Origin: Gemmatimonadota bacterium
Lineage (GTDB): Bacteria > Gemmatimonadota > Gemmatimonadetes > Gemmatimonadales > GWC2-71-9
Length of the DNA stretch: 64,000 bases
Reading direction: 5' to 3'
Assembly (NCBI GenBank): GCA_029863245.1
Contig: JAOTVV010000016.1
Span: 914 to 64,913 of the forward strand
Shown here piece by piece: positions 1 to 64,000 of the stretch. Numbering within the stretch: position 1 is the first letter of the stretch; each line of letters starts with the position of its first letter. Position numbers and translations under genes: made by a program. Below the pieces are notes generated by a model. That model ran no database searches, had not been told where the DNA came from, and worked only from the letters and a program-made list of their open reading frames with translations.

Positions 1-1
1 G

Positions 2-1243
2 GCGGCGACGATCTCCTCGGCAGCCAACCAGACGTTCGTGGTGGGGGACGCCGCGACCACGGCGGCGGTGATCACGGTAACGGACGACGCGGTGGCGCCC
101 ACGATCAACTCGGGGCAGGAGATCCGGATCCGGATTCCGACGGCGTTCCCGATGACGTGGAACACGGCGGTGACGACGGTGACGGTGGGGGGCAGTGCGG
201 CGGCGAAGGTGAAGACGGTACTGAAGAACTACGAGGACGGCGGGAAGACGGCGGTGGTGGACGTGGACGTGAACTTCGTGGCCGGGGATCAGCTGACGAT
301 CACGGGCTTGCAGTTCATGAACTTCACGGCGGCGGCGGCGGCGGACCGGCTGGGGCTGGACGTGACCGACGACCAGGTGGCCGACGCGCTGGACGACAAG
401 ACCAAGGCAATCGGGGCGCCGCAGTTCACGTCGGCGGCCCATCAGAACTTCACGGTGGGCGGGGCGCCGCGGGCGATCAGCCCGATCACGGTGACCGACT
501 ACGCGAGCTTCGGGACGGTGACGGCGGCGCGGGACCTCCGGATCCGGATCCCCACGGGCTTCCCGATGACGTGGGAGACCGGGGACGTGGCGGCGACGCT
601 GGGGGGGAGTGCGGCGGGGAAGGTGTCGCCCACGGTGAGTTATGAGAACGGGGGCCGGACGCTGTGGCTGGACGTGCTGACGGACTTCGTCCCAGGCGAC
701 GTGCTGACGATCAGTGACCTGAGCTACGCCAACTTCACGACGAGCGCGGCGTTGAACCGGCTGGAGCTGGTGCTGGCGGGCGCGGGAGCGGGGACGGCGG
801 CACAGGATCTCAATTCGATTTCGGTGGGGGCGGCCACCATCTCCTCGGCCACGTACCAGACGTTCGTGGTGGGGAGCCCCGCCACGCCCATCAGCCTCAT
901 CACCATCACCGACGACCCGGTGGCACCCAAGGTCACGGCGGGCGGCGAGCTCCGGATCCGGATTCCGGCCGGCTTCAACATGGTCTGGAATACGGCGGTG
1001 ACGACCGTGACGCTGGGGGGGAGTGCGGCGTCGAAGGTGAAGACGACGCTCAAGAACTACGAAGACGGCGGGAAGACGGCGGTAGTGGACGTGGACGTGA
1101 ACTTCGCGGCGGGGGACCAGCTCACGATCTCCGGCTTGCAGTTCATGAACTTCACGGCACCGTCGGCACCGGACCGGCTGGGCCTGGACGTGAACAACGA
1201 CAAGTTCCCGGACGCGTTCGACGACAAGACCAAGACGATCATC
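2..1243 (+). repeat. Three tandem 414-nt (138-aa) coding repeats in A-B-A' order
   Basis: Units at 2-415, 416-829 and 830-1243 all share RIRIP.GFPM.W / GGSAA.KV / YE.GG.T / F..GD.LTI. Units 1 and 3 are much closer to each other than to unit 2. Confidence 0.9.
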
Positions 1244-2005
1244 GCCGGCGGGCTCACGTACGGCGTCGTGGTGACCCCGGACTCGACGGCCGTGACGCAG
1301 CTCCCGACCAACGGGACCAACTACACCACGACCTTTAACGTGAAGAACACCGGGAACACGCCCGACGGGTTCGATCTCGTGGCGACCACCACGCCGGGCA
1401 CCGCGATCACGGTGGTCTCGATCACCGGCCCCGGGGTCACCCCGGGCGGGACGCCGTCCATGGCGGAGCGCGCGGCCCTGGCCCCCGGAGATTCGGTGGT
1501 GGTGACCGTGACCTACTCGGTGGCTGCGGCCGGCGTCGGCACGGTGGATCAGCTGGTCTTCACGGCCCGGTCGCAGGGGAACGCGGCGGTCGAGGACGAC
1601 GGAAAGCTCCTCCTCACCGTTTCCGGTCCGCGGATCACGATCAGCCGTGCCGTGAACCCGAACGGCACGGTGCCTCCCGGTACCGACCTCACGTACACGG
1701 TCACCGTGACCAACAGCGGCAGCGAGGATGCCGTGAACGTCGTCGCGGTCGATTCCCTGGCAGCGGAGTTGGAGTTCAAGGTCGGGAGCGTATCAGACAG
1801 CCTCCCCGCCGGTGTGACCGTCAGTGTGCAGTACTCGGATGATGGGGGCGCGACGTGGGCCTACACGCCCGCCTCGCTCGGCTGCGGTGCCCCGACCGAC
1901 TACGATGGCTGCGTCACCCACATCCGCTTGGCCCTCCAGAACGTCCTGGGCTCGGTGGCCCCCGACAACACCGGCTCCTTCGAATACGTCGCCCGAATCA
2001 AGTAG
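2..2005 (+). CDS. 5'-truncated large repetitive surface protein (putative tip adhesin): three 138-aa beta-rich repeats, an Ig-like domain and a C-terminally incomplete DUF11-like domain
   Basis: Frame is open from base 2 (AATISSAANQTFVVG), so the gene starts before the window. C-terminal PGTDLTYTVTVTNSG...VVAVDSL...FEYVARIK matches the DUF11 pattern. Confidence 0.85.
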   Translation, partial: AATISSAANQTFVVGDAATTAAVITVTDDAVAPTINSGQEIRIRIPTAFPMTWNTAVTTVTVGGSAAAKVKTVLKNYEDGGKTAVVDVDVNFVAGDQLTITGLQFMNFTAAAAADRLGLDVTDDQVADALDDKTKAIGAPQFTSAAHQNFTVGGAPRAISPITVTDYASFGTVTAARDLRIRIPTGFPMTWETGDVAATLGGSAAGKVSPTVSYENGGRTLWLDVLTDFVPGDVLTISDLSYANFTTSAALNRLELVLAGAGAGTAAQDLNSISVGAATISSATYQTFVVGSPATPISLITITDDPVAPKVTAGGELRIRIPAGFNMVWNTAVTTVTLGGSAASKVKTTLKNYEDGGKTAVVDVDVNFAAGDQLTISGLQFMNFTAPSAPDRLGLDVNNDKFPDAFDDKTKTIIAGGLTYGVVVTPDSTAVTQLPTNGTNYTTTFNVKNTGNTPDGFDLVATTTPGTAITVVSITGPGVTPGGTPSMAERAALAPGDSVVVTVTYSVAAAGVGTVDQLVFTARSQGNAAVEDDGKLLLTVSGPRITISRAVNPNGTVPPGTDLTYTVTVTNSGSEDAVNVVAVDSLAAELEFKVGSVSDSLPAGVTVSVQYSDDGGATWAYTPASLGCGAPTDYDGCVTHIRLALQNVLGSVAPDNTGSFEYVARIK

Positions 2006-2032
2006 CGCCGCCGGTCACTCCGTGCCTGCCAC

Positions 2033-2059
2033 GTCACCCCAATGGTTACCTTCAGTAAC
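2033..2059 (+). promoter_or_regulatory. Putative upstream activator sequence GTYAC-N7-GTTAC-N5-GTAAC
   Basis: GTCACcccaatgGTTACcttcaGTAAC. The same geometry recurs at 4308-4334. Confidence 0.65.
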
Positions 2060-2119
2060 ACCGTCACCGGTTCGAACCCGATCGTCATCCCACCAGGATG
2101 TCTCCAACAATATATAGGG

Positions 2120-2130
2120 TAATCACTTAG
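2120..2130. promoter_or_regulatory. IHF-like AT-rich site between the UAS and the sigma54 promoter
   Basis: TAATCACTTAG. Its exact reverse complement is at 4375-4385 in the second promoter. Confidence 0.5.
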
Positions 2131-2156
2131 CCATTACGACCCTCGCCGGCCGGTAA

Positions 2157-2172
2157 CGGCACGCGTCGTGCC
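2157..2172 (+). promoter_or_regulatory. sigma54 (-24/-12) promoter
   Basis: CGGCACGCGTCGTGCC has GG(2158)-N10-GC(2170) and matches TGGCACG-N4-TTGC. Confidence 0.65.
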
Positions 2173-2213
2173 TTTTCTCCGACCCGGACGCAACTCGAAA
2201 TGTGGAGTCTCGC

Positions 2214-2399
2214 ATGGTCTTGAGGTGCCCGCACTGCGAAACGCTCGCGCGATATCTTCGCGGTGACTTCAGCGGCAAGTGGGTGATCTGCCACGTCTGC
2301 GAAGCACCGTTCGCGTGGCGCGAGCACCAGACGCAGCTGGAAGGGGCGAAAACCGTGTGGGGCAGAGCCCGACGCAGCACGGAGGAGACGGAGCGATGA
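2214..2399 (+). CDS. Small zinc-ribbon protein (CPHC...CHVC)
   Basis: GGAG precedes ATG 2214 (alternative GTG 2202). Two CxxC pairs. The stop overlaps the next start (ATGA 2396-2399). Confidence 0.6.
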   Translation: MVLRCPHCETLARYLRGDFSGKWVICHVCEAPFAWREHQTQLEGAKTVWGRARRSTEETER

Positions 2400-2926
2400 A
2401 CACGACGCGATACAGCTGGATCGCCGCGGCACTCGTGGCCGCAACGGTGACGCCCTTGGCCGCGCAGCAGGGCGAGCCCCAGGCCCTCGTCATTTCAGCG
2501 CAGAACCTCATGGCTGGGGACGAGCGGCACCAGGAATTGGCCGATCCTACCGCGCTGCTTCCCGGGGACGTGGTCCAGTACCGGCTGGTGTTCACCAACG
2601 TGAACGCCGTGCCGGTGCGCAACATCGCGCTGAACGACCCGATCCCGTCGGGACTCCGCTACGTCGGCGCCTCGGCCGCAGCCGATCGCGACGACACGGT
2701 GGTCGAGTTCTCGATCGATGGCGGAGTGACCTTCGCCGCCGAGCCGATGATCGAGGAGATGGTGGACGGCAAGCCGGTGATGAAGCCGGCGCCGCCGGAA
2801 CGCTACACGCACGTCCGTTGGACGGTACAGGGCTGGGTGCAACCCGGCGCCACGGTCACGGCCGAGTTTCAAGCCCGGCTGCCGGGCGCCGCAGCCGTCC
2901 CGGACAGTACCGCGAACGCCAAATAG
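2396..2926 (+). CDS. Secreted single DUF11-like domain protein (putative chaperone or assembly factor)
   Basis: RBS GGAGGAG and signal peptide (…TPLAA-QQ). Motifs LLPGDVVQYRLVFTN, LNDPIP, VEFSIDGG, YTHVRW, AEFQARL. Confidence 0.85.
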   Translation: MNTTRYSWIAAALVAATVTPLAAQQGEPQALVISAQNLMAGDERHQELADPTALLPGDVVQYRLVFTNVNAVPVRNIALNDPIPSGLRYVGASAAADRDDTVVEFSIDGGVTFAAEPMIEEMVDGKPVMKPAPPERYTHVRWTVQGWVQPGATVTAEFQARLPGAAAVPDSTANAK

Positions 2927-2967
2927 TCACTGGTCACACGTGACGCAAAAGAGATAGGGAGGAACTC

Positions 2968-4200
2968 ATGCTGTGGAACTCGAACTGGATGACGCGCACC
3001 TTGGCGCTTCTCGCCGTCGCCGCGGTCGCGCTGACCGTTCCGGCCTCGGCGCAGACGCCCGAGGGCACGATCATCACGAATACGGCCACGGTGAATTACG
3101 AAGACACCACCGGGAGGGCCTACACGCCCGCCAGCGCCTCGGTGTCGATCACCGTCGCCTTCAAGGCCGGGCTCCTCACGGTGGCGGCTGACGGCACCGT
3201 GTACCCCGCGTCCCCCAGCAACGCCGACACGATCGCGTTCACGATCAACAACACCGGGAACGGAGTGGACACGGTGCAGGTGACCGAGTCGATGACGGTC
3301 GCTGGGATCATGACCAACATCACATACCGGCTCAACGGTGCTGCCGTCTACCTGTCGCTCGGCGACCTCAACACGGCGCTCGCGTCGCTCCAGCTCGCTG
3401 GCATCACGGGGTCGGCACAGATCCAGGTGATCTATGACGTGCCCGACGGGCAGGGTGGCCAGTCCACCGTGTACAGCCTCACGGCGACGTCCGTCCGAGA
3501 CAACACGATGCAGAGTACCGGCCAGACCACGGTTGCGCCGCCGTCGGCGTACGCCGTCGTCGTGACGCCGGACAGCACCACCCCGGCGGCCGAGCGGCTC
3601 CCGGGTGGCGCCCCGTATCAGTTTACGTTCTACGTGAGGAACGCCGGGAACATCTCCGACACCTACACGCTCGCAGCCACCAACAGCGGCGCCGCGATCG
3701 TCGTCGGGACATTCAGCCCCGCGTCGCCAGTGACCATCGCGTCCGGCGATTCCGTGGCGGTGACGGTGGACTACACGATCAACGAGGTGGCGGCCGGCGC
3801 TACCGATCGGCTGACGCTGACCGCAACGTCGACCACGCAACCGCCGACGGACGACGGGTTCCTCGACATGGTCGTGGTGCGTCCGACGGTTGCGATCGCC
3901 AAGGCGGTGTTCGCGCCCGACTCCCTCACGGCCCTGGCGGGGAACGTGCAGCCGGGGGACATCATCTGGTATCGGGTTGAGGTGCAGAATCCCGCCGGTG
4001 CCAACGCCCGCAACGCCCAGAACGTCGTGGTGAGCGACTCGTTGCCGGCGGAGCTGACGTTTAGCCTGCTGGCTCCGGACACCGGGAGCGACTGGACCCT
4101 GGCCTACAACGCGGGCACGCGATTCGTGACCGCCACCCTCGGGGTGGCTCTCGCTCCGGGCGCGAGCCGTCACTTCTGGATCCAGGCACAAGTGAACTGA
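2968..4200 (+). CDS. Secreted DUF11-family protein, putative major fibre subunit
   Basis: Strong RBS GGGAGGAA and signal peptide (…PASA-Q). N-terminal TPEGTIITNTATVNY segment, two Ig-like domains, and a C-terminal DUF11 domain ending FWIQAQVN. Confidence 0.9.
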   Translation: MLWNSNWMTRTLALLAVAAVALTVPASAQTPEGTIITNTATVNYEDTTGRAYTPASASVSITVAFKAGLLTVAADGTVYPASPSNADTIAFTINNTGNGVDTVQVTESMTVAGIMTNITYRLNGAAVYLSLGDLNTALASLQLAGITGSAQIQVIYDVPDGQGGQSTVYSLTATSVRDNTMQSTGQTTVAPPSAYAVVVTPDSTTPAAERLPGGAPYQFTFYVRNAGNISDTYTLAATNSGAAIVVGTFSPASPVTIASGDSVAVTVDYTINEVAAGATDRLTLTATSTTQPPTDDGFLDMVVVRPTVAIAKAVFAPDSLTALAGNVQPGDIIWYRVEVQNPAGANARNAQNVVVSDSLPAELTFSLLAPDTGSDWTLAYNAGTRFVTATLGVALAPGASRHFWIQAQVN

Positions 4201-4243
4201 CCCGGTCCCCGCTTCGACGGGGCGTACACCAAGTTCCACGGCA

Positions 4244-4275
4244 GAGGCCCCGCGGTCCGTTGACCGCGGGGCCTC
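4244..4275 (+). terminator. 14-bp stem hairpin after the subunit gene (terminator or mRNA stabiliser)
   Basis: GAGGCCCCGCGGTC-cgtt-GACCGCGGGGCCTC, with only a weak U-tract. Confidence 0.65.
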
Positions 4276-4307
4276 GCCGCTTCCGTTAACTCCCCTTCAT
4301 TCAACGG

Positions 4308-4334
4308 GTTACCAATCCGGTTACCATCGGTAAC
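4308..4334 (+). promoter_or_regulatory. Putative upstream activator sequence, second copy
   Basis: GTTACcaatccgGTTACcatcgGTAAC, with the same spacing as 2033-2059. Confidence 0.65.
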
Positions 4335-4424
4335 TCCAGGGCCTCCAGCCTGCAAACGGGGCAAATCCTCTCCGCTAAGTGATTATGCTGTAACAGCTTA
4401 GGTAGCCCGCATGTGAGCGGTGTT

Positions 4425-4440
4425 TGGCATACGACCTGCC
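4425..4440 (+). promoter_or_regulatory. sigma54 (-24/-12) promoter
   Basis: TGGCATACGACCTGCC has GG(4426)-N10-GC(4438). Confidence 0.65.
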
Positions 4441-4472
4441 CTCTGAAGGGTGACGTTGGAGAGCGGGAATCC

Positions 4473-7400
4473 ATGCCACACGCAGGCCGAACAATGCGGA
4501 CCGGTATCCGGCCCGGGAGGGGACTCCTCGGGGCGGTCGCTGTGCTGCTGTGCTGTGGCTTGCCGCTCGAGGCTCAGGGACCCACCGCCGCTGGAACCGA
4601 GATCTCCAACGTCGCCCAGGCCACCTACGTGGCGCCCAACGGTCACACCTTCACCGCCGTCTCCAACGTCCTGGTGGTGACCGTCGCCCAGATGGCCGGC
4701 GTCGACCTCGCGCCCCCACGCACAACCACCGCAAACCCGGGTGGCCGCGTGGTGTTCGCCCACACCGTGACCAACGCGGGCAACGGTACCGACAGCGTAC
4801 GGCTCTCGGCCACATCGGCCGCCGGTTGGCCCACGCTGATCTACCGTGACCTGAACGGTGACGGCGTCCTCGACGCCGGAGAGTCGCAGATCCAGGGGCC
4901 GGTCACGCTCTCCGCGGGTGCCGCGATGGCTCTCCTCGTCGTCGTGGACGTTCCGACCTCGGCGACCGTGCGCGGCACCACCGACTCGGTGACGGTTGTC
5001 GCGGTGAGTGAGTTCGACGGCTCCCGACGCGATGCCTGCGTCGACGTGCTCCAGATCCAGGACGTCGGTGTCCTAGTCACGCTCTCCAAGCTCGTGGACC
5101 GCACCACGGCGACGGCCGGGGACATCCTCACCTACACCGTGAGCTACGCCGCTACCGGGACGAACACTGCTTTGACGCTCGCCATGGCCGACCCGATCCC
5201 GCTCGGGTCGTCGTACGTGGCGGGCTCGCTCGAGTGGAACGGCGCGCCGCTCACCGACGGGACCGGTGACGACGCCGGGACGTTCGATCCGGCAGGGAAC
5301 CGGGTGCTCTTCGGGGTGGGCGACGTTCCGGGAGGACAGAGTGGCGTAGTGGCGTTCCAGGTGCGCATCGACGGCGGCCTTGCCGCGGCGACGCCGGTGG
5401 CCAACAACGCAAGCGCCTCCTACGGGACGGTGGCCGGCACCGACTCGGTTGCCTCGAACACGGTCGTCACGACCATCGTCCTCGCGCAGCTCGGGCTGGA
5501 GAAGGTCCTGGTCGGTCCGACCACGGCGCGAATCGGGGAGCAGATCTCCTACACGCTCGTGTCGGTCAACCGATCGAGCACCACGCCGGCCCGCGATGTG
5601 GTTCTCTCCGACACCCTGCCGCCGGAGCTCGAGTACGTGACGGCCAGTCCTGGGGCGAACGTCCTCGGCCAGGTGGTGTCGTGGACCTTGGGCGAGGTTG
5701 CACCGGGCGACTCCGTCCGCGTCTCGCTCACGGCCCGGGTCTCGAGCCTGGTGCGCGACACGCTCTCGGTGCGGAACCTCGCTGTGCTGGCGGCGACGAA
5801 CGCCCCCACGCAGACGGCCATGTCAGACGGCGTCGACCTCGTGGGACTCCTGCCCAATCAGCTCTCGCTGGAGAAGACCGCCGACGTGCTCGAGGTGGGG
5901 TTGGGTGAGACGGCGCCGTACACTCTGGTGCTCGAGAACACTGGGGACAACGCGCTCTCCGGGATCGTGATCGTTGACACCTTGCCGCTGGGTGGCCGCT
6001 ACGCGGAGGGCAGCGCGATCGGGGCGGACTCGGTGCGGGTCGACGGACGGGTCGTCACGTTCTTCGTCACGGGGCCGTTGGCACCAGGTGCCAAACACAC
6101 GGTCCGCTACACGATGGCCGTCGTGTCGGCCGAGACGCCCGTGCTGGAGAACCGGGCCGTGGCGACCGCCGAGGGCGGGTTCGTCGTGGCGAGCATGCAG
6201 CTGGCCTGGGTCCGCGTGCGGCGGAGCTGGCCCATGGAGACCCGCGCGGTGATCGGCAAGGCGTGGCTCGACGTGAACGACGATGGCCGCCAGGGTGCCG
6301 GCGAGCTTGGGGTGGCCGGTCTCGACGTGTGGACCGACGACGGCGAAGTGGCGACCACGGATGGCGACGGGAAGTTCTCGTTCAGGAACGTGCGGCCCGG
6401 CGGTCATGCCTTCAGGATCGATCCGACCACGGTGCCGGCCGGCTACCGCATCGCAGCGTCGGATCGGATCGTGCCGGTGGACGCGGACGGCTGGACCACC
6501 CCGAACGTGCAGTTCCGGCTCGTGCCCACCACTGGTCGCGTGGAGGGCGCGCGCATCCCGGTGCCGTGGACGGTCGCGGTACGGCACGTTCGCCCCCCGG
6601 CAGACAGCCCACCCCCGACCCTCGCGGTGACGGCGCAGATAACCGACGCCGTCGATTCGACCGAGGCGGCGTCACCGTCGGTCCCGCTGGCCGTCCTGCC
6701 CGTGACCTTCGGCGTGGGGTCGGCGGTGCTCACGTCGGAATCCCACACAGTGCTCGACGACGTGGCGGGACTGCTGGTAGCGAGCCCGGAAGTCGAAGTC
6801 GAGATCGCCGGCCACACCAGCTCGACCGGGCCACGCCTGTTGAATCTGCGGCTCTCGCTCGAGCGGGCAACATCCGTGACCGACTACCTCATCGCGAGTG
6901 GCATCGATCGCTCACGCGTTCGCGTCGAGGCTTACGGGCCCGACAGACCAGCGGCGAGCAACGACACACCCGAGGGCCGGGCCCGGAACCGACGCGTCGA
7001 AATGAACTTGGTGCGGGGGACCAACGCGGCCGCCGCGGCCACGTTCGTGCGCGGCTTGGCAAGTGTGGGGCTTGCCGACAGCGCGCTTGTTCCGTCCGCT
7101 CCGCCCGCGCCGCGCCCGCCCGTCACCGAGTATGCTGTGACGCTCGCCAACCCAACTGGCCGGCCCCTCGACGGCCTGTCGCTGCGATTCGAAACGCCCC
7201 CCGACTCCGCCAGGCTCGTGATCGGGGGCGCGCCGGCGCACGTAGATCCCGCAACGATGGCGCTCCCGCCCATCGCGCCGCGTGCGAACGTTGCGCTCAC
7301 GGTGTGGGCGACCGCGACCGGCGATTCGACCTGGGTCGCACTGCAGGCACCCGGCCGCGCGGGCGAGCGGATGGCCGTGAGCGTGGCCGACCTGCCCGTC

Positions 7401-10400
7401 CCCACCGAAGGCGTGATAGACGTCGCCGTCGAAACAGCCGATCTCCCCGACCCGGCGCTGGTGGGAGCCGGTCGCGCGGTGACGCTGTCGGTCGCGCCAG
7501 CGACTCGCGGGTGGCCCGAGCTCACGCTGCCGCTGCCCAACGGGTGGGAGCCGGTGCCCGGCAGTACCCGCCTCGCCGGTGTGCCCACGCCCGACCCGGC
7601 CGCGCGGGCCGACTCCGGTGGTGGGACCCTGCTGGTCTGGGACTTCGGGAAGCGCGCGATGGGTCCGATCACGGTCGAGATGCGCCCGGCGGCGCATACG
7701 ATGCCGGACGAGTCAGTAACCATCCCCGCACTCCGGAGCGATACAGACCGCCTGGAGGACCGTCGAACGGCATTCCTGTTCGGGCCGTCCGTCGAGATCT
7801 TCGGGCTCCAGGATGGGACGATCACCGCCCGCGATCGCGTCTTCATCGGTGTGAAGGGCGAGGCTGGGCAGCCGGTCACCCTGTACGACGGTGACTCGGT
7901 GCTTGCGCGCGGCAATATCCGGATCGACGGCATTCACGACTTCATCGCCGTTCCGCTCGACCCGGGTCCGCACGTGCTGCGCGTAGCCATGCGCAACACC
8001 TGGAGTCAGGAGCGGTGGGACAGCATCGCCGTGCACGTGAGCGACGTGCCCGCCAGCCTGGTGGGTTCGACAGGCACGCTCACGCTGCGGGCGGATGGCC
8101 AGAGTGTCGAGACCGTCCGGGTCCGGATGCTCGATCGCTGGGGCGTGCCCCTCGTGTTCCCGACGCAGGCCACGGTGACGGTGGACGGCGCCGAGGCGCT
8201 GGGGAGCGACACCGACCCCTCGTCGGTCGGGCTGCAACACCGGACCGACTCGCTCGGCTGGCTCACCGTCCGGATCAAGCCGGGCCACGAGGTGCGTCGC
8301 GGCAGGCTCGCGCTGCGAACGGCCGATGTGACGTACGAACGCCCACTCGAAACGCTGCCTGCCACGCCTCCGTTGATGGTGACCGGTGTGGGCCGAGTGG
8401 GTGTGGGCGCCAGTCCCGACGCGTTCGGTGCGATCACGGCCCGCGGTCGGCTGGATGACCGCACGTCGGTGGTGGTGAGCGTCGACTCCCGGCGCCTCGA
8501 TGCCAACCGCGAGACATTCGGCCGCGACTTCGATCCGTTGGATGAGGCCCAGTACCCCATCCTGGGCGATGCCAGCAGCGTGCGGACCGTGAGCGCGTCG
8601 CAACACGCCGTGGCCGCCCGCATCGAGCGCGGCTTCGACTGGCTCGCCATTGGTGACGTGTCGACCGGCGATTTCGCTGAGGGACTGAGCCTCGCCGCCT
8701 ACAGGCGGGCCCTGTCCGGAGGCATGGCGCGGATTGCCACGGGGCCCGTCTCCTGGCGCGGGTTTGCCAGCGTCACCAGTCAGAGCCTCGAGCAGGAACA
8801 GATCCGCGGCGCCGGCATCTCGGGTCCGTACTCACTGGGCGGCGCGGCGATCCCCGGCACCGAGCAGATCGTGGTCGAGATGCGCGATCGCGAAAACCCG
8901 CAGCGCGTGCTCACTCGACAGATGCTGGTCCGCTTCATCGACTATCAGATCGACTACCAGGTGGGAACGCTCCTGTTCAAGCGACCCGTGCCGGCTGCCG
9001 ACGCGGCCGACAACCCCGTGTTCCTGATGGTGACCTATGAGGGGCGCAGTGGAGGAGACCAGCGCCTCGTGGGTGGCGTTCGCGCCAGCCTCGATGCGCT
9101 GGGTTGGTCGAGGCTCCAGGTCGATTCGCTGCGGCTGGGTGTCACCGCGATCCATGCCGACGAGCCCGGCGGGGCGTTCGACATGACCGGCGTCGACGTG
9201 CGACTCCTCCGGTTCGCCGGGTTCGATCTGGGTGGTGAGATCTCCTACTCGCATGCTCCGGACTCGAGCGGCTTCGCCACGTCGCTCACCGGATCCGTCG
9301 AATTGTTGGGTGGCGCCGCCAAACTGTCGGCGTCGTGGATGAAGATCGGCGACGGCTTCGGGAACCCGTCCAACATCGCGCTCCGGGCCGGCACCGAGGA
9401 ATTCAAGGCTGGCGGCACGTTCCAGGTTGGCGGCACGACGCTCCGCGCGCAGCACGACTTCATGACGTCCACGTCACAGGACGTGAGCCGTCGGCGTACG
9501 ACCCTCGGCGTGGGGCAGCCGGTGGGGAAGACCCTGAGGATCGAGGCGAATCAGACACTCGACAGTTTCGAGAACGGCGCCGACGGTGACCGCTCGCAGG
9601 CGTTGGAGGGGAAGCTCGTGTGGACACCCCTCGACCGGCTCGAGTTGTGGGCCGAGGGGCGGCAGCAGCTGGGGTCGAGCGAGAGCTTGGTGCGGCCGAA
9701 TCACGTCGGGGCAGGGGCGGGCGTCAACGTCACTGATGACCTCCGCGTCGAGCTGCGGCATCGCCGCGTGCTCCTCCCCGCGGACGAGTCGTACGGGGTC
9801 ACCAACATCGGGCTCACGTCGGACGTTGGCTTCGGCACTCGGGCCTGGGGATCCTATCAACTCGCTGGCGGTGCCGGCGCGCAGTACAACGCCGCGATCA
9901 TCGGTCTCAACAACCGGATCACCCTCGGTTCGGCCTGGACGGTGAACTCGATGTTCGAGCGTCGGTTCGGACTGAACGATGCGGAGCTGGGCGACCCGGT
10001 CCGCGCGCTCCCGTTTCTGCAGGACGAAGAGGACTACTGGTCTGCCGGGCTCGGGGTGGAGCTGTTGCCGCAGGGCGCCCCCTACCGCGTGACCGCACGC
10101 GGTGAGTACCGCGACGGCGAGCGGCTGTCGACCCGCCTGTTCACGCTGGCCGGTGATCTCTCGTTGAATCGCTCGCTGGCCGTGCTGTCCCGCCAGGAGC
10201 TGCTCTCCACTGAGCAGACCCTCACTACCGGAACCGAAACCGGTCGGCGCGTCGCGTCCCTCTGGGGGGTAGCGTTCCGGCCTATCGGCAGCGAGGCGGT
10301 GAACGTGCTGACCAAGGTCTCCTGGCTCGACGAGACCAACCCTCGGAACCGGGGCGTGTTGACCAGCCTGGGTCAGGAGCAGCGCCTGATCGGGGCGGCC

Positions 10401-10814
10401 GAGGTGATTTGGACACCGACACGCCGCACCGAGCTGGCGGGCCGCTATGCCATCCGCCGCACCGAGGCCGATCGGCTGCACGAGGACGGCGTCACCCAGC
10501 GGCTCGAGTCCACGGCCGACTACGTGGGCGCGCGCACCAGCGTGATCATCAACCCGTTCCTCACCTTCCGGGCGGATGGACGTCTCCTGATCGAGCGCGC
10601 GAGCGGCACCACCCGCTGGGACGCGGCACCGGCACTCGCCGTTGGGCTGCTCGATCTCCTCGAGGTGGTGGTGGGCTACCGCTTCGGTGACCTACGGGAT
10701 CCGGACTTCTCGGTTCGCGGCGGGCATGGGGCGTTCCTCACACTCGGCACCAAGGTCACGGAAGGGTCTGTCGCGACCGTGGCCGACTTCTGGCGCTCTC
10801 GGTTCGGTAGCTGA
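4473..10814 (+). CDS. Giant outer-membrane protein: subunit-like N-terminus, three DUF11 domains, SdrD-B-like domain, OmpA-like domain, Ig-like domains and a C-terminal beta-barrel
   Basis: Signal peptide, then TAAGTEISNVAQATY. Three K...G..(L/I/A).YT...D.(I/L)P modules. VIGKAWLDVNDDG...TTDGDGKFSF; GHTS...LSLERA...NRRVE; long amphipathic beta-strand C-terminus. Start set at ATG 4473 (RBS, downstream of the promoter). Confidence 0.88.
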   Translation: MPHAGRTMRTGIRPGRGLLGAVAVLLCCGLPLEAQGPTAAGTEISNVAQATYVAPNGHTFTAVSNVLVVTVAQMAGVDLAPPRTTTANPGGRVVFAHTVTNAGNGTDSVRLSATSAAGWPTLIYRDLNGDGVLDAGESQIQGPVTLSAGAAMALLVVVDVPTSATVRGTTDSVTVVAVSEFDGSRRDACVDVLQIQDVGVLVTLSKLVDRTTATAGDILTYTVSYAATGTNTALTLAMADPIPLGSSYVAGSLEWNGAPLTDGTGDDAGTFDPAGNRVLFGVGDVPGGQSGVVAFQVRIDGGLAAATPVANNASASYGTVAGTDSVASNTVVTTIVLAQLGLEKVLVGPTTARIGEQISYTLVSVNRSSTTPARDVVLSDTLPPELEYVTASPGANVLGQVVSWTLGEVAPGDSVRVSLTARVSSLVRDTLSVRNLAVLAATNAPTQTAMSDGVDLVGLLPNQLSLEKTADVLEVGLGETAPYTLVLENTGDNALSGIVIVDTLPLGGRYAEGSAIGADSVRVDGRVVTFFVTGPLAPGAKHTVRYTMAVVSAETPVLENRAVATAEGGFVVASMQLAWVRVRRSWPMETRAVIGKAWLDVNDDGRQGAGELGVAGLDVWTDDGEVATTDGDGKFSFRNVRPGGHAFRIDPTTVPAGYRIAASDRIVPVDADGWTTPNVQFRLVPTTGRVEGARIPVPWTVAVRHVRPPADSPPPTLAVTAQITDAVDSTEAASPSVPLAVLPVTFGVGSAVLTSESHTVLDDVAGLLVASPEVEVEIAGHTSSTGPRLLNLRLSLERATSVTDYLIASGIDRSRVRVEAYGPDRPAASNDTPEGRARNRRVEMNLVRGTNAAAAATFVRGLASVGLADSALVPSAPPAPRPPVTEYAVTLANPTGRPLDGLSLRFETPPDSARLVIGGAPAHVDPATMALPPIAPRANVALTVWATATGDSTWVALQAPGRAGERMAVSVADLPVPTEGVIDVAVETADLPDPALVGAGRAVTLSVAPATRGWPELTLPLPNGWEPVPGSTRLAGVPTPDPAARADSGGGTLLVWDFGKRAMGPITVEMRPAAHTMPDESVTIPALRSDTDRLEDRRTAFLFGPSVEIFGLQDGTITARDRVFIGVKGEAGQPVTLYDGDSVLARGNIRIDGIHDFIAVPLDPGPHVLRVAMRNTWSQERWDSIAVHVSDVPASLVGSTGTLTLRADGQSVETVRVRMLDRWGVPLVFPTQATVTVDGAEALGSDTDPSSVGLQHRTDSLGWLTVRIKPGHEVRRGRLALRTADVTYERPLETLPATPPLMVTGVGRVGVGASPDAFGAITARGRLDDRTSVVVSVDSRRLDANRETFGRDFDPLDEAQYPILGDASSVRTVSASQHAVAARIERGFDWLAIGDVSTGDFAEGLSLAAYRRALSGGMARIATGPVSWRGFASVTSQSLEQEQIRGAGISGPYSLGGAAIPGTEQIVVEMRDRENPQRVLTRQMLVRFIDYQIDYQVGTLLFKRPVPAADAADNPVFLMVTYEGRSGGDQRLVGGVRASLDALGWSRLQVDSLRLGVTAIHADEPGGAFDMTGVDVRLLRFAGFDLGGEISYSHAPDSSGFATSLTGSVELLGGAAKLSASWMKIGDGFGNPSNIALRAGTEEFKAGGTFQVGGTTLRAQHDFMTSTSQDVSRRRTTLGVGQPVGKTLRIEANQTLDSFENGADGDRSQALEGKLVWTPLDRLELWAEGRQQLGSSESLVRPNHVGAGAGVNVTDDLRVELRHRRVLLPADESYGVTNIGLTSDVGFGTRAWGSYQLAGGAGAQYNAAIIGLNNRITLGSAWTVNSMFERRFGLNDAELGDPVRALPFLQDEEDYWSAGLGVELLPQGAPYRVTARGEYRDGERLSTRLFTLAGDLSLNRSLAVLSRQELLSTEQTLTTGTETGRRVASLWGVAFRPIGSEAVNVLTKVSWLDETNPRNRGVLTSLGQEQRLIGAAEVIWTPTRRTELAGRYAIRRTEADRLHEDGVTQRLESTADYVGARTSVIINPFLTFRADGRLLIERASGTTRWDAAPALAVGLLDLLEVVVGYRFGDLRDPDFSVRGGHGAFLTLGTKVTEGSVATVADFWRSRFGS

Positions 10815-10885
10815 TATTAGAGATCGCCTCATTCTCGGACGGCGAGCTGGGGCCGTCGCTTGAGGGCCGAACCGCAGCCGAAGGA

Positions 10886-11335
10886 GTGACCGAGCCCATG
10901 ACGCAGATCAACATGCAGCGCGTTGCCCTGGGGGCCCTGGCGGCCGGAGCCGTGATCTTCGTGGCCGAGCGGATCCTGAGCCAGTTCTACATGGGCCCGA
11001 TGCAGGCATCGCTCGAGGCCCACAACCTGTCCATGGACGTCACGGTGAGCGGCTTCGTGCTAGCGGCACTGGTCTCGCTGCTCGTCGGCTTCGCGCTGGT
11101 CTGGTTCTATGCCGCGGTGCGGTCGCGGTTCGGTCCCGGACCCAAGGCCGCCGCACTCGTGAGCGTCGTGTTGTGGCTGGGCGGCTACGTGCCGTCGGTG
11201 CTGGGCTACAAGATGATGGGGCTATTCACCGACTGGCTGCTTGTGTTCTGGGCGCTCACGGGGCTCGCCGAAGTAATCGTGGCCACGATGGTCGGCGGTT
11301 GGCTCTACAGGGAGAGCGAGTCGGGCGCAGCGTAG
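10886..11335 (+). CDS. Hypothetical membrane protein with four hydrophobic helices
   Basis: Four hydrophobic segments. AAGGAG RBS; start may be ATG 10898. Confidence 0.75.
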   Translation: MTEPMTQINMQRVALGALAAGAVIFVAERILSQFYMGPMQASLEAHNLSMDVTVSGFVLAALVSLLVGFALVWFYAAVRSRFGPGPKAAALVSVVLWLGGYVPSVLGYKMMGLFTDWLLVFWALTGLAEVIVATMVGGWLYRESESGAA

Positions 11336-11434
11336 CTCGGGGGTTCCTTGCCCCCGGCGGCATTGGGCATTAGGGTGCGCGCGGGCAGCGCGGCGGCTAT
11401 CGGCGACTTGCGCCGAGGTATAGCTTCACTCGCG

Positions 11435-12484
11435 ATGCAGACCCTGATTGAGCAGTGGAGCGGCGAAGCGGTCGTCACGAGGTACGATCGGGAGACCGAG
11501 ACCTGGGTCTTCATCGCCATTCACGACACGACCCTGGGTCCCGCCATGGGCGGGTGCCGCGTCTGGCAGTATCCGACGCCGGCCGATGGTCTGCGTGATG
11601 CGATGCGTCTCGCCGAGGGCATGACACATAAGTGGGCAGCCATCGGGTTCGACCTCGGTGGTGGGAAGAGCGTGCTCGCTGTGCCACGTCCGTTGGAGGG
11701 CGACGCGCGACGGGGGTTGCTGCGGCGGTTCGGGCGGCTCGTCGCGTCGCTCTGCGGTGCCTACCAATGTGGGCCCGATCTCGGGACCACCCCGGACGAC
11801 ATGGCCGTGATCGGCGAAGAGACCGAGTACGTGCACGGCTACGATCGCGTCCACGGCCAGCCGGTCGATCCCGGACCGTTTACGGCGCTCGGCGTATTTG
11901 TGGGGATGCGCGCTGCGCTGCAGCAGGCGTTCGGGTCCGTCGAGTTTGCCGGGCGGACGGTGCTGGTGCAGGGGATCGGTGACGTTGGCGTGCCGCTGGC
12001 ACGTCAGGTGGCCGAGGCCGGGGCCACGCTCGTGCTGAGCGACACCGACCACAACCGGGCGGAGCGGCTCGCCACAGCGCTTGGCGCACGCACGGTGCCG
12101 GCCGACCAGATCTCCACGACGCCGTGTGACGTGTATGCTCCCTGCGCCATCGGGGGGATACTCAACGCGACTACGATCCCGCTTCTCGGCTGCCGCGTCG
12201 TGGCGGGGTCGGCCAACAACCAACTGGCGGAGCCGGCCGACGCCGACCGGATGCACCGGCGGGGGATTCTCTACGCCCCGGATTATGTGATCAACGCCGG
12301 CGGGGCAACTGCGCTACCGCTGCTCGGGCGAGGGCACGCGGCCGAGGAGGTTCTGGACCGCATTCGAACGTTCGAGCGGACCCTCACCGAGATCTTTTCC
12401 GTGGCTGTGGCGAACGACGAGTCGCCGTATCACGCCGCACAGCGCCGAGTGGACCGGGTGCTGACGGCGAGGCGGCGTGCCTGA
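11435..12484 (+). CDS. Glu/Leu/Phe/Val dehydrogenase (leucine dehydrogenase-like)
   Basis: IAIHDTTLGPAMGGCR, GGGKSV, VQGIGDVG, GSANNQL, APDYVINAGG. Confidence 0.92.
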   Translation: MQTLIEQWSGEAVVTRYDRETETWVFIAIHDTTLGPAMGGCRVWQYPTPADGLRDAMRLAEGMTHKWAAIGFDLGGGKSVLAVPRPLEGDARRGLLRRFGRLVASLCGAYQCGPDLGTTPDDMAVIGEETEYVHGYDRVHGQPVDPGPFTALGVFVGMRAALQQAFGSVEFAGRTVLVQGIGDVGVPLARQVAEAGATLVLSDTDHNRAERLATALGARTVPADQISTTPCDVYAPCAIGGILNATTIPLLGCRVVAGSANNQLAEPADADRMHRRGILYAPDYVINAGGATALPLLGRGHAAEEVLDRIRTFERTLTEIFSVAVANDESPYHAAQRRVDRVLTARRRA

Positions 12485-12511
12485 CGATTCCGGGCCCGGG
12501 GGCCAGGGTGT

Positions 12512-13219
12512 CTAGGGACCGCCTAATCGGACGCGCGCGCCGAGAAAGAGATCGTACAGTGTGCGCGCGGTGGTGGGTTGTCCGAAGTCACCGTACACCG
12601 CGCCCTCTCGGTAGCGGTTGCGGAGCACACCGATCTCGACGGTGGGTCGGCCGCCGGTGTTCCACGAGGCCCCTGCGACCAGCGCGAGCATCGACTGGCC
12701 GCTTTCCTGATAGCGGGTGACGACGGGATCGTCCCCGGCCGGGCCGCCCGAGAAGATGAGAGACAGGCCCGCAAATGGTTCCCAGCTTCCAAGGTCCTGA
12801 CCGTAGCGCACCCCTACGTTGCCCGGGAACATCCACGCACCCTGTGCAATGAATGCCAAGTGGTGCGGGCCGTCGGTGGGGAGCATGGCGAATTTGAGGT
12901 ACGGCCAGAGGACGATGGTTTGCGGGTTCTCACCGAAGCGCGTGAAGGCGTCGCCACTCAAGCTGGCGAATCCCTCCTCGAGGTAGATGCCGATCGGGAG
13001 GCCGAGCTCCACGCGGTCGCCGAACGCAAAGGAGGGAGCCAGGTACGCGATGTAGTCGGGGCCCTGCGCCTCACCATTTCGGGCCTGGTCGCCGAGCACG
13101 GTTACACCGGCGTCGACATGCAGGCCCGGATCGATGCGTGCCGTGTGGAGCGTTGGGAAACAAGCGCTCACGGCCATCGTCACGCTCGGGATCAGTGCCA
13201 ACTGCCACCGTCGCCTCAC
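12512..13219 (-). CDS. Hypothetical exported beta-strand protein, probable lipoprotein
   Basis: Lipobox-like VSAC, amphipathic strands, and a terminal strand YDLFLGARVRL. Confidence 0.65.
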   Translation of the reverse strand: MRRRWQLALIPSVTMAVSACFPTLHTARIDPGLHVDAGVTVLGDQARNGEAQGPDYIAYLAPSFAFGDRVELGLPIGIYLEEGFASLSGDAFTRFGENPQTIVLWPYLKFAMLPTDGPHHLAFIAQGAWMFPGNVGVRYGQDLGSWEPFAGLSLIFSGGPAGDDPVVTRYQESGQSMLALVAGASWNTGGRPTVEIGVLRNRYREGAVYGDFGQPTTARTLYDLFLGARVRLGGP

Positions 13220-13304
13220 CCTTGCACCGCCTGAGAGATCCTTTGGGATATTGGCGCGACGCCGTGACCCGACCGTTCTCCCGGCCGTGACCCTGCCGAC
13301 TCCG

Positions 13305-14327
13305 TCAGTCCTCGTCAGGCGGTTCGGTAGGCTTCGTCTCGTCCCGGGTCTCGCCCCCGGTCTTCAGGAGTCCGGCACCGCCCGCGAGTCCCGCGAGGCC
13401 CAGGATGTTGGGTGTATTGAGCGAGTCCGCGAGTCCGGACGGCACCACCATGAGCGATCCGCGCTTCACGATGCTCTCGTAGAGCATGTTCATCGCTCGC
13501 AGGTTGAGCGCCACGGGGTTCTGGCTGTAGCTCTCCGCGGCCTCGACGAACTTCGAGGCGATCTGCGTCTCCGCCGTGCCGAGGATGATCCGCGCCTGGC
13601 GCTCGCGCTCGGCCTGGGCCTGCCGCGACATGGCCTCTTCCAGCGCTTTCGGGATGATCACGTCGCGAATCTCGACCGACTGCACCTGGATGCCCCAGTC
13701 GTGCATCTTCTCGTCCAGGATCTGCTGCAGTCCACGTCCCAGTTCCTTGCGCGACTGAATCAGCTCGGCGAGGTCGTGCTTCCCGATGGCGTCGCGGAGT
13801 GCGGTCTGGGCCGCGAGCACCACCGCCTGCTGGTATTCCTGCACCTCGAGCGCGGCGCGCTCGGCATCGTACACGATCCAGAACGCGATCGCGTCGACGT
13901 TCACGGGCACGGTGTCCTTGGTGAGGCACGACTCGGCGCCGAAGTCGGTGGTGCGGATTCGCTGGTCGATGTGATAGGTGACGCGATCGATCACCGGGAT
14001 GACGTAGAACAGCCCGGGTCCGCGGAGCCCGCGATACTTGCCGAGCCGCAGCACCACCGCCTTCTCCCATTGGTCGGCGAACTTGATGGACGAGCCCACG
14101 AACGCGCCCGCCACCGCGGCAATGCCGCCGACGACGAGTGCGCCAACCGGTGGTGTGAGCAGCGAGAACAGGGCCCCGATCCCTATGACGCTGGCGGCCG
14201 TGACGAAGCCGCCAAGCATGGCGGCCGGGGGATACCGTGTGTCGGTGGGCGAGGTCATGCTGGGCCTCCCGGTATACCGTCTCGGTGCGGGTGTCTTCGC
14301 GCGCACCGGCAGGAACTCGTTGATCAT
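13305..14327 (-). CDS. SPFH / band 7 (slipin) family membrane protein
   Basis: QWEKAVVLRLG, GPGLFYVIP, LTKDTVPVNVDA, AQAERERQAR. ATGA overlap with the upstream GntR; alternative start 14258. Confidence 0.92.
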   Translation of the reverse strand: MINEFLPVRAKTPAPRRYTGRPSMTSPTDTRYPPAAMLGGFVTAASVIGIGALFSLLTPPVGALVVGGIAAVAGAFVGSSIKFADQWEKAVVLRLGKYRGLRGPGLFYVIPVIDRVTYHIDQRIRTTDFGAESCLTKDTVPVNVDAIAFWIVYDAERAALEVQEYQQAVVLAAQTALRDAIGKHDLAELIQSRKELGRGLQQILDEKMHDWGIQVQSVEIRDVIIPKALEEAMSRQAQAERERQARIILGTAETQIASKFVEAAESYSQNPVALNLRAMNMLYESIVKRGSLMVVPSGLADSLNTPNILGLAGLAGGAGLLKTGGETRDETKPTEPPDED

Positions 14328-14761
14328 TCCGCCTCCCGCGTTCCGCCCTCACGGCGCGCTGCGCGCGACTCGGCGAGAGCATCGATGATGTCGTCGATGG
14401 TGAACCCGAATGCGCGCCCCTGGGCGAGCATATCGGTGCACAGCCGGTCGAGTTGCGCACGCCGCTCGATCGCGGACGTGTCGGGCGACGTCAGAGCGAC
14501 GAACGTGCCACCCGGTCGTGTGACCAGCACCCCGAGCAGCTCGAGCTCCTTGTAGGCCCGCTGCACGGCGTTAGGGTGCACGCTCAGATCGATGGCGAGC
14601 TGCCGGACCGTCGGAAGCCGCTCACCGGTCTCCAGCGTGCCCGTCACCACCTCCAGCCAGATCCGATCGACGATCTGGCGAAACAGGGGCTCGTCACTGC
14701 CCGGGTCCAGATAGACCGCCAGCCGTTGGGCGATCCCTGCGCGCTCGTCCGGCAACCGCAC
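14324..14761 (-). CDS. GntR family regulator (short YtrA-like)
   Basis: PLFRQI...GERLPTVRQLAIDLSVHPNAVQRAYKELE...GTFV. Confidence 0.92.
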   Translation of the reverse strand: MRLPDERAGIAQRLAVYLDPGSDEPLFRQIVDRIWLEVVTGTLETGERLPTVRQLAIDLSVHPNAVQRAYKELELLGVLVTRPGGTFVALTSPDTSAIERRAQLDRLCTDMLAQGRAFGFTIDDIIDALAESRAARREGGTREAE

Positions 14762-14886
14762 CTCCCCGTGAGTCTAGGCAAGGATATGAACTCGTCCGGG
14801 CGAAGGCCAGTCGGACGTCTCCCGGACTGGTCTCTCGGGGACGCTCCGGGCATCATTGAAGAGCAGACGCTCACAGGTGGACGTGC

Positions 14887-15429
14887 ATGGAGCAGCAATC
14901 CAGACTCACCGTGTCCGGAACGTTGAACGCCGCCGTCGCGCGGCTCGATTGGATCTCCGGTGTGGGTGCCCGAGCCGTCCGCGCCGCGGCGGTGGTCGCG
15001 GTCGGTGGAGCCCTTGGCTGTTGGGCCCTCGTCTATCCGGGTCTGGGTGGGGTTCGCCCGCTCGTGTTTGCGCTCAGCCTCGCTCCGGCGGCTCTGCTGT
15101 GGTACTACGCGCGAGCGCTGGATGCCGCCGTGACGGCCGTTCGAGTCCAGGATGCCTTCCGCGATCTCGTCGACAAGACCACGAGTCAGGCGGGACAGGT
15201 GAGGGCGTCGCTCCAGACCGGACGGTTCCGGCTGCTGCGTGGGGTGTTCCGTGCCCTCCGCGCTGCCCGTGCGCTGCGAAGCGATCTGGACACGCTCGGG
15301 GTAGACCTGGCCAATTGGATGATCGTGAGCAACCCACTCTGGCTCGTCATCACGGCCGTGGCTGCCGGCAGCAGCGTGCTCCTCGTGGTCGTTGCGCTCG
15401 CAGCGGGCATCCTGCGTCTCGTCTTCTGA
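14887..15429 (+). CDS. Hypothetical membrane protein
   Basis: Three hydrophobic segments, plausible RBS, fills the intergenic space. Confidence 0.6.
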   Translation: MEQQSRLTVSGTLNAAVARLDWISGVGARAVRAAAVVAVGGALGCWALVYPGLGGVRPLVFALSLAPAALLWYYARALDAAVTAVRVQDAFRDLVDKTTSQAGQVRASLQTGRFRLLRGVFRALRAARALRSDLDTLGVDLANWMIVSNPLWLVITAVAAGSSVLLVVVALAAGILRLVF

Positions 15430-15457
15430 ACCAACGGAACCAACCCGAGGAGCAGTC

Positions 15458-15691
15458 ATGGGCTACCGACGATTCACCGACCGGGCCGGGCACGTGTGGG
15501 AAGTGCGTGACCGAACGAGGAACGCGTGGCAGCTCGAGCCCGTATCGGGCAACCCTGGCCGGGGCCTGACGGTGCCGGCTCCGGGATACGAGCAGGACCC
15601 GTTCGAGCTGAGCGAGGAGGAATTGCTGCGGATGCTCGATGCGGCGGCGGGGACCCTGTCTCGCCCAAAGAAATCACCGTTCGCGGACTAG
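15458..15691 (+). CDS. Small hypothetical protein
   Basis: GAGGAG RBS. RRFTDRAGHVWEV...ELSEEELLRMLDAA with coding-like codon usage. Confidence 0.75.
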   Translation: MGYRRFTDRAGHVWEVRDRTRNAWQLEPVSGNPGRGLTVPAPGYEQDPFELSEEELLRMLDAAAGTLSRPKKSPFAD

Positions 15692-15825
15692 ACCGTTCCC
15701 CGATGGCTCGAGGGGGTTGCTTCCCGTCGGACGCCGTCGTATATGGGGAACAGATGGTGTCTACGGCCGGCGCCGGCGCCGCGGGATGCCCCGTCGGATC
15801 GCAACCCACCAGGAGGTGGTGACTC

Positions 15826-16350
15826 GTGAGCCGCACCAAGTCCTTGCTGGTCATCGTGGGGGTCGCCATCGCCGGCTACGTCGGCGTGAACGCCTTCATG
15901 ATCGGGGGGCACCTGGTGCGTCACCGAGAGGATCGCTCGGCGCTCAAGGCACTCGCCGTGCGCCTGGAGGCCGAACAGTCGCGGATCGCCGCGCTCGAGC
16001 AGGAGTTGGCCAACCTTGAGCGCACGCTCGGGGAGACCGAGCGCAACTCCCAGCGGCTCCGCGAGTGGATCGAGGACGTGGAGGCCCAGTACCCGCGTGG
16101 GATCCCGGCCGGCATGTACGACGAGTACACCTCGGTGGTCGATCGCTACAACGGGCTCATCCGGGATTACAACCAGACCGCCACGCAGCTCCAAGCCCTC
16201 CAGTCGCAGTACGCCGCCACGGTGGACAGCTTCAACCTGCAGGTGGAGCAGGCCAACGCCCTGGTCCGCAAGATCGGGGACATCCCGCATCTGCTTCCCA
16301 TCGATCTTCCCCGGGCGGTGACCGGCGAGGTCACCGTCCCGAGCAGGTAG
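15826..16350 (+). CDS. Membrane-anchored coiled-coil protein
   Basis: AGGAGG RBS, N-terminal TM helix, heptad-rich body with YN repeats. Confidence 0.75.
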   Translation: MSRTKSLLVIVGVAIAGYVGVNAFMIGGHLVRHREDRSALKALAVRLEAEQSRIAALEQELANLERTLGETERNSQRLREWIEDVEAQYPRGIPAGMYDEYTSVVDRYNGLIRDYNQTATQLQALQSQYAATVDSFNLQVEQANALVRKIGDIPHLLPIDLPRAVTGEVTVPSR

Positions 16351-16531
16351 GCCCGACCCTCGGGCCAGAGGCTGCCGGTCGACCCTCAGCTCGTCGGCGT
16401 TCTTTCCGCCGGGTGTCCGACTAACACCCGGCCATCGATCACGGCGGACTACCACGCCGAGTGGCACGCACTCCAGAGACGCTCTACACTTAGCGCGATC
16501 GGCACATGCTCACCGGAACCAGGAGCGTCTC

Positions 16532-18475
16532 ATGCGGAAGGCCGTGCAGGTGGTCGGTATGCTCGTGTTCGGGTCGTCAGTGGTTGCGCCGCCCGGCGAC
16601 GCACAGCAGCGCATCGGCTGGACGGGTGGCTCCCCATTCGAGCGGCTCGACCTGCCGGCGGCCACCACGATCCGGACCGGAGCCGGTCGGCCGGGGCCGG
16701 ACTACTGGCAACAGCGGGCCGACTACACGCTCGTGGCCAGTGTAGACACCAGTAGCCAGCTGCTCACCGGCAGTGGGACCCTGCGATACCACAACAACTC
16801 TCCCCACACGCTGCGCTTCCTGTGGCTCAACCTAGACGCGAACCTGTGCGATCCGCAGAGTGAGGCCGGCGTGCTGAGCGTCCCGCCCCTGCTATTTGGC
16901 GATGCCGTGTTCGACTTCTCCTGCCAGGGCGGCAGCGGGATGACCCTCGAGCATCTCACGGTGGGCGGTCACTCCGTTGGCCATCGAGTCTATGGGACCG
17001 TCGCGCGAGTCGATCTCGCCACGGCCCTCCCGCCGGGAGGAACCGTCGAGCTGGAGATGGCGTGGCGCTGGACGCTCCCGGAGTACGGGTACGGCCGCAT
17101 GGGTCGCGACGGCACGCTCTACCAGGTGGCACAGTGGTATCCGCGTGTTGCCGTGTACGACGACGTGAGCGGCTGGAACGTGGCCCCGTTCCTGGGCGCG
17201 GGGGAGTTCTATCAGGAGTACGGCGACTTCGCGGTGGCGCTGACGGTACCCGCGGGCTACGTGGTAGCCGCGACCGGGACGGTCCAGAATCCGGACGTGG
17301 TGTTGACGGCTGCGCAGCGCGAGCGGCTCGCGCGAGCCCGCCGATCGGAGTCGGCCGTGGCAATCGTGACGGCTGACGAGGCGCGCCAGGCGCGGCAACG
17401 AGCGGTGCCTGGCACCAGAACCTGGCGGTTTGTTGCGCACAATGTGCGTGACTTCGCCTTCGCCATGGCGCCGGATTTCCGGTGGGACGCGAGCACGTGG
17501 GACGGGACGTTGATTCAGACGTTCTACCGACCGGAGGCCACGCTGTGGGAGGAGGCGAACCGCATGTCGTGGGTGAGCATCAAGCATTTCTCGGAACGCC
17601 TGGCGCGCTATCCCTACCCGCATGCCACCACGGTCGAAGGTCCCAACGAGGGCATGGAGTATCCGATGCTCACCTTCGTGCCCAGGGGTGGGTCGCGGGA
17701 GGAACTGTATTGGGTGTTGACCCACGAGTTCGGTCACGAGTGGTACCCGATGCTGGTGAACTCCAACGAGCGGCTGTACCCGTGGATGGACGAAGGCTTC
17801 AATACGTTCATCGACATCGGATCGGTCGAGGAGTACTTCGCGGGCGAGGCGTACGGCGACACGATCGACCTCCAGCCGCTGCACCTCTACGCCCTGCACG
17901 CCCTTGCGGGCAGGGAACAGGCCATGGCGCTCCCGCCCGACGAGCAGCATGATCTGTTCTGGGCGGCCTACTTCAAACCGGCGCTCATGCTGCATCTGCT
18001 GCGTACGGAGGTGCTGGGTCCCGAGCGATTCGACCGAGCGTTCTCGGACTACACCGAGGCATGGTCGTTCAAGCACCCCACGCCGGCGGACTTCTTTCGC
18101 TTCATGGAGGACGCTGCGGGCGCGCAGCTGGACTGGTTCTGGCGCGGATGGATCTACTCCACGGCACGGCTCGACCAGGCCGTTGCCGGGGTGGTGCTCG
18201 GGGGCGACAGCACCGAAACGGAGATCCATCTGCGCAACCGTGGTGCCATGGTGATGCCCGCGGAGCTGGCGCTCACCTTTGCGGATGGGTCGAAACAGAC
18301 CCTGCGACTTCCCGTCGAGATGTGGAAGCTGGGCCCCGACTTCGTCTACCGATTGCCGGCCGGTCGGTCGCTCGTCGCCGTGGAGTTGGACCCGCGCGGC
18401 GTGTATCCGGACGATGACCACGACAACGACACGTGGCGCGCCCCGGCGTCGGGCAAGGGGCCGCCCGGGCGCTAG
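16532..18475 (+). CDS. M1 family zinc metallopeptidase (secreted)
   Basis: GMEYP and HEFGH-x18-E (WMDEGFN); signal peptide. Confidence 0.93.
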   Translation: MRKAVQVVGMLVFGSSVVAPPGDAQQRIGWTGGSPFERLDLPAATTIRTGAGRPGPDYWQQRADYTLVASVDTSSQLLTGSGTLRYHNNSPHTLRFLWLNLDANLCDPQSEAGVLSVPPLLFGDAVFDFSCQGGSGMTLEHLTVGGHSVGHRVYGTVARVDLATALPPGGTVELEMAWRWTLPEYGYGRMGRDGTLYQVAQWYPRVAVYDDVSGWNVAPFLGAGEFYQEYGDFAVALTVPAGYVVAATGTVQNPDVVLTAAQRERLARARRSESAVAIVTADEARQARQRAVPGTRTWRFVAHNVRDFAFAMAPDFRWDASTWDGTLIQTFYRPEATLWEEANRMSWVSIKHFSERLARYPYPHATTVEGPNEGMEYPMLTFVPRGGSREELYWVLTHEFGHEWYPMLVNSNERLYPWMDEGFNTFIDIGSVEEYFAGEAYGDTIDLQPLHLYALHALAGREQAMALPPDEQHDLFWAAYFKPALMLHLLRTEVLGPERFDRAFSDYTEAWSFKHPTPADFFRFMEDAAGAQLDWFWRGWIYSTARLDQAVAGVVLGGDSTETEIHLRNRGAMVMPAELALTFADGSKQTLRLPVEMWKLGPDFVYRLPAGRSLVAVELDPRGVYPDDDHDNDTWRAPASGKGPPGR

Positions 18476-18489
18476 CGCGCGGGTGCTGC

Positions 18490-18813
18490 ATGGGAATCCT
18501 GCTGTGGGTGGTCGGTGCGTTGGCGCTTGCCTCTGGCGGCCTGAAGCTACGCGGCCGAGTACGAGCGACCGTGGGCACCGCGCGCATCGCCGTGTGGGAG
18601 ACTGCGGTCGGCGCGCTTACCGCGGTGGGGTCCGGCGTTGGTCTGGCCCGGGAGCGGCCGCTCGCGTGGACGGCGGTGGCCGTCACCCTCGGGTTCGTGG
18701 TGGTGTCGTCGGTGGTGCACATCCGGCGGACGGCACGCCTCCGCCGATCGCGCGAGGAATCCGCGGAAATGCGGCTCAGGAGTCACTTGGAGAGCGGACC
18801 ACCATCGACGTAG
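18490..18813 (+). CDS. Small membrane protein
   Basis: Three hydrophobic helices; directly follows the peptidase gene. Confidence 0.55.
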   Translation: MGILLWVVGALALASGGLKLRGRVRATVGTARIAVWETAVGALTAVGSGVGLARERPLAWTAVAVTLGFVVVSSVVHIRRTARLRRSREESAEMRLRSHLESGPPST

Positions 18814-18854
18814 TGGGCGACACGGGGCCTCGGACGCCGGGTCCCCGATCTACG

Positions 18855-21521
18855 TCATCCGGTGTTCCGCATGCCCGCCGCGATCCCGTTTACCGTGAGG
18901 AGCATGGCGTCGAGGAGTCGCGTGTCGTCCGGGCTCTTCCGCAGGCGACAGAGGATCTCCGTCTGCACCAAGTTGATGGGATCGATGTAGGGATTGCGCA
19001 CGTCGATGGAGCGCTGTAGCACGGGGTTCCCGTCGAGCAGGCGGTCGTGGCCGGTTACCTGAAGGACGACGTCCGTCGCACGTTCCAGGCGCTCCCGCAG
19101 GTCGGTCCCGATGGAGCGGATGCCTTCGGGGACTAACCGCTCGTCGTACTGCGCGGCGATGGCCGGCGACGCCTTGGCCAGCACCATCTCCACCAGATCG
19201 ACCGTCGACCGGAAGAACGGCCACCGCTCACACATCTCGCGCAACGTCTCGAGCTGTCCGGTGCGGAGTGGCTCGTCGAAGGCCTCGCTGAACCCGAGCC
19301 AGGCGGGGAGCAAGAGGCGCGTCTGCATCCAGGCAAAGACCCATGGGATGGCGCGGAGCGATTGCACCCCGGATCCCGGGCGCCGCCGCGCAGGCCGGCT
19401 GCCGATCTTGAGTGCGCCCAGCTCCACCTCGGGTGTGGCCGCGCGAAAGTAGTCCACGAACTCCGGCGTCTCGTACACGATCCGGCGATACGCCTCGCGG
19501 GACGTGTCGGCGAGCCCGCGCATATGCTCGCGCCACGCGGGGTCGGGCGCGTCGGCCGGGAGCAGCGTGGCCTCGAGCGTGGCCGTGATGTAGACCTCGA
19601 GCGTCCGCGATGCGATGCCCGGGAGGTCGAACTTGGCGGAGATCATCTCCCCCTGCTCGGTCACGCGGAGCGTGCCGTCTACCGAACCGGGTGGCTGCGA
19701 CTGGATCGCCAGATGGGTGGGGCCGCCGCCCCGTCCCACCGTGCCACCACGACCGTGAAACAGGGTGAGGGGCACGTTCTGCTCGCGGCACGCAGCGACG
19801 ATGGCCTCCTGGGCCTCGTACAGCTCCCAAGCGGCGGCGAGCCGGCCGCCGTCCTTGGCCGAGTCCGAGTAGCCGAGCATCACCTCTTGCCGCCCCGCGA
19901 TCCGGTCGCGATAGCCGGGGATGGCGAGCAGTTCGCGCAGGGTGGCGCCCGCCCGCCGCAGGTCGTCCACCGTCTCGAACAGGGGAACCACGCGGAGCGG
20001 CGGATCGAGCCGAGCGGCGATCTGCAACGCCTGGACGGCGAGCACGTCGGACGGCTGGGTGGCCATCGAGATCACATAGGCCCCCAGTGATCCCGGAGGG
20101 ATCGATGCCACCGTGCGGAACGTCTCGAGCACGTCGCGCACGTCGGGCTCGAATCGATCCGTCGACGTCAACGCCCGCCTGATGGCTCCGCCGCCCGCCG
20201 CGATCTGGTCGCACAGGAACCGTTGCCGCTCGGTCTCGTCCCAGCTGGCGTACGAGCCCAGTCCCAGCTGCTGTGTGACCGCGTCGAGTGCTTCGGCGTG
20301 GCGCGCCGACTCCTGACGCAGGTCGAGCCGCACGAGTGTCAAGCCGAAGCACGCGAGCCGGCGCTGAATGTCCAGCAGCCGGCCGCCGGCCAAGACGCCC
20401 GCACCCGTGGCCTCGAGCGACCGACGGCACAGCTCGAGCGGCTCGGCGAGATCCTCGGCCCGCCAGCACATGCGCTCGGCCGTGGCGCGATCGGGGACCT
20501 TCCACTCGAGCATCAGCTCGATGCCCGTGCGGGTTGCCCGCAACCGGTCGCGCAGATCCCGGAGCAGCGCGCGGTAGGGCTCGCGTGTCTTCCCGACCTG
20601 CGCCCTCAGTTCGGGGCTGGCATCACTGAGCGAGAGTTCCGCCCTGAGCGCCGACAGCTCCCGGAGATACAGGTCGGCCGCCATCCAACGCGCGAGCAGC
20701 GTCGCCTGCACGGTGATCTCGGGGGTCACGTGCGGGTTGCCGTCGCGGTCGCCCCCCATCCACGAGCCGAAGCGGATCGGCGCGGCGTCCCGGGGGAGTT
20801 CCCTGCCGATGGCCGACCGCAGGGCCCGGTCCAGCGCGCGGAGATTGGCTGGCACCGCGTCCCACAGCGTCTGCTCGAACACGACGAGTCCCCAGCGGAC
20901 CTCGTCGAGCGGTGTCGGCTGGGTGTGGCGCACTTCGTCGGTCTCCCACGCGATCGTGATCTCGCGCAGCAGGGATTGGCGGATTTCCTCCCGTTCGGCA
21001 GGCGTCAGGTCACTGCGGTCCTGCCGCCCCAGGAGATCCGCAATGCGCCGATGGGATCGTCGCAGCGTGCGGCGCACGATCTCAGTCGGGTGCGCGGTGA
21101 GCACCAGCTCGACTTGCAGGGTGCACACCTGCTCGAACAGGGCGTCGGGTGGGATCCCCCTCTCGAGAAGGCGGGCGAGTGCGTCCGCGAACGACCCCGG
21201 CTGGGGCGGCGCATCGGGATCATGTTGGTATTCGCGCCGCCGGCGCACGCGGTGATGCTGTTCAGCGATGTTGGCCAGCGTCAGGAAGTGCGCGAACGCC
21301 CGGGCGACGGGCAGGGCGTCGTCCACCGGAAGCTGTTGGAGCAGTTCCCGTAGTTCGCCGAAGCATCCCGTTTCACCCTGTCGCGCACGCTTGGAGAGCG
21401 CGCGCACGCGCTCCACGGTCTCGAACAGGGGCACGCCTTCTTGCTGACGCAGGGTCTCGCCCAAGAGGCTGCCAAGGAGCCGGACGTCGTCGCGGAGCGG
21501 ACGGTGGGGATCGGTGGTCAC
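18855..21521 (-). CDS. ppc: Phosphoenolpyruvate carboxylase
   Basis: VLTAHPTE, GSWMGGDRDGNP, QEVMLGYSDSAKDGG, FHGRGGTVGRGGGP, LRAIPWVF, C-terminal GMRNTG. Confidence 0.98.
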   Translation of the reverse strand: MTTDPHRPLRDDVRLLGSLLGETLRQQEGVPLFETVERVRALSKRARQGETGCFGELRELLQQLPVDDALPVARAFAHFLTLANIAEQHHRVRRRREYQHDPDAPPQPGSFADALARLLERGIPPDALFEQVCTLQVELVLTAHPTEIVRRTLRRSHRRIADLLGRQDRSDLTPAEREEIRQSLLREITIAWETDEVRHTQPTPLDEVRWGLVVFEQTLWDAVPANLRALDRALRSAIGRELPRDAAPIRFGSWMGGDRDGNPHVTPEITVQATLLARWMAADLYLRELSALRAELSLSDASPELRAQVGKTREPYRALLRDLRDRLRATRTGIELMLEWKVPDRATAERMCWRAEDLAEPLELCRRSLEATGAGVLAGGRLLDIQRRLACFGLTLVRLDLRQESARHAEALDAVTQQLGLGSYASWDETERQRFLCDQIAAGGGAIRRALTSTDRFEPDVRDVLETFRTVASIPPGSLGAYVISMATQPSDVLAVQALQIAARLDPPLRVVPLFETVDDLRRAGATLRELLAIPGYRDRIAGRQEVMLGYSDSAKDGGRLAAAWELYEAQEAIVAACREQNVPLTLFHGRGGTVGRGGGPTHLAIQSQPPGSVDGTLRVTEQGEMISAKFDLPGIASRTLEVYITATLEATLLPADAPDPAWREHMRGLADTSREAYRRIVYETPEFVDYFRAATPEVELGALKIGSRPARRRPGSGVQSLRAIPWVFAWMQTRLLLPAWLGFSEAFDEPLRTGQLETLREMCERWPFFRSTVDLVEMVLAKASPAIAAQYDERLVPEGIRSIGTDLRERLERATDVVLQVTGHDRLLDGNPVLQRSIDVRNPYIDPINLVQTEILCRLRKSPDDTRLLDAMLLTVNGIAAGMRNTG

Positions 21522-21602
21522 CGGGCTATAGCTAACGCCGTTTGAGCGGCGGTGTCAAAGCGTGGTTATTTCTCGATGGGCCCTCCCCGGGAGTGACCGC
21601 GC

Positions 21603-22655
21603 ATGGCGAACTCAGCAATCCGCATCCTGTTCCTCGCCGACACCCATCTGGGCATCGACATGCCGCTGCGGCCTCGAATCGCGCGGCGGCGGCGTGGACC
21701 GGACTTCTTCGCCAACTACGAGCGGGCGTTGCAGGCGGCGCACGACCACCGCGTGCACGCCGTGATCCACGGGGGCGACGTCTTCTATCGCAGCCGCGTG
21801 CCGGCCAAGCTCGTCCACGCCGGATTTGCGCCCCTCAAACGGGTCGCAGATGCCGGGATCCCCGTCTATGTCGTGCCTGGAAATCACGAGCGATCGGCGA
21901 TCCCGTTTCCGATGCTTGCCGAGCATCCCCGCATCCACATCTTCGACCGGCCCAGGACGTTCACGGCGGAGTGGGAGGGTGTGCGGGTAGCCATTGCAGG
22001 ATTCCCGTTCTGCAGGCGCGGCGTGCGCGGGGCCTTTCGCAGCTTACTCGGGCAGACGGAATGGAGGGGCGTCGGTGCCGACGTGAATCTGCTCTGCGTG
22101 CATCAGTGTTTCGAGGGGGCGACGGTCGGACCCAAGGACTTCACCTTCCGGTACACCGACGACGTCGTCAGGGCCGGCGACGTGCCGCCACCGTTCGCGG
22201 CGGTGCTCACCGGTCACATCCATCGGCATCAGGTGCTCACCGCCGATTTGCGCGGCCGGCCGCTCCCGACGCCGGTGCTGTATCCCGGATCGATCGAGCG
22301 GACCTCATTTGCCGAGCGGGATGAGGCGAAGGGCTATCTGGTGCTCCAGGTGGAGCCAGGAGCCGATCGCGGTGGGATCCTGAAGCAGTGGACCTTCCAT
22401 CGCCTTCCGGCGCGGCCCATGGTGCTCGTGGATGTAGAGGCCAATGGCGTCGAGTTCGGCGCGCTCCAGACCCTGCTCACCGATGCGATCGCCGAGGCGC
22501 CCGCGGACGCGGTGCTCCGCATCCGGGTGCGCGGCGTGCCGGCTCCCACAGCCTTCGCGGCGCTACGCGCCGCGCACGTGCGTGGGCTCGCCCCGGCGAC
22601 GATGAATGTGGAGGTGGTGCTGGTGGACGTGGAGCCCCCCGGCCGGAAGGACTGA
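21603..22655 (+). CDS. SbcD/Mre11-like metallophosphoesterase (DNA repair exonuclease family)
   Basis: ADTHLG, GGDVF, PGNHE, GHIH, YPGSIERTSFAE. Confidence 0.88.
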   Translation: MANSAIRILFLADTHLGIDMPLRPRIARRRRGPDFFANYERALQAAHDHRVHAVIHGGDVFYRSRVPAKLVHAGFAPLKRVADAGIPVYVVPGNHERSAIPFPMLAEHPRIHIFDRPRTFTAEWEGVRVAIAGFPFCRRGVRGAFRSLLGQTEWRGVGADVNLLCVHQCFEGATVGPKDFTFRYTDDVVRAGDVPPPFAAVLTGHIHRHQVLTADLRGRPLPTPVLYPGSIERTSFAERDEAKGYLVLQVEPGADRGGILKQWTFHRLPARPMVLVDVEANGVEFGALQTLLTDAIAEAPADAVLRIRVRGVPAPTAFAALRAAHVRGLAPATMNVEVVLVDVEPPGRKD

Positions 22656-22932
22656 GGTGGCCGGAGTTCGGAACGCTCCTGCGGTCTTGCGGCACCTCCT
22701 GGCGGGGCAACGCGGAATCCGGACCGAGCCGCTTCAGATTCTCGGTTGTGCACGCAGGACAACGAAGTCTGGGTAATGGAGGGGCTGAAGGAGGCCTTGG
22801 GACGGACGTGGATTGCGGGACGTGAGCGGGCTGCCCCTCCTTCCAGATGCCTTTGGTCGTAATTCCCCCGCCAAATCGTTTGACCTCTTCCACCATTCGC
22901 ACAACATTGACGTGGCTTTGCGAGGAGGGGTC

Positions 22933-23724
22933 ATGAGACGGGCTCGGATGATTGTGGCTGCTGCAGTCGTTGCTGGGTTTGCGTTCCTGGGATGCGGAGA
23001 GTCGACTGGTCCGATCGTCATCGACTTCGACTGGACCGGCGTGGTCGACCCAGGTGACCTCATCGAGATCAAGGGCACGAACGGCAGCATCAACGCGTCA
23101 CTGGCAACGGGCAACGAGGTTGTGGTGACAGCGCAGAAGGAAGGGGACCAGAGCGACCCAGCCACCGTGGACATCGTGGTGGTGCCCCACGCCGGTGGGG
23201 TGACGATTTGCGCGGTCTATCCCGACGTGCCTGGGCAGCCCGCGAACGTGTGTGCGCCCGGCGACCAAGCCCGGTTGAACAACCAGAACAACGATGTCGA
23301 GGTCACGTTTACGGTCGCCGTGCCGGCCGACGTCAATTTTGACGGTTTGACGGTGAACGGTTCCGTCACGGGCACCAACCTCGAGAGCGATGCCTCAGCT
23401 CTGGTGGTCAACGGCGGCGTGACGATCACGACGACGGAGCTCGCCGAGGCCATCGTCGTGAACGGCAACATCGTCGTGACCATGGGCGAAGGGAATCTGG
23501 ATCGAAATCTGGAGTTCGTCACGGTCAACGGGAACGTGAGCGTGGAAGTCCCGGCAAACACAAATGCCGTGGTCGAGCTCACCGCGACGAATGGGAACGC
23601 CTCATCCGATTTCTCCTTGACGCGCATCAATGCCGGAAGCATGCAGGGAACGCTTGGCAGCGGGGGGTTCGATTTGACGCTGGTGACGGTGAACGGGAAT
23701 GTGATGTTGTTGCGAGGGACGTGA
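22933..23724 (+). CDS. DUF4097-like beta-strand repeat lipoprotein
   Basis: GAGGAGG RBS, lipobox FLGC, repeated TVNG/VVNG motifs. Confidence 0.85.
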   Translation: MRRARMIVAAAVVAGFAFLGCGESTGPIVIDFDWTGVVDPGDLIEIKGTNGSINASLATGNEVVVTAQKEGDQSDPATVDIVVVPHAGGVTICAVYPDVPGQPANVCAPGDQARLNNQNNDVEVTFTVAVPADVNFDGLTVNGSVTGTNLESDASALVVNGGVTITTTELAEAIVVNGNIVVTMGEGNLDRNLEFVTVNGNVSVEVPANTNAVVELTATNGNASSDFSLTRINAGSMQGTLGSGGFDLTLVTVNGNVMLLRGT

Positions 23725-23882
23725 GACCTGAACTGTGAGCGGTGAGCGGGCTAGAAGACTGAGACGACTGTTATCGCGGGCCAGTCAGGCGTCTTTCTCG
23801 TCCTAGTCGTCTTTGTCGGCTCTCCTGCCGTTCCGGCCGCCGCAGTTTGGAGCCCCCAGCACCTTCCTAGGTACGTTTCTCC

Positions 23883-26177
23883 ATGCGCGTTCGTGCGATG
23901 TGGGGATGGTTGGTGCTGAGGCGACTCGCGTTCTCCTCCGTTCTTGTCGTTCTGCTTGCCATCGCGGCTGCCGAAGCGGTCCACGCCCAGGGAGTCCGCG
24001 ATATCACGGGTACGGTTCTCTCTTTTCGCGATAGCTCAGCGCTCCCTGGGGTGCTGGTCGAGATCCCGACCCTGGGCCGAGCAGTCGTAACCGACAGCAG
24101 TGGCGCCTTTGACCTGCGGGCGGTCCCTCGGATTCGGGTACGACTCACGCTGAATCGGATCGGGGTTCGGCCGGACTCGGTGTGGCTCGAGCCCGACCAG
24201 GATGTCCTGCGGGTGTTCCTGGAGCTCGCACCGATCGCGCTCCCGGCGATCACAACCGAAGGACAACTCCAGGCCCGCACGCGCTTCGAACGGCAGGTGC
24301 AACCCAGCGTCGTCAGCATCGATCGCGAAACCATCACTCGGCTGCCGGCGCCGTTCGAGGCGGACGTCGTGCGCGTAGTCCAGATGCTCCCCGGGATCGT
24401 CGCGCTCAACGACTACACCGTGGGTTTCAACGTGCGCGGCGGCGAGCCGGACCAGAACCTGACCCTGCTCGACGGTGTCACGGTGTTCAATCCGTCGCAC
24501 CTGGGCGGTCTGTTCAGCACCTTCGATACCGACGCCGTCGAGAACGTCGACTTCTTTGCTGGGGTATTTCCCGCTGGATACGGAGGAAGGCTGAGTAGCG
24601 TGCTGGACGTGTCCGTCCGTCCGGGCCGGCGCGATCGGTTTGGTGTGCGCGGAAGCATTTCGCTGCTGTCGAGCAAGGTGCTGGCCGAAGGTCCCATCGG
24701 CGGGACGGGCGCGACCTGGTTGGTGAGTGGCCGCCGTACCTACGCTGATGTCCTGGCCGGACTGCTCAGCGAGACGTCGTTGCCGTACTACTTCGCCGAT
24801 GCCCTGGGCAAGGTGCAGGTGCCGCTTGGCGAGCGCGCCACCCTCTCCCTCACCGGGTACTGGGGTCGGGATGTTCTCGACTGGACGTGGACGAAAGCGC
24901 GTCCGGGACAGGACGCCGTGCGGCTCGTGGCGGATTGGGGTAATCATCTCTTCGGGATCCGGTACGATCAACGTCTTGGGCCACACCGGCTCACGGTCGA
25001 AGGAGGCGTCACCGGCTTCACCGCCGGTGCGGGACTGGAGCCGGGGCTGTTCGCGGCGGAGAACACGGCGCGCCTCGTGTCGGGGCGCGCTCGAATGCTC
25101 CTGGCACCCCACCCCGCGCACGAAGTCCAGGTCGGCATCGGCGTCGAGGACTATCACCTGACGTACGGCGCCAAGTCGGAGAGTTTCGGGACGTCGTTCC
25201 TTGAGAGCGCGTTCCAGCCGCGTGTCTGGTCCGCGTTTGCCGACGAGCAGTGGCGCGTGGTTCCCGGGTTCCTCGTTCGTCCCGGCGTTCGCGTGGAAGC
25301 TGTCGAGGGTCCGGACGTGGTCAATCTCGCGCCGCGGCTCAGTGCCAAGGTGTTCGTCACCCCGGCGCTGGCCGTGACGGCCGCTGTGGGGCGATACCAC
25401 CAGGCGCTCCACTCCCTGCGGGACCAGAATCTCCCCTGGAATGTGTTCGATCTCTGGATCGGGGCGGATTCGGCGATCGCGGTCGCGCGGTCGGACCAGG
25501 CGGTGGTGGGGCTGGAATGGTGGTTCGGCGACGCCGAATCGGTGTCCATCGAGGCGTACCGCAAGACCTTCACCGACATCGTCGACGCGAACCTCAACGA
25601 GGACCCCGCTGTCGCGGGCGACGAGACCATACCCGTGAGTGGCGACGCGTGGGGATTCGATGTATTGCTGCGCCGCCATTGGGGGCGGGTCACGGGCTGG
25701 ATCGCGTACAGCCTCACCAAAGCGGTTCGACGGGCGAACGGTACCGAGTACCCGGCGGTACACGACCGGCGCCACACGGTGAATGTCGTGGTGCAGGCAC
25801 CGGGTCCGTTGGGCAGTGACCTCGGCGTGCGGTGGGGCTACGGGTCCCCGCTTCCGTTCACCCCGTTCGTCGGGGAATGGGACCACCGCTATTACCGGGC
25901 TGCGACGCACACCTTCGACGATTTCGAGCGGGAGCCCATCGCGAGCCCGGTGCTGAACAGCGAACGATATCCGTACTACGGTCGCCTCGATGTGACCCTG
26001 CGCTGGGAGAAGCGCGCGTGGGGTGGTGTGCTGAAACCATACGTGCAGATCGCCAACGCGCTGAACCGTCGAAACGTGTTTCTGTACTTCTACGACTTTG
26101 ACGACGCACCCCCAACCCGGAGCGCCATCTCGCAACTGCCGCTGCTGCCCAGCTTCGGTATGGAGTTCGAGTTTTGA
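23883..26177 (+). CDS. TonB-dependent receptor with N-terminal carboxypeptidase-regulatory-like domain
   Basis: Plug motifs LPGI, NVRGG, DQNL.LLDG, YGGRLSSVLD; C-terminal Phe (FGMEFEF). Confidence 0.92.
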   Translation: MRVRAMWGWLVLRRLAFSSVLVVLLAIAAAEAVHAQGVRDITGTVLSFRDSSALPGVLVEIPTLGRAVVTDSSGAFDLRAVPRIRVRLTLNRIGVRPDSVWLEPDQDVLRVFLELAPIALPAITTEGQLQARTRFERQVQPSVVSIDRETITRLPAPFEADVVRVVQMLPGIVALNDYTVGFNVRGGEPDQNLTLLDGVTVFNPSHLGGLFSTFDTDAVENVDFFAGVFPAGYGGRLSSVLDVSVRPGRRDRFGVRGSISLLSSKVLAEGPIGGTGATWLVSGRRTYADVLAGLLSETSLPYYFADALGKVQVPLGERATLSLTGYWGRDVLDWTWTKARPGQDAVRLVADWGNHLFGIRYDQRLGPHRLTVEGGVTGFTAGAGLEPGLFAAENTARLVSGRARMLLAPHPAHEVQVGIGVEDYHLTYGAKSESFGTSFLESAFQPRVWSAFADEQWRVVPGFLVRPGVRVEAVEGPDVVNLAPRLSAKVFVTPALAVTAAVGRYHQALHSLRDQNLPWNVFDLWIGADSAIAVARSDQAVVGLEWWFGDAESVSIEAYRKTFTDIVDANLNEDPAVAGDETIPVSGDAWGFDVLLRRHWGRVTGWIAYSLTKAVRRANGTEYPAVHDRRHTVNVVVQAPGPLGSDLGVRWGYGSPLPFTPFVGEWDHRYYRAATHTFDDFEREPIASPVLNSERYPYYGRLDVTLRWEKRAWGGVLKPYVQIANALNRRNVFLYFYDFDDAPPTRSAISQLPLLPSFGMEFEF

Positions 26178-27445
26178 ACGTCATGTGTCGGTTCGCCCTC
26201 TTGGCGGCAACTGCGCTGTCGGCCGCCTGCGAGTTCGGTGAGGTCACCGTGCCGACAAGTGATCCCATGGTGATCGTGCAGGCAATCATGCGCCCCGACA
26301 TCGCGCGGCAGTGGCTGATCGTGGAACAGACGTTGACGGGATTGGCCGTGATCGACCGGGAGTCGATCGTGGTCCCGGGCACCCCGCTGCCGCTGCCGGT
26401 GTCCGGTGCGACGGTGACGGTCACCAACCGCACCGATCCCAATGACCCCTGTGGCACCACGGTCTTCACGGAAGACCCCGGCGTGCCGGACATCCCCATG
26501 GGGGCCGGTGTGTACTGGAGTCCAGACGGGTGTCCTATGATGCGGGCCGGTGACACCCTCGAGCTCCGCGTCGTCACACCGGGCGGTGCCGTGGTCACGG
26601 GAACCAGCGAGGTGCCTGGCGCCACCGCCTTTGTCATGCGGGTCGCCTCCACCGCGGTCGAGGTGCCGGGTCCCGTGCTCACGCTCAACCGGGACGTCGA
26701 CTCCTTGAAGGCCAACGCTGCGGTCATTGCGGGCCGGGCGCTACAGCTGGAAGTGCGACGGCCGACCGTTTCGGGATCGTCGGTTCCGGGGTTCTGGTTC
26801 GTCGTCGACTCGACCGCGATGACCGTGCCCGGTAACCTGCCGGACATCATTTCAGCGTTTCTGCAGGATACGTCCGGCATCCCTGACGAGTTCCCGCCGG
26901 TGTTTGCAGCCGGTCGCTACTACGACGTAACCGTCGCGCTCGGCGACGCGCGGTACTTTGATTTCGTGCGATCGGGCAACATCCCGCCCTCCGGCCGCGG
27001 ATTCGTCAACAACCTGCAAGGCGGGATGGGGGTGTTCGGGAGCCTCGTCGCCGCGACCAACGAGGTGAGGGTCGTGGGGAATCTGGACGACGGTCGGGAA
27101 GGGCTCTACCGCGTAACCGGTGCTCTCTTTGGTGTCCCCGTCGACGCGACGCTCGAGCTCTACGTCGAGACCGCGGATGCCGACTCGACGGAGCTCTCCG
27201 CGTTTGTGAGCGGCGCGTGGCTGAACGGATCCATCGATGAGAGCGCCGACGGTGTGTTCCGCGCTGACACCCTGTCGCTCGTGATCGAGCAACGTGTGTC
27301 AGCCGCGGGCGATTCCGTGTCGGCGTATCTGCTGGTGGGTCCTACGTCGCCGAGTACCGCAACCACGCTCACCGCGTACGATGCTGAGCTTCGGGTCGTG
27401 GATAGCCTGACGGTGGAAAGAGTCCCGCCCCTCCCGCAGCCTTGA
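26174..27445 (+). CDS. DUF4249-like lipoprotein partner of the TonB receptor
   Basis: Lipobox SAAC, VSGATVTV, NLQGGMGVFGS. Overlaps the receptor stop; start may be ATG 26183. Confidence 0.75.
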   Translation: MNVMCRFALLAATALSAACEFGEVTVPTSDPMVIVQAIMRPDIARQWLIVEQTLTGLAVIDRESIVVPGTPLPLPVSGATVTVTNRTDPNDPCGTTVFTEDPGVPDIPMGAGVYWSPDGCPMMRAGDTLELRVVTPGGAVVTGTSEVPGATAFVMRVASTAVEVPGPVLTLNRDVDSLKANAAVIAGRALQLEVRRPTVSGSSVPGFWFVVDSTAMTVPGNLPDIISAFLQDTSGIPDEFPPVFAAGRYYDVTVALGDARYFDFVRSGNIPPSGRGFVNNLQGGMGVFGSLVAATNEVRVVGNLDDGREGLYRVTGALFGVPVDATLELYVETADADSTELSAFVSGAWLNGSIDESADGVFRADTLSLVIEQRVSAAGDSVSAYLLVGPTSPSTATTLTAYDAELRVVDSLTVERVPPLPQP

Positions 27446-27516
27446 GTCCAGGTCGCTACGCTGGAGGGCTCACCCCGAGTCTCTGACGGGCGGCGCGTGG
27501 CGATCGCCAACCCCCC

Positions 27517-28488
27517 TCATTCAGTAGCGGCCTCGGGCTCCAATAACGAATCGACTTCGGCCCGAGCGGCAGCGTAGGCGGTAACATCGGCATCCAGCGC
27601 TTCCAGCAGCTCGGCCAACTCCTCACGGGCCGGATCGGCATCGACGGTTTCGGCCCGGAGCCGATACAACACACTCACCCCCTGCCGGAACCGGGAGGCC
27701 AGGCCATCGTGGAGCGACGTCACGCGGTCGATGGCGGCCTCGTCGAGCACGGCGGCGAGACCATGGTCGAGGTCCGAGAGGTCGATCGCCGCGCGACACG
27801 CATGGGTGAGGAGCTGTTCCACGTCCCTCTTGCACGCACCTCCGGCCGGACCGCGCCGCAGGGCCCGATAGACGGGCTCGGCCGCTTGTACCAGACTGGA
27901 GAGGAGATCGCGAGCGGTTCCGAGTGGCAACGCGGCGAATGTCGTAACGATCAGATCTTCCACCGGCGCCGGGAACACGGCGCGACGGCGAGGGCTGGCG
28001 ATCGCCGGATCGCGCAAGCGCACTTGTGCCGCCAGCAGGAGCAGGAGGCCCATCAACGGACTGGTCCAAACGAGCATGGGTTCCGCGATCCGACCGGCCC
28101 ACGTTCCGACCAGGACCATGACGCCGAGCAGAACGTAGAGCGAAGCCGGGGCCGACGCCCACGTCGTTCCCGCCGTCCGAGCCACCGCCGGCACGTCGTG
28201 AAGTGCAAGACGCCGTACCACCGCGTCAGCCGCCGCGGCGGGCACGCGAATCAGCGCACGGTGACCCGCCGCCACCAGATCCCGTCCCTCGCGGTGAGCG
28301 TGACCCGCGAGAAGCGGTTCGAGCGCGGACAGCACATGACGCGTGTCGTGCCGGGCCTCGGTGGGCTTTACGAAGATCAACGTGTCGCCGACCGCCTGGG
28401 CGGTGCCGCCGCACGCGGGGCAGACGCTCAGTCCGAACGGTTCGGGTGCACCGCAGATCACGCAGACCGTCACGAGGGTGTCGGTCAT
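27517..28488 (-). CDS. Hypothetical protein with an N-terminal zinc ribbon, two TM helices and a helical C-terminus
   Basis: CVIC...CPAC, a hydrophobic helix pair, ATGA-coupled to the upstream gene. Confidence 0.75.
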   Translation of the reverse strand: MTDTLVTVCVICGAPEPFGLSVCPACGGTAQAVGDTLIFVKPTEARHDTRHVLSALEPLLAGHAHREGRDLVAAGHRALIRVPAAAADAVVRRLALHDVPAVARTAGTTWASAPASLYVLLGVMVLVGTWAGRIAEPMLVWTSPLMGLLLLLAAQVRLRDPAIASPRRRAVFPAPVEDLIVTTFAALPLGTARDLLSSLVQAAEPVYRALRRGPAGGACKRDVEQLLTHACRAAIDLSDLDHGLAAVLDEAAIDRVTSLHDGLASRFRQGVSVLYRLRAETVDADPAREELAELLEALDADVTAYAAARAEVDSLLEPEAATE

Positions 28489-29054
28489 TGGGTGTCAATC
28501 TCCTCGAGCATCCGTTTGGCGCTTCGCGTCCAGCCGTCATTCTGGTCGTAATGCCGGAGGAATTCTCGCAAGTGGGTTTCGGCGAGGCCGTAGTCACCGA
28601 GGGCGTAGCGTGCGGCCCCGGCGTGGTACAGCGCCTGGTAGTGGTTGGGCCAGAACTCGATCACCAACTCCATGATCGGCCCGGCGGATCGGTCATCGCC
28701 CATGTCCGCAATCGGGTGACCGATGGCAAACACGACCCCCGCCGCCTTCCACCGCTCGTTCCCTTGGAGTGCGAGGATCACGTCGCGCGCCTCCTCGATC
28801 CGTCCGGCGAGTGCCCAGCACGCGGCACTGTACCCGGCACCGCCGCGTGACGTGGGTGGAGGGGTCTGTCGGTGGAGGGTTTCCACCTCGAGCGTGTTGC
28901 AGAATGGCTTCACGTGACTGAACCAGACCGCGCCGTCTTGTGTGGGATCGCCCGCCAGGACGTAGGACGTCGCGCCGACCGGCACGGGGCCGCGGATCAC
29001 CGCGTACACACTGATGGCGATGTAGGTGATGCCAACCAGGTACAGCAGCCGCAT
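28485..29054 (-). CDS. Membrane-anchored TPR-like protein
   Basis: N-terminal hydrophobic helix; PNHYQALYHAGAARYALGDY.LAE.HL TPR-like motif. Confidence 0.75.
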   Translation of the reverse strand: MRLLYLVGITYIAISVYAVIRGPVPVGATSYVLAGDPTQDGAVWFSHVKPFCNTLEVETLHRQTPPPTSRGGAGYSAACWALAGRIEEARDVILALQGNERWKAAGVVFAIGHPIADMGDDRSAGPIMELVIEFWPNHYQALYHAGAARYALGDYGLAETHLREFLRHYDQNDGWTRSAKRMLEEIDTQ

Positions 29055-29139
29055 GGGCGTCTCGTCCGGGTTGTGGGTTCAACCAGGGTGACGATCCGGG
29101 AGGGCGGCTTTGCACACCCCCGGCTCCCAATTGCCAAGG

Positions 29140-29155
29140 AGCAAACGGCGTGCCG
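29140..29155 (-). promoter_or_regulatory. sigma54 promoter for the 29054-27517 gene pair
   Basis: Minus strand CGGCACGCCGTTTGCT is near consensus. An AT-rich IHF-like tract lies at 29170-29196. Confidence 0.75.
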
Positions 29156-29361
29156 CGTGTGATGTCCCCTAACTGATTGTTTTACAACCGGTTAGACGGG
29201 ATGTGGGGAGACGAGGTGCGGGCGATGGAGGAACACTGCCGCGTGTGGTGCGAATTGCGACAACGGTGGCGTGCGGCCTACGGCAATTCTCGCGTGTTCA
29301 CACGGTTGTCCGGCGGCGACGCGTCGCCGTCCCGTCCCCGTCGTGGTCGCGCCCCGCGCGA

Positions 29362-30258
29362 CTACGGATGACAGGCCCCGCTTCCGACATCGACGAACTG
29401 TCCACCACCGGCCGGAATGAAGTCCCAGTCGTAACCCGTTGACCGCAGTGTCAGCTTCAAGACGCCATAGGTGTCACTGTTGCGGCTGTCGCTGTTTGCG
29501 ACCAGAGCTGCGAAGTCTCTGAGCGTCTTGCCCCCTGTCCCCGCGACGAACTCACGGATCCCTCGCACCGCATCGGGAGCTCCTGTCGGCGTTTGCGGCG
29601 CGAAGCGCTCGTAGTTGTGGTCGTGCCCGTTCACCACCACATCGACCCCGGCGTCGTACAGCGCCTCCCAGATGGATTGCATGGCGTCGTCGTTCCCGTG
29701 TTGGCCGGAACTGAAGCGCGGATGGTGCCAGTACGCCACCGTGCAGATCGCGGGGTGGGCTGCGAGATCGCCGCGGAGCCATTGCAGTTGGGGCGAGTCG
29801 GGGTCGACATCGATGTTGCTATTCAGCGCAATGACGTGCCAGCTCCCGAGCTCGTAGGAGTAGTAGCCCTCGCCGGGGTTACCGGCGTTCGCGCCGAAGT
29901 AGGCGAAGTAGGCGGCCCCACCCGGCGTGTGGTAGTCGTGATTGCCCGGTGACGGGCGCGTGCGTGCGGCGTGCCGGCCCCAGGTCGGATCGTAGCAGTC
30001 GGCGAACTGCTGGGCGGTGCCATCGGGGTATGCATTGTCGCCGGCCGTGAAGACGGTGCCCGGGATGGTGTCGAGCACCCGCGCCGTCTCTTCGTGGGCG
30101 CTCTCGCCACATGCGGCAATGTCCCCTGCTCCAACCAGGGTCGCGGACGGCTCGGGATTGCCGTTGGGTCCGGGCAGGTCGTCGGCACATGCAATACCCG
30201 CCAGCAGCAGAGCGGTCGCCGCGAGCCGATATGAGAAGCGATTCGTCACGGTGGGCAA
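29362..30258 (-). CDS. Calcineurin-like metallophosphoesterase (acid phosphatase-like) lipoprotein
   Basis: GAGDIA, GDNAY, PGNHDY, WHHP, GHDHNYER; lipobox IAC. Confidence 0.9.
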   Translation of the reverse strand: MPTVTNRFSYRLAATALLLAGIACADDLPGPNGNPEPSATLVGAGDIAACGESAHEETARVLDTIPGTVFTAGDNAYPDGTAQQFADCYDPTWGRHAARTRPSPGNHDYHTPGGAAYFAYFGANAGNPGEGYYSYELGSWHVIALNSNIDVDPDSPQLQWLRGDLAAHPAICTVAYWHHPRFSSGQHGNDDAMQSIWEALYDAGVDVVVNGHDHNYERFAPQTPTGAPDAVRGIREFVAGTGGKTLRDFAALVANSDSRNSDTYGVLKLTLRSTGYDWDFIPAGGGQFVDVGSGACHP

Positions 30259-30436
30259 CCTCGACTAGGCATGAAGTGTTCTAACGGTATCTCGCTTCGG
30301 CACTGGAGCGTGTGGCGGTGATCACACGTTACCAGGCCGGATCGTGTCCGTCTTGAAGGACACCCTGAATGCACACCACGCCCCACGACCGCATTCACGA
30401 TCGAGGGGCGTGTCCTGCTACGAAGCAACTCTTGCC

Positions 30437-30892
30437 TTACGCGGCCTTGAGCTCGGACGTGCAGCTCGAGCAGCGGGTGGCCTTGATTGCCACCTTCGTG
30501 AGGCAATACGGACATTCCTTCTTGTCCGGTGGGGGCGGAGCGGCCTCTTCCTTCTGCTGCATGCGCATGAGGCCTCTCACCAAGAGGAAGACGGCAAACG
30601 CCACGATCAGGAAGCTCACGATGTTGTCGATGAACATTCCGTAATTGACCGTGACCGCGCCCGCCTCGGCGGCCGCGTCGGGCGTCAGGTACGGCCCGGG
30701 GACGTCACCTGCCTTGACCACGGCAAACAGGTTGGAAAAGCTCACGTTGCCGAGCAGGATGCCGATCGGCGGCATGATGATGTCGGACACGAGCGATTTC
30801 ACGATCGTGCCGAACGCACCACCGATGATGATACCAACGGCCATGTCGACGACGTTTCCGCGCATGGCGAACGCCTTGAAATCTTTCAGCAC
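30437..30892 (-). CDS. mscL: Large-conductance mechanosensitive channel with a C-terminal zinc ribbon
   Basis: [20 protein letters not shown]; C-terminal CPYC...CSSC; AGGAG RBS before the GTG. Confidence 0.96.
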
Positions 30893-30978
30893 TCTGCAAC
30901 TCCTATGCTGGGATGATGGATGAACCACGGCGGGCGCCGCGCGCATGAGGTCGCTGCGCGGCGCCCGCCGACTCGTTG

Positions 30979-32421
30979 TTACTGATCCAACCGCTGCAGC
31001 TCCACGCGGCGGTTCTGAGCGCGACCGTCACGCGTGCCGTTGTCGGCCACGGGATTGTCTGGGCCGTACCCCCTCGCCTCGAGCTGGTTGGCCGCCACGC
31101 CCTGCTGCACGAGGTAGGCGACGACCGACTCCGCACGCCGCTGAGAGAGTCCCATGTTGTACGCGCGTGACCCGGTGTTGTCGGTATGCCCCCCCACCTC
31201 GACGCGCACCTCGGGGTTACCCTGCAGGGTCTCCCCGACGCGGGTGAGGATCATCCGTGCCTGCGCCGTGAGCTGCGCGCTGTTCGTCTCGAAGTTGACC
31301 CCCTCCAGTACGATCCGCGTCTCGGCTTCCCGGAAGAGTATCGGGCATCCGGTCTGATCGACCTGGGTGTTGGCGGTGGTGTCCGGACAGCGATCGATGC
31401 CGTTCGGCACACCGTCGTTGTCGCTGTCGCTCGGGCAGCCCTGCGCATCGACCGTCGCGCCGGCCGGGGTGTTGGGGCAGCGGTCCAGGACGTCGGGCAC
31501 ACCGTCCCGATCCGCATCCAGGGCGCAGCCGTTGCCGTCGACCTGGGCGCCGCGCGGCGTGTTGGGACACCGGTCCGCCGTGTCGGGCACGCCGTCGCTG
31601 TCCGCGTCGGGGACGCAACCACTCGCATTGACCGCGGTCCCGCGCGGCGTGTTGGGACACTGGTCCGCCGAGTCACGCACACCGTCGCCGTCCGAGTCGA
31701 GTGGACAGCCTTCGGCGTCAACCCGCTCGCCGGTCGGCGTGTCGGGACACCGATCCTGGAAGTTGGGCACGCCGTCCCCGTCTGCATCGAGGGGGCAGCC
31801 CCGGTTGTCGACCGGCTCGCCGGCCGGCGTTCCCCCGCACGCGTCCCGCTTGTCGCTCACGCCGTCGCCATCGGTATCGGCGGCGCGACTGCCGAGGAGG
31901 ATGCCCACGCCTCCCTGCGCGCCAAAGTTCCAGTTCTTGTCGGCCCCGTTCTCCGGTGACAGCACATAATCAGCGAGCCCCTCGATACGGGCAAACACCA
32001 CGTCGGACAGCCAGAACCGGAAGCCGAACAAACCGTTCACGCCGAAGTCGGTCGCGTCGGTGTTGTCGTAGATGTTGTAGACTCCGCCGGCGCCGATCAG
32101 CATCGAGACGCGATCATGCAGCGGGGCGTTGTACACGAGACGGGCATGGACCGGGATGTACTTGAGGTTGCCTCCGGCGTCCAGCTCCGCCTGCGTATAG
32201 GATCCCGTTGCCTCGAGTTCCAGATTCGGCACGAAGAAGACGCCCAAGCGGCCGCCGAACCCGATGTGGTCTTTGAGCGTCAGGGTGCTGTCGAACCACG
32301 TGTACCGGGCGAACGCGCCCAGCTCCACGGCGCCCGGACGCTGGGCAAACGCGGGCGTCGCCAGTGCTGCCAGACCAACGGCAGTCACCACGGCGCTCCG
32401 TTTCAACCATTTCCTCTGCAT
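30979..32421 (-). CDS. OmpA family protein: beta-barrel, six thrombospondin type-3 repeats and an OmpA peptidoglycan-binding domain
   Basis: AAGGAGG RBS and signal peptide; DxDxDGV.D..D.CP repeats; GHTD...LSQRRA...NRRVE. Confidence 0.93.
31339..31878 (-). repeat. Six 90-nt coding repeats (TSP3 Ca-binding type)
   Basis: 6 x 30 aa: DxDxDGVx(D/N)xxDxC.xTxxxxxV(D/N)xxGC. Confidence 0.92.
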
Positions 32422-32468
32422 CAAGTTGCCTCCTTGGAAGATCGATCGCGAATTCGCCCTGGCGAAGA

Positions 32469-32483
32469 GCAAGGCGTATACCA
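32469..32483 (-). promoter_or_regulatory. sigma54 promoter of the ompA-family gene
   Basis: Minus strand TGGTATACGCCTTGC has GG-N10-GC, with an AT-rich tract directly upstream. Confidence 0.75.
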
Positions 32484-32548
32484 GAATATAAGTCTCTGCG
32501 GCAAAAAGGTTTACAAGGTTGGCACCCGAGCCGGTACCCAGCGGGCGT

Positions 32549-32585
32549 TGTTTCATTCCGGAATCGATCACGTCAGAATGGGACG
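32549..32585. promoter_or_regulatory. Tandem palindromic activator sites (GTYCCR-N3-YGGRAC-like)
   Basis: tGTTTCAttcCGGAATc and cACGTCAgaaTGGGACg, 20 bp apart. Confidence 0.5.
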
Positions 32586-32631
32586 TGAGCACGGGTGACG
32601 GAGCGAGAACGGGCGTCGAAAACACTCCGCG

Positions 32632-34092
<1,461 letters not shown>

Positions 34093-34177
34093 GTGTCGGC
34101 CCGTTCGGTTCGCACAAATGTACTCGCCGGCGCGGGATTTGACAGTCCGGCAAATCTCAGCGATCCGTCCGAAGGCC

Positions 34178-34235
34178 GGGACCGAATCGGAACGACAGCG
34201 GACGGTTTTCGGAACGACCATCCCGTTCTGATACG
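34178..34235. promoter_or_regulatory. Three tandem palindromic activator sites
   Basis: gGGACCGaatCGGAACg (34178), gGACGGTtttCGGAACg (34200), cATCCCGttcTGATACg (34219). Confidence 0.55.
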
Positions 34236-34268
34236 CTCCGGAGCAGCTCGTTCCAGCAAATCCGTCCC

Positions 34269-34284
34269 TGGCCCTGGAGTTGCA
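34269..34284 (+). promoter_or_regulatory. sigma54 promoter upstream of the Hpt-like gene
   Basis: TGGCCCTGGAGTTGCA has GG(34270)-N10-GC(34282). Confidence 0.7.
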
Positions 34285-34351
34285 CGGGGAGCACGCGGCG
34301 CACCCGGTACGACGATCGCGGCGCGCCGTGAACCGAAACGCCGTGACGGTT

Positions 34352-34672
34352 ATGCCCAACGACCCAGTGCCGGAGCACCCACCCGTTCAGATCGAGCGAC
34401 GCATGGCCGATCTGGTCGCGCGGTATCTCGAGCGGTGTCGAGCGGATGTCGCCGCCATGCGGTCGGCCCTGGACGGAGGTACCCTCGCGACCGTCCGCGG
34501 ACTGGGCGACCGGCTGGCCGGGTCGGGTGCGGCTTACGGCTTCGGCGAGATATCTGCCCGAGGCTTTGCCATCGAGCGCGCCGCCCGCGATGCGGACCTG
34601 TTCGCCATCCGAGAGGCGGTCGAGGCCGTCGACCGCTACCTGGCCAGGGTGGTCGTCACCTATCGGGACTGA
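34352..34672 (+). CDS. Stand-alone Hpt-like protein with the phospho-acceptor His replaced by Asp
   Basis: DLVARYLE...VRGLGDRLAGSGAAYGF.EIS..G.AIE.AA aligns to the Hpt motif LGH.LKGSGG.YGF. Start uncertain. Confidence 0.8.
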   Translation: MPNDPVPEHPPVQIERRMADLVARYLERCRADVAAMRSALDGGTLATVRGLGDRLAGSGAAYGFGEISARGFAIERAARDADLFAIREAVEAVDRYLARVVVTYRD

Positions 34673-34797
34673 CTCGCCGCGTCGCGGGTGCTTCATCCTA
34701 CACCGCCACAACTGACCTTCACCCCCAGCGCCCGAAGTGTATCTTCTCTGGGGTCTTCGTCTCGCTTCAGCTTTCTGAGGGAGATCGATCGAGCCGC

Positions 34798-35373
34798 ATG
34801 ACGAAGAAGTCGTCACGCCAGACCACGCGCGCACCACAGGACGGGTCGCGGGCCGGGGCCGACGCCCAGACCTCCGAGCACCTCGAGCAGGTCCGGGCCA
34901 TTCTGTTCGGCGAGCAGTTTGCGGTCTTCGAAGGTCGCCTGGAACGGCTGGAGCAGCGGCTCATCGAAGAGCAGACGGCATTCCGTGACGCGACGAATCG
35001 GCGGTTCGACGCGCTCACGGCTGAGATGGAGAAACACGTGACCGCCGTGCGGCGAACACTGGGCGATACGGAGGCGACGCACGCGGAGGCGCTGGCGCAG
35101 CTGACAGGCGAGCTCGATCGATCGGTCAACGGGATGGAGCAACAACTCGCGCAGGTTCGGGCGGATGCCGATAGGTTGGCGGTGGAGCACCGTGCACAGA
35201 CTGCCGAACGCATCGACGCGCTCGCGGCGCAGCTCGGAGATCAGTCGAACGCCCTGTCGGCACTCGTCGAGCAGAAGCTCGAGGAGCTCCGTACACTCAC
35301 GACCGATCGTGAGTCCCTCGCCGCGCTGTTCGAAGAGATGGCCTCCCGACTGAAGCGCAGCCCCTCCGGGTAG
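34798..35373 (+). CDS. Coiled-coil protein associated with the small GTPase
   Basis: LEQVRAILFGEQ...RLERLEQRL...DRESLAALFEEMASRL with heptad periodicity. Confidence 0.85.
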   Translation: MTKKSSRQTTRAPQDGSRAGADAQTSEHLEQVRAILFGEQFAVFEGRLERLEQRLIEEQTAFRDATNRRFDALTAEMEKHVTAVRRTLGDTEATHAEALAQLTGELDRSVNGMEQQLAQVRADADRLAVEHRAQTAERIDALAAQLGDQSNALSALVEQKLEELRTLTTDRESLAALFEEMASRLKRSPSG

Positions 35374-35414
35374 CACACGTTCGAGGCCTTCGGAGCGTCG
35401 CGCGCGGTCCAGCC

Positions 35415-35915
35415 ATGATCCGCAAGAAGATCTGCATGCTCGGTGCCTTCGCGGCCGGTAAGACGAGCCTCGTGCAACGATTCGTCGCGGGGCTGTTCTC
35501 TGAGAAATACCACACGACGATCGGCGTGAAGATCGATCGGAGGGAGGTCGCGGTAGACGGCGGGACGGTCACCCTCCTCCTGTGGGATCTCGCCGGCGAG
35601 GACGAGTTCCAGCGCGTTCGCATGTCCTACCTCCGTGGATCGGCTGGTTTGCTCTTCGTAGTGGACGGGACCCGCCTCGGTACGCTCGATCAGGTGAAGC
35701 TCTTGCGACGTGAAGCCTGCGACATCGTCGGCGACGTGCCGGTGGTCGTTGCCCTCAACAAATCCGACCTGGCCACCGAGTGGGAACTCGATGCGGATGT
35801 TGGTGACCATCTCCGGGCCGAGGGCTGGATGGTGTTCGTGACCAGCGCCAAAAGCGGCGTGGGGGTCGCGGAGGCGTTCCAGTGGCTGGCGCATGCGGTG
35901 AGCGGCGGGACATGA
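35415..35915 (+). CDS. Ras/Rab-like small GTPase (Rup-type)
   Basis: G1 GAFAAGKTS, G2 TTIG, G3 WDLAGE, G4 NKSD, G5 TSAK; single domain of 166 aa. Confidence 0.95.
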   Translation: MIRKKICMLGAFAAGKTSLVQRFVAGLFSEKYHTTIGVKIDRREVAVDGGTVTLLLWDLAGEDEFQRVRMSYLRGSAGLLFVVDGTRLGTLDQVKLLRREACDIVGDVPVVVALNKSDLATEWELDADVGDHLRAEGWMVFVTSAKSGVGVAEAFQWLAHAVSGGT

Positions 35916-37432
35916 GCACGTTTCCCCCAGCGGTCCTTGCGTTCTTGCAGGAGCAGCTCATCGACACGCAGGCGCCCGCCTTCCTGCTGCTCGCCGACGA
36001 TGGCACCGTGGTGGACTGGGGTGGTGCCCTCGGCGCCTACGGCATCCATGATCTCGAGCGCGGGGTCGACGTCGCGGAGCGCGTGCCGCTGCTCCAGGGC
36101 CTTCTCCCACTTGGGGTCGCACGCGAAGGGGTCCCGCTCGTGGAGACCGATGCCGGTGCGGTGGCGGACGTCGATCTGTTCCGTGGCGCCGAGGGAACGT
36201 GGGTCGTGCTGCGCAACGTGACCCCCGCGGTCGAGCGGGAGCGGGCGCTGCAGCAAAGCCGGAATGCGATGCAACTCCTGGAACGGAGCATGGCCAAGCA
36301 GGAGGCCGCGAAGGGTGCCCCTGGCGGTTTGCTCCCCAATGCGCTTGCTGCACTCGGCATCGCCATCTTCGAGCCGCTCGGCACGGACCGCTTCCGCCTG
36401 CTCGCAGCCCCGCCCCAGTGGCTCGGTGCGCTCTGGCCCGACATCACAAACGCTACCGACGAGTGCCCACTCCACGAGCACTCGCCATTTTTGCGCGACT
36501 TCCTCGAGGAAGCTGATGGGTGCTGGCAAACCGGGAGCGGGTCGTGTCGTGCCGGGCCGTGGACCGAAGTAGACGCCTTGGGCCGCGACTGGCACCTAGA
36601 AGCTGTTGCGCTCTCGGTGCAGGGTCGATCGCTGCTCGCGATCGTCGATGTTGGCCAGAGCCATCGCGAGAAGACGGCGTTGCTCCAGCGCGCACGCGAG
36701 CACGTGCTCGGCCACCAGCGGTTGCTCAAAGATCTCGAGAAGAAAGACGTGCTGCTGCACTGCATCGTGCATGACCTGCGGACGCCGATGGTGTCGGCGC
36801 ACGCGGCGCTCCAGTTGCTCGCGACCGAGACGCTCCCGTACGATGCCCGACGTGCAATCGTCGTTGGCCGCACGGAACTGGAGCGACAGGACCTCTTGAT
36901 CCGCTCGATCCTCGACGTGTTCGCGGCCGACCTCAACGAGTTGGAGAGCCGCGCCGATGCTGCGCCGGTTGATGTTGCCGACTGCGCGGCGGAGGTAGTC
37001 GACGCCTTCCGGCCCGCCTTTCAGCTGCGTGGCATCAACTTGGCTCTGGAGCGGACCGATGCCGAGCCACCAGGGGGGTGGGGCGTTGTCGCCGAACGCA
37101 CACGGCTGGTGCGCGTACTGGCGAATCTGGTGGACAATGCGCTGCGCCACTCGCGCCGAGACACGACGGTAGCCGTCGGGCTCGCAGTGGACGGCGAGGG
37201 AGTCTTCGTCACGGTCGACGACGAGGGCCCCGGCGTACCGGCCGACCTCCAACCACGGCTGTTCGACCGCTTCTCGCACGGTGGGCCGGCCGGAAACATC
37301 GGACTCGGCTTGCACTTCTGCCGGGTCACGATCGAAGGGTGGGGTGGCCGCATCGGTCAGGAGAACCGCGCCGGGGGTGGGTCCCGTTTCTGGTTCCGAC
37401 TCCCGCAGTCCTCCGGGCGCGCCGACGAATAG
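35912..37432 (+). CDS. Cytoplasmic sensor histidine kinase with PAS-like N-terminal region
   Basis: H-box CIVHDLRTP, N-box NLVDNALRH, DDEGPG, GLGL; no TM helix; ATGA overlap with the GTPase gene. Confidence 0.93.
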   Translation: MSTFPPAVLAFLQEQLIDTQAPAFLLLADDGTVVDWGGALGAYGIHDLERGVDVAERVPLLQGLLPLGVAREGVPLVETDAGAVADVDLFRGAEGTWVVLRNVTPAVERERALQQSRNAMQLLERSMAKQEAAKGAPGGLLPNALAALGIAIFEPLGTDRFRLLAAPPQWLGALWPDITNATDECPLHEHSPFLRDFLEEADGCWQTGSGSCRAGPWTEVDALGRDWHLEAVALSVQGRSLLAIVDVGQSHREKTALLQRAREHVLGHQRLLKDLEKKDVLLHCIVHDLRTPMVSAHAALQLLATETLPYDARRAIVVGRTELERQDLLIRSILDVFAADLNELESRADAAPVDVADCAAEVVDAFRPAFQLRGINLALERTDAEPPGGWGVVAERTRLVRVLANLVDNALRHSRRDTTVAVGLAVDGEGVFVTVDDEGPGVPADLQPRLFDRFSHGGPAGNIGLGLHFCRVTIEGWGGRIGQENRAGGGSRFWFRLPQSSGRADE

Positions 37433-37465
37433 TCGGTGCGCCGCTCGCTCCCGAGCTGGAACGGC

Positions 37466-37503
37466 CGTCCACGATCGGGACGGCTCCGTTCCAAATCGGG
37501 CCT
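37466..37503. promoter_or_regulatory. Tandem palindromic activator sites (the region could also fold as a hairpin, 37457-37493)
   Basis: cGTCCACgatCGGGACg and cGTTCCAaatCGGGCCt, 21 bp apart. Confidence 0.5.
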
Positions 37504-37579
37504 TCGCAACGCGGGGGCTTGGTGTTGGTCGAGTGAGGGAAATCGTTGGCGTCCTGCAACTTGGACAGATTCCTCGCGC

Positions 37580-37594
37580 TGGCATGAACCTTCC
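37580..37594 (+). promoter_or_regulatory. sigma54-like promoter with a variant -12 element
   Basis: TGGCATGAACCTTCC has a good -24 but TTCC instead of TTGC. Confidence 0.4.
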
Positions 37595-37643
37595 GTTGGG
37601 GCGTAGCGGTATCGACGGACCGAACTTGCGAAAGGATAGACCG

Positions 37644-38051
37644 ATGAGTTACAAGATTCAGGACATTGAGGGCATCGGACCCTCGTACGCCCAAAAGCTG
37701 GCGGTGGCCAAGGTCAGGACGACCAACGACTTGCTCAAGTACTGCTGTGACGCCAAAGGTCGCATGAGCGTGGGTGCCAAGACCGGCGTCGGTGAGGCGC
37801 AGCTGCTCAAGTGGGCGAACATGGCCGATCTGATGCGCATCTCGGGCGTCGGCTCGGAGTTCTCCGAGCTGCTGGAGGCCGCCGGGGTCGACACGGTCAA
37901 GGAACTGCGGAATCGCAACGCCGAGAACCTCGCGATCAAGATGAAAGAGGTCAATCGCGCTCGGCGGCTCACGCGTACCACTCCGAGTGCGAAGAGCGTG
38001 CAGAAGTGGATCACGCAGGCGGGGAAGCTCGCTCCCGTCATCACTCACTAA
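37644..38051 (+). CDS. DUF4332 family protein
   Basis: IQDIEGIGP, LKWANMADLMRISGVG.EFSELLEAAGVDTVKELRNRN. Confidence 0.92.
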   Translation: MSYKIQDIEGIGPSYAQKLAVAKVRTTNDLLKYCCDAKGRMSVGAKTGVGEAQLLKWANMADLMRISGVGSEFSELLEAAGVDTVKELRNRNAENLAIKMKEVNRARRLTRTTPSAKSVQKWITQAGKLAPVITH

Positions 38052-38071
38052 TTACTGGGGAGTAGACGACT

Positions 38072-38275
38072 ATGAGCATCGCCAAAGTAACCGAGATCAG
38101 CGCCACATCGTCCAAGAGCTTCGATGACGCCGTCGCCGAGGGGATCAAGCGCGCGGCGAAGACCCTGAAGAACATCGAGGGTGCGTGGGTCCAGACCATG
38201 AAAGTGGATGTCGCAAACAACAAGGTGACCCAATATCGCGTCAACATGAAGGTCACGTTCGTGCTCGACGCCTGA
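38072..38275 (+). CDS. Dodecin family protein
   Basis: AKVTEISATS.KSFDDAV..GI.RA.KTLKNI.GAWV...YRVNMKVTFVL. Confidence 0.95.
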   Translation: MSIAKVTEISATSSKSFDDAVAEGIKRAAKTLKNIEGAWVQTMKVDVANNKVTQYRVNMKVTFVLDA

Positions 38276-38303
38276 TCGCGGGTGACTCAGCGAGTGAAAC
38301 GCA

Positions 38304-38331
38304 AAACGGCCGGCGGATCCGCCGGCCGTTT
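38304..38331. terminator. Perfect 28-bp palindrome, likely intrinsic terminator
   Basis: AAACGGCCGGCGGATCCGCCGGCCGTTT, just after the dodecin gene. Confidence 0.75.
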
Positions 38332-38525
38332 GTCGTTGGCCCGCGCGACGGTGTGCTTCGGATCATGTTACCCGGGCCACTGCCGATGTAGGATTTCGCT
38401 TGGCGCTGAGCTGACCACGGTGGCGGACTGGCCGTCCCAAGCAGAGGACATGGCCGTGCTGAGCGATGTTGCCCCGGGAGCGGCAACTGCGCAGTTTGAC
38501 AGGGGTTGGCGCGCCAGGGGCTTGT

Positions 38526-38541
38526 CGGTCCCGCTCTTGCT
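38526..38541 (+). promoter_or_regulatory. Possible sigma54 promoter of the lipoprotein gene
   Basis: CGGTCCCGCTCTTGCT has GG-N10-GC. An inverted repeat GTTGCC...GGCAAC lies at 38468-38487. Confidence 0.45.
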
Positions 38542-38595
38542 CATCCATTCCGGTGCGCGTCGTCCCGGCAACGAACCCGGTGATCAGGAGGTAGT

Positions 38596-39279
38596 GTGAT
38601 GACGAGGTCGAATCGCGAAGCCAACCGCACCATGCGCGCCGGTGTCGTGTCGCTCGCCAGGACACGAACGCTGCTCCCCCTGTGGGTCGCGGCTGGTGCC
38701 TGGCTGCTCGCCGCGTGTGGTGGATCGAGGGTGTTGGTGCCGCCTCGCGTGGATCTCTCACCGTATTATCGAGTCGGGTTGGTGACCTTCACGATCGAAA
38801 ACGCCAAGGGATCGCTCAACGTGCTCGCCACCGAGCGGTTCTTGGGCGAGGTCCTGGGGGGGCAGCAGGGAATCGAGGTCCTCGAGCTCGGAGAGGCAGA
38901 GCGCGTGCTCAATGATGTGGGCGAGACGCGCCTCGACGCGAGGGCCGCCCGGGCGATCGGTCAGGAGCACGGCGTCCCCGCGGTGTTCTTCGGCCACCTC
39001 AAGGTGTCCGACGTCAAACCGCGCGCGGTGCTCGCCGGATTTCCTCACGTAGAGGCCAGGGTCAGCGTCGAACTCAGCGTGCGGCTCATCTCGTCCGAGT
39101 CGGGTGGTACCCTGTGGACGAGCTCGGGCAAGGCGAGCGACGTGGTCGGTGAGGTTGGGATCACCGGCGGCGACGTCTTCTTCTCCGCCGAGCATCCGGA
39201 AGAGGCCTACGGCCGTCTGGTAGATGCGCTGGTGTTCGAGGTAACCCACGATCTCAGGCCACGATGGGTGAAACGGTGA
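38596..39279 (+). CDS. Lipoprotein, CsgG/LpoB-like alpha-beta fold suspected
   Basis: AGGAGGT RBS, lipobox LAAC, ARAIGQEHGVPAVFFG and VRLISSESGGTLW. Confidence 0.75.
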   Translation: MMTRSNREANRTMRAGVVSLARTRTLLPLWVAAGAWLLAACGGSRVLVPPRVDLSPYYRVGLVTFTIENAKGSLNVLATERFLGEVLGGQQGIEVLELGEAERVLNDVGETRLDARAARAIGQEHGVPAVFFGHLKVSDVKPRAVLAGFPHVEARVSVELSVRLISSESGGTLWTSSGKASDVVGEVGITGGDVFFSAEHPEEAYGRLVDALVFEVTHDLRPRWVKR

Positions 39280-39427
39280 TCTAGATCACTCGATGGTGCA
39301 AATTCGTGTCGGATTCGGTCTTCCGCTTCCGGCGCGAACGTGTCAGAATATTCAGTGACGTGTGCCATATCGGTGGCGCACCATCGCGCCGAGTATTCCA
39401 GGAAGACAAACCCTCCAACCCACGCAC

Positions 39428-39859
39428 ATGAAGACGAAGACGACACGGTTGCAGGCCCGATCCGGCGCTCCGCCGTTTCCCTCACAGGAAATCAAGGCGA
39501 AGGCGTGGGCGCGCGTGTATCCCGCCATCCGTCCGCCCCATTCGCGGAACCTGCGGCACGGGGCCTGGTACGCGATTGTGCAGGACGAGTCCGACCGCGT
39601 GACGCTTCGTCTCGGCCCGTCGACGGCCACCGTGCCCAAGCGGGTGCTCGAGATCCGCTCCGACCGACCGAACCGCTTCACCGTCATCCATCGTGTGGGG
39701 TCCGAGCTGGTGAATCGTCGCGATTCACACGGCCTCGGGAGGTTCTACGCGGTCTGCCCTCTCTGCGCCTGGCGCTTCCAGCTCATTGGTCGCCCCGAGC
39801 GCCGTCTCTGTCCCAAGTGCGCCCACGAGGGTGAGGTTGCCTGGTGGGAGACGGTGTGA
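39428..39859 (+). CDS. Hypothetical protein with a C-terminal zinc ribbon
   Basis: YAVCPLC...LCPKC; followed by a terminator. Confidence 0.7.
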   Translation: MKTKTTRLQARSGAPPFPSQEIKAKAWARVYPAIRPPHSRNLRHGAWYAIVQDESDRVTLRLGPSTATVPKRVLEIRSDRPNRFTVIHRVGSELVNRRDSHGLGRFYAVCPLCAWRFQLIGRPERRLCPKCAHEGEVAWWETV

Positions 39860-39883
39860 GTCAGGTCTGATTGACCAGCCACG

Positions 39884-39914
39884 ACGGGGGTGCCATCGCG
39901 CCCCCGTTTCTTTT
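39884..39914 (+). terminator. Rho-independent terminator
   Basis: ACGGGGGTGC-catc-GCGCCCCCGT followed by TTCTTTT. Confidence 0.8.
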
Positions 39915-39942
39915 CTTGGTACGCTCGGGTCGGCATCTGGGG

Positions 39943-41508
39943 TCAGCGGCGGCCGGCCGGTCTGAGCAGCAGATCCTGGAAATCGAAGCTGAAGTCGGTG
40001 GCGGGCGAGACGGCGCGCATCTTCACGCGGTCGATGCCTCCGTTCGGCTCGAGCTGAAATGTGACAAACGCGTCGGCCCTGAGCTCGCGGTCGTACCACC
40101 GTGCGACAAACGTATCGTACTGCCAGTGCTCGAGCGTACCCGTCAGCTTGGGCGTACGCGAGAACCGGATGGTGAGGTGCTCGTCTTCGAGCGCGATCTC
40201 CACGTCCCCATACCACGCGTCCGTGTACGTCCCGGCATACCGGGACAGCGGCAGCGCCGGACGGGAGGAGCTGTCGCGCTGCGCGGCACTGCGCTGCTCG
40301 GCGGATGCCATCAGCCACTCGGCGCGCGTCGTGACGGCACGGTACGCGGCCAGCCAGTCGTGCGTGGCCCCAAGGTAGTGATCCAAAACCCGATAGGAGA
40401 TCGCACCAAACGCGGCGCCGGATTCCTGATTGGTGAGCACGGCCACGCCGAGTCGCAGGTCGGGGATCATCGCCACCTTGGACACGTATCCCGGTAACCC
40501 GCCCGTGTGTGAGACGAGCTTCCGTCCGCGATAGTCGTTGACCTGAAACCCCAAGGCATATCCGAGAAAGTTGGCCCGTAGGGGCGCCAGCTCCGGGGCC
40601 GGGGTCCCGATCGGAATGGGGGTAACCATCGACCAGAGCTCTGCCGTGGTGGTCGGGGTGAACAGCCGCGTGCCGTCGGCGAGGCGTCCCGAGTCCAGCT
40701 GGACGATCATCCACTTCGCCATGTCGGTGGCATTCGAGTTGATGCCACCCGCGGGATTGGTGTTGTCGCTCAGGAACGGCGCAATGGGACGGACGGTACC
40801 GTCCACGCGAGCGTGCGTCGCCGCCGCGTTCCCCACGATCCCGGCCGACGAGTGCGTCACGTTGCTCTTGGTCATGCCGACGGGGGCCAGGATGCGTTCG
40901 GAAACGAAGTCTTCCCATGATTGCCCGCTCAGCGCCTCGATCAGCTCGCCTGCGATGAGGTAGAGCACGTTGTCGTAGGCGTAGGCGCTGCGGAAGCTCG
41001 TGGCGAGCGAGAGGTACCTGATCCGCCTGGCAATCTCCGCGCGGCCGTAATCCGATTCCGGCCACCACAAGAGGTCGCCGGCGCCGAGCCCCAACCCGCT
41101 TCGGTGCACCAGGAGATCGCGCACCGTGAGCTCGCGGGTGACATACGGGTCCGAGAGCTGGAACCAGGGCAGGTACTGCACGACCGGCGCATCCCAATCG
41201 AGAACGCCCTCCTCAACCAGCAGTCCGAGTGCCGTGGCCGTAAAGGCCTTCGTGTTGGACGCGATGCCGAACAGCGTCTCGGCATCGACCGGTGTGCGTT
41301 CGCCAAGTTTCCTGACGCCGTACCCCTTCGCGAGAACGACTTGGCCATCCTTGACGATGGCAACGGCGACCCCGGGCACCTCGAACGCCTCCATGACGGG
41401 TGCCACATAGCGATCGAAGTCCGGCGGTGCCGCGGTCCGCTGCTGCGCGGTCACGGTGGATGCTAGCAGGGTCAGGGAGAGTGCGGTCACGATCATTGCG
41501 TGCTTCAT
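39943..41508 (-). CDS. Serine hydrolase (beta-lactamase/PBP class C-like) with DUF3471-like C-terminus
   Basis: SxxK (ASNTK), YxN (YDN), HTGG; signal peptide. Confidence 0.92.
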   Translation of the reverse strand: MKHAMIVTALSLTLLASTVTAQQRTAAPPDFDRYVAPVMEAFEVPGVAVAIVKDGQVVLAKGYGVRKLGERTPVDAETLFGIASNTKAFTATALGLLVEEGVLDWDAPVVQYLPWFQLSDPYVTRELTVRDLLVHRSGLGLGAGDLLWWPESDYGRAEIARRIRYLSLATSFRSAYAYDNVLYLIAGELIEALSGQSWEDFVSERILAPVGMTKSNVTHSSAGIVGNAAATHARVDGTVRPIAPFLSDNTNPAGGINSNATDMAKWMIVQLDSGRLADGTRLFTPTTTAELWSMVTPIPIGTPAPELAPLRANFLGYALGFQVNDYRGRKLVSHTGGLPGYVSKVAMIPDLRLGVAVLTNQESGAAFGAISYRVLDHYLGATHDWLAAYRAVTTRAEWLMASAEQRSAAQRDSSSRPALPLSRYAGTYTDAWYGDVEIALEDEHLTIRFSRTPKLTGTLEHWQYDTFVARWYDRELRADAFVTFQLEPNGGIDRVKMRAVSPATDFSFDFQDLLLRPAGRR

Positions 41509-41527
41509 GGGTCTCTCTCGTTGGTGG

Positions 41528-42772
41528 TCAGCCGGGCCAGAACAGGAGCAGCAGAACGCCGACGCCAAGGGTGACGCCAAATCCGAAAGCAATGCGGCCC
41601 AACAGGCGTCGCTGGCCGAGGGCCGCGACGACGCCGCCTTTGAACACGATGTTGGCCATGGCGCCCACGAGGATGAGGCGCCACCCAGTGGTCGCCTCCA
41701 GCTGGTCGGACCGGATGAGCTGAGCCGTGGACAACGTGATCGCATCCATATCGGTGAGCCCGGACAGGCCGGCCACGGCAAACATTCCCGCCTGGCCGAA
41801 GTTGGCCTTCGCCACAGCCACCCCCAGGAGGACGGCCGCATAGAGGAGACCGAACGCAATCGCTGCCCCAAGCTCGGACGGCGGTTCACGCTCTTCGGGC
41901 GCGTGGGAGAGGATTTCCCTCGAGGACCGATAGAGGATGGCGCTCACGGCGATCATGCTCGCCATCATGATCGCGATGGGCGGAGCTGCCGCCGGTAAGA
42001 GCGATGGGGCCACCAGCCCGATCTCCACCAGCACGCGCACGAAGACGATGGTCGACGCGATCATGATGACCACCGCGGCCGACGCGGCCACGGGCGGTGC
42101 CGAGCGGCTGCGGCGCGACAGGCTCACCGTCGTCGCCGTGCTCGAGATGAGCCCGCCCATGACCCCGGCCACGAGCGTGCCCGACCGCGAGCCGAAAAGC
42201 TTGAACGCCACGTACGCGCCCATGCTGATTCCCACGATCAGCACCACCATGAGCCAGATGTTGAACGGGTTGAGGACGCCGTACGGGCCGAAGGTCCTGT
42301 TGGGCAATAAGGGGAGAATGACGAGGGCAATGAGGCTCAGGCGGAAGATGGCCTTGGCGTCTGCCTCGCCAATACGGTCGACCACGTCGTGGAGCGGCCG
42401 TTTCCAATGGAGCAAGACCGCCACGCCGCCGCCGGTCACGACGACGGCGGTGGTGTACCCGGCGGCGAGTGCGACACCGAGGACGTACATGACCAGGATC
42501 GCCATTTCGGTGGTGAGGCCAGGATCCCCTTCACCGCGCTGGATCCTGGCGGCGTTCCCCACAACGATCAACAACGCGACCGCGAGCAGTCCGGTGGGAA
42601 AGATCCATGGACCGAAGGTGACGGCGAGCGTTCCGCACAGGACGCCGAGGATCGCGATCATCGGGAAGGTGCGAATCCCGGCCAAGCGGCTGTCTACCCA
42701 CTCCCGCTGCAAGCCCACGAGGAGCCCGATGCCCAGCGCGATGCCGAGGTCCTTGAACAGCTCCAAGTCCAC
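41528..42772 (-). CDS. MgtC/SapB family membrane protein (DUF4010-type)
   Basis: GLLVGLQRE, AGIRTF, GLTTE, GGLISSTATT, GLTDMDAITLS. Confidence 0.92.
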   Translation of the reverse strand: MDLELFKDLGIALGIGLLVGLQREWVDSRLAGIRTFPMIAILGVLCGTLAVTFGPWIFPTGLLAVALLIVVGNAARIQRGEGDPGLTTEMAILVMYVLGVALAAGYTTAVVVTGGGVAVLLHWKRPLHDVVDRIGEADAKAIFRLSLIALVILPLLPNRTFGPYGVLNPFNIWLMVVLIVGISMGAYVAFKLFGSRSGTLVAGVMGGLISSTATTVSLSRRSRSAPPVAASAAVVIMIASTIVFVRVLVEIGLVAPSLLPAAAPPIAIMMASMIAVSAILYRSSREILSHAPEEREPPSELGAAIAFGLLYAAVLLGVAVAKANFGQAGMFAVAGLSGLTDMDAITLSTAQLIRSDQLEATTGWRLILVGAMANIVFKGGVVAALGQRRLLGRIAFGFGVTLGVGVLLLLFWPG

Positions 42773-42963
42773 GTCCCCTCCGTCGACAGCGTGCGATCGC
42801 GCCCTAACGATACGCCGTGGCGGGGCCGGACGTTAGGGACTCAGTGCCCCTCCCGGTAGCGACCCTCCCGTCCCGGAAGTCTCGCACCCATCTTTAGGGT
42901 GCTCGGCGGTGGGTGAGGGATTGGGCCGCGGAGCCGAGACTTCTTGCACTCTTCGAGGGAATC

Positions 42964-45120
42964 ATGAGACGACCGTGGGTGGTGCTCTTCGCGTTGGCGG
43001 GGTCGACACTGGTGTACCCGAACGCCGGTCTCGCGCAGGCCGGCGTCGATCTCGATACGATCCGTGCGGGTCGGTTCGACAATGGCAAGATGTGGACGTT
43101 CGAGTACGCGCCGAAGGCGTACTTCTCGGAGACCTACGGATTCGTGGCCGACGACGCGTGGTTCGAGCGCGCACGGCTGTCGGCACTCCGGATTCCCGGA
43201 TGCTCGTCGTCGTTCGTGTCACCGCACGGATTGATGGTGACCAACCACCACTGTGTGCGTGGCGCCGTGAGCCGTGTGATGCGGGAGGGCGAGACACTCC
43301 TGGACAGCGGGTTCGTGGCCACGACACTCGATGAGGAGCGCCCGATCCCGGGGTACTACGCGGACCAGTTGATCGCGGTTGAGGACGTGAGTGACGAGGT
43401 CTTTGCGGCCGTCGATCGGGTACCCGAGGCCGAACGGGCCGAAGCGCGGGTCGATGCTCTGCGAACCATCGAGTTGCGGCTCCGCGCACAACATGCAGGA
43501 CTCGGTAGTCAGATCCGGGTCCAGATCATCGGGCTCTACAACGGCGGCCGGTACTCGGCATACGTGTTCCGCCGGTTCAGCGACATCCGGCTCGTGGCCG
43601 CGGCCGAGCTCCAGATGGGGTTCTTCGGCGGCGACCCGGACAACTTCACCTATCCACGGTACGCGCTCGACTTCGCGTTCCTGCGCGTGTACGAGGATGG
43701 CGAGCCATACCGCACGAGTCACTACTTTGGGTGGGGCACCGAGGGTGTCGAGGAAGGTGACGTCGTATTCGTGATCGGCAATCCCGGCCCGACCAATCGG
43801 CTCGCCACCGTCGCGCAGCTCGAGTTCCAGCGCGACGTGCTCGTGCCCGCCGCGGTGGGGTTCCTTGGTAGCCGGCTCACCGCGCTACGCGACTTCCAGC
43901 GGGCATTCCCGGCAGAGGCCGAGGCGCTCGATCTGCGGAACCGGTCGTTCAGTTTGTCCAACTCGCTCAAGGCCAACACCGGTCGACTCGCGGCCCTGCG
44001 TGATCCCACCATCATGGTCCGCCGCTTGGACGCCGAGCGCACGTTGCGCGAGACGATCGCCACGCGACCCGATCTCCAAAGCCGGTTCGGTGCGGTGTTC
44101 GACCGGCTGGCGACGATCCAGCGGCAGAAGCGGGAGTGGGCGCGCGATCTGCGAGCGTTCTACGGGTTCGGGAGCTCGTCGGCGTCTGCTGCGCTCGAGC
44201 GGCGGGCCGCGGCCGCGTTTGAGTATTTGGAGGCTCGGCGGATGGGGGCGACCTTGGATACGCTGGTTGCGCTTCGAGCCGAGCTGGAGCGGATCCCCGA
44301 CTTCCCGCGGGAGCTGGAGCACGCGCTGCTCACTGCGCGGCTCGCCGACTACGGGCGTTACCTCGGTGCCGACGATCCGATCACGCGAGCTGCGCTCGGG
44401 GGGCAGGCCCCGTCGGATGCGGCGACTGCTCTGCTCGAACGCTCGGTCCTGAGAGATCAGGCGGGCCTGGCGAGCGCCATCGCAGAGGATCGGCTCACGA
44501 TGCAGGACCCGGCGGTGCGGGTAGCGGCACAGGTGGTGCCCCGGTACGCGCAGTATCAGGCCGCGATCGGCGGGCTGCTCACCGCTGAACGCGAGCTCGC
44601 CGAAGATCTGGGTCGTGCCCGGTTCGCAGTGTACGGCGGGACCGCGCCCCCTGACGCGTCGTCATCGCCGCGGATCACCGATGGCGTGGTGCTGCCGTAC
44701 GAGTACAACGGCACGCTCGCACCAGTGTACACCACGTTCTTCGGGGTGTACAATCTGTTCCACGCGTTCGGGCCGGGTACCGACTGGGACCTGCCATACC
44801 GCTGGCGCACGCCGCCCGCAGGGCTCGACCTGGGCACGCCGCTCAATTTCATCTCGACCGCCGACACCTATGGCGGCAACTCCGGCTCGCCCGCGGTGAC
44901 CAAGGACCTCGCCATCGTCGGCGTCAACTTCGACCGCAACATCCAAGGGCTCTCGCGCGATTTCATCTATCTGCCCGAGCGGGGGCGCAACATCATGGTA
45001 GATGTGCGCGCCATTCAGGCCGCGCTCGATCATGCCTACGATGCCGATCGCATCCTGATGGAAGCGACGACGGGCACGCTGTATCGGACCGAGGCGGAGG
45101 CGGATGCGGCCAGGCGGTAG
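42964..45120 (+). CDS. S46 family peptidase (dipeptidyl peptidase 7/11-like)
   Basis: GKMWTF, TNHHC, FGGDPDNF.YPR..LDF, GGNSGSP, FDRN. Confidence 0.94.
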   Translation: MRRPWVVLFALAGSTLVYPNAGLAQAGVDLDTIRAGRFDNGKMWTFEYAPKAYFSETYGFVADDAWFERARLSALRIPGCSSSFVSPHGLMVTNHHCVRGAVSRVMREGETLLDSGFVATTLDEERPIPGYYADQLIAVEDVSDEVFAAVDRVPEAERAEARVDALRTIELRLRAQHAGLGSQIRVQIIGLYNGGRYSAYVFRRFSDIRLVAAAELQMGFFGGDPDNFTYPRYALDFAFLRVYEDGEPYRTSHYFGWGTEGVEEGDVVFVIGNPGPTNRLATVAQLEFQRDVLVPAAVGFLGSRLTALRDFQRAFPAEAEALDLRNRSFSLSNSLKANTGRLAALRDPTIMVRRLDAERTLRETIATRPDLQSRFGAVFDRLATIQRQKREWARDLRAFYGFGSSSASAALERRAAAAFEYLEARRMGATLDTLVALRAELERIPDFPRELEHALLTARLADYGRYLGADDPITRAALGGQAPSDAATALLERSVLRDQAGLASAIAEDRLTMQDPAVRVAAQVVPRYAQYQAAIGGLLTAERELAEDLGRARFAVYGGTAPPDASSSPRITDGVVLPYEYNGTLAPVYTTFFGVYNLFHAFGPGTDWDLPYRWRTPPAGLDLGTPLNFISTADTYGGNSGSPAVTKDLAIVGVNFDRNIQGLSRDFIYLPERGRNIMVDVRAIQAALDHAYDADRILMEATTGTLYRTEAEADAARR

Positions 45121-45133
45121 CGGGTTGGGTGAG

Positions 45134-45196
45134 GGCGATGGCAAACGTGAAGCGGGCGGCCCCAGGTGGGCCACCCGCTCTCGTTGGGTCATCGCC
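45134..45196. terminator. Long imperfect hairpin between convergent genes
   Basis: Nested pairings GGCGATGGC/GTCATCGCC, AACG/CGTT, AGCGGG/CCCGCT, GGCCC/GGGCC. Confidence 0.5.
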
Positions 45197-45226
45197 TCTG
45201 TTCGGTGTGCGGGGTGACCGCGTGGG

Positions 45227-45928
45227 TCAGGTCCCGTCGCGCTTGTTCTCCAGCGTGATGAACGCCAAGAGCTTGGCCGCCGCGTAGCGGAATGAGCGCT
45301 CTCGGAACGCCAGATAGCAGACCGCGGCCGCCAGGACACTCAGCAGGAACAGCTGGGTCCGGATGATGGGGAACGGGCCGATCGTGCCGGCGGCGTCGAG
45401 GGCGATGATCGGCCCCCACAACGGCAGCACGATGGCAAACGCGGCTGACGGCAGAATGAAGCCGCGTGCCAGCCGATACTGGTCGCGGTAAACCTGGATG
45501 CCGCGATAGAGGTCGAGCGAGCGGTGGAGGACGGAGAACTCGATCGCGTGCATGACCGCCGTGGCGGCGTACACGTGTGGCGGTGGCTCGGCGGCGAACA
45601 CGTCGCTGTACTTGGGGCCGCCGGGGTATAGCTCCTCGACCCCGGCCGCCTCCATCCGGCGCCGAACCGAATCGCTCGAGACGACCTCCAAGATCCAGCG
45701 GAGCTTGACCCGATGGAACACGGCCTTGGAGACTGTATGCATCAGCACGCCGAGCGCGACCGAGGCCGTGAACAGCACCACGATTCCCACGGTGATCTGC
45801 ATCCCGCTCCAGTCGGGGCGTCCTTCGATGTTGAAGGTCGGTGAGGCAACGTCGAAGAGCACGATCACCCACAGCATCGTGTAGATCCCTTGGACGAGGG
45901 TGGTGATGCCAAGAGAGAAGGGGCGCAT
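45227..45928 (-). CDS. Hypothetical membrane protein
   Basis: GGAGGT RBS and four hydrophobic segments. Confidence 0.75.
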   Translation of the reverse strand: MRPFSLGITTLVQGIYTMLWVIVLFDVASPTFNIEGRPDWSGMQITVGIVVLFTASVALGVLMHTVSKAVFHRVKLRWILEVVSSDSVRRRMEAAGVEELYPGGPKYSDVFAAEPPPHVYAATAVMHAIEFSVLHRSLDLYRGIQVYRDQYRLARGFILPSAAFAIVLPLWGPIIALDAAGTIGPFPIIRTQLFLLSVLAAAVCYLAFRERSFRYAAAKLLAFITLENKRDGT

Positions 45929-46163
45929 CGGTGAACCTCCGGACTCGAGTGGTGCCCGCGCCCGCGGGGCCGGCGGCAGCGCATCGATCAGTCGGTCTGA
46001 CCCGATTGCTGCCGCCCTAAGCTAGGCACCGAGGACCGTTCCGGCCAGACATGCGCCAAGCGCTCGGTAGCCCGACATCACCGAACATGCTAGAATCCTG
46101 AGCCGGCGAGCGCAAAACGCCGGTCGATCTCCAGTGTAGACACGAATCCAGACCACAGGTGCG

Positions 46164-47747
46164 GTGATGGGTAAGAACGCAGCGAACAAGCGTCCCGGTT
46201 TCCTCGCGACGCTCGGCATCGAGGACGTGAACCGGGGCGGGTTTGGTGGGAAGTGGATGGGGTCGGGCCCGGAGCAGCAGGTCACTACCCCGATCGACGG
46301 CTCCACGATCGCGACGGTGCAGCAGGTCACCGAAGCGGAGTATGATAAGATCATCGATGCGGCGCACCGCGCGTTCCTCGCGTGGCGCAAGGTCCCGGCG
46401 CCCAGACGCGGGGAGGTGGTGCGACAGCTCGGCAACCGGTTGCGCGAGGTGAAACACGGGCTAGGCCAGCTGGTGACGCTGGAGATGGGCAAGATCCTGC
46501 CCGAAGGCGAGGGCGAGGTGCAGGAGATGATCGATATCTGCGACTTCGCTGTAGGTCTCTCGCGCCAGCTCTACGGCCTCTCGATGCACTCCGAACGGCC
46601 CGACCACCGCATGATGGAGCAATGGCACCCGCTCGGCGTGGTGGGCGTGATCAGCGCGTTCAACTTCCCCGTGGCCGTGTGGAGCTGGAACACGGCCATC
46701 GCGGCCGTGTGTGGGGACAGTGTGGTATGGAAACCCTCCAGCCAGACGCCACTCACGGCTATCGCGTGCACCAAGATCGCCGAACGGGTTGCGCACGAGA
46801 ACGGCGTCGACCCGGCAATCTTCTCGCTGGTGATCGGCCGAGGATCCACCATCGGCGACCGGTTGCTCCAGGACACGCGCATCCCCCTCGTGTCAGCGAC
46901 CGGGAGCTGCCGGGTGGGGCGTCGGGTGGCCGAGGTGGTGGGAACGCGGTTCGGGCGCACCATCCTCGAACTGGGCGGCAACAACGCCATCATCGTGACG
47001 CCACACGCAAACCTCGACCTGGCCGAACGCGCGATCCTGTTCGGCGCGGTCGGCACGGCGGGGCAACGGTGCACCAGCACGCGCCGTATCATCGTGCACG
47101 CGTCGCTCAAGGATCAGCTGGTGAAGCGGCTGGTGAAGGCGTACGAGGGGATCCCGATCGGCGATCCACGGAAGCCCGAGACGCTCATGGGGCCGCTCGT
47201 CACCAAGAGCGCCGTGCAGGACCTGCAGAACGCCATCGTGCAGGTGAAGAAGGAGGGTGGGAAGATCCTGTATGGCGGCGAGCCGCTGGACGGCCCGCAG
47301 TACCCGGGTGGGCACTACGTCAGGCCGTGCATCGCCGAGGCGAAGAACGCGTTTGCCATCGTGCAGGAGGAGACCTTTGCGCCGATCCTCTACATCATCT
47401 CCTACGGGAAGAAGGCGTCGAGTCCACAACAAGCCGTAGACGAGCTGGAAGAGGCGATCGCCTACCACAACGGCGTCCCGCAGGGCCTGTCGTCGGCGAT
47501 CTTCACCGAGCACCTGCGGGAGGCGGAGTTGTTCCTGTCCGCCCGGGGTTCGGACTGCGGCATTGCGAACGTGAACATCGGGACCAGCGGGGCCGAGATC
47601 GGCGGTGCGTTCGGTGGCGAGAAGGAAACGGGTGGCGGCCGCGAGTCCGGCTCGGACGCCTGGAAGGTCTACATGCGGCGCCAGACCAACACGGTCAACT
47701 GGAGCACTGAGCTTCCCCTGGCGCAGGGCATCAAGTTCGGCGACTGA
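46164..47747 (+). CDS. Aldehyde dehydrogenase, ALDH7 / piperideine-6-carboxylate dehydrogenase type
   Basis: GEGEVQEMIDICDFAVGLSRQLYG, LELGGNNA, GTAGQRCT, GRESGSDAWK. Confidence 0.95.
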   Translation: MMGKNAANKRPGFLATLGIEDVNRGGFGGKWMGSGPEQQVTTPIDGSTIATVQQVTEAEYDKIIDAAHRAFLAWRKVPAPRRGEVVRQLGNRLREVKHGLGQLVTLEMGKILPEGEGEVQEMIDICDFAVGLSRQLYGLSMHSERPDHRMMEQWHPLGVVGVISAFNFPVAVWSWNTAIAAVCGDSVVWKPSSQTPLTAIACTKIAERVAHENGVDPAIFSLVIGRGSTIGDRLLQDTRIPLVSATGSCRVGRRVAEVVGTRFGRTILELGGNNAIIVTPHANLDLAERAILFGAVGTAGQRCTSTRRIIVHASLKDQLVKRLVKAYEGIPIGDPRKPETLMGPLVTKSAVQDLQNAIVQVKKEGGKILYGGEPLDGPQYPGGHYVRPCIAEAKNAFAIVQEETFAPILYIISYGKKASSPQQAVDELEEAIAYHNGVPQGLSSAIFTEHLREAELFLSARGSDCGIANVNIGTSGAEIGGAFGGEKETGGGRESGSDAWKVYMRRQTNTVNWSTELPLAQGIKFGD

Positions 47748-47786
47748 TCGAGGCATCGGGCGATCAATTCAGGGCCCGGCTGCACC

Positions 47787-48737
47787 TCAGGGTGTGCCGG
47801 GCCCGTCGTTCGTGCCCTGTGCGGCAGCTGGCGCTCCCGCCGTCCCGGTCCGCGCCTCCCACTCGTCCAGCGAGCGCGGCCAATCGTCCTTGAGCAGGCG
47901 GGACAACGCCCGGTCGGCGAATACCTTCCCGCCGGTCTGGCACTCGGCGCAGTAGTTCACCTCGTTCTCCGCATACCGGATCCGTTGCACTGGCGATCCG
48001 CACGTGAGACACGGCTGGCGATAGCGGCCGTGGACGGCCATCTCGTCGCGAAAGGCCGTCACCTTGGTTGGGAACGTGTCGCCGGTCTGGCGGCGGAGCC
48101 GGTCGATCCACTCGAGCAGCGTGGAGCGCACCGCGCGGTGGAGACGCTCAATCTCCTTGGGCGAGAGTCTCGAGGTGAGGGTCAGGGGCGAGAGGCGTGC
48201 GGCGTGGAGGATCTCGTCCGAATACGCGTTGCCGATCCCGCTGAACAGCCGCGGGTCGGTGAGGGCCCGCTTGAGCGTGTGGTTCTCGCTCGTGAGGCGC
48301 TGACGGAACGCGGCAAGATCCGCGTCGAGTAGGTCGATCCCACCGGCATCGTGCCCCATCAGCTGCCCACGACCCTCGACCAGGTGAAGCGAAGCACGGC
48401 GCTGCTTGCCGGCTTCCGTCAGCACCAGTGATCCCGTGGGGAAGTCGAATGCCGCGAGTCCGTTGGCCTTGGGGATCGCGGCACCGGCCGGCCGCCACAG
48501 GAGCCTTCCCGCGATCATGAGGTGCAGGATCACGAACAGCTCGCCGTTGAGCACCATGACGATGCGCTTGCCGAGCCGCTCCACACCGCGCACCGTGCGG
48601 CCCTCGGCCGCCGATGGGGGCGGATCGACGGAGCGGAGCACGAAGGGCTTCGTGATCCGGATGGCGTCGAGCCGCCGGTCCACGACCCTCGATGCCAGGG
48701 CCTCGAGGTAGATAGTGATATCGGGGGCCTCAGCCAC
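47787..48737 (-). CDS. Fpg/Nei family DNA glycosylase-like protein
   Basis: RLGKR, HLMIAG, H2TH motif GIGNAYSDEILH, zinc finger CLTC...CAECQ; N-terminus MAEAPD. Confidence 0.92.
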   Translation of the reverse strand: MAEAPDITIYLEALASRVVDRRLDAIRITKPFVLRSVDPPPSAAEGRTVRGVERLGKRIVMVLNGELFVILHLMIAGRLLWRPAGAAIPKANGLAAFDFPTGSLVLTEAGKQRRASLHLVEGRGQLMGHDAGGIDLLDADLAAFRQRLTSENHTLKRALTDPRLFSGIGNAYSDEILHAARLSPLTLTSRLSPKEIERLHRAVRSTLLEWIDRLRRQTGDTFPTKVTAFRDEMAVHGRYRQPCLTCGSPVQRIRYAENEVNYCAECQTGGKVFADRALSRLLKDDWPRSLDEWEARTGTAGAPAAAQGTNDGPGTP

Positions 48738-48769
48738 GTTCAGCTGCCTGTCTCGTCAGCACGGTGCCG

Positions 48770-49990
48770 TCACCCGGGCGTCAGCACCTCTTCGCCCTCG
48801 AGCTTTGCCACGATCACCGCGCCGCAGGAATCGCTCAGCACGTTCACCGTGGTGCGGAACATGTCGAGCACCCGGTCAACGGCGAGGATGATCGCGACCC
48901 CCTCCAGCGGCAGTCCCACCGCGGCCAGGATGATCGACATCATCACCATACCGGACATGGGCACCGATGCCGCGCCGATCGACGCGAGCAGCGCCGTCAG
49001 GACGATGATGAGCTGTTGGTCGAACGAGAGGGCGAACCCGTACACCTGGGCAATGAAGATTACGGCGACGCACTCGTACAGGGCGGTGCCGTCCATGTTG
49101 ACCGTTGCCCCGATCGGCAGCACGAAGGACGAGATCTTCTCCGAAACCTTGGAGTTTCCGGTCACGGCCTCCATGGTGAGCGGCAGCGTCACGATCGTCG
49201 AGCATGTGGAGAAGGCAGTCACCAGCGCGGGAGGCATGCCCCTGTAATGTCGGAACGGGTTTTTGCGGGTCACTAAGTACACGAGTGCGGGTAACGTCAC
49301 GACGGCGTGAATGAAGAGACCGATCAGCACGATCACGAAGTAGAACCCCAGTGACCGGAACGCGTCGAACCCGATGGTCGCCACGATGCGCGCATTGATT
49401 CCGAACACACCGAGCGGCGCCGTCCAGATCACGAGGTGGGTCAGCTTCAGCATGGCGTGGAAGGCGCCGTGGAAGAAATTGCCCAGTTGGCTCCGATGCG
49501 GTTCGTCGAGCCGAGTGACGAAGTACCCGAACAGGATGCAGAAGAAGATCACCGGCATCACCTGTCCCTCGGCGATCGCCTGGAACGGGTTTTCCGGAAT
49601 GACGTTCATGAGGATGTCGCCCACGCTCTGCTGCGCGGCCGGGATAGCCTCGACGGCCTGCTGCAGGTGGATGGTCGATCCGACACCGGGTCGAAACACG
49701 TTCACCAGGACTTGCCCGGTCAGGATCGCCAACAGGCTGCTGGTGATGTAGTAGGCGAAGGTCTTGGCTCCGAGGACCTCGAGATTCTTCTTCTCCCCGA
49801 CGCTGATGACCGCCGACGTGAGCGAGGTGATGATGAGCGGCATGATGGCCATCCGCAGCAGCCGCAGGAACACCTCGGCGAGCGGGTCCGCGACGGCGAG
49901 GATCGATTCGCCGGCCGTCGCTCCCGCGATCATGCCGCCGAACAGGCCGACGAAGATCCAGAACGTCAGGGATCGAAGTGGGAGACGCAT
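48770..49990 (-). CDS. Dicarboxylate/amino acid:cation symporter (DAACS)
   Basis: AFSTCS, LPIGATVNMDGTALY, AVDRVLDMFRTTVNV. Confidence 0.95.
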   Translation of the reverse strand: MRLPLRSLTFWIFVGLFGGMIAGATAGESILAVADPLAEVFLRLLRMAIMPLIITSLTSAVISVGEKKNLEVLGAKTFAYYITSSLLAILTGQVLVNVFRPGVGSTIHLQQAVEAIPAAQQSVGDILMNVIPENPFQAIAEGQVMPVIFFCILFGYFVTRLDEPHRSQLGNFFHGAFHAMLKLTHLVIWTAPLGVFGINARIVATIGFDAFRSLGFYFVIVLIGLFIHAVVTLPALVYLVTRKNPFRHYRGMPPALVTAFSTCSTIVTLPLTMEAVTGNSKVSEKISSFVLPIGATVNMDGTALYECVAVIFIAQVYGFALSFDQQLIIVLTALLASIGAASVPMSGMVMMSIILAAVGLPLEGVAIILAVDRVLDMFRTTVNVLSDSCGAVIVAKLEGEEVLTPG

Positions 49991-50159
49991 GGCAGGGAAT
50001 AGTGCACCCGCTGATCGGGGAGGGGAACCACGGGCCGATGGTGTGCTGGGGTGGGTGGGAGGGCACCGCGTCGGCGGCCGAGGGTATCAGGTTCCAAGCG
50101 CCACCGCTCCCCGGACCGAGAGCGGCCCGGCGCTCCACCTACCACAGGAGTGACGACGT

Positions 50160-50837
50160 ATGGACGGGATGGTACGGATGACCCTGGGCGTCGCGACGAC
50201 ACTCGCCCTCACCGCGTCAACCGCGGGGGCGCAGCTCACCAACATGCCGGTCTATGCCAACCCGGCGGTGTCGGCCGTTCGGATCCAAGGGGACTACGCC
50301 TTCGGGGTGAACCAGGGATCCGGAGAGAACTCGGCCTTTGCCGCACGCGGCAACCTGGTGGTGTCCAAGCTCATCCTCGGGGCCGGTGTCGGCGTGGTCA
50401 AGCTTACCGATACCGAGCCGATGTACATGGGGTCACTGGGATATCGCCTCCTCGGCGGGGGCGCGATGCCACTGGCCGTGGCACTGCAGGCGGGCGTGGG
50501 CGTCGTGGAGACCGACAACCTCCAGAAGACCGTCGATGTGCCGGTGAGCCTCGGCGTGGCGCTTCACCTGCCGCTCGTGCTCGTCACGATCGACCCGTGG
50601 ATCGCGCCCCGCTACACGCTGCAGTTCAACTCGGTTGCCGGGACGACGGGGTCGCGCAACCACCTTGGGCTGTCGGCGGGGATCGACGCCCGTCTCGCCA
50701 TGGGGTTGGGGTTCCAGCTGGGGTTCGACTGGCAGCGGCTACCCGACTTCAGCCTCGATGCCGGCATCGCGGGAATCGTGAGCGACGCGAAGCGGGAACC
50801 GTTCTTGATGAGCCTCGGCATCCACTTCGGGCTCTGA
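50160..50837 (+). CDS. Putative outer-membrane beta-barrel protein
   Basis: Signal peptide (AGA-Q), alternating hydrophobic strands, terminal SLGIHFGL. Confidence 0.7.
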   Translation: MDGMVRMTLGVATTLALTASTAGAQLTNMPVYANPAVSAVRIQGDYAFGVNQGSGENSAFAARGNLVVSKLILGAGVGVVKLTDTEPMYMGSLGYRLLGGGAMPLAVALQAGVGVVETDNLQKTVDVPVSLGVALHLPLVLVTIDPWIAPRYTLQFNSVAGTTGSRNHLGLSAGIDARLAMGLGFQLGFDWQRLPDFSLDAGIAGIVSDAKREPFLMSLGIHFGL

Positions 50838-50867
50838 AGCGCCGGCGGACCGGCGCCCGTCGGGGGG

Positions 50868-51824
50868 CTATCGGCGGGTGCCGGCCACCTCCGGAAGCGC
50901 CGGCGCAGCCAACCGTTCGAAGAACACTCTGGTTGCAGCGAGGCGCTGGGGGCCGTTCACGTCGAAGTACCAGAATCGTTCCACGTCACTCCGGTTCATC
51001 AGGAGCTGCATGGTCCCCTGGGACTTGTGCTCCGCGATGACCCAGTTCACCACGATACGGTAGTCCAGGCGACCCTGCGGATCGAGGGGCTCGGTCATGT
51101 CGAACACGAACGGTGTGAGGCCCGGCTCGACGCGGGTGATCGGGTAGCCCGGCAGTTCTTCGAAGGCCAGCATCGTGGTGTCGGCCTTCGTGCCGACGAA
51201 GCAGCCCATGACCGTGGGACGGTGCTCGCCCGCCACCGCCTGCGCCGCCCTGAGGGCCAAGATGCTCGCCGCCTTGTGATGGGCGTGGAAGTTGGGGATC
51301 GGCAGGTGCACGAAGACGTAGTCGTACTGACCCCGCTCCAAGAGTTCCTGGAGCCTGGTCTGCACGCGATCGCTCCGCCATACGTGCGTCAGAACCGTAT
51401 CGACATTCTCGGTATAGGCGGGGTCTGGCTCATCGAGGAAGAAGTAATTCCGGACTCCCACGATCGCGCCGCCTGCCATCAGCTCGCGCTTTCGGATCGC
51501 GGGCAGGTACTGCCGAGCTACGCGTTCGTCGGTGAGCCGCAAGCCGTAGATCGGCTCCGCGAGCTGGGCATAGCGGTACCCGCCACTGCCGTCGGTGACG
51601 AGCGCGAGATCGACCTGTCCGCCGAGGAACCTGGTGATCTTGTAGACCGCTCCGGCGAACATTGCATCGTCGTCCGGATGGGCGACGACGAGGAGAACGC
51701 GCACCCCGGAATCGGCCTGTGCCCCCAGTGGTTGTGGCACGGCGGTTATGAGGAGAAGCGCAAGGGTCGCCGCTCCGAAGACTCCGCGGCGTGAAGCACG
51801 AGATGTGCGATCCGTCATAGTCAC
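50868..51824 (-). CDS. PIG-L family deacetylase, exported
   Basis: VVAHPDDD, TDG, R.RE, H.HH, HKSQ; N-terminal SRRGVF plus a hydrophobic stretch. Confidence 0.88.
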   Translation of the reverse strand: MTMTDRTSRASRRGVFGAATLALLLITAVPQPLGAQADSGVRVLLVVAHPDDDAMFAGAVYKITRFLGGQVDLALVTDGSGGYRYAQLAEPIYGLRLTDERVARQYLPAIRKRELMAGGAIVGVRNYFFLDEPDPAYTENVDTVLTHVWRSDRVQTRLQELLERGQYDYVFVHLPIPNFHAHHKAASILALRAAQAVAGEHRPTVMGCFVGTKADTTMLAFEELPGYPITRVEPGLTPFVFDMTEPLDPQGRLDYRIVVNWVIAEHKSQGTMQLLMNRSDVERFWYFDVNGPQRLAATRVFFERLAAPALPEVAGTRR

Positions 51825-51863
51825 CTCATCTCGCTCCAGGTACCGTGGTGTGGCCGGCCAGGA

Positions 51864-52325
51864 TCAAAATTCTTCTGGTGGGCCGAGCACGCGTGCGGTG
51901 GCGTAGATGAGCTTGGTGGCCCGCTCCGGGAACGCCATCCAGTCGAGCACGACGTACGTCCCGTCCTTCTTGCGGTACCGGTTCTTGAATGCGAGCGTGG
52001 GGGTGCCATCGGCCAATCGTTCGACCTCCGCGTGAGTGGCGTCTCGGTCGTCAGGGTGGATGAGCTCGGCGAAGGGGCGTTTCAGCAGTTCACTCGCGGT
52101 GTAGCCGAGGGCCCGCTCGAATGCCGGGTTGACGACCTTGAAGTATCCGTCCGTTCCGGCGATGCACAGGAGATCGATCGCATAGTTGAACAGGCGCTCG
52201 TAATCGAACACCGGGTACTCGCCAGTCGCGGCCGCGCTCACACTGACGCCGCAGTGGTGGCAGTAGTTGGCCCCGTCGGGCAACGGAGTCTTGCACCTGA
52301 GGCAGATCGAGCCGCTCGTGGTCAC
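51864..52325 (-). CDS. Zinc-ribbon plus PAS domain protein
   Basis: CLRC...YCHHCG, then DLLCIAGTDGYFKVVNPAFE..LGY...IHPDD...NRYRKKDG.Y; AGGAG RBS. Confidence 0.88.
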   Translation of the reverse strand: MTTSGSICLRCKTPLPDGANYCHHCGVSVSAAATGEYPVFDYERLFNYAIDLLCIAGTDGYFKVVNPAFERALGYTASELLKRPFAELIHPDDRDATHAEVERLADGTPTLAFKNRYRKKDGTYVVLDWMAFPERATKLIYATARVLGPPEEF

Positions 52326-52492
52326 TCCTCTACTCCTGACAAACGTCCCAACAAGAATCCACGGAAGCCGACTGTCCCGCAACCCCGTGTTCGCTCAGGC
52401 GGTGCCCGACTGGCGACACGTGGGGGCACGGCGGATAGATTGATGGGATCCCGGACCGGGCCCCTGACCGGGCGCCCGAGCGGAGGGTAGTC

Positions 52493-53953
52493 GTGGACGT
52501 TGCCGGTCTCAAGCGACGTGCGAGGGAGCTGGAGCGGCAGGGGAGGTATCGCGAGGCCCTTGCCTATTACCGGCATATCCTCACGGGTTTGGAGGGTACG
52601 CCCGACCTGATCCCCGAGCTGCCTCTCTACGTCAAGGCCGGCGATCTGTTCCTCAAGCTCGACAACCCCAAGGCGGCCGTCTCGCTGTACGAGCGGGCCG
52701 GGAAGCTCTACGCAGCGCAGGGCTCGGCGAGGAGCGTGAGCGCGATCTGCGCCAAGGTACTGAGAGTGATGCCCGAACGGCAGCGGGTGTACCACAAGCT
52801 CGCCGGGATCATGCTCGAGAACGGATATGTGGGACCGGCGCGGACGGTGATCGAGGGGTACGTCGCCGAGCTCCACCTGCCGGCGGCCGACCGCGCGCTC
52901 GAGGCGCTGGGTGAGGTCAGCGACGACGTGGCCCGGCCCGTGCTCGAGATGGTACTGGATCTCGCCAAGCGCCACGAGCGGGCCTCCGGCCTGATGCTCG
53001 CCGTTCCGCTTCCTGCTCCACCGCCTGAAGCGGAGCTGATCGAGCAGCCCGAGCCTCTGCAGCAGCCCGAGCCTGACCCCGGATCGGAGCCCGCGCCGGA
53101 ACCCGTGGACCTCGTGCCGATCGGGCAGGAGGTCCTCCCCGAACGCCCACCCGCCCCCGAACCGGTGACCGGCGTTCCTGAGGCAGATGAGGTGACTCGG
53201 CTGCCGGTCTCCGAGCCGGGGCCGGAACCGGAGTTGCAGCCCGTTGGATCCGACCTGAAGGCGGAACCGGAGGCTCACCCACCGGCTCGGGTGACCCCGC
53301 CGGGTCGGGCGCCGTTCAGCGGCTCACTGGTGTTTGCGCCCGAAGGCCGACGGAAGCCGCGGCGAGGCCGTCTCTGGGCAGCGGTCGCGGCGGTTGGCGT
53401 CGTTGGCGTGGGTGGGGGGTACGCGCTGATGTCCGGAGGAGAAACTGGGCCGGTCGTGAGCTCGATCGTGACGCCGACCGCGCCGGAATCGCTCGAGCCG
53501 CTCCCCACGCAACCAGAGACCACTGTTGTCATGGCACCGGATACCGCGGCTGGCCCGGCTCCCGACACCGTGGCCGCACTCCCGCCGCCGGCCCTCGTAG
53601 ACACCGGCATTCCTGTGGCGGTTGCGGTCCCAGACACCGGGCTGCTCGGGAGAACGATCATCACGGTGGCTGAGTTGCCGGTCGACCGGGTGTCGGATCT
53701 CTTGGCCGACGGTCGCTCTGGCTATGAGGTGCTCCAGACACTGCAAAACGGTGAACGGGTGACGGTAGCGGTACTGCCGTGGCGCGGCGCCGATACCGCG
53801 CGGGTCGGACCCGTCCGGACGCGGGCAGATGGGGCAAGCATCGGTTCCGTTCGCTTTGGGCGATACCTGGTGGACGTGAGCGGACGAATCGACCCCGGCA
53901 CGCTTCGCGATCTGATGAACCGGCTGGTCGGGCGCCGCGAGCCCGAGCGGTGA
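52493..53953 (+). CDS. TPR-like, Pro-rich linker, single-TM protein
   Basis: N-terminal TPR-like helices, EP-rich linker, TM LWAAVAAVGVVGVGGGYALM, C-terminal domain. Confidence 0.75.
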   Translation: MDVAGLKRRARELERQGRYREALAYYRHILTGLEGTPDLIPELPLYVKAGDLFLKLDNPKAAVSLYERAGKLYAAQGSARSVSAICAKVLRVMPERQRVYHKLAGIMLENGYVGPARTVIEGYVAELHLPAADRALEALGEVSDDVARPVLEMVLDLAKRHERASGLMLAVPLPAPPPEAELIEQPEPLQQPEPDPGSEPAPEPVDLVPIGQEVLPERPPAPEPVTGVPEADEVTRLPVSEPGPEPELQPVGSDLKAEPEAHPPARVTPPGRAPFSGSLVFAPEGRRKPRRGRLWAAVAAVGVVGVGGGYALMSGGETGPVVSSIVTPTAPESLEPLPTQPETTVVMAPDTAAGPAPDTVAALPPPALVDTGIPVAVAVPDTGLLGRTIITVAELPVDRVSDLLADGRSGYEVLQTLQNGERVTVAVLPWRGADTARVGPVRTRADGASIGSVRFGRYLVDVSGRIDPGTLRDLMNRLVGRREPER

Positions 53954-54002
53954 CCACGCTGCTCTCGTCGCACACTCGAAATCGGCTGACACGGAGGAAC
54001 TC

Positions 54003-54443
54003 ATGGCCCAAGCCAAGGCATTGACCTACGCTACCCATCGCAAATTCGTCCCCCTCTATCACTTCGTCGCCGCATTCCTGCTGCTCGTCAACCTGGTGTA
54101 CGCCGGCTGGAAGTTCGTAGGCGACCTCTCGCTCGAGCGGGGTGTGTATTTCCTCACCGGGATCGCCATCGTCCTCGTGTACTTCTACACGCGCACCTTT
54201 CCCATGGGCGTGCAGGACCGCCTGATCCGGCTCGAGGAGCAACTGCGGCTCCAACGTGTGCTCCCGGCCTCGCTCCATCCGCGCATTCCAGAGTTCACGG
54301 TCGATCAGCTCATTGCGCTCCGCTTCGTGACGGATGCCGACCTGCCGGCATTTGCCCAGCGGGTGCTCGACGAGAACCTGGTGGATCGCGAGGAAATCAA
54401 GAAGCGGATCACGACCTGGCGGCCGGATGACCTCCGTATCTGA
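54003..54443 (+). CDS. DUF6526-like membrane protein
   Basis: H.KFVPLYHFV, QDRLIRLEE.LR, QLIALRF..D, IKK.I..WRPD.LR. Confidence 0.85.
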   Translation: MAQAKALTYATHRKFVPLYHFVAAFLLLVNLVYAGWKFVGDLSLERGVYFLTGIAIVLVYFYTRTFPMGVQDRLIRLEEQLRLQRVLPASLHPRIPEFTVDQLIALRFVTDADLPAFAQRVLDENLVDREEIKKRITTWRPDDLRI

Positions 54444-54591
54444 TGGCTGGTTCTTCAGGGACACCGCCGTGAGGAGGTTCGCCGTGCGATGTCGAGGATG
54501 GACGCTGCGGATTCCAGTTCACGCCTTCTTCATGGCCCCTTCACACTCGGGGGGGCACGTTGCCGTACAACTCCGGTGAAGCGAGGCGATC

Positions 54592-54783
54592 GTGGCGGAC
54601 AAGTGCATCACCCTGCGACTCACCGAGACCCAGCGGCGCGCCGTCCGGGACATCCTCGGCCATGACGTCGAGGCATTGACCATTCCCGTGGACGAGTTGG
54701 GGGAGCGAGCGATCGCGCCGGAAGAGGTCTCGCAGACCGACGAGAATGCCGTGGTGTGGGAGTGCCTCAATCCGTATCCCTGA
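54592..54783 (+). CDS. 63-aa peptide of unknown function
   Basis: GAGG RBS before the GTG, coding-like codons, fills the intergenic space. Confidence 0.55.
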   Translation: MADKCITLRLTETQRRAVRDILGHDVEALTIPVDELGERAIAPEEVSQTDENAVVWECLNPYP

Positions 54784-54914
54784 GGGAGACCCGGAGAAGT
54801 TCTGACGCCCGGCCCATGCCGGGCGTCGTGCTATGTGATCTGCACTCGCGGTCGACGGTTGCGCAGGGTGAATCCGGTGCCATTATGAAAGGAGGACGCA
54901 CCCGAGGTCGGACG

Positions 54915-55334
54915 ATGGCACGACTCGGATCGATACACCCAAGCCCATGTGGGACAACGTTGGTGGTGCTCGCCATCATGGTCCTCGCTCTTCCCGCCGT
55001 CGCGCAGGAACGCCGCGAACCCTCCCCCCCGGGGGTTACGGATTCGGTCATTCAGCGGGGCAGCGTGGTGTTCCGCGGATCCGCTCGGTGCGATGTGTGC
55101 CACGGCGCCGACGCGCGCGGCACCGAAGACGGCCCGGACCTCACCGACGACAAATGGCTCCGGGGCGAAGGCACGTTCGACCAGATCTTAGAGCGCGTGC
55201 TGTACGGCACGCCCCGCCGTGATGCCAAGACCGGCAAGCCCATGCCGATGCGCGGGTGGGAGCCGGTGAGTGGCGACGACGCGCGCGCCGTAGCGGCGTA
55301 TGTGTGGTCACTGAGCCGCCAACGCGCGCCCTGA
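54915..55334 (+). CDS. Monoheme c-type cytochrome
   Basis: Signal peptide, CDVCH, GPDLTDDKW, distal MPM. Confidence 0.88.
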   Translation: MARLGSIHPSPCGTTLVVLAIMVLALPAVAQERREPSPPGVTDSVIQRGSVVFRGSARCDVCHGADARGTEDGPDLTDDKWLRGEGTFDQILERVLYGTPRRDAKTGKPMPMRGWEPVSGDDARAVAAYVWSLSRQRAP

Positions 55335-55343
55335 CTGCGGCGG

Positions 55344-58300
55344 TCAGCTCTGCGCTGCCCGCCGTTCCAGCCTGGACACCTCCCACCGCCTCCAGATGAG
55401 GTAGATCGCCGGGATCACCACGAGCGTCAGAATCGTGGAGGTGACCATCCCGCCCACCATGGGCGCCGCGATTCGCTTCATGACGTCGGCGCCGGTGCCG
55501 TGGCTCCAGAGAATCGGAGCCAGGCCCAGCGTAATCGCCATCACTGTCATGATCTTGGGTCGGAGACGATCGACGGCACCCTCACGTACCGCCGCCGCGA
55601 CGTCGTCGGCCGCGTGCATTCGACCTTCGAGATTCCGCCGGTGGAACGCTTCGTCGAGGTAGATCAGCATGACCACGCCGGTCTCCGCCGCCACCCCGGC
55701 CAGCGCGATGAACCCAACCCACACCGCGACGCTGGTGTTGTATCCCGCGAGCCACAGGTACCACACCCCGCCCACCAACGCGAAGGGCACCGACAGCATC
55801 ACGATCAGCGACTCGGTGACGCCACGGAAGTTGAGGTACAGGAGCAGGAAGATGATCCCGAGCGTGACCGGGACAACGATCTGCATGCGCTCCGCCACGC
55901 GCTGCATGAACTCGTATTGCCCGCTCCACAACAGTGTGTATCCGGAGGGCAGGCTGAGCTGTGTGCTTACCACCCGCTGCGCGTCCCGCACGTAGCTGCC
56001 GACGTCCCGGTCCTCGATGTCCACGAACACGGTGGACACAGGGAAGGCGTTCTCCGTCTTGACCGCCATGGGGCCCTGGAGCACCTGGATCGATGCCAAC
56101 TGCCCGAGTGGGATTTGGCGACCGTCCATGGTGGGAATAAGCACGTACTCGAGGTCGTCCACGTGATCCCGCAACTCCCGTGGGTACCGGACGTTCACTT
56201 CGTACCGCTCACGGCCTTCCACGGTGATCGCGGCGCTCATCCCACCAACCGTGGCCATGATGGCGTCGTGCACGTCGCCCACGTTGAGGCCATACCGGGC
56301 CGCCTCCGACCGATCGACCTCGATGTCCACGTAATACCCGGACACGCCACGCTCGGCGAACGCACTTCGGGTGCCGGGCACCTGTTGCACGATCCGTTCG
56401 ACCCGTTCGCCCAATGCCTGCAAGGTGTCGAGGCTCGGTCCGAAAATCTTGATGCCCACCGCAGTACGAACACCCGTGGCAAGCATGTCGATCCGACCCT
56501 TGATGGGCATCGTCCAGGCGTTGGTCACCCCCGGCATCTGGACCGCGCGGTCCATCTCGCGGATCAACTCGTCGTAGGTCAGGCCCGACCGCCACTCCGA
56601 CTCCGGCTTGAGCGTGATCGTGGTCTCGAACATGTCGAGCGGGGCGGGGTCGGTCGCGGTCTCGGCACGGCCCGCCTTGCCCAGCACGGTCACCACCTCC
56701 GGAAAGGCGGCGAGCACGCTGTCCTGCTGGCGCATGATCTCTCGCGCCTGCGCAATGGAGACCCCGGGCACGGTCGTGGGCATGAAGAGGATCGATCCTT
56801 CGTGGAGCTGGGGCATGAACTCACTCCCCAGGCGCCGCCACGGGATGACGCTGACGGCTAGCACGAGCGCGGCCGTCGCCACGATTGTCCAGGGACGGTG
56901 CAACACGAAGTCGATCACCGGGCGGTACGCCCACTGGAGGCCGCGGTTGAGCGGGTTCTCCGCCTCTGACCGGATCCGGCCGCGGATGAGGTAGCCCATC
57001 AGTACCGGGACGAGTGTGATCGAGAGCAATGCCGATCCGGCCATCGCAAACGTCTTGGTGTAGGCCAGCGGCTTGAAGAGCCGTCCCTCCTGCTGTTCCA
57101 GAGCGAAGACTGGTAGGAAGCTGAACGTGATGATGAGCAGCGAGAAGAACAGCGGCGGGCCCACCTGCTTGGCGCTTTCCAGCACGATCTCCCATCGCGA
57201 CCGCTCCGTCGCCCCCGCCCGTTCGAGGTGCTTGTGCATGTTCTCGATCATCACGATGGCGGCATCCACCATCGCGCCGATGGCGATGGCGATCCCACCC
57301 AAGCTCATGATGTTGGCGTTCACCCCGATCAACCGCATGACGATGAACGAGATGAGGATGCCGAGAGGCAGGGTGATGATCGCGACCAGCGCCGAGCGGA
57401 CGTGGAGCAGGAAGACGACCGCCACCGCTGCAACGATGAGCGACTCTTCGAGCAGCTTGTCGCGCAGGGTGGCGATGGCACGGTGGATGAGGTCGCTCCG
57501 ATCGTAGGCGGTGCGGAGGCGGACCCCCGGTGGCAGGCCTCGTTCGATCTCGACGAGTCGTTTCTTGACTCGCTCGATCGTCTGCAGGGCGTCGGACCCG
57601 AACCGCATCACGACGATCCCCGCCACCACCTCACCTTTGCCATCCAGGTCCGCGGCGCCACGCCGCGGGGCCGGCCCGATCTGCACGGTGGCCACGTCAC
57701 CCACGCGGATCGGTGTGCCGCTCATCGTGGCGCCAACGGTCACGTTTTCGATGTCCGAGATCCCGCCCAGGTACCCGAGACCGCGGATCATGTATTCACG
57801 ACCACCCATCTCGAGCACGCGCGCGCCGATGTCGACGTTGTGCGCACCCACCGCCTGCACTACCCGCGTCACGGGTATGTTGAACGCCCGCAACCGTTCG
57901 GGGTTCACCTCCACCTGGTATTGCTTCACGAACCCGCCGACACTCGCCACCTCCGAGACACCTGGCACGGAGGTGAGCTGGTACCGAAGGTACCAGTCCT
58001 GCATCGTGCGCAGCTGAGCTAAGTCGAGGCTATCGGACTCCAGCACGTACTCGAAGACCCACCCCACTCCGGTGGCGTCGGGGCCGAGCGTGGGTTCGAC
58101 GCCACGCGGCAGCGACTGACGGATGCCGTTCAGGTACTCCAACACCCTGGAACGCGCCCAGTAGATGTCGGTGCCGTCCTCGAAGATCACATACACGAGG
58201 CTCAGCCCAAAAAAGGAATACCCGCGCACGACGCGCGCGCCCGGCACCTTGAGCATCTCGGACGTGATTGGATAAGTCACCTGATCTTCGACGATCTGGG

Positions 58301-58472
58301 GCGCCTGCTCGGCGAAGTCGGTCTGAATGATCACCTGCACGTCCGACAGATCGGGAATCGCGTCCAGCGGCGTCGTCCGCATTGCCCACACACCGCCGCC
58401 CACGAGGGCGACCGTTGCAAGCAACACCAGGCCGCGGTTGCGAAGCGACCAGCCGATGATGGCGCTAATCAT
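55344..58472 (-). CDS. cusA: CusA/SilA-type heavy-metal RND efflux permease (Cu+/Ag+)
   Basis: DAIPDLSDVQVII, AIGAMVDAAIVMIEN; Met triad motifs FMP, PLDMFET, RIDML. Confidence 0.95.
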   Translation of the reverse strand: MISAIIGWSLRNRGLVLLATVALVGGGVWAMRTTPLDAIPDLSDVQVIIQTDFAEQAPQIVEDQVTYPITSEMLKVPGARVVRGYSFFGLSLVYVIFEDGTDIYWARSRVLEYLNGIRQSLPRGVEPTLGPDATGVGWVFEYVLESDSLDLAQLRTMQDWYLRYQLTSVPGVSEVASVGGFVKQYQVEVNPERLRAFNIPVTRVVQAVGAHNVDIGARVLEMGGREYMIRGLGYLGGISDIENVTVGATMSGTPIRVGDVATVQIGPAPRRGAADLDGKGEVVAGIVVMRFGSDALQTIERVKKRLVEIERGLPPGVRLRTAYDRSDLIHRAIATLRDKLLEESLIVAAVAVVFLLHVRSALVAIITLPLGILISFIVMRLIGVNANIMSLGGIAIAIGAMVDAAIVMIENMHKHLERAGATERSRWEIVLESAKQVGPPLFFSLLIITFSFLPVFALEQQEGRLFKPLAYTKTFAMAGSALLSITLVPVLMGYLIRGRIRSEAENPLNRGLQWAYRPVIDFVLHRPWTIVATAALVLAVSVIPWRRLGSEFMPQLHEGSILFMPTTVPGVSIAQAREIMRQQDSVLAAFPEVVTVLGKAGRAETATDPAPLDMFETTITLKPESEWRSGLTYDELIREMDRAVQMPGVTNAWTMPIKGRIDMLATGVRTAVGIKIFGPSLDTLQALGERVERIVQQVPGTRSAFAERGVSGYYVDIEVDRSEAARYGLNVGDVHDAIMATVGGMSAAITVEGRERYEVNVRYPRELRDHVDDLEYVLIPTMDGRQIPLGQLASIQVLQGPMAVKTENAFPVSTVFVDIEDRDVGSYVRDAQRVVSTQLSLPSGYTLLWSGQYEFMQRVAERMQIVVPVTLGIIFLLLYLNFRGVTESLIVMLSVPFALVGGVWYLWLAGYNTSVAVWVGFIALAGVAAETGVVMLIYLDEAFHRRNLEGRMHAADDVAAAVREGAVDRLRPKIMTVMAITLGLAPILWSHGTGADVMKRIAAPMVGGMVTSTILTLVVIPAIYLIWRRWEVSRLERRAAQS

Positions 58473-59721
58473 GACGGTGCTCCGAGCTCGGTGGGAGTGT
58501 ATCTGGTGAGATCGTGTCGGGCTCGATCACAGAGCCGTGCCCTGTGTGCTGCATCCCGGGCATACTCCCGCCGGTAACACCGAGTCGGGACTCCGCGTCC
58601 ACCAGGAAGTTGGCTGAGGCGACGATCGTCTCGCCCTCCTCGAGCCCCCGGAGCAGCTGGACGCGGTTGCCGGCACGGGCGCCCACGACCACCTCCCGCG
58701 GACTCAGCGTGCCGGTCGTGTCGCGCACGAACACCAGGTTGCGCTCGCCGGTAACCACGACGGCCTCCGTAGGGACCGTGAGCACGTTGGGTCCGATCGG
58801 CGCGTCGAAGTACACGGTGGCGAACATGCCGGGCTTGAGCCGGAGGTCACGGTTGGGCACCGTCACCCGCACGCGGTTCGTACGGCTCAGCTCCTCGACC
58901 GTTGGATAGACGAAGCTCACTTGGCCCATGATGTGCACGCCGGGGTAGGCTGCCACCTCGATGTGTGCCTGCGATCCGACACGCACGAACTGGAGATCCT
59001 GCTCGAACACGTCACCGTTGACCCACACCGTCGACAGGTCGGCAATGCGATAGAGCCGCATGCCTGCCATGACCTGCTGGCCCTCGAACACGTCCTTTTC
59101 CAGCACGATCCCGGCAAATGGGGCCGCCAGCGTGAGGGTCTTGGTCACCTGGCCCTTCTCCTCGATCGCCGCGATCTGGTCGGGCGAGATGTCCCAGTAC
59201 GCGAGTCGGCGCCGCGCCGCGTCCAACATGGCTTGGGCGTTCCGCCATGCCTCCTCCGACGACCGGTCCACACGATCGGCAAGGCGCTTGGCAGTGAGCA
59301 GCTCCTCTTGCGCTGCCACCAACATCGGGCTGTACAGGGTGAGAAGCGGCTGACCCCGGCGAACGGCCTCGCCGGTATAGCTCACCGCCAGGTGTTCGAC
59401 GAACCCGTCGATCTTGGGGGTGATATCGGCCACCTTGGGTTCCGGCGCCTCGATCCGGCCGACGGTGCGGATGCTCCGAGTCAGGCTCTCGCGCCGGACC
59501 GTCGTGTACGTGATGCCCAGGGCCCGCTCGGTCGCGGCGGACAGCTGCACGCTTTGGCGCAGCGTCTGACCTGCGGAGTCCATCGCGCCCCGCGTCCCGC
59601 CGGCCTGCATGCGCGCATGCTCTTCGGCGGTCATCCCGGCCATCGGAGAGTCCTGACTCTCTCCGCCGCAGCCCGTAATCAGCACGGCAGCGGCCAACAC
59701 GTGTAGGTAGGGTCTGGTCAT
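58465..59721 (-). CDS. cusB: CusB-type periplasmic adaptor
   Basis: LYSP.LVAAQEE, LYRIADLSTVWV, LKPGMFA, ANFLVDAES; His/Met-rich ends. Confidence 0.92.
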   Translation of the reverse strand: MTRPYLHVLAAAVLITGCGGESQDSPMAGMTAEEHARMQAGGTRGAMDSAGQTLRQSVQLSAATERALGITYTTVRRESLTRSIRTVGRIEAPEPKVADITPKIDGFVEHLAVSYTGEAVRRGQPLLTLYSPMLVAAQEELLTAKRLADRVDRSSEEAWRNAQAMLDAARRRLAYWDISPDQIAAIEEKGQVTKTLTLAAPFAGIVLEKDVFEGQQVMAGMRLYRIADLSTVWVNGDVFEQDLQFVRVGSQAHIEVAAYPGVHIMGQVSFVYPTVEELSRTNRVRVTVPNRDLRLKPGMFATVYFDAPIGPNVLTVPTEAVVVTGERNLVFVRDTTGTLSPREVVVGARAGNRVQLLRGLEEGETIVASANFLVDAESRLGVTGGSMPGMQHTGHGSVIEPDTISPDTLPPSSEHRHD

Positions 59722-61022
59722 GGCGTGCCTCCGAGGTCCACGGCCACCAACGCTTCGAGCGCGGCAATGGCCCCGTGATAATCTGCGGTCAGCCGGATCG
59801 ACTCGACCCGGTATCGGTTGACGGTCATCTCGTTCTCGACGAGCGTCATGTAGTCGACGCTCCCGACCCGATAGGCGGCGAGGGCGGACTCGACCGCCGC
59901 CCGGGCCTGCGGCACCACGGCATTGGCGTATAACTCGGCGAGGTTTCGTGCCCGCTCGGCCTCGGCGCGCAACTCCGTGATCTCCGCGAACGTCTCGTTG
60001 GTGAGGTCTCGCTCCATGGCCTCCTCATGGGCCTGCATCGCCGCCATTTCCCGCCGCATTGGGAGCTGCCGAGCGCCGGCGAATAGGGGGATGCTCACTC
60101 CCACCATGATCGACGCCATGTCGTCGAATTGCGGCCGCTGGCCGTACGCCAATCCGAGCATGAATTCCGGGTAGAGCTCGCGACGTGCTTGCCGGTACCC
60201 TGCCGCCGCCGCCTCCACCCGCGCACGAGCAGCGTGCAGGGCCGGACGCGAACGCACCGCCAACGTCATGAGCGAGTCGACCTCGGGCACCGACGGCCCG
60301 GACGGCGGCAGCTGCAGCGCCGGGACTGGCGCCCTAGCGGCGAGCCCGAGCAGCGCGTTGAGACGCGCGCCCATCGCGACGCGATCCTGTTCCATCACCG
60401 TGATGTCCGCGGTCATCCGGGCGACCGCGATTTGGGCCTGCAACACGTCCTGCTGCAGGCCTTGACCCACGGCATACCTGGTGGCCGACACGTCGAGGAA
60501 GCTGCGCAACAACTCGCGGGTGTCCCGCATGACGTCGAGTGCACGATCCATGTAGGCGAGTTGGTGGTACGCTTGCTTGACGCGCGCCTCGAGCTGACGC
60601 TCCGTCTCGTCGGCGTCGAGAGCAGCCGCTTCGGCCAGATACCGGGCCTGTTGCCGGCGGAAGCCGAGCTGTCCGGGCCACGGGAACCGTTGCGTGAGCT
60701 CGATGGTGTTCATCGTCATCGGCTCGCCGGTCCCGAAGTCCGTGACCGGTCGGTTCATGAGGCCGAAGGACAGCATCGGGTCCATCCAGGCGCCTGCGGG
60801 GCCCACCCGCTCTGCCGCCACGTCGGCACTGAGTCGCGCCGCTGCCAGGGCGGGGTTGCCCGATCGGGCGAGCGCCACCGCATCAGCGAGGCGGAGCGTA
60901 TCGGTCTGTGCCGTTAGTGGTATGGCATGGCCCAGGGCAGCGGCCAGCAGCACCGCAGCACCTCGCGTTCCAGAAGCCCACGCCGCCGTGCGCCGGGGCG
61001 GCAGGCACGTTGTCCAACGCAT
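59718..61022 (-). CDS. TolC family outer-membrane factor (CusC-like)
   Basis: Q.FPWPG, Q.DVL.AQ, GVSIPLF, AY.VG..D; ATGA overlap with cusB. Confidence 0.9.
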   Translation of the reverse strand: MRWTTCLPPRRTAAWASGTRGAAVLLAAALGHAIPLTAQTDTLRLADAVALARSGNPALAAARLSADVAAERVGPAGAWMDPMLSFGLMNRPVTDFGTGEPMTMNTIELTQRFPWPGQLGFRRQQARYLAEAAALDADETERQLEARVKQAYHQLAYMDRALDVMRDTRELLRSFLDVSATRYAVGQGLQQDVLQAQIAVARMTADITVMEQDRVAMGARLNALLGLAARAPVPALQLPPSGPSVPEVDSLMTLAVRSRPALHAARARVEAAAAGYRQARRELYPEFMLGLAYGQRPQFDDMASIMVGVSIPLFAGARQLPMRREMAAMQAHEEAMERDLTNETFAEITELRAEAERARNLAELYANAVVPQARAAVESALAAYRVGSVDYMTLVENEMTVNRYRVESIRLTADYHGAIAALEALVAVDLGGTP

Positions 61023-61101
61023 GTACCTCTCCCAAGAGATGGAATCGCCGTTTCACCCGGAGCGCGGGATGCGCCACGGGCACACTACGGCCTCGAGGAG
61101 G

Positions 61102-61443
61102 CTAAGCTCTGGGAGGTGGCGTGAGGGGAGAAAGCGTCCGGCCGTGGAGCACGTCGCCTGCCGGTGAGGAGTGGTCCGGGTGCGTGGTCCCGCTGGGGAG
61201 GTCGCGGACCGGCATCAGCACCGGGGCCTGAGCGCTCAAGCCACAGGCCTGCATTCCGGGGCACGGGGTTGCATGCGATTGTGCCTGGATAGCATCGCCC
61301 GCGTCATGGTGGGCATGTGCCATCTCCTCGCCATGTGCACAGCACGGATCTCGGTGGCACGCGAACGGCGCCGCAATGGGCGCGGTCAGCGCAATGGCCG
61401 TGAGGCTCGCAAACACGGTACGGAGCAAGCGGTGTGACGTCAT
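61102..61443 (-). CDS. His/Cys/Met-rich exported leader protein ending PLTPPPRA (DUF2946-like)
   Basis: Hydrophobic N-terminus; CHRDPCCAHGEEMAHAHH, CPGMQAC; first gene of the cus operon. Confidence 0.75.
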   Translation of the reverse strand: MTSHRLLRTVFASLTAIALTAPIAAPFACHRDPCCAHGEEMAHAHHDAGDAIQAQSHATPCPGMQACGLSAQAPVLMPVRDLPSGTTHPDHSSPAGDVLHGRTLSPLTPPPRA

Positions 61444-61451
61444 CGCCAAGA

Positions 61452-61460
61452 AGTATACCA
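61452..61460 (-). promoter_or_regulatory. Extended -10 element 8 nt upstream of the ATG (possibly leaderless transcript)
   Basis: Minus strand TGG-TATACT-tcttggcg-ATG with no SD sequence. Confidence 0.5.
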
Positions 61461-61603
61461 GAGATCGTGCCCCGCGGTCAAAAAAGCGACGATGAAGGTC
61501 GCTTCACGAGTCGACCCTTGGGGGTGCTGGAGGGCCGGTCTCTGGCGTCAGGAGGGCACCCTCCGGTAATATGAAGGAAGCCACTCCATCGAGGAGGCCT
61601 CCC

Positions 61604-62041
61604 ATGGCAACCGTTAAGGACATTCTGGGCCGGAAGGGTCGCGACGTGGTCACGATCGTCGCGGACGATTCGGTGCTCAGCGCCGCTCGCCTCATGAACA
61701 AACGCGGCATCGGTGGCGTCGTCGTGCTCGAGGACGACGAGGTCATCGGCATCTTCACCGAGCGGGACATCTTGCGCCGCGTGGTCGCCGAACGCCGCGA
61801 TCCCACCACGACCCTGATCCGCGATGTCATGACCACGCCGGTCATGACCTGCAAGCTCGAGGCGAAGCTCGAGGAATGCACGGCGCTCATGACGGACAAG
61901 CGCGTCCGCCACATCCCGGTGGTTGACGCCGACGGACTCTGCGGGATCGTCACGAGCGGTGACATCCTGGCGTATCAGGTCTCGGAGCAGGCGGACACGA
62001 TCCAGTACCTCAATAGCTACGTGTTCGACCTCCGAACCTGA
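61604..62041 (+). CDS. CBS domain pair protein
   Basis: GAGGAGG RBS; GIFTERDILRRVV, MT.KRVRHIPVV, GIVTSGD. Confidence 0.94.
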   Translation: MATVKDILGRKGRDVVTIVADDSVLSAARLMNKRGIGGVVVLEDDEVIGIFTERDILRRVVAERRDPTTTLIRDVMTTPVMTCKLEAKLEECTALMTDKRVRHIPVVDADGLCGIVTSGDILAYQVSEQADTIQYLNSYVFDLRT

Positions 62042-62101
62042 GTCACGACCCGCGGCGGCCGCTGATGCCGCCGCGAATCAGGTGCACGAAAGGAGCGCGA
62101 C

Positions 62102-62932
62102 ATGCTCAGAAATGTGAGCGACCGTCGCGCAGCAGTTGCCGGGTTCTTCTACCCGTCGGATCGGGAGGCGCTCCACTCCCTCGTGGCGCAGTTCCTGGAT
62201 CAGGTGGATGCGTCCCCCGCGCCAGCGACCGCCGCCATCGCACCGCATGCAGGACTGGTGTACTCCGGACAGTGCGCGGCGCACGTCTGGGCGCGCATCG
62301 CTCTTCCATCGACCATCGTGATCCTGGCCCCAAACCACACAGGGCGGCTCGACAACCCGGCCGGCGCTGGCGCGTGGGATCGCGGGGCCTTCCACACACC
62401 CCTCGGCAGTGTCACCGTGGCGGCGAATTTCCTGAGCCGCCTGGAGTCCGCGTGCGACCGGGTGCGACACGATGTGTCGGCCCATCTCCGTGAGCACGCC
62501 ATCGAGGTCCAACTTCCCTTTCTTCAGCTCCTGGCCCCGGCGACCCTGCTCGCCCCGATCGTGATTGCGTGGGACCGCTGGGAGCCGTCGCGTGAGCTCG
62601 GGGCCGCGCTCGCCGAGGTGGTGCGCCAGTGGCCGGATGACGTGTTGCTCGTCGCGTCGTCGGACATGACCCACTACGAGTCGGCAGCGAGTGCCGCGCG
62701 CAAGGATCGATTGGCCTTGGAGGCGGTGGCCCAGCTCGACGGGGAAGCGCTGCTCGAAACCTGTCACCGGGAAGGAGTGACGATGTGCGGTCGTGGCCCG
62801 GCGGCCGTGGTGCTCGAGGCCGCCCGGCAGCTTGGCGCCACCAAAGCCGAGGTTGTTGACTACCGCCACAGCGGCATGGTGACCGGCGACGATTCCGAGG
62901 TCGTGGCCTACGCTGGTGTGGTGATTCGCTGA
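62102..62932 (+). CDS. amrB: AmmeMemoRadiSam system protein B (MEMO1 family)
   Basis: AVAG.FYP, PHAGLVYSG, PNH, EHAIEVQLPFLQ, ASSDMTHY, TMCG, VVAYAG. Confidence 0.93.
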   Translation: MLRNVSDRRAAVAGFFYPSDREALHSLVAQFLDQVDASPAPATAAIAPHAGLVYSGQCAAHVWARIALPSTIVILAPNHTGRLDNPAGAGAWDRGAFHTPLGSVTVAANFLSRLESACDRVRHDVSAHLREHAIEVQLPFLQLLAPATLLAPIVIAWDRWEPSRELGAALAEVVRQWPDDVLLVASSDMTHYESAASAARKDRLALEAVAQLDGEALLETCHREGVTMCGRGPAAVVLEAARQLGATKAEVVDYRHSGMVTGDDSEVVAYAGVVIR

Positions 62933-62934
62933 CG

Positions 62935-64000
62935 CTACTGGCGTGACGCCAGGATCAGCTCGGCGTACGTTGCCGGATTGGCCGGGTAGTTCCGTCGCGA
63001 CAGTGAATTGGAGATTCGTCCATCCGTGCCGCTGCGGGTCACCGTAAGGCTGAGGCGCACCGCCGGGACGTCGGCGACAGGAATCGCGATCTCCACGACA
63101 TACCCATCACGAGTCTTGGCCACCGCTCGCCGAATGCTGACCGCATCCCCACCATCCGTCGCGTCGGGCTGGCCCAGCGACGTGAGCAAGAATTCCGACC
63201 ACGTGAGATTCCGGTTATCGGCCAGGAACTTGGCCATGAAGCCGTGCACGCCGAGGCTGCCGACCCACTCGGTGTGGTCGGTACCGGTCGTCGGCGCGAG
63301 AAGCAGCAGCAGGTCGTCTGGCTCGAGGGAGGTTCGCCGCCGGCCCGGCTCGTGTTGGAGGATGAGCGCCACGTGGTCACGTTCTCCGATGCGGTCTCCC
63401 GTCTCGGTGTCCGGCGTACCCGGCACGTCAACGGCGATGTACAACATGTCGCCGTGGGTCCCGAGGGCGACACGAGGCGTCCGCCCATCGCGTGCCGGGC
63501 CGTGGGTCGGGCGCCACGCGCTGCGCGGCCAGTCGGCCGTCTGCCCGTCGATCGTCGGAGGCGATCCCATCGATGGGGCCTCCACCCGATCGCGCTCGTC
63601 CCGATAGCGCAACATGCCGTCGTGAATCTCGTAGGCCGGGTCGCGCTCGATCTCGGCCAGGCGCTCGGCCGTGCGAGTGACGAAGGGCGAGAGCTCCGCT
63701 ACCAGCGGTACCATCCCCGGCGTGGCGCCCGCCGCGGCGTCGAGACGCGCGAGCGCCTGCCGCAGCTCCGTTAGCCCGGTTTCGACCGCGGCGCGATCGA
63801 TGGGTGTACCCGGAATGAACAGGGGCTCGAACAGGTTCGTGTCCCACGGGTAGTCACCGTAGATCCGTACGAAGGGCTCCAACAGATCGGCCGACGGACC
63901 GTACAAGTCCGCCAGCGCTCGTCGCAGCGCGCGATCGGGATCGTACCCGCGAGGGTCGCGAACGTACTCGGCGAGCGTGGCAAGTGGGATCATCGAGGCG
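62935..64000 (-). CDS. 5'-truncated protein: GH84 (O-GlcNAcase-like) C-terminal segment plus a CBM9/DOMON-like domain
   Basis: Frame is open to the window edge. ASMIPLATLAEY.RDP.GYDP; PPTIDG...DW...DGYVVEIAIP. Confidence 0.65.
   Translation of the reverse strand, partial: ASMIPLATLAEYVRDPRGYDPDRALRRALADLYGPSADLLEPFVRIYGDYPWDTNLFEPLFIPGTPIDRAAVETGLTELRQALARLDAAAGATPGMVPLVAELSPFVTRTAERLAEIERDPAYEIHDGMLRYRDERDRVEAPSMGSPPTIDGQTADWPRSAWRPTHGPARDGRTPRVALGTHGDMLYIAVDVPGTPDTETGDRIGERDHVALILQHEPGRRRTSLEPDDLLLLLAPTTGTDHTEWVGSLGVHGFMAKFLADNRNLTWSEFLLTSLGQPDATDGGDAVSIRRAVAKTRDGYVVEIAIPVADVPAVRLSLTVTRSGTDGRISNSLSRRNYPANPATYAELILASRQ

Follow-up and report, generated by a model that had tools for sequence, protein, structure and literature searches.

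According to the searched portions of PMC12617251, DUF11/CLIPPER domains carry a Lys-Asp-Asn intramolecular isopeptide bond (K715/D748/N806 in 9IFR), and B9T28_05395 from Acinetobacter silvestris, a Gram-negative protein of about 2100 aa, combines a stalk of such domains with an OmpA-like anchoring domain (PMC12617251). In that text the bonds are intramolecular within a single chain, and for barrel or outer membrane there are 0 occurrences in the part searched (PMC12617251). In BsaA from Clostridium perfringens and in the archaeal threads of Sulfolobus, as described in the available excerpts of the reports, subunits first joined by strand complementation are then locked spontaneously by intermolecular isopeptide bonds, with no sortase involved. 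A literature search found no paper describing the fibre/barrel system reported here. Its central protein, from a sediment bacterium, seems to be the root of a type of surface fibre not described before. We propose, with a probability of about 55%, that this protein is the basal subunit of a multi-protein surface fibre fused to an outer-membrane barrel, and that the fibre is assembled by hairpin complementation and passes through the barrel. The evidence on the whole system is computational throughout.

The window, a stretch of 64,000 nucleotides from a Gemmatimonadota bacterium, contains on its forward strand an open reading frame (positions 4473-10814; ATG at 4473, stop at 10812-10814) that encodes a protein of 2113 aa; a start at the in-frame GTG (4413) would lengthen it by 20 aa. 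Pfam found in this protein DUF11 in three stretches (96.6 bits; cut-off 24.6), SdrD_B at residues 597-665 (40.6 bits; cut-off 29.7) and OmpA at residues 745-840 (69.5 bits; cut-off 27.2), and no match in residues 850-2113. The domain order (Table 1) comes from two AlphaFold2 models, one of residues 35-1135 (mean pLDDT 82.2) and one of residues 1114-2113 (mean pLDDT 84.1, pTM 0.71). The coordinates, the length and the order of parts that the first-pass annotation had listed are borne out. The signal peptide is probably cleaved after LEA. The N-terminal Ig-like domain, a homologue of the first domain of p410, contains a DLNGDG loop (126-131, within YRDLNGDGVLD 124-134). The Ig-like domains 884-1072 and a low-confidence linker (1076-1113) lie across the joint between a stalk protein and a barrel protein (see below).

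Four genes precede this open reading frame. rep consists of tandem repeats of ~150 aa and a C-terminal CLIPPER/DUF11 domain from which the hairpin is missing (...GSFEYVARIK, then stop); its N-terminal part is on contig C43 (L024:9655-12687), which would give a protein of about 1941 aa if the contigs abut. The zinc-ribbon open reading frame is kept beside the cassette in relatives. The cassette encodes no outer-membrane component beyond the barrel, and the genome (93.9% complete) has no match to the Usher, PapD_N or Sortase families.

Table 1. Features of the locus (positions in the window; residues of the 2113-aa protein)
Feature	Residues	Positions	Strand	Basis or remark
rep, C-terminal 667 aa of a large 'head/tip' protein		2..2005	+	runs off contig start
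61-aa zinc-ribbon ORF (CPHC...CHVC)		2214..2399	+	stop overlaps ATG of next gene
p215, 176 aa from ATG 2396, secreted single DUF11-like domain		2396..2926	+	
p410, secreted 410-aa subunit		2968..4200	+	
Putative signal peptide	1-34	4473..4574	+	by eye; aligned with p410 cleavage site
Donor hairpin (GTEISN46VAQATY...SNVLVVTV)	35-74	4575..4694	+	AlphaFold2, profile, complex prediction
N-terminal Ig-like domain	77-208	4701..5096	+	AlphaFold2
Three intact CLIPPER/DUF11-type domains (D1-D3)	218-583	5124..6221	+	Pfam, AlphaFold2
SdrD_B-like domain	592-706	6246..6590	+	Pfam, AlphaFold2
Disordered Pro-rich linker	709-735	6597..6677	+	pLDDT about 35
OmpA-like peptidoglycan-binding domain	737-864	6681..7064	+	Pfam, AlphaFold2
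Second Pro-rich linker	872-881			AlphaFold2
Two Ig-like domains	884-986, 1003-1072	7122..7688	+	AlphaFold2
Ig-like and Big_1/invasin-like domains	1114-1193, 1195-1297	7812..8363	+	AlphaFold2
Predicted giant beta-barrel	1302-2095	8376..10757	+	AlphaFold2, Foldseek, VIA-align
Conserved amphipathic C-terminal helix (TE..A.FWR.RF) and stop codon	2097-2112	10761..10814	+	

The C-terminal CLIPPER/DUF11 domains of the three secreted proteins rep, p410 and p215 all stop just short of the last hairpin, and within its own genome this shared end domain is confined to the locus. All 40 sequences of the p410 family terminate at one column, directly after the F strand, and have Q29, T30, E32, T34, I36, N38, A40, K312 and D357 invariant; the same ending was found for rep in 7 loci, for p410 in 8 loci and, extended by a short non-hairpin tail, for p215 in 7 loci. 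In the intact D1-D3 of the 2113-aa protein the F strand is followed by an x-N-x-A hairpin. Judged by its sequence, the mature N-terminus of this protein is the beta-hairpin that normally closes a DUF11/CLIPPER domain, present here as an orphan copy: a profile of intact D1 places residues 39-72 on its positions 97-129 of 135 (i-E 4e-4 in a search of four sequences) and residues 27-64 of p410 on positions 93-129 (i-E 0.033). p410 has an N-terminal donor hairpin (Q29-F65) as well as a C-terminal CLIPPER domain that lacks its last hairpin, and the base subunit, i.e., the 2113-aa protein, has the donor hairpin and no acceptor domain. p215, which ends after the F strand and has neither an N-terminal hairpin nor a Lys at the isopeptide position, should be able to accept a hairpin, never to donate one.

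When p410 (residues 29-410) was modeled together with residues 35-205 of the 2113-aa protein, the complex prediction gave a score of 0.74, the best of three controls giving 0.00; 116 of 157 solved complexes and 2 of 215 mismatched pairs score at least as high, counts that hold only roughly here because custom alignments were supplied. At least 96% of the contacts agree between runs, with a partner pLDDT of at least 88. The predicted interface, in which residues 35-74 lie on p410 residues 305-314, 323-339, 348-363, 395 and 409-410, includes K312 and D357 of p410 and N46 of the 2113-aa protein. The score may be partly due to a resemblance to intact CLIPPER folds that the model already knew, and the docking shows two pieces able to rebuild one domain, which is not the same as binding in the cell. 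A donor segment had already been recognized in the first-pass annotation, and both the sequence logic and the complex prediction support it.

In D2 the residues K344, D380 and N435 show a K-to-N spacing of 91, equal to that in 9IFR, the sequence match to 9ifr_A being weak (E 0.12). At the joint between p410 and the base (K312, D357, N46) an intermolecular isopeptide bond probably forms as a lock. The hairpin Asn of the base subunit is N in 17 of 27 sequences (D in 3, S in 4, A in 2, other in 1). In 2/7 rep acceptors, those of this genome and of a single relative, the Lys is replaced by Arg, and in p215 the Lys is absent in 7/7 and the Asp present in only 4/7. Since Lys or Asp is missing at some acceptors, a covalent lock at every joint is impossible.

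The last ~800 aa are confidently predicted to form an outer-membrane beta-barrel of very large size, belonging to a family without a name, with 44 DSSP strands in the all-beta region 1302-2095 of the AlphaFold2 model. A loop (1345-1375; YPILGDAS) is conserved and of low model confidence, and an insert (1446-1514; RFIDYQIDYQ) is also conserved; QYPILGDAS is found at 1360-1368 and RFIDYQIDYQVGTLLF at 1487-1502. With the C-terminal 864 aa, 1707 representative clusters were found at E<=0.001, and Gemmatimonadota homologues are about 50% identical, so that this region is not a product of chance. Foldseek matched the model to the outer-membrane barrels LptD, SlpA, BtuB, MtrB, FimD and SprA, and for the rest to Ig-repeat proteins aligned on its two Ig domains. 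The best single fold match in VIA-align was SlpA (Z 14.8; 446 aligned, rmsd 11.7), PapC (Z 11.9) coming among many other barrels and SprA at Z 10.4; the Big_1/invasin-like domain matched invasin with Z 11.4 and rmsd 2.3. A distant relative has a SlpA_C match below threshold (30.6 bits; cut-off 35). The membrane barrel seen in the first pass thereby stands as a prediction, and its lack of relation to PapC and FimD is supported: there is no Pfam Usher match in the protein, and the Foldseek TM scores with FimD (0.14-0.16) and SprA (0.07-0.11) are those of a generic likeness. Comparison of the barrel by sequence and profile matched no characterized transporter.

In distant metagenome loci, some of which are near-duplicates, the barrel is a separate gene directly after a large stalk ORF in 25/27; of the other two, one is fused like the 2113-aa protein and one has no upstream sequence. 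The split barrel protein (~1030 aa) has its own signal peptide, followed directly by the Ig-like and Big_1/invasin-like domains. The stalk ORF upstream of it has OmpA domain(s) near the C-terminus in 19/25 and the hairpin motif in 17 of the 20 not cut by a contig end. Residues 32-1006 of P0206 align to residues 1113-2080 of the 2113-aa protein (E 1e-80), and the L032 stalk protein aligns to its residues 36-844. The 2113-aa protein is therefore a fusion of a basal subunit with a barrel.

p410 and a close barrel homologue occur in the same 19 of 201 sampled Gemmatimonadota genomes, those with the cassette; any relative is present in 25 of the 201. The gene order p215-p410-big gene is kept in 7/7 relatives' loci fetched, and rep is upstream on the same strand in five of them (G109, G059, G121, G106, G073), divergent in G023 and not seen in G150; related loci such as these are kin. 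The genes of the cassette travel together, as a self-contained unit. Conservation of the N-terminal part is about equal to that of the barrel (for example, 48% vs. 52% identity in G023), with no hint of the diversification that exposed adhesins often show. The OmpA domain is absent in many homologues, and G094 encodes an OmpA lipoprotein in a gene overlapping the end of a distant giant relative. In G189 a single chain reaches 5314 aa and places at least 29 DUF11 repeats ahead of the barrel, which would be too long to lie extended within the periplasm.

In the proposed model, the 2113-aa protein forms the end of the surface fibre nearest the cell. Its first module (35-~1075), the proposed basal subunit, comprises the hairpin, the Ig/CLIPPER/SdrD_B stalk, the OmpA domain and two Ig-like domains up to the fusion joint, and its second module (~1113-2113) two Ig-like domains and the very large predicted barrel. 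The OmpA domain would keep the base of the fibre on the peptidoglycan, in the periplasm. The split CLIPPER domains would be joined by donor-hairpin complementation: the hairpin of the 2113-aa protein would complete the truncated C-terminal domain of p410, and the identical p410 hairpin would do so for the head protein (~1940 aa), a further p410 or p215. Once assembled, the chain would mimic a single long adhesin from head to barrel, with an isopeptide lock wherever Lys (strand A of the acceptor), Asp (acceptor) and Asn (hairpin) coincide.

The barrel is the probable passage through the outer membrane; the stalk would therefore leave through it and the OmpA and Ig domains would remain below. 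The linker 709-735 is a candidate for the segment at or near the crossing; since this disordered connection between SdrD_B and OmpA has only 27 residues, folded domains would have to occupy or traverse the lumen. The OmpA domain between stalk and barrel had been noticed in the first pass as a topological puzzle, which is real and conserved. Of the two solutions offered, threading of the stalk out through the barrel is favored, because the only recognizable envelope anchor of the split stalk is OmpA and because of the single chain of G189; nucleation of assembly from the periplasmic side is less favored.

Were the barrel a strict usher equivalent, as in the second of these solutions, it would be a catalytic assembly and secretion platform, the periplasmic stalk priming the polymerization of p410 and head before extrusion. 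That the barrel is mostly a gene of its own in distant loci is usher-like, its two preceding Ig domains are where ushers have periplasmic domains, and the hairpin docks on p410 in the complex prediction. The base subunit, however, has a donor hairpin without an acceptor, which restricts it to the final, proximal place in the chain and is incompatible with a catalyst that is recycled. There is also no obvious periplasmic room for the 5-6 Ig domains beyond OmpA, single-chain relatives have 29 or more repeats on the same side, and no chaperone was found in the genome. We consider the putative catalytic role unlikely; what is retained of the usher-equivalent initially suggested is an unrelated barrel that is probably a conduit. 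The 2113-aa protein is more than a simple usher, its stalk/OmpA and barrel parts being two adjacent genes in distant lineages. An even less probable reading has the barrel only rooting the fibre, the subunits crossing elsewhere, e.g., via an unlinked secretion system; a plug could indeed be provided by the loop 1345-1375, by the insert 1446-1514, by the pair of Ig domains or by the helix at the C-terminus. But the split stalk is not covalently joined to the barrel and has OmpA as its only recognizable anchor, so that the barrel is no anchor by fusion there, and the self-contained cassette lacks another outer-membrane component.

The least probable of these alternatives is an envelope tether or lattice that lies wholly in the periplasm or within the envelope. 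A porin-like barrel would be tied to the peptidoglycan via OmpA in the manner of SlpA/OmpM-type tethers, and the DUF11 proteins would make up a scaffold in the periplasm, as was proposed for the DUF11-containing chlamydial OmcB; the Pfam matches to Chlam_OMP6 that bear on this are below threshold. It would agree with the position of OmpA between stalk and barrel, with SlpA as top fold match together with the sub-threshold SlpA_C match, and with an N-terminal part no more variable than the barrel. Against it, OmpA is missing from many members, the patchy distribution is unlike that of a core envelope part, and the ~1940-aa head proteins and the 5314-aa chain would be too long for the periplasm. 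The 2113-aa protein is also without an SLH domain (Pfam) and without a coiled coil (AlphaFold2), and CLIPPER domains are described, in the searched part of the source, as extracellular stalks of fibrillar adhesins (PMC12617251).

With the Deinococcus SlpA/OmpM-type tethers the 2113-aa protein shares a very large C-terminal barrel and an N-terminal wall-binding module, but a profile search found no sequence relation of the barrel to SlpA, and here there are a 700-aa stalk beyond the wall-binding domain, a cassette of fibre subunits and a patchy distribution. SprA of the T9SS, whose barrel has 36 strands, is also a giant single-chain barrel, serving folded Ig-rich surface proteins with a conserved C-terminal domain; the match is generic, and the cargo of SprA is dispersed, whereas the shared end domain is found here at a single locus. 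In type V secretion (classical and inverse autotransporters, two-partner secretion) an Ig-repeat passenger is carried or exported by a barrel that belongs to its own chain or operon, and a Big_1/invasin-like domain next to the barrel is a further likeness; intimin has a periplasmic wall-binding LysM, comparable to the periplasmic OmpA proposed here. However, Pfam found no Autotransporter, IAT_beta or ShlB-type match in the 2113-aa protein, the barrel is several times larger, and ~560 aa (OmpA and four Ig domains), which would be periplasmic, lie between the putative crossing and the barrel.

B9T28_05395 (9IFR), as far as the available text describes it, resembles the 2113-aa protein in its DUF11/CLIPPER stalk, in the Lys-Asp-Asn triad and in having an OmpA-like domain near its C-terminal end. 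The system described here differs in that the CLIPPER domain is divided among proteins, and in the giant barrel that comes afterwards. BsaA and the archaeal threads have unrelated subunit folds and no barrel or OmpA base, and the organisms that make them are without an outer membrane. Chaperone-usher pili (FimD/PapC, FimC/PapD) share an incomplete Ig-like fold completed by the N-terminus of the next subunit, a donor-less tip subunit, an outer-membrane barrel in the same operon and the order from tip to base. They differ in that here there is neither sequence relation to ushers nor a chaperone, and in that a two-strand hairpin from a CnaA-like CLIPPER domain serves as donor in place of one strand. 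The barrel here has about 40 DSSP strands, that of ushers 24. To judge from the residues present, the joint is here probably covalent, and the last subunit would be anchored to peptidoglycan and is fused to the barrel.

The open reading frame 4473-10814 (plus strand) encodes from its ATG a protein of 2113 aa, here called the base subunit, in a genome of 3.68 Mb that is 93.9% complete and is assigned to Gemmatimonadota by the sources of its close homologues. DNA near-identical to the locus occurs in sediment metagenome runs, with no RNA run among those listed. The Pfam matches of the base subunit are DUF11 (three), SdrD_B and OmpA: PF01345 (DUF11, also named CLIPPER) scores 96.6 bits (cut-off 24.6) over three stretches and PF00691 (OmpA_C-like) 69.5 bits (curated cut-off 27.2) at residues 745-840. 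Residues 850-2113 have no Pfam match, and an NCBIfam scan of the protein added to the Pfam result only OmpA-type matches, all below their cut-offs. Among PDB sequences the OmpA domain matched YiaD, PA0833 and ArfA (Rv0899) with E values of 1e-17 to 1e-20; the whole protein and a C-terminal profile, each used as query, found OmpA, SdrD and glycosidase Ig domains only, the barrel being unmatched. AlphaFold2 (AF2) models were obtained for residues 35-1135 (mean pLDDT 82.2; pTM 0.40, as expected for a beads-on-a-string chain) and for residues 1114-2113 (mean pLDDT 84.1, pTM 0.71). The Big_1/invasin-like domain of the latter resembles invasin with Z 11.4 and rmsd 2.3. All elements that the first-pass annotation had read from the sequence, from the N-terminal donor segment to the C-terminal barrel, are present in the same order in Pfam and in the two models, and its observation is thus confirmed.

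Elements of the base subunit (residues numbered from the ATG)
Element	Residues	Basis
Hairpin	35-74	AF2, lower confidence (70-75)
Ig-like domain with DLNGDG loop	77-208	AF2
Three CLIPPER/DUF11-type domains (D1-D3)	218-583	AF2, Pfam
SdrD_B	592-706	AF2, Pfam
Disordered linker	709-735	AF2
OmpA domain, alpha/beta fold as modelled	737-864	AF2, Pfam
Pro-rich linker	872-881	AF2
Two Ig domains	884-986, 1003-1072	AF2
Low-confidence joint	1076-1113	AF2
Ig domain, then Big_1/invasin-like domain, 44 beta-strands (1302-2095), terminal helix	1114-2113	AF2

Upstream of this gene and on the same strand, three secreted DUF11-type proteins are encoded: a head protein (rep), a 176-aa protein (p215, ATG at 2396) and a 410-aa protein (p410). 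The head gene runs past the contig start. A stretch of 41 residues closes contig C43 and recurs at the beginning of C23, of which the window covers positions 914-64913, and the two parts (L024:9655-12687 on C43 and window 1-2005) give a protein of ~1941 aa, provided that the contigs abut. Since the 41-residue overlap falls inside tandem repeats of ~150 aa, the repeat number and hence the length are uncertain. The head protein starts with a domain of ~330 aa without a match (ESM Atlas gave nothing above 0.83 and the PDB no sequence match), followed by DUF7933, SdrD_B and three DUF11 domains.

How these proteins may be joined is indicated by their ends. In their mature form p410 (Q29 TPEGTIITNTATVNY...SASVSITVAF) and the base subunit (Q35 GPTAAGTEISNVAQATY...SNVLVVTVAQ) start with homologous sequences, 37% identical over about 115 aa, and both have the pattern of the hairpin that closes an intact DUF11 domain (...PVANNASASY...SNTVVTTIV in D1, for comparison). 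The chains of rep (...GSFEYVARIK), p410 (...SRHFWIQAQVN) and p215 end just past the F strand, where intact domains go on into the hairpin; in 40 aligned p410-family proteins the end column is common to all. Within the p410 family the N-terminal hairpin is the most conserved block, and N38 in it is invariant, as are K312 and D357 of the last domain. A profile of intact D1 places residues 39-72 of the base subunit on its positions 97-129 of 135 (i-E 4e-4 in a small search space) and residues 27-64 of p410 on positions 93-129 (i-E 0.033); earlier positions are taken by the truncated domains. The CLIPPER domain at the end of a subunit thus lacks the last hairpin, with which the following subunit begins.

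The complex of p410 (residues 29-410) with the base subunit (residues 35-205), both entered as alignments, was predicted with a score of 0.74, the best of three controls scoring 0.00. Of 157 solved complexes 116 attain this score, as against 2 of 215 mismatched pairs, counts that are only rough because own alignments were used. At least 96% of the contacts are common to the docking runs, which have a partner pLDDT of at least 88 and set residues 35-74 of the base subunit against residues 305-314, 323-339, 348-363, 395 and 409-410 of p410. This predicted interface is the one expected from a split domain. The result supports binding without demonstrating it, and shows that one domain can be rebuilt from the two pieces; since intact CLIPPER folds are known, the score may partly reflect likeness to the intact domain. 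We consider hairpin docking to be probably real.

According to excerpts of the paper that deals with the CLIPPER domain (PMC12617251), DUF11, to which it gives the name CLIPPER, is CnaA-like and contains an intramolecular Lys-Asp-Asn isopeptide (K715, D748 and N806 in structure 9IFR), and the source of 9IFR is a fibrillar adhesin of Acinetobacter silvestris with an "OmpA-like anchoring domain". In D2 of the base subunit the putative triad is K344/D380/N435; its Lys and Asn are 91 residues apart, as are K715 and N806 in 9IFR, and D1 and D3 show the K...D...N pattern also. At the split joint the acceptor supplies K312 and D357 of p410 and the donor hairpin the Asn (N38 of p410, N46 of the base subunit). 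Since Lys and Asp are in the acceptor and Asn in the hairpin, and since in the p410-base joint all three lie inside the predicted interface, an intermolecular isopeptide could plausibly lock p410 to p410 and p410 to the base; we give covalent locking of the p410 joints an even chance. Judged by the residues present, the lock is not general across the joints. The Asn position of the base hairpin is occupied in 27 sequences by N (17), S (4), D (3), A (2) and another residue (1); the acceptor Lys of rep is found in five of seven loci and is Arg in the own genome and in one relative. In p215 the Lys is missing in all seven loci, Asp being found in four, for which reason p215 could be a non-covalent acceptor and, more speculatively, a cap, a competitor or a hairpin chaperone.

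The gene order p215-p410-base subunit is conserved in seven of the seven fetched loci of relatives. In five of them (genomes G109, G059, G121, G106 and G073) the head gene precedes this row in the same orientation; in G023 it is divergent, and in G150 none was seen. Among 201 sampled Gemmatimonadota genomes, 25 have relatives of the barrel and 19 close ones; p410 is found in the same 19 and in none of the other 182, an overlap that, the genomes being kin, is to be taken as linkage and not as statistics. The patchy spread marks the cassette as an accessory system. A dispersed set of cargo proteins as in the type IX secretion system (T9SS) was considered and rejected, the end modules being confined to the own locus, including its continuation across the contig break. 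Likewise discarded as a cassette member was the 149-aa gene at 10886-11335, which is conserved within the genus only.

Several other features were observed around the cassette. An ORF for a 61-aa zinc-ribbon protein (CPHC...CHVC; window 2214-2399, plus strand) overlaps with its TGA the ATG of p215; by tblastn (35-95% identity) it is found directly before p215 in G109, G059 and G121, whereas in G073 and G007 it directly follows the base subunit gene. In L024:4789-9391, ahead of the head gene, a sigma-54-type response regulator (Response_reg, Sigma54_activat and HTH_8) is encoded on the cassette strand and a hybrid histidine kinase with a Hpt protein on the opposite one. Regulator and kinase also precede the cassette in G109, G059 and G121, with 62-90% and 44-86% identity, respectively. 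By eye, a palindrome-like GTTACC-N3-4-GGTAAC is seen in each of the cassette's three intergenic regions (L024:9441-9460; window 2044-2060 and 4309-4335), an 11-mer CTAAGTGATTA at window ~4376 with its reverse complement at ~2121, and, as a candidate, a GG/GC spacing like that of a -24/-12 promoter (TGGACGTTACCATGC, L024:9436-9450); strict pattern searches, one of them for a sigma-54 promoter, gave nothing meaningful. The genes downstream are ordinary and unrelated (Glu/Leu/Phe/Val dehydrogenase, 11348-12484; M1 peptidase, 16532-18475; PEP carboxylase, 18855-21521, minus strand).

In distant relatives the base subunit is found in two pieces. A scan of metagenome contigs with a three-sequence barrel alignment gave 27 loci, some of them near-duplicates (single-sequence scans, with P0205 and P0206 against genome contigs and with P0206 against metagenome contigs, gave none). 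In 25 of these the barrel gene comes directly 3' of a large co-directional ORF, which it often overlaps by a few bases; of the remaining two, one is without upstream sequence and the other (L050) is fused as in the base subunit. The upstream ORF, encoding a stalk protein, has OmpA domain(s) near the C-terminus in 19 of the 25 (none by BLAST in six) and the N-terminal hairpin motif in 17 of the 20 ORFs uncut by contig ends. Four stalk proteins scanned with Pfam contain 7-9 DUF11 stretches and SdrD_B, two of them with two OmpA domains. Further upstream follow a p410-like protein of 539-633 aa, which starts with the hairpin and ends at the F strand, a p215-like protein of 160-278 aa, and tip proteins ending at the F strand. 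In the distant full-length barrel relatives, which are ~1020 aa long and three of which had served for the scan, a signal peptide is followed by the Ig and Big_1 pair known from the base subunit, then by the barrel and finally by the terminal helix. Since residues 32-1006 of the distant stand-alone barrel protein P0206 align with residues 1113-2080 of the base subunit (E 1e-80), since the stalk protein of locus L032 aligns with residues 36-844, covering hairpin and OmpA, and since the two genes are separate in distant loci, the base subunit is, by alignment, a basal stalk-OmpA subunit fused to a barrel protein, with the joint at about 865-1113. Fused or separate, a barrel of the same family is encoded last in the cassette.

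The C-terminal part very probably belongs to the fold class of the outer-membrane barrels, as judged from its model. The strands listed by DSSP show polar/non-polar alternation with many two-residue turns between them. Foldseek returned, besides Ig-repeat proteins matching the two Ig domains, outer-membrane barrels throughout, although with low TM: LptD (E 8e-9, TM 0.18-0.21), SlpA (TM 0.24), BtuB and MtrB. The comparison with ushers and SprA that had been suggested from the sequence gave TM values of 0.14-0.16 for FimD and 0.07-0.11 for SprA, which is generic likeness only. In an exhaustive pass of VIA-align, SlpA from Deinococcus ranked top (Z 14.8, 446 residues aligned, rmsd 11.7), a likeness at the level of the fold only, followed by porins, FhaC, PapC (Z 11.9, 303 residues), TonB-dependent receptors, SprA (Z 10.4) and LptD. 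A profile of 50 family members found no barrel among the PDB sequences, SlpA included, and ESM Atlas gave for the barrel unnamed "outer membrane protein" clusters only. Matches of distant relatives to SlpA_C, OMP_b-brl, MtrB_PioB, IAT_beta, OprF, YfaZ and DUF5777, from a check that included a scan of 18 family members, were sub-threshold or marginal and were put down to generic beta-hairpin likeness. We conclude that the barrel is very large and that its family is without a name or a solved structure. The family is a large one, with 1707 representative clusters at E<=0.001 (1406 at E<=1e-10). The DSSP lists suggest about 40 strands and closure of the barrel.

The two most conserved stretches of the barrel family are a loop of 41 residues (window 8487-8609) and an insert of 69 residues (window 8808-9014), both kept even in relatives at 26% identity. 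The loop, which AF2 leaves unplaced (pLDDT 32-38), contains YPILGDAS with an invariant D1366, the insert short strands and RFIDYQIDYQ; they might serve as plug, latch or substrate site. The last strand is followed by a conserved amphipathic helix (window 10761-10808; TE..A.FWR.RF, in distant relatives KFSE..F.W). Outer-membrane proteins usually end with the last barrel strand; the terminal helix is thus unusual.

The first-pass annotation had noted a topological puzzle: with a periplasmic OmpA domain, either the stalk threads out through the barrel or assembly is nucleated from the periplasmic side. We prefer the former on the evidence of the split forms and of the single-chain relatives. In the split forms the periplasmic OmpA domain is the sole recognisable envelope-anchoring domain of the stalk protein, and the barrel is the sole outer-membrane component of the cassette. 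A single-chain relative of 5314 aa in G189 (L021:2001-17945) carries ahead of its C-terminal barrel at least 29 DUF11 stretches, a stalk that we infer to be far too long for a periplasm; a second paralogue on the same contig has 2636 aa and 11 DUF11 repeats. In G094 a gene for a 371-aa OmpA-family lipoprotein (lipobox LVGC, L019:6303-7418) overlaps the stop of a distant DUF11-barrel protein of 2081 aa. This giant relative is without an OmpA domain of its own, and the overlapping gene suggests that there the wall anchor is supplied in trans. Assembled head, p410 and base subunit would mimic the single-chain form, from the N-terminal head to the C-terminal barrel. In the simplest reading the OmpA domain and the four Ig domains would remain beneath the outer membrane and the stalk would exit via the barrel, which would act as conduit or collar. 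For passage of the stalk through the barrel we see the arguments as balanced: against it speak that the disordered linker has just 27 residues, that the N-terminal part is no more variable than the barrel, and that the lumen is a predicted one, deduced via DSSP.

Known export and anchoring systems were also looked for. PF00577 (Usher) has no match in the base subunit at E<=0.1 and none in the own genome (the E. coli control was positive). Ushers have a 24-strand barrel with an internal plug domain; for the base subunit, strand number and plug are putative, read from the DSSP list of 44 strands. PapD_N chaperones were found neither in the neighbouring proteins nor in the 93.9% complete genome, and sortases were not found in the genome, the positive controls being detected in both cases; an LPXTG-type sorting signal is absent, the subunits ending at the F strand. 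The base subunit has no match to the 12-strand translocators of autotransporters (PF03797) and inverse autotransporters (PF11924), one distant relative reaching 18.8 bits with IAT_beta (cut-off 22.3), nor to SlpA_C (PF21620) and SLH, one relative reaching 30.6 bits with SlpA_C (cut-off 35). The proposal of an usher-equivalent unrelated to PapC therefore stands as to the large barrel and the missing sequence relation to ushers; as an overall interpretation it is supported only in part.

For the model as a whole, a basal subunit fused to a barrel and carrying a fibre of split CLIPPER domains, we estimate a probability of about 0.55. We advance more tentatively, and as somewhat doubtful, that it represents a new class of pilus: an adhesin cut within self-crosslinking CLIPPER domains, whose pieces would be exported separately and click together head-to-tail without chaperone or sortase (a natural tag-and-catcher), rooted via OmpA on peptidoglycan and leaving the cell via a barrel that, with ~40 strands, would exceed in size every known outer-membrane barrel made of a single chain; root and barrel being fused, the chain would thread itself.

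A full-text literature search found no paper describing the cassette or the barrel. Nearest among the texts found are the CLIPPER adhesin work (PMC12617251), a Chloroflexota preprint on a DUF11 filament of 6596 aa, and work on BsaA and on archaeal threads. If the model is correct, the giant outer-membrane barrels would form a new family (1707 representative clusters) without Pfam model or solved structure, and it would be explained in concrete terms how an adhesin can reach the surface although its wall anchor is periplasmic; fused and split forms make the topology directly testable. The cassette would be a natural case of split-domain self-ligating assembly, the principle of the engineered tag/catcher tools, and a further route to surface fibres of Gram-negative bacteria, beside chaperone-usher, type IV, curli, type V and sortase pili.

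Follow-up and report, generated by a model that had tools for sequence, protein, structure and literature searches.

The question raised by this locus is what a small GTPase of the Rup family might control when its gene is coupled to that of a histidine kinase and faces the genes of a sigma-54 activator and an outer-membrane protein. The Rup signalling cassette is widespread in bacteria and, to our knowledge, has never been tested at the bench, so the island described here is a compact site for testing what these GTPases do. It lies within the window, by which we mean the whole 64-kb stretch of DNA that was analysed. ORF calls and Pfam searches place all six genes where the first-pass annotation of this DNA had put them, with the same content and strands:

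30979-32421, minus strand: outer-membrane protein gene ompA-TSP3 (Pfam OmpA E 7e-25, TSP_3 E 3.6e-24), encoding in order an N-terminal beta-barrel (OprF/OMP_b-brl), thrombospondin type 3 repeats and a C-terminal OmpA peptidoglycan-binding domain
32632-34092, minus strand: NtrC-family response regulator (Response_reg E 5e-28, Sigma54_activat E 3e-68, HTH_8 E 6e-17)
34352-34672, plus strand: His-less Hpt-fold protein (pseudo-Hpt), 106 aa (Pfam Hpt PF01627 E 1.7e-6; 28.6 bits, cut-off 24.6)
34798-35373, plus strand: coiled-coil partner protein of the Rup module, 191 aa (sub-threshold coiled-coil-type matches only)
35415-35915, plus strand: Group 1 Rup small GTPase, 166 aa (Pfam Ras E 2e-30, residues 5-162)
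35912-37432, plus strand: histidine kinase (HATPase_c E 2e-22; HisKA 26.6 bits, just below the cut-off of 26.9)

The GTPase gene ends and the kinase gene begins within a shared ATGA at 35912-35915, the coupling that had been claimed, and only 41 nt separate the coiled-coil stop (35373) from the GTPase start (35415), so that an OmpA-domain gene is indeed absent between these two genes. The island is a reduced copy of the widespread Rup cassette, together with a sigma-54 switch and an outer-membrane protein gene.

The Rup GTPase and its absent membrane partner

The GTPase carries the motifs G1 GAFAAGKT, G3 DLAGE, G4 NKSD and G5 SAK, and GxxxxGKT, DxxG, NKxD and SAK are invariant throughout the family alignment (A1). 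The catalytic Gln after the G3 glycine is absent and Glu stands in its place, as the earlier reading had it (context WDLAGEDEF, with D58 present); the same Glu occurs in 19 of 20 rows of the family alignment, and the same-genome paralogue has R. Relatives are abundant: 7863 of 8000 scored candidates match at E ≤0.001, the 120 matches listed are 56-95% identical and come from Cyanobacteria, Nitrospirales, Thermodesulfobacteriota, Blastocatellia and Phycisphaerae, and homologues in other phyla are 54-64% identical. In a Rup tree built without a Group 2 Rup or MglA outgroup, the window GTPase clusters with loci of canonical neighbourhood. [quoted passage not shown] According to the accessible part of that account (PMC4316618), Group 1 Rup proteins are not paired with MglB and have a coiled-coil partner gene, and the outputs named for Rup there are GGDEF/EAL and kinase; the description of the family given at first pass is accurate by this source.

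In our survey of the best 80 of 589 relatives, the usual gene order is coiled-coil, a membrane/OmpA protein (unknown domain, TM and OmpA; DUFX), Rup and output. Of these 80 loci, 71 have DUFX immediately 5' of rup and 2 have it downstream; the upstream DNA is too short to score in 3, and DUFX is absent in 4 (L004 and L005, which belong to the window's clade, L070 and L019). No DUFX gene lies next to the window rup, and the single DUFX homologue of the window's genome is at C42:112900-114753, inside a second Rup module whose output is PP2C. The coiled-coil protein shares 33% identity (E 2e-20) with its counterpart in that second module, and tblastn places matches to it 5' of rup throughout the related loci.

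By comparison of gene orders, the absence of DUFX from the window locus is a derived loss confined to this locus, because the Gemmatimonadales relative L007 carries the same island with DUFX (MscL, OmpA-TSP3 and NtrC on one strand; Hpt, CC, DUFX, Rup, HK and DUF4332 on the other). The window clade (support 0.965 in the Rup tree) is nested within a DUFX-bearing clade (0.97), and the sister grouping of window and L007 has a support of only 0.59. DUFX is kept elsewhere in all five checked genomes that have a DUFX-less locus; there is one DUFX each in G000, G109, G149, G301 and G302, and a DUFX of nearly full length lies apart from the DUFX-less locus in both the L070 and the L019 genome.

In structure comparisons, residues 184-317 of the DUFX model resemble the longin domain of VAMP7 (Z 13.0, rmsd 2.6, 119 aligned), Mon1-Ccz1 (Z 10.2-10.5) and MglB 3t1r (Z 10.1, rmsd 2.7, 107 aligned), and the cytoplasmic domain of DUFX is predicted to have the longin/Roadblock fold. 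The earlier statement that no roadblock gene is present thus holds for the island, since Roadblock/LC7 (PF03259) has no match on the window's contig C23 (the five in the genome are all on C57, C25 and C18), but not for the system, where DUFX is kept at another locus. DUFX is likely a GEF or GAP as well as an envelope sensor, and the lone DUFX gene of the second Rup module probably serves the window locus in trans.

Kinase modules and sigma-54 promoters

The kinase was described at first pass as cytoplasmic, in agreement with a maximum 19-residue Kyte-Doolittle mean of 1.46 and no stretch of TM strength. Its N-terminus, which is unannotated, is modelled as two PAS-like modules ahead of the core:

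35912-36310, plus strand: module N1 (kinase aa 1-133), a PAS-like domain and a helix with a QQxxN motif (Q114)
36323-36760, plus strand: module N2 (kinase aa 138-283), a second PAS-like domain and a QxARE helix running into the DHp
36761-37432, plus strand: kinase core, DHp with H-box HDLRTP, then HATPase_c

The AF2 model of N1/N2 has a pLDDT of 91.7, and Foldseek matches it best to tandem-PAS proteins (PpsR E 3e-7, LOV-PAS-HK E 6e-7). A synteny survey had been suggested as a check. In the survey of the 80 loci, N1/N2 modules precede HK in 60, and Guanylate_cyc, HD_5 and Sigma54_activat in 7, 3 and 4, respectively. A full-length NtrC gene is found at only 7 of the 80, so that family-wide enrichment is absent. 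In other lineages N1/N2 connect Rup with cyclases, HD-GYP, PP2C or sigma-54 AAA+ domains, none of which is named as a Rup output in the accessible part of PMC4316618.

Structure prediction of the GTPase with the kinase N-terminus had also been proposed. The complex of N1N2, Rup, GTP and Mg scored 0.40 (runs 0.30, 0.40 and 0.42; best control 0.00). Of 157 solved complexes, 116 reach the mark on this scale, as do 2 of 215 mismatched pairs; those passing it at ≤0.60 are only 18 of the 157 solved complexes plus both passing mismatches. The runs share at least 77% of contacts, with partner pLDDT of at least 86. This hints, weakly, at a contact between GTPase and kinase; taken with synteny and the reuse of N1/N2 in other Rup outputs, the model faintly suggests that the GTPase controls the kinase.

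The translated NtrC-type regulator has the receiver residues DD/D/T/K, CLDLVMPG, Walker A, GAFTGA and a Fis-type HTH, and rpoN is present in the genome (Sigma54_DBD E 1.4e-63, contig C18). The following elements were found in the two intergenic regions:

32429-32435, minus strand: Shine-Dalgarno AAGGAGG of ompA-TSP3
32468-32483, minus strand: -24/-12 promoter TGGTATACGCCTTGCT of ompA-TSP3, its GC 47 nt upstream of the start
32550-32561, minus strand: 12-mer CCGGAATGAAAC, candidate upstream activator site some 70 nt 5' of the -24 element
34182-34235, plus strand: conserved upstream block of the divergent intergenic region (four-locus alignment A3)
34182-34193, plus strand: 12-mer CCGAATCGGAAC, candidate NtrC site
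34210-34230, plus strand: inverted repeat CGGAACG-N7-CGTTCTG, candidate NtrC site
34269-34284, plus strand: -24/-12 promoter TGGCCCTGGAGTTGCA of the hpt-like gene and hpt-cc-rup-kinase operon

L004, L005 (TGGTATATGGCTTGCT) and L007 (TGGCATGTGCGTTGCC) have the GG-N10-GC of the ompA-TSP3 promoter in the same position. The promoter is conserved at this position in four of four orthologous loci, which makes the OmpA-TSP3 gene a plausible target of the adjacent NtrC, as had been proposed; OmpA-TSP3 orthologues adjoin NtrC in L004, L005, L007 and G109. The hpt-like gene promoter is kept in L004, G109 (TGGCCTCGGAGTTGCA), L005 (TGGCCTTGGAGTTGCA) and L007 (TGGCCCTGGAATTGCG) with diverged flanks; this conserved sigma-54 promoter of the sensor operon itself is an addition to the earlier reading. 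Matches to the -24/-12 consensus with ≤2 mismatches number 25 across the whole window, with 21.2 expected and 24 of 100 shuffles reaching 25, which is no more than chance would give. Strict sites number nine genome-wide, two of them in the island, by patterns that were shaped on the island's own two promoters. Resemblances to the 12-mer CCGGAATGAAAC also occur in L005 and L007, and counts of this motif are circular because it was derived from these same sites.

In alignment of the Hpt-like protein with YPD1 the position of the phospho-accepting His is Asp (GLGDRLAGSG against NLGHFLKGSS); L004 and G109 have Asp there too, and L007 has Leu. The sole His of the window protein, H9, is not kept in L007. 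Without the phospho-accepting His of the HxxKG motif it cannot be a relay step.

The proposed circuit and its alternatives

The reading we prefer, and hold to be reasonably probable, is that of a reduced Group 1 Rup module signalling from Rup through the kinase and NtrC to sigma-54 promoters. The His-less Hpt, the coiled-coil partner, Rup and the soluble kinase would form a single sigma-54-dependent operon; N1/N2 would read the nucleotide state of Rup and so set kinase activity, and the kinase would phosphorylate the divergently encoded NtrC-type regulator. NtrC~P would then bind the conserved sites in both intergenic regions and open the sigma-54 promoters, that of OmpA-TSP3 giving the envelope output and that of the sensor operon giving feedback. 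The analysis establishes the gene content, the family membership, the folds, the derived loss of DUFX, the conservation of the promoters and the purifying selection; we infer all the protein-protein and phosphotransfer steps, that from kinase to NtrC from adjacency and joint presence or absence.

It is unlikely, in our estimate, that the signal runs in reverse, with N1 and its invariant Gln acting as GAP or GEF for Rup, an effector such as the coiled-coil protein acting downstream of Rup, and the kinase sensing through N2 independently of Rup. The idea of the output N-terminus as a Rup GAP is a speculation of Wuichet and Søgaard-Andersen (PMC4316618), in whose account, as far as it is accessible, the G3 Gln is missing from Group 1 Rup and a Gln is proposed to come in trans from the output protein, whose N-terminal region has an invariant Gln. 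It fits with the second Gln of QQxxN (window Q114), present in all displayed N1 rows (half of alignment A2), and with the fact that in 27/80 loci N1 stands alone as an ORF of about 130 aa immediately 3' of rup, as a dedicated regulator might. However, Q114 is modelled by AF2 in a long helix following the PAS core, with no obvious finger loop, and N1-only and N2-only outputs on many enzyme types suit sensor modules better. GAP and effector roles of N1 are not mutually exclusive. A non-cognate pair, in which a different kinase feeds NtrC and the Rup kinase signals to a receiver encoded elsewhere, seems to us quite improbable. It gains from the rarity of NtrC near rup, from the 16 sigma-54 activators of the genome, which put the chance of one within 20 kb at about 9%, and from G302 (the genome of L027), where Rup-HK is present without this NtrC orthologue. 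Yet no other kinase gene adjoins the window NtrC, and the gene set is kept as a block in G109, G149 and G301. In G112 (same genus, 95% complete) no orthologue-level genes were found: Hpt-like, N1N2 and HK-type Rup are unmatched at the thresholds used, and the best NtrC (46%) and OmpA-TSP3 (50%) matches are at paralogue level. Also against it are the sigma-54 type of the sensor operon promoter, with conserved upstream sites in the intergenic region shared with ntrC, and the fact that N2 precedes sigma-54 AAA+ in 4/80 loci (fused in L010, L040 and L072; in the adjoining ORF in L070).

Nor does the locus look like a decaying remnant that has been non-functional since DUFX was lost, an explanation we regard as very improbable in spite of the missing canonical membrane partner, the His-less Hpt-like protein and the frameshift of its gene in one relative (L005). 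All six genes, Hpt-like included, are under purifying selection (dN/dS against G109 of 0.12-0.28; OmpA-TSP3 0.14, NtrC 0.13, Hpt-like 0.12), the GTPase and kinase motifs are all intact, the arrangement is retained in three further genomes or MAGs, and the His was already lost in the DUFX-bearing L007.

A bolder extension, which we offer tentatively and think doubtful, is that one envelope-anchored longin/Roadblock-OmpA protein from another locus serves two Rup paralogues, passing a single cell-wall or envelope signal to a PP2C arm and a kinase-NtrC-sigma-54 arm, the latter remodelling the outer membrane through OmpA-TSP3 and amplifying itself while the His-less Hpt brakes the receiver. If true, bacterial GTPases would here form a network under one common regulator, like one GEF/GAP for several Rabs.

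Comparison with known systems

Arabidopsis AHP6 is a pseudo-phosphotransfer protein, with the Hpt fold and no phospho-accepting His. The island's Hpt-like protein is alike in both respects; unlike the case of AHP6, the island circuit needs no Hpt step. NtrB/NtrC systems pair a soluble kinase of the PAS type with a REC-AAA+-HTH activator that carries GAFTGA, and have -24/-12 promoters with upstream sites. The island resembles them in kinase type, GAFTGA-bearing activator, -24/-12 promoters and candidate upstream sites, but its kinase has sensor modules specific to Rup GTPase loci, and so its input is likely the GTPase and not a small molecule or PII.

In MglA/MglB and the actinobacterial conservons (CvnA-D, Mfp), a Ras-like GTPase has a Roadblock-fold partner, and the conservons add a histidine-kinase-like protein and, in the accessible part of the source, do not include a response regulator (PMC4316618). 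The Rup family is comparable in that its DUFX models as a longin/Roadblock fold. It differs in placing this Roadblock-like domain in a TM/OmpA protein; unlike MglA/MglB, Rup keeps the G3 Asp (D58) and the island has no Roadblock gene, and unlike the conservons, its output is a conventional response regulator. The island resembles the Group 1 Rup system, so far as the accessible part of PMC4316618 describes it, sharing a single-domain Ras-superfamily GTPase without the G3 Gln, no MglB pairing, a coiled-coil gene and a histidine kinase output with an invariant N-terminal Gln (Q114 of the N1 QQxxN). Unlike that system, its operon is without the unknown-domain/TM/OmpA gene, and it adds a His-less Hpt, an NtrC activator, OmpA-TSP3 and two sigma-54 promoters.

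The GTPase and its gene neighbourhood

All six genes that the first-pass annotation had placed in the island are present, as follows.

30979-32421, - strand: OmpA/TSP3/beta-barrel protein
32632-34092, - strand: NtrC-type REC-AAA+-HTH regulator
34352-34672, + strand: Hpt-fold protein
34798-35373, + strand: coiled-coil protein
35415-35915, + strand: Ras-superfamily GTPase, 166 aa
35912-37432, + strand: histidine kinase, with an ATGA overlap with the GTPase gene

Across these genes dN/dS against G109, a genome of the same genus, is 0.12-0.28, so the island is not a decaying remnant. The kinase contains no membrane-strength hydrophobic segment, in agreement with its proposed cytoplasmic location, and the GTPase G3 motif does read DLAGE; in a 20-member alignment all G motifs are invariant and Glu follows the G3 glycine in 19 members.

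Group 1 Rup GTPases have been defined (Wuichet & Søgaard-Andersen, PMC4316618) as lacking the G3 Gln, lacking MglB and lying in a four-gene neighbourhood of rup, a coiled-coil gene, a gene for an unknown-domain protein, often with TM and OmpA parts (here DUFX), and an output gene whose product has an invariant Gln in its N-terminal region. In that 2014 analysis they are the prokaryotic GTPases nearest to eukaryotic Rab/Ras/Rho. Judged from its sequence, the island GTPase fits exactly this group as the accessible part of the paper describes it, and the features given there match the first-pass description of the family (coiled-coil, OmpA-domain and signalling genes), which was thus accurate. 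The group is very widespread, with 7863 of 8000 scored candidates in the protein search matching at E<=0.001; the 120 matches listed span several phyla at 56-95% identity. Rup occurs in 22 of 301 sampled Gemmatimonadota genomes (E<=1e-25); the window's own organism is placed in this phylum by its closest relatives. The literature searched yielded no experimental (bench) studies of Rup proteins. Another Gemmatimonadota genus has tandem Rup gene pairs about 50 nt apart (G122:C3:1327645-1328649; similar in G185, G242, G297 and G096).

The DUFX partner and its loss from the island

The proposed synteny survey was made on the best 80 of 589 related loci, with component homologues placed by tblastn, and it sets the island, which has no DUFX, against 71 of the 80 loci with DUFX directly upstream of rup. 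DUFX lies downstream of rup, behind PP2C and the coiled-coil gene, in two more; the upstream DNA is too short to judge in three; and four of the 80 are DUFX-less, namely L004 and L005 of the window's own clade, L070 and L019. The Gemmatimonadales locus L007 has the island's chromosomal neighbourhood (one strand with MscL, OmpA-TSP3 and NtrC; the opposite strand with Hpt, coiled-coil, DUFX, Rup, kinase and, further on, DUF4332) with DUFX in it, which marks the absence here as a derived deletion. In a tree of 83 Rup sequences built with FastTree, the window's clade (support 0.965) is nested in a DUFX-bearing clade (0.97), and its pairing with L007 has support of only 0.59. Just past MscL, adjoining its version of the island, L007 carries a second Rup with a PP2C (2087-3392, - strand), so that two Rups and two outputs stand beside a single coiled-coil gene and a single DUFX gene.

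The window's own genome (G000) holds a second complete Rup module on another contig (C42:104000-120000; L003), in the order Ser/Thr kinase with Big_2 repeats, 444-aa protein without a Pfam match, coiled-coil, DUFX-TM-OmpA (618 aa), Rup (54% identical to the island Rup) and PP2C. Exactly one DUFX homologue (E<=1e-10) is found in each of G000, G109, G149, G301 (the genome of L007) and G302 (that of L027), and four of these five genomes have two Rups. The genomes of L070 and L019 each encode a near-full-length DUFX away from the DUFX-less locus. DUFX is kept elsewhere in 5/5 genomes with a DUFX-less Rup locus, which suggests that the partner is shared in trans between Rup modules. The single homologue in G109 (C26:22250-24016) has one in-frame TAG within the match.

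An AF2 model of the G000 DUFX protein (38-row alignment; mean pLDDT 78.9) places an alpha-beta-beta-alpha-beta-beta-beta-alpha domain at about residues 176-294 and a long helix over 329-364, along with periplasmic alpha/beta domains and the OmpA part. Foldseek with the whole model returned OmpA/Pal matches only; the longin/Roadblock matches emerged only with an exhaustive aligner and residues 184-317.

Structural matches of DUFX residues 184-317
VAMP7 longin domain: Z 13.0, rmsd 2.6, 119 aligned
Sec22: Z 11.9
Lokiarchaeota Roadblock-Longin protein: Z 11.4
Rab GEF Mon1-Ccz1: Z 10.2-10.5
TRAPP: Z 10.2
MglB 3t1r: Z 10.1, rmsd 2.7, 107 aligned

As modelled, the Rup family uses a predicted longin/Roadblock fold by way of DUFX, and the island locus has shed it. 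The earlier statement that no Roadblock gene is present thus holds for the island but not for the family. Roadblock/LC7 gave no matches on the window's contig and five on other contigs of the genome; three of the domain matches stand in tandem at C25:34469-35402, possibly as an MglB-type cluster that has no relation to the island.

The kinase N-terminus and the Hpt-like protein

Kinase residues 1-283 have no Pfam match, and are conserved beside rup genes (tblastn, best 80 of 589 loci) as two modules, N1 (1-133) and N2 (138-283), neither of which is named by Pfam. Their AF2 model (54-row alignment; pLDDT 91.7) shows a pair of PAS-like alpha/beta domains with a long helix behind each, and its best Foldseek matches are the tandem-PAS proteins PpsR (E 3e-7) and LOV-PAS-HK (E 6e-7); with PAS proteins as the structural matches, a Roadblock fold for N1 or N2 is ruled out. 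N1 carries a QQxxN motif that includes Q114, the residue described in the accessible part of the 2014 paper (PMC4316618) as the "invariant glutamine", and N2 carries QxARE. When the profiles of N1 and N2 were compared, the probability was 21% (E 0.0011), and a common origin is possible.

Among the same best 80 of 589 loci, 27 encode N1 separately, in an ORF of about 130 aa starting right behind the rup stop (for example L006, L008, L009 and other cyanobacterial loci, at about 10499-10900, with the N2-kinase gene next). N1 and/or N2 stand ahead of a kinase core in 60 of the 80, Guanylate_cyc in seven, a sigma-54 AAA+ domain in four (L010, L040, L070 and L072) and HD_5 in three, and in two rup is followed by PP2C. 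In the Nitrospirales/Nitrospira loci N2 is fused directly to a sigma-54 AAA+/HTH_8 activator (L010:10390-12174, L040:9582-11369, L072:4951-6747), these ORFs having no receiver domain, and in the Entotheonella locus (L070:10543-12271) an N2-PAS ORF abuts the AAA+ ORF. This modular reuse across outputs is the main argument that N1 and N2 would link Rup to whichever output comes next. Compared by BLASTP with the PP2C output of the C42 module, the kinase N-terminus gave no match (best E 0.47). The N1N2 kinase itself occurs in 3/301 Gemmatimonadota genomes (E<=1e-8), all of the window's genus and including its own.

For the suggested complex between the GTPase and the kinase N-terminus, prediction of N1N2 with Rup, GTP and Mg scored 0.40 (runs 0.30, 0.40 and 0.42) against 0.00 for the best control, with contacts agreeing at least 77% between runs and partner pLDDT at least 86. 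The benchmark mark was reached by 116/157 solved complexes and 2/215 mismatches, but at scores <=0.60 by only 18 of the 157 and by both passing mismatches; the prediction weakly supports the complex.

The Hpt-like protein is above the Pfam Hpt threshold, and alignment with YPD1 places Asp at the phospho-accepting His; L004 and G109 likewise have Asp at this position, and L007 has Leu. As read from the alignment, the protein cannot act as a relay step, and a regulatory, docking role is a guess. Its gene is under purifying selection (dN/dS 0.12 vs G109) and is intact except in L005, a Gemmatimonadaceae MAG, where it lies in two frames (3368-3684; frameshift or assembly error). Searched against the 301 genomes it matched mostly Hpt domains of large hybrid kinases, and is therefore unusable as a marker outside the genus.

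The probable sigma-54 circuit and the trimmed module

G000 has rpoN and 16 sigma-54 activators, and two -24/-12 matches lie in the island.

32468-32483: TGGTATACGCCTTGCT, 47 nt upstream of the OmpA-TSP3 start
34269-34284: TGGCCCTGGAGTTGCA, upstream of the hpt-like gene

Across the window the frequency of such matches does not exceed chance (25 vs 21.2 expected), but L004, L005 and the far more distant L007 have both sites in the same places, in otherwise diverged DNA, and that of the hpt-like gene is also kept in G109. Sigma-54 dependence is therefore probable for both the OmpA-TSP3 envelope gene and the sensor operon, and the proposal that the former is a transcriptional target draws on this conservation. 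About 40 nt upstream of the -24 element at 34269-34284 is a conserved block with the inverted repeat CGGAACG-N7-CGTTCTG (34210-34230). The 12-mer CCGRWWYGRRAC occurs three times in the window (1.03 expected; 11/100 shuffles reach three) and 46 times in the genome, so that alone it is not specific; its third copy (CCGATTTGGAAC, 37488-37499, - strand), between the kinase and DUF4332 genes, has no -24/-12 match seen beside it. A sigma-70/terminator consensus scan of 30300-38400 was uninformative (no promoters; three terminator-like sites vs 3.8 expected).

The common neighbour NtrC is the obvious candidate for activator of both promoters. That the island kinase would feed it is argued from adjacency, no other kinase gene adjoining NtrC; from conservation of the block in G109, G149 and G301; and from G112 (same genus, 95% complete), where no Hpt-like, N1N2 or HK-type Rup match was found and NtrC (46%) and OmpA-TSP3 (50%) matches are only paralogue-level. 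Two observations speak against this pairing: of the best 80 of 589 loci only 7 have a full-length NtrC gene close to rup, roughly what chance would give, and the island NtrC has no orthologue in G302, a genome that carries a Rup kinase.

The island is thus a Group 1 Rup module whose operon has been stripped of its longin/Roadblock-OmpA partner and has gained a His-less Hpt protein, and it is probably tied to an NtrC/sigma-54 circuit driving the OmpA-TSP3 outer-membrane protein and the module itself. With only soluble components, two sigma-54 promoters as a transcriptional read-out and the missing part encoded elsewhere, it is a practical test system for Rup, in which one can ask what signal Rup receives, whether the PAS-like modules are effectors or a GAP, and whether the longin/Roadblock partner is an exchange factor. 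The parent system is already known computationally; what is new is the variant, with DUFX lost from the operon, a His-less Hpt and the NtrC/sigma-54 tie.
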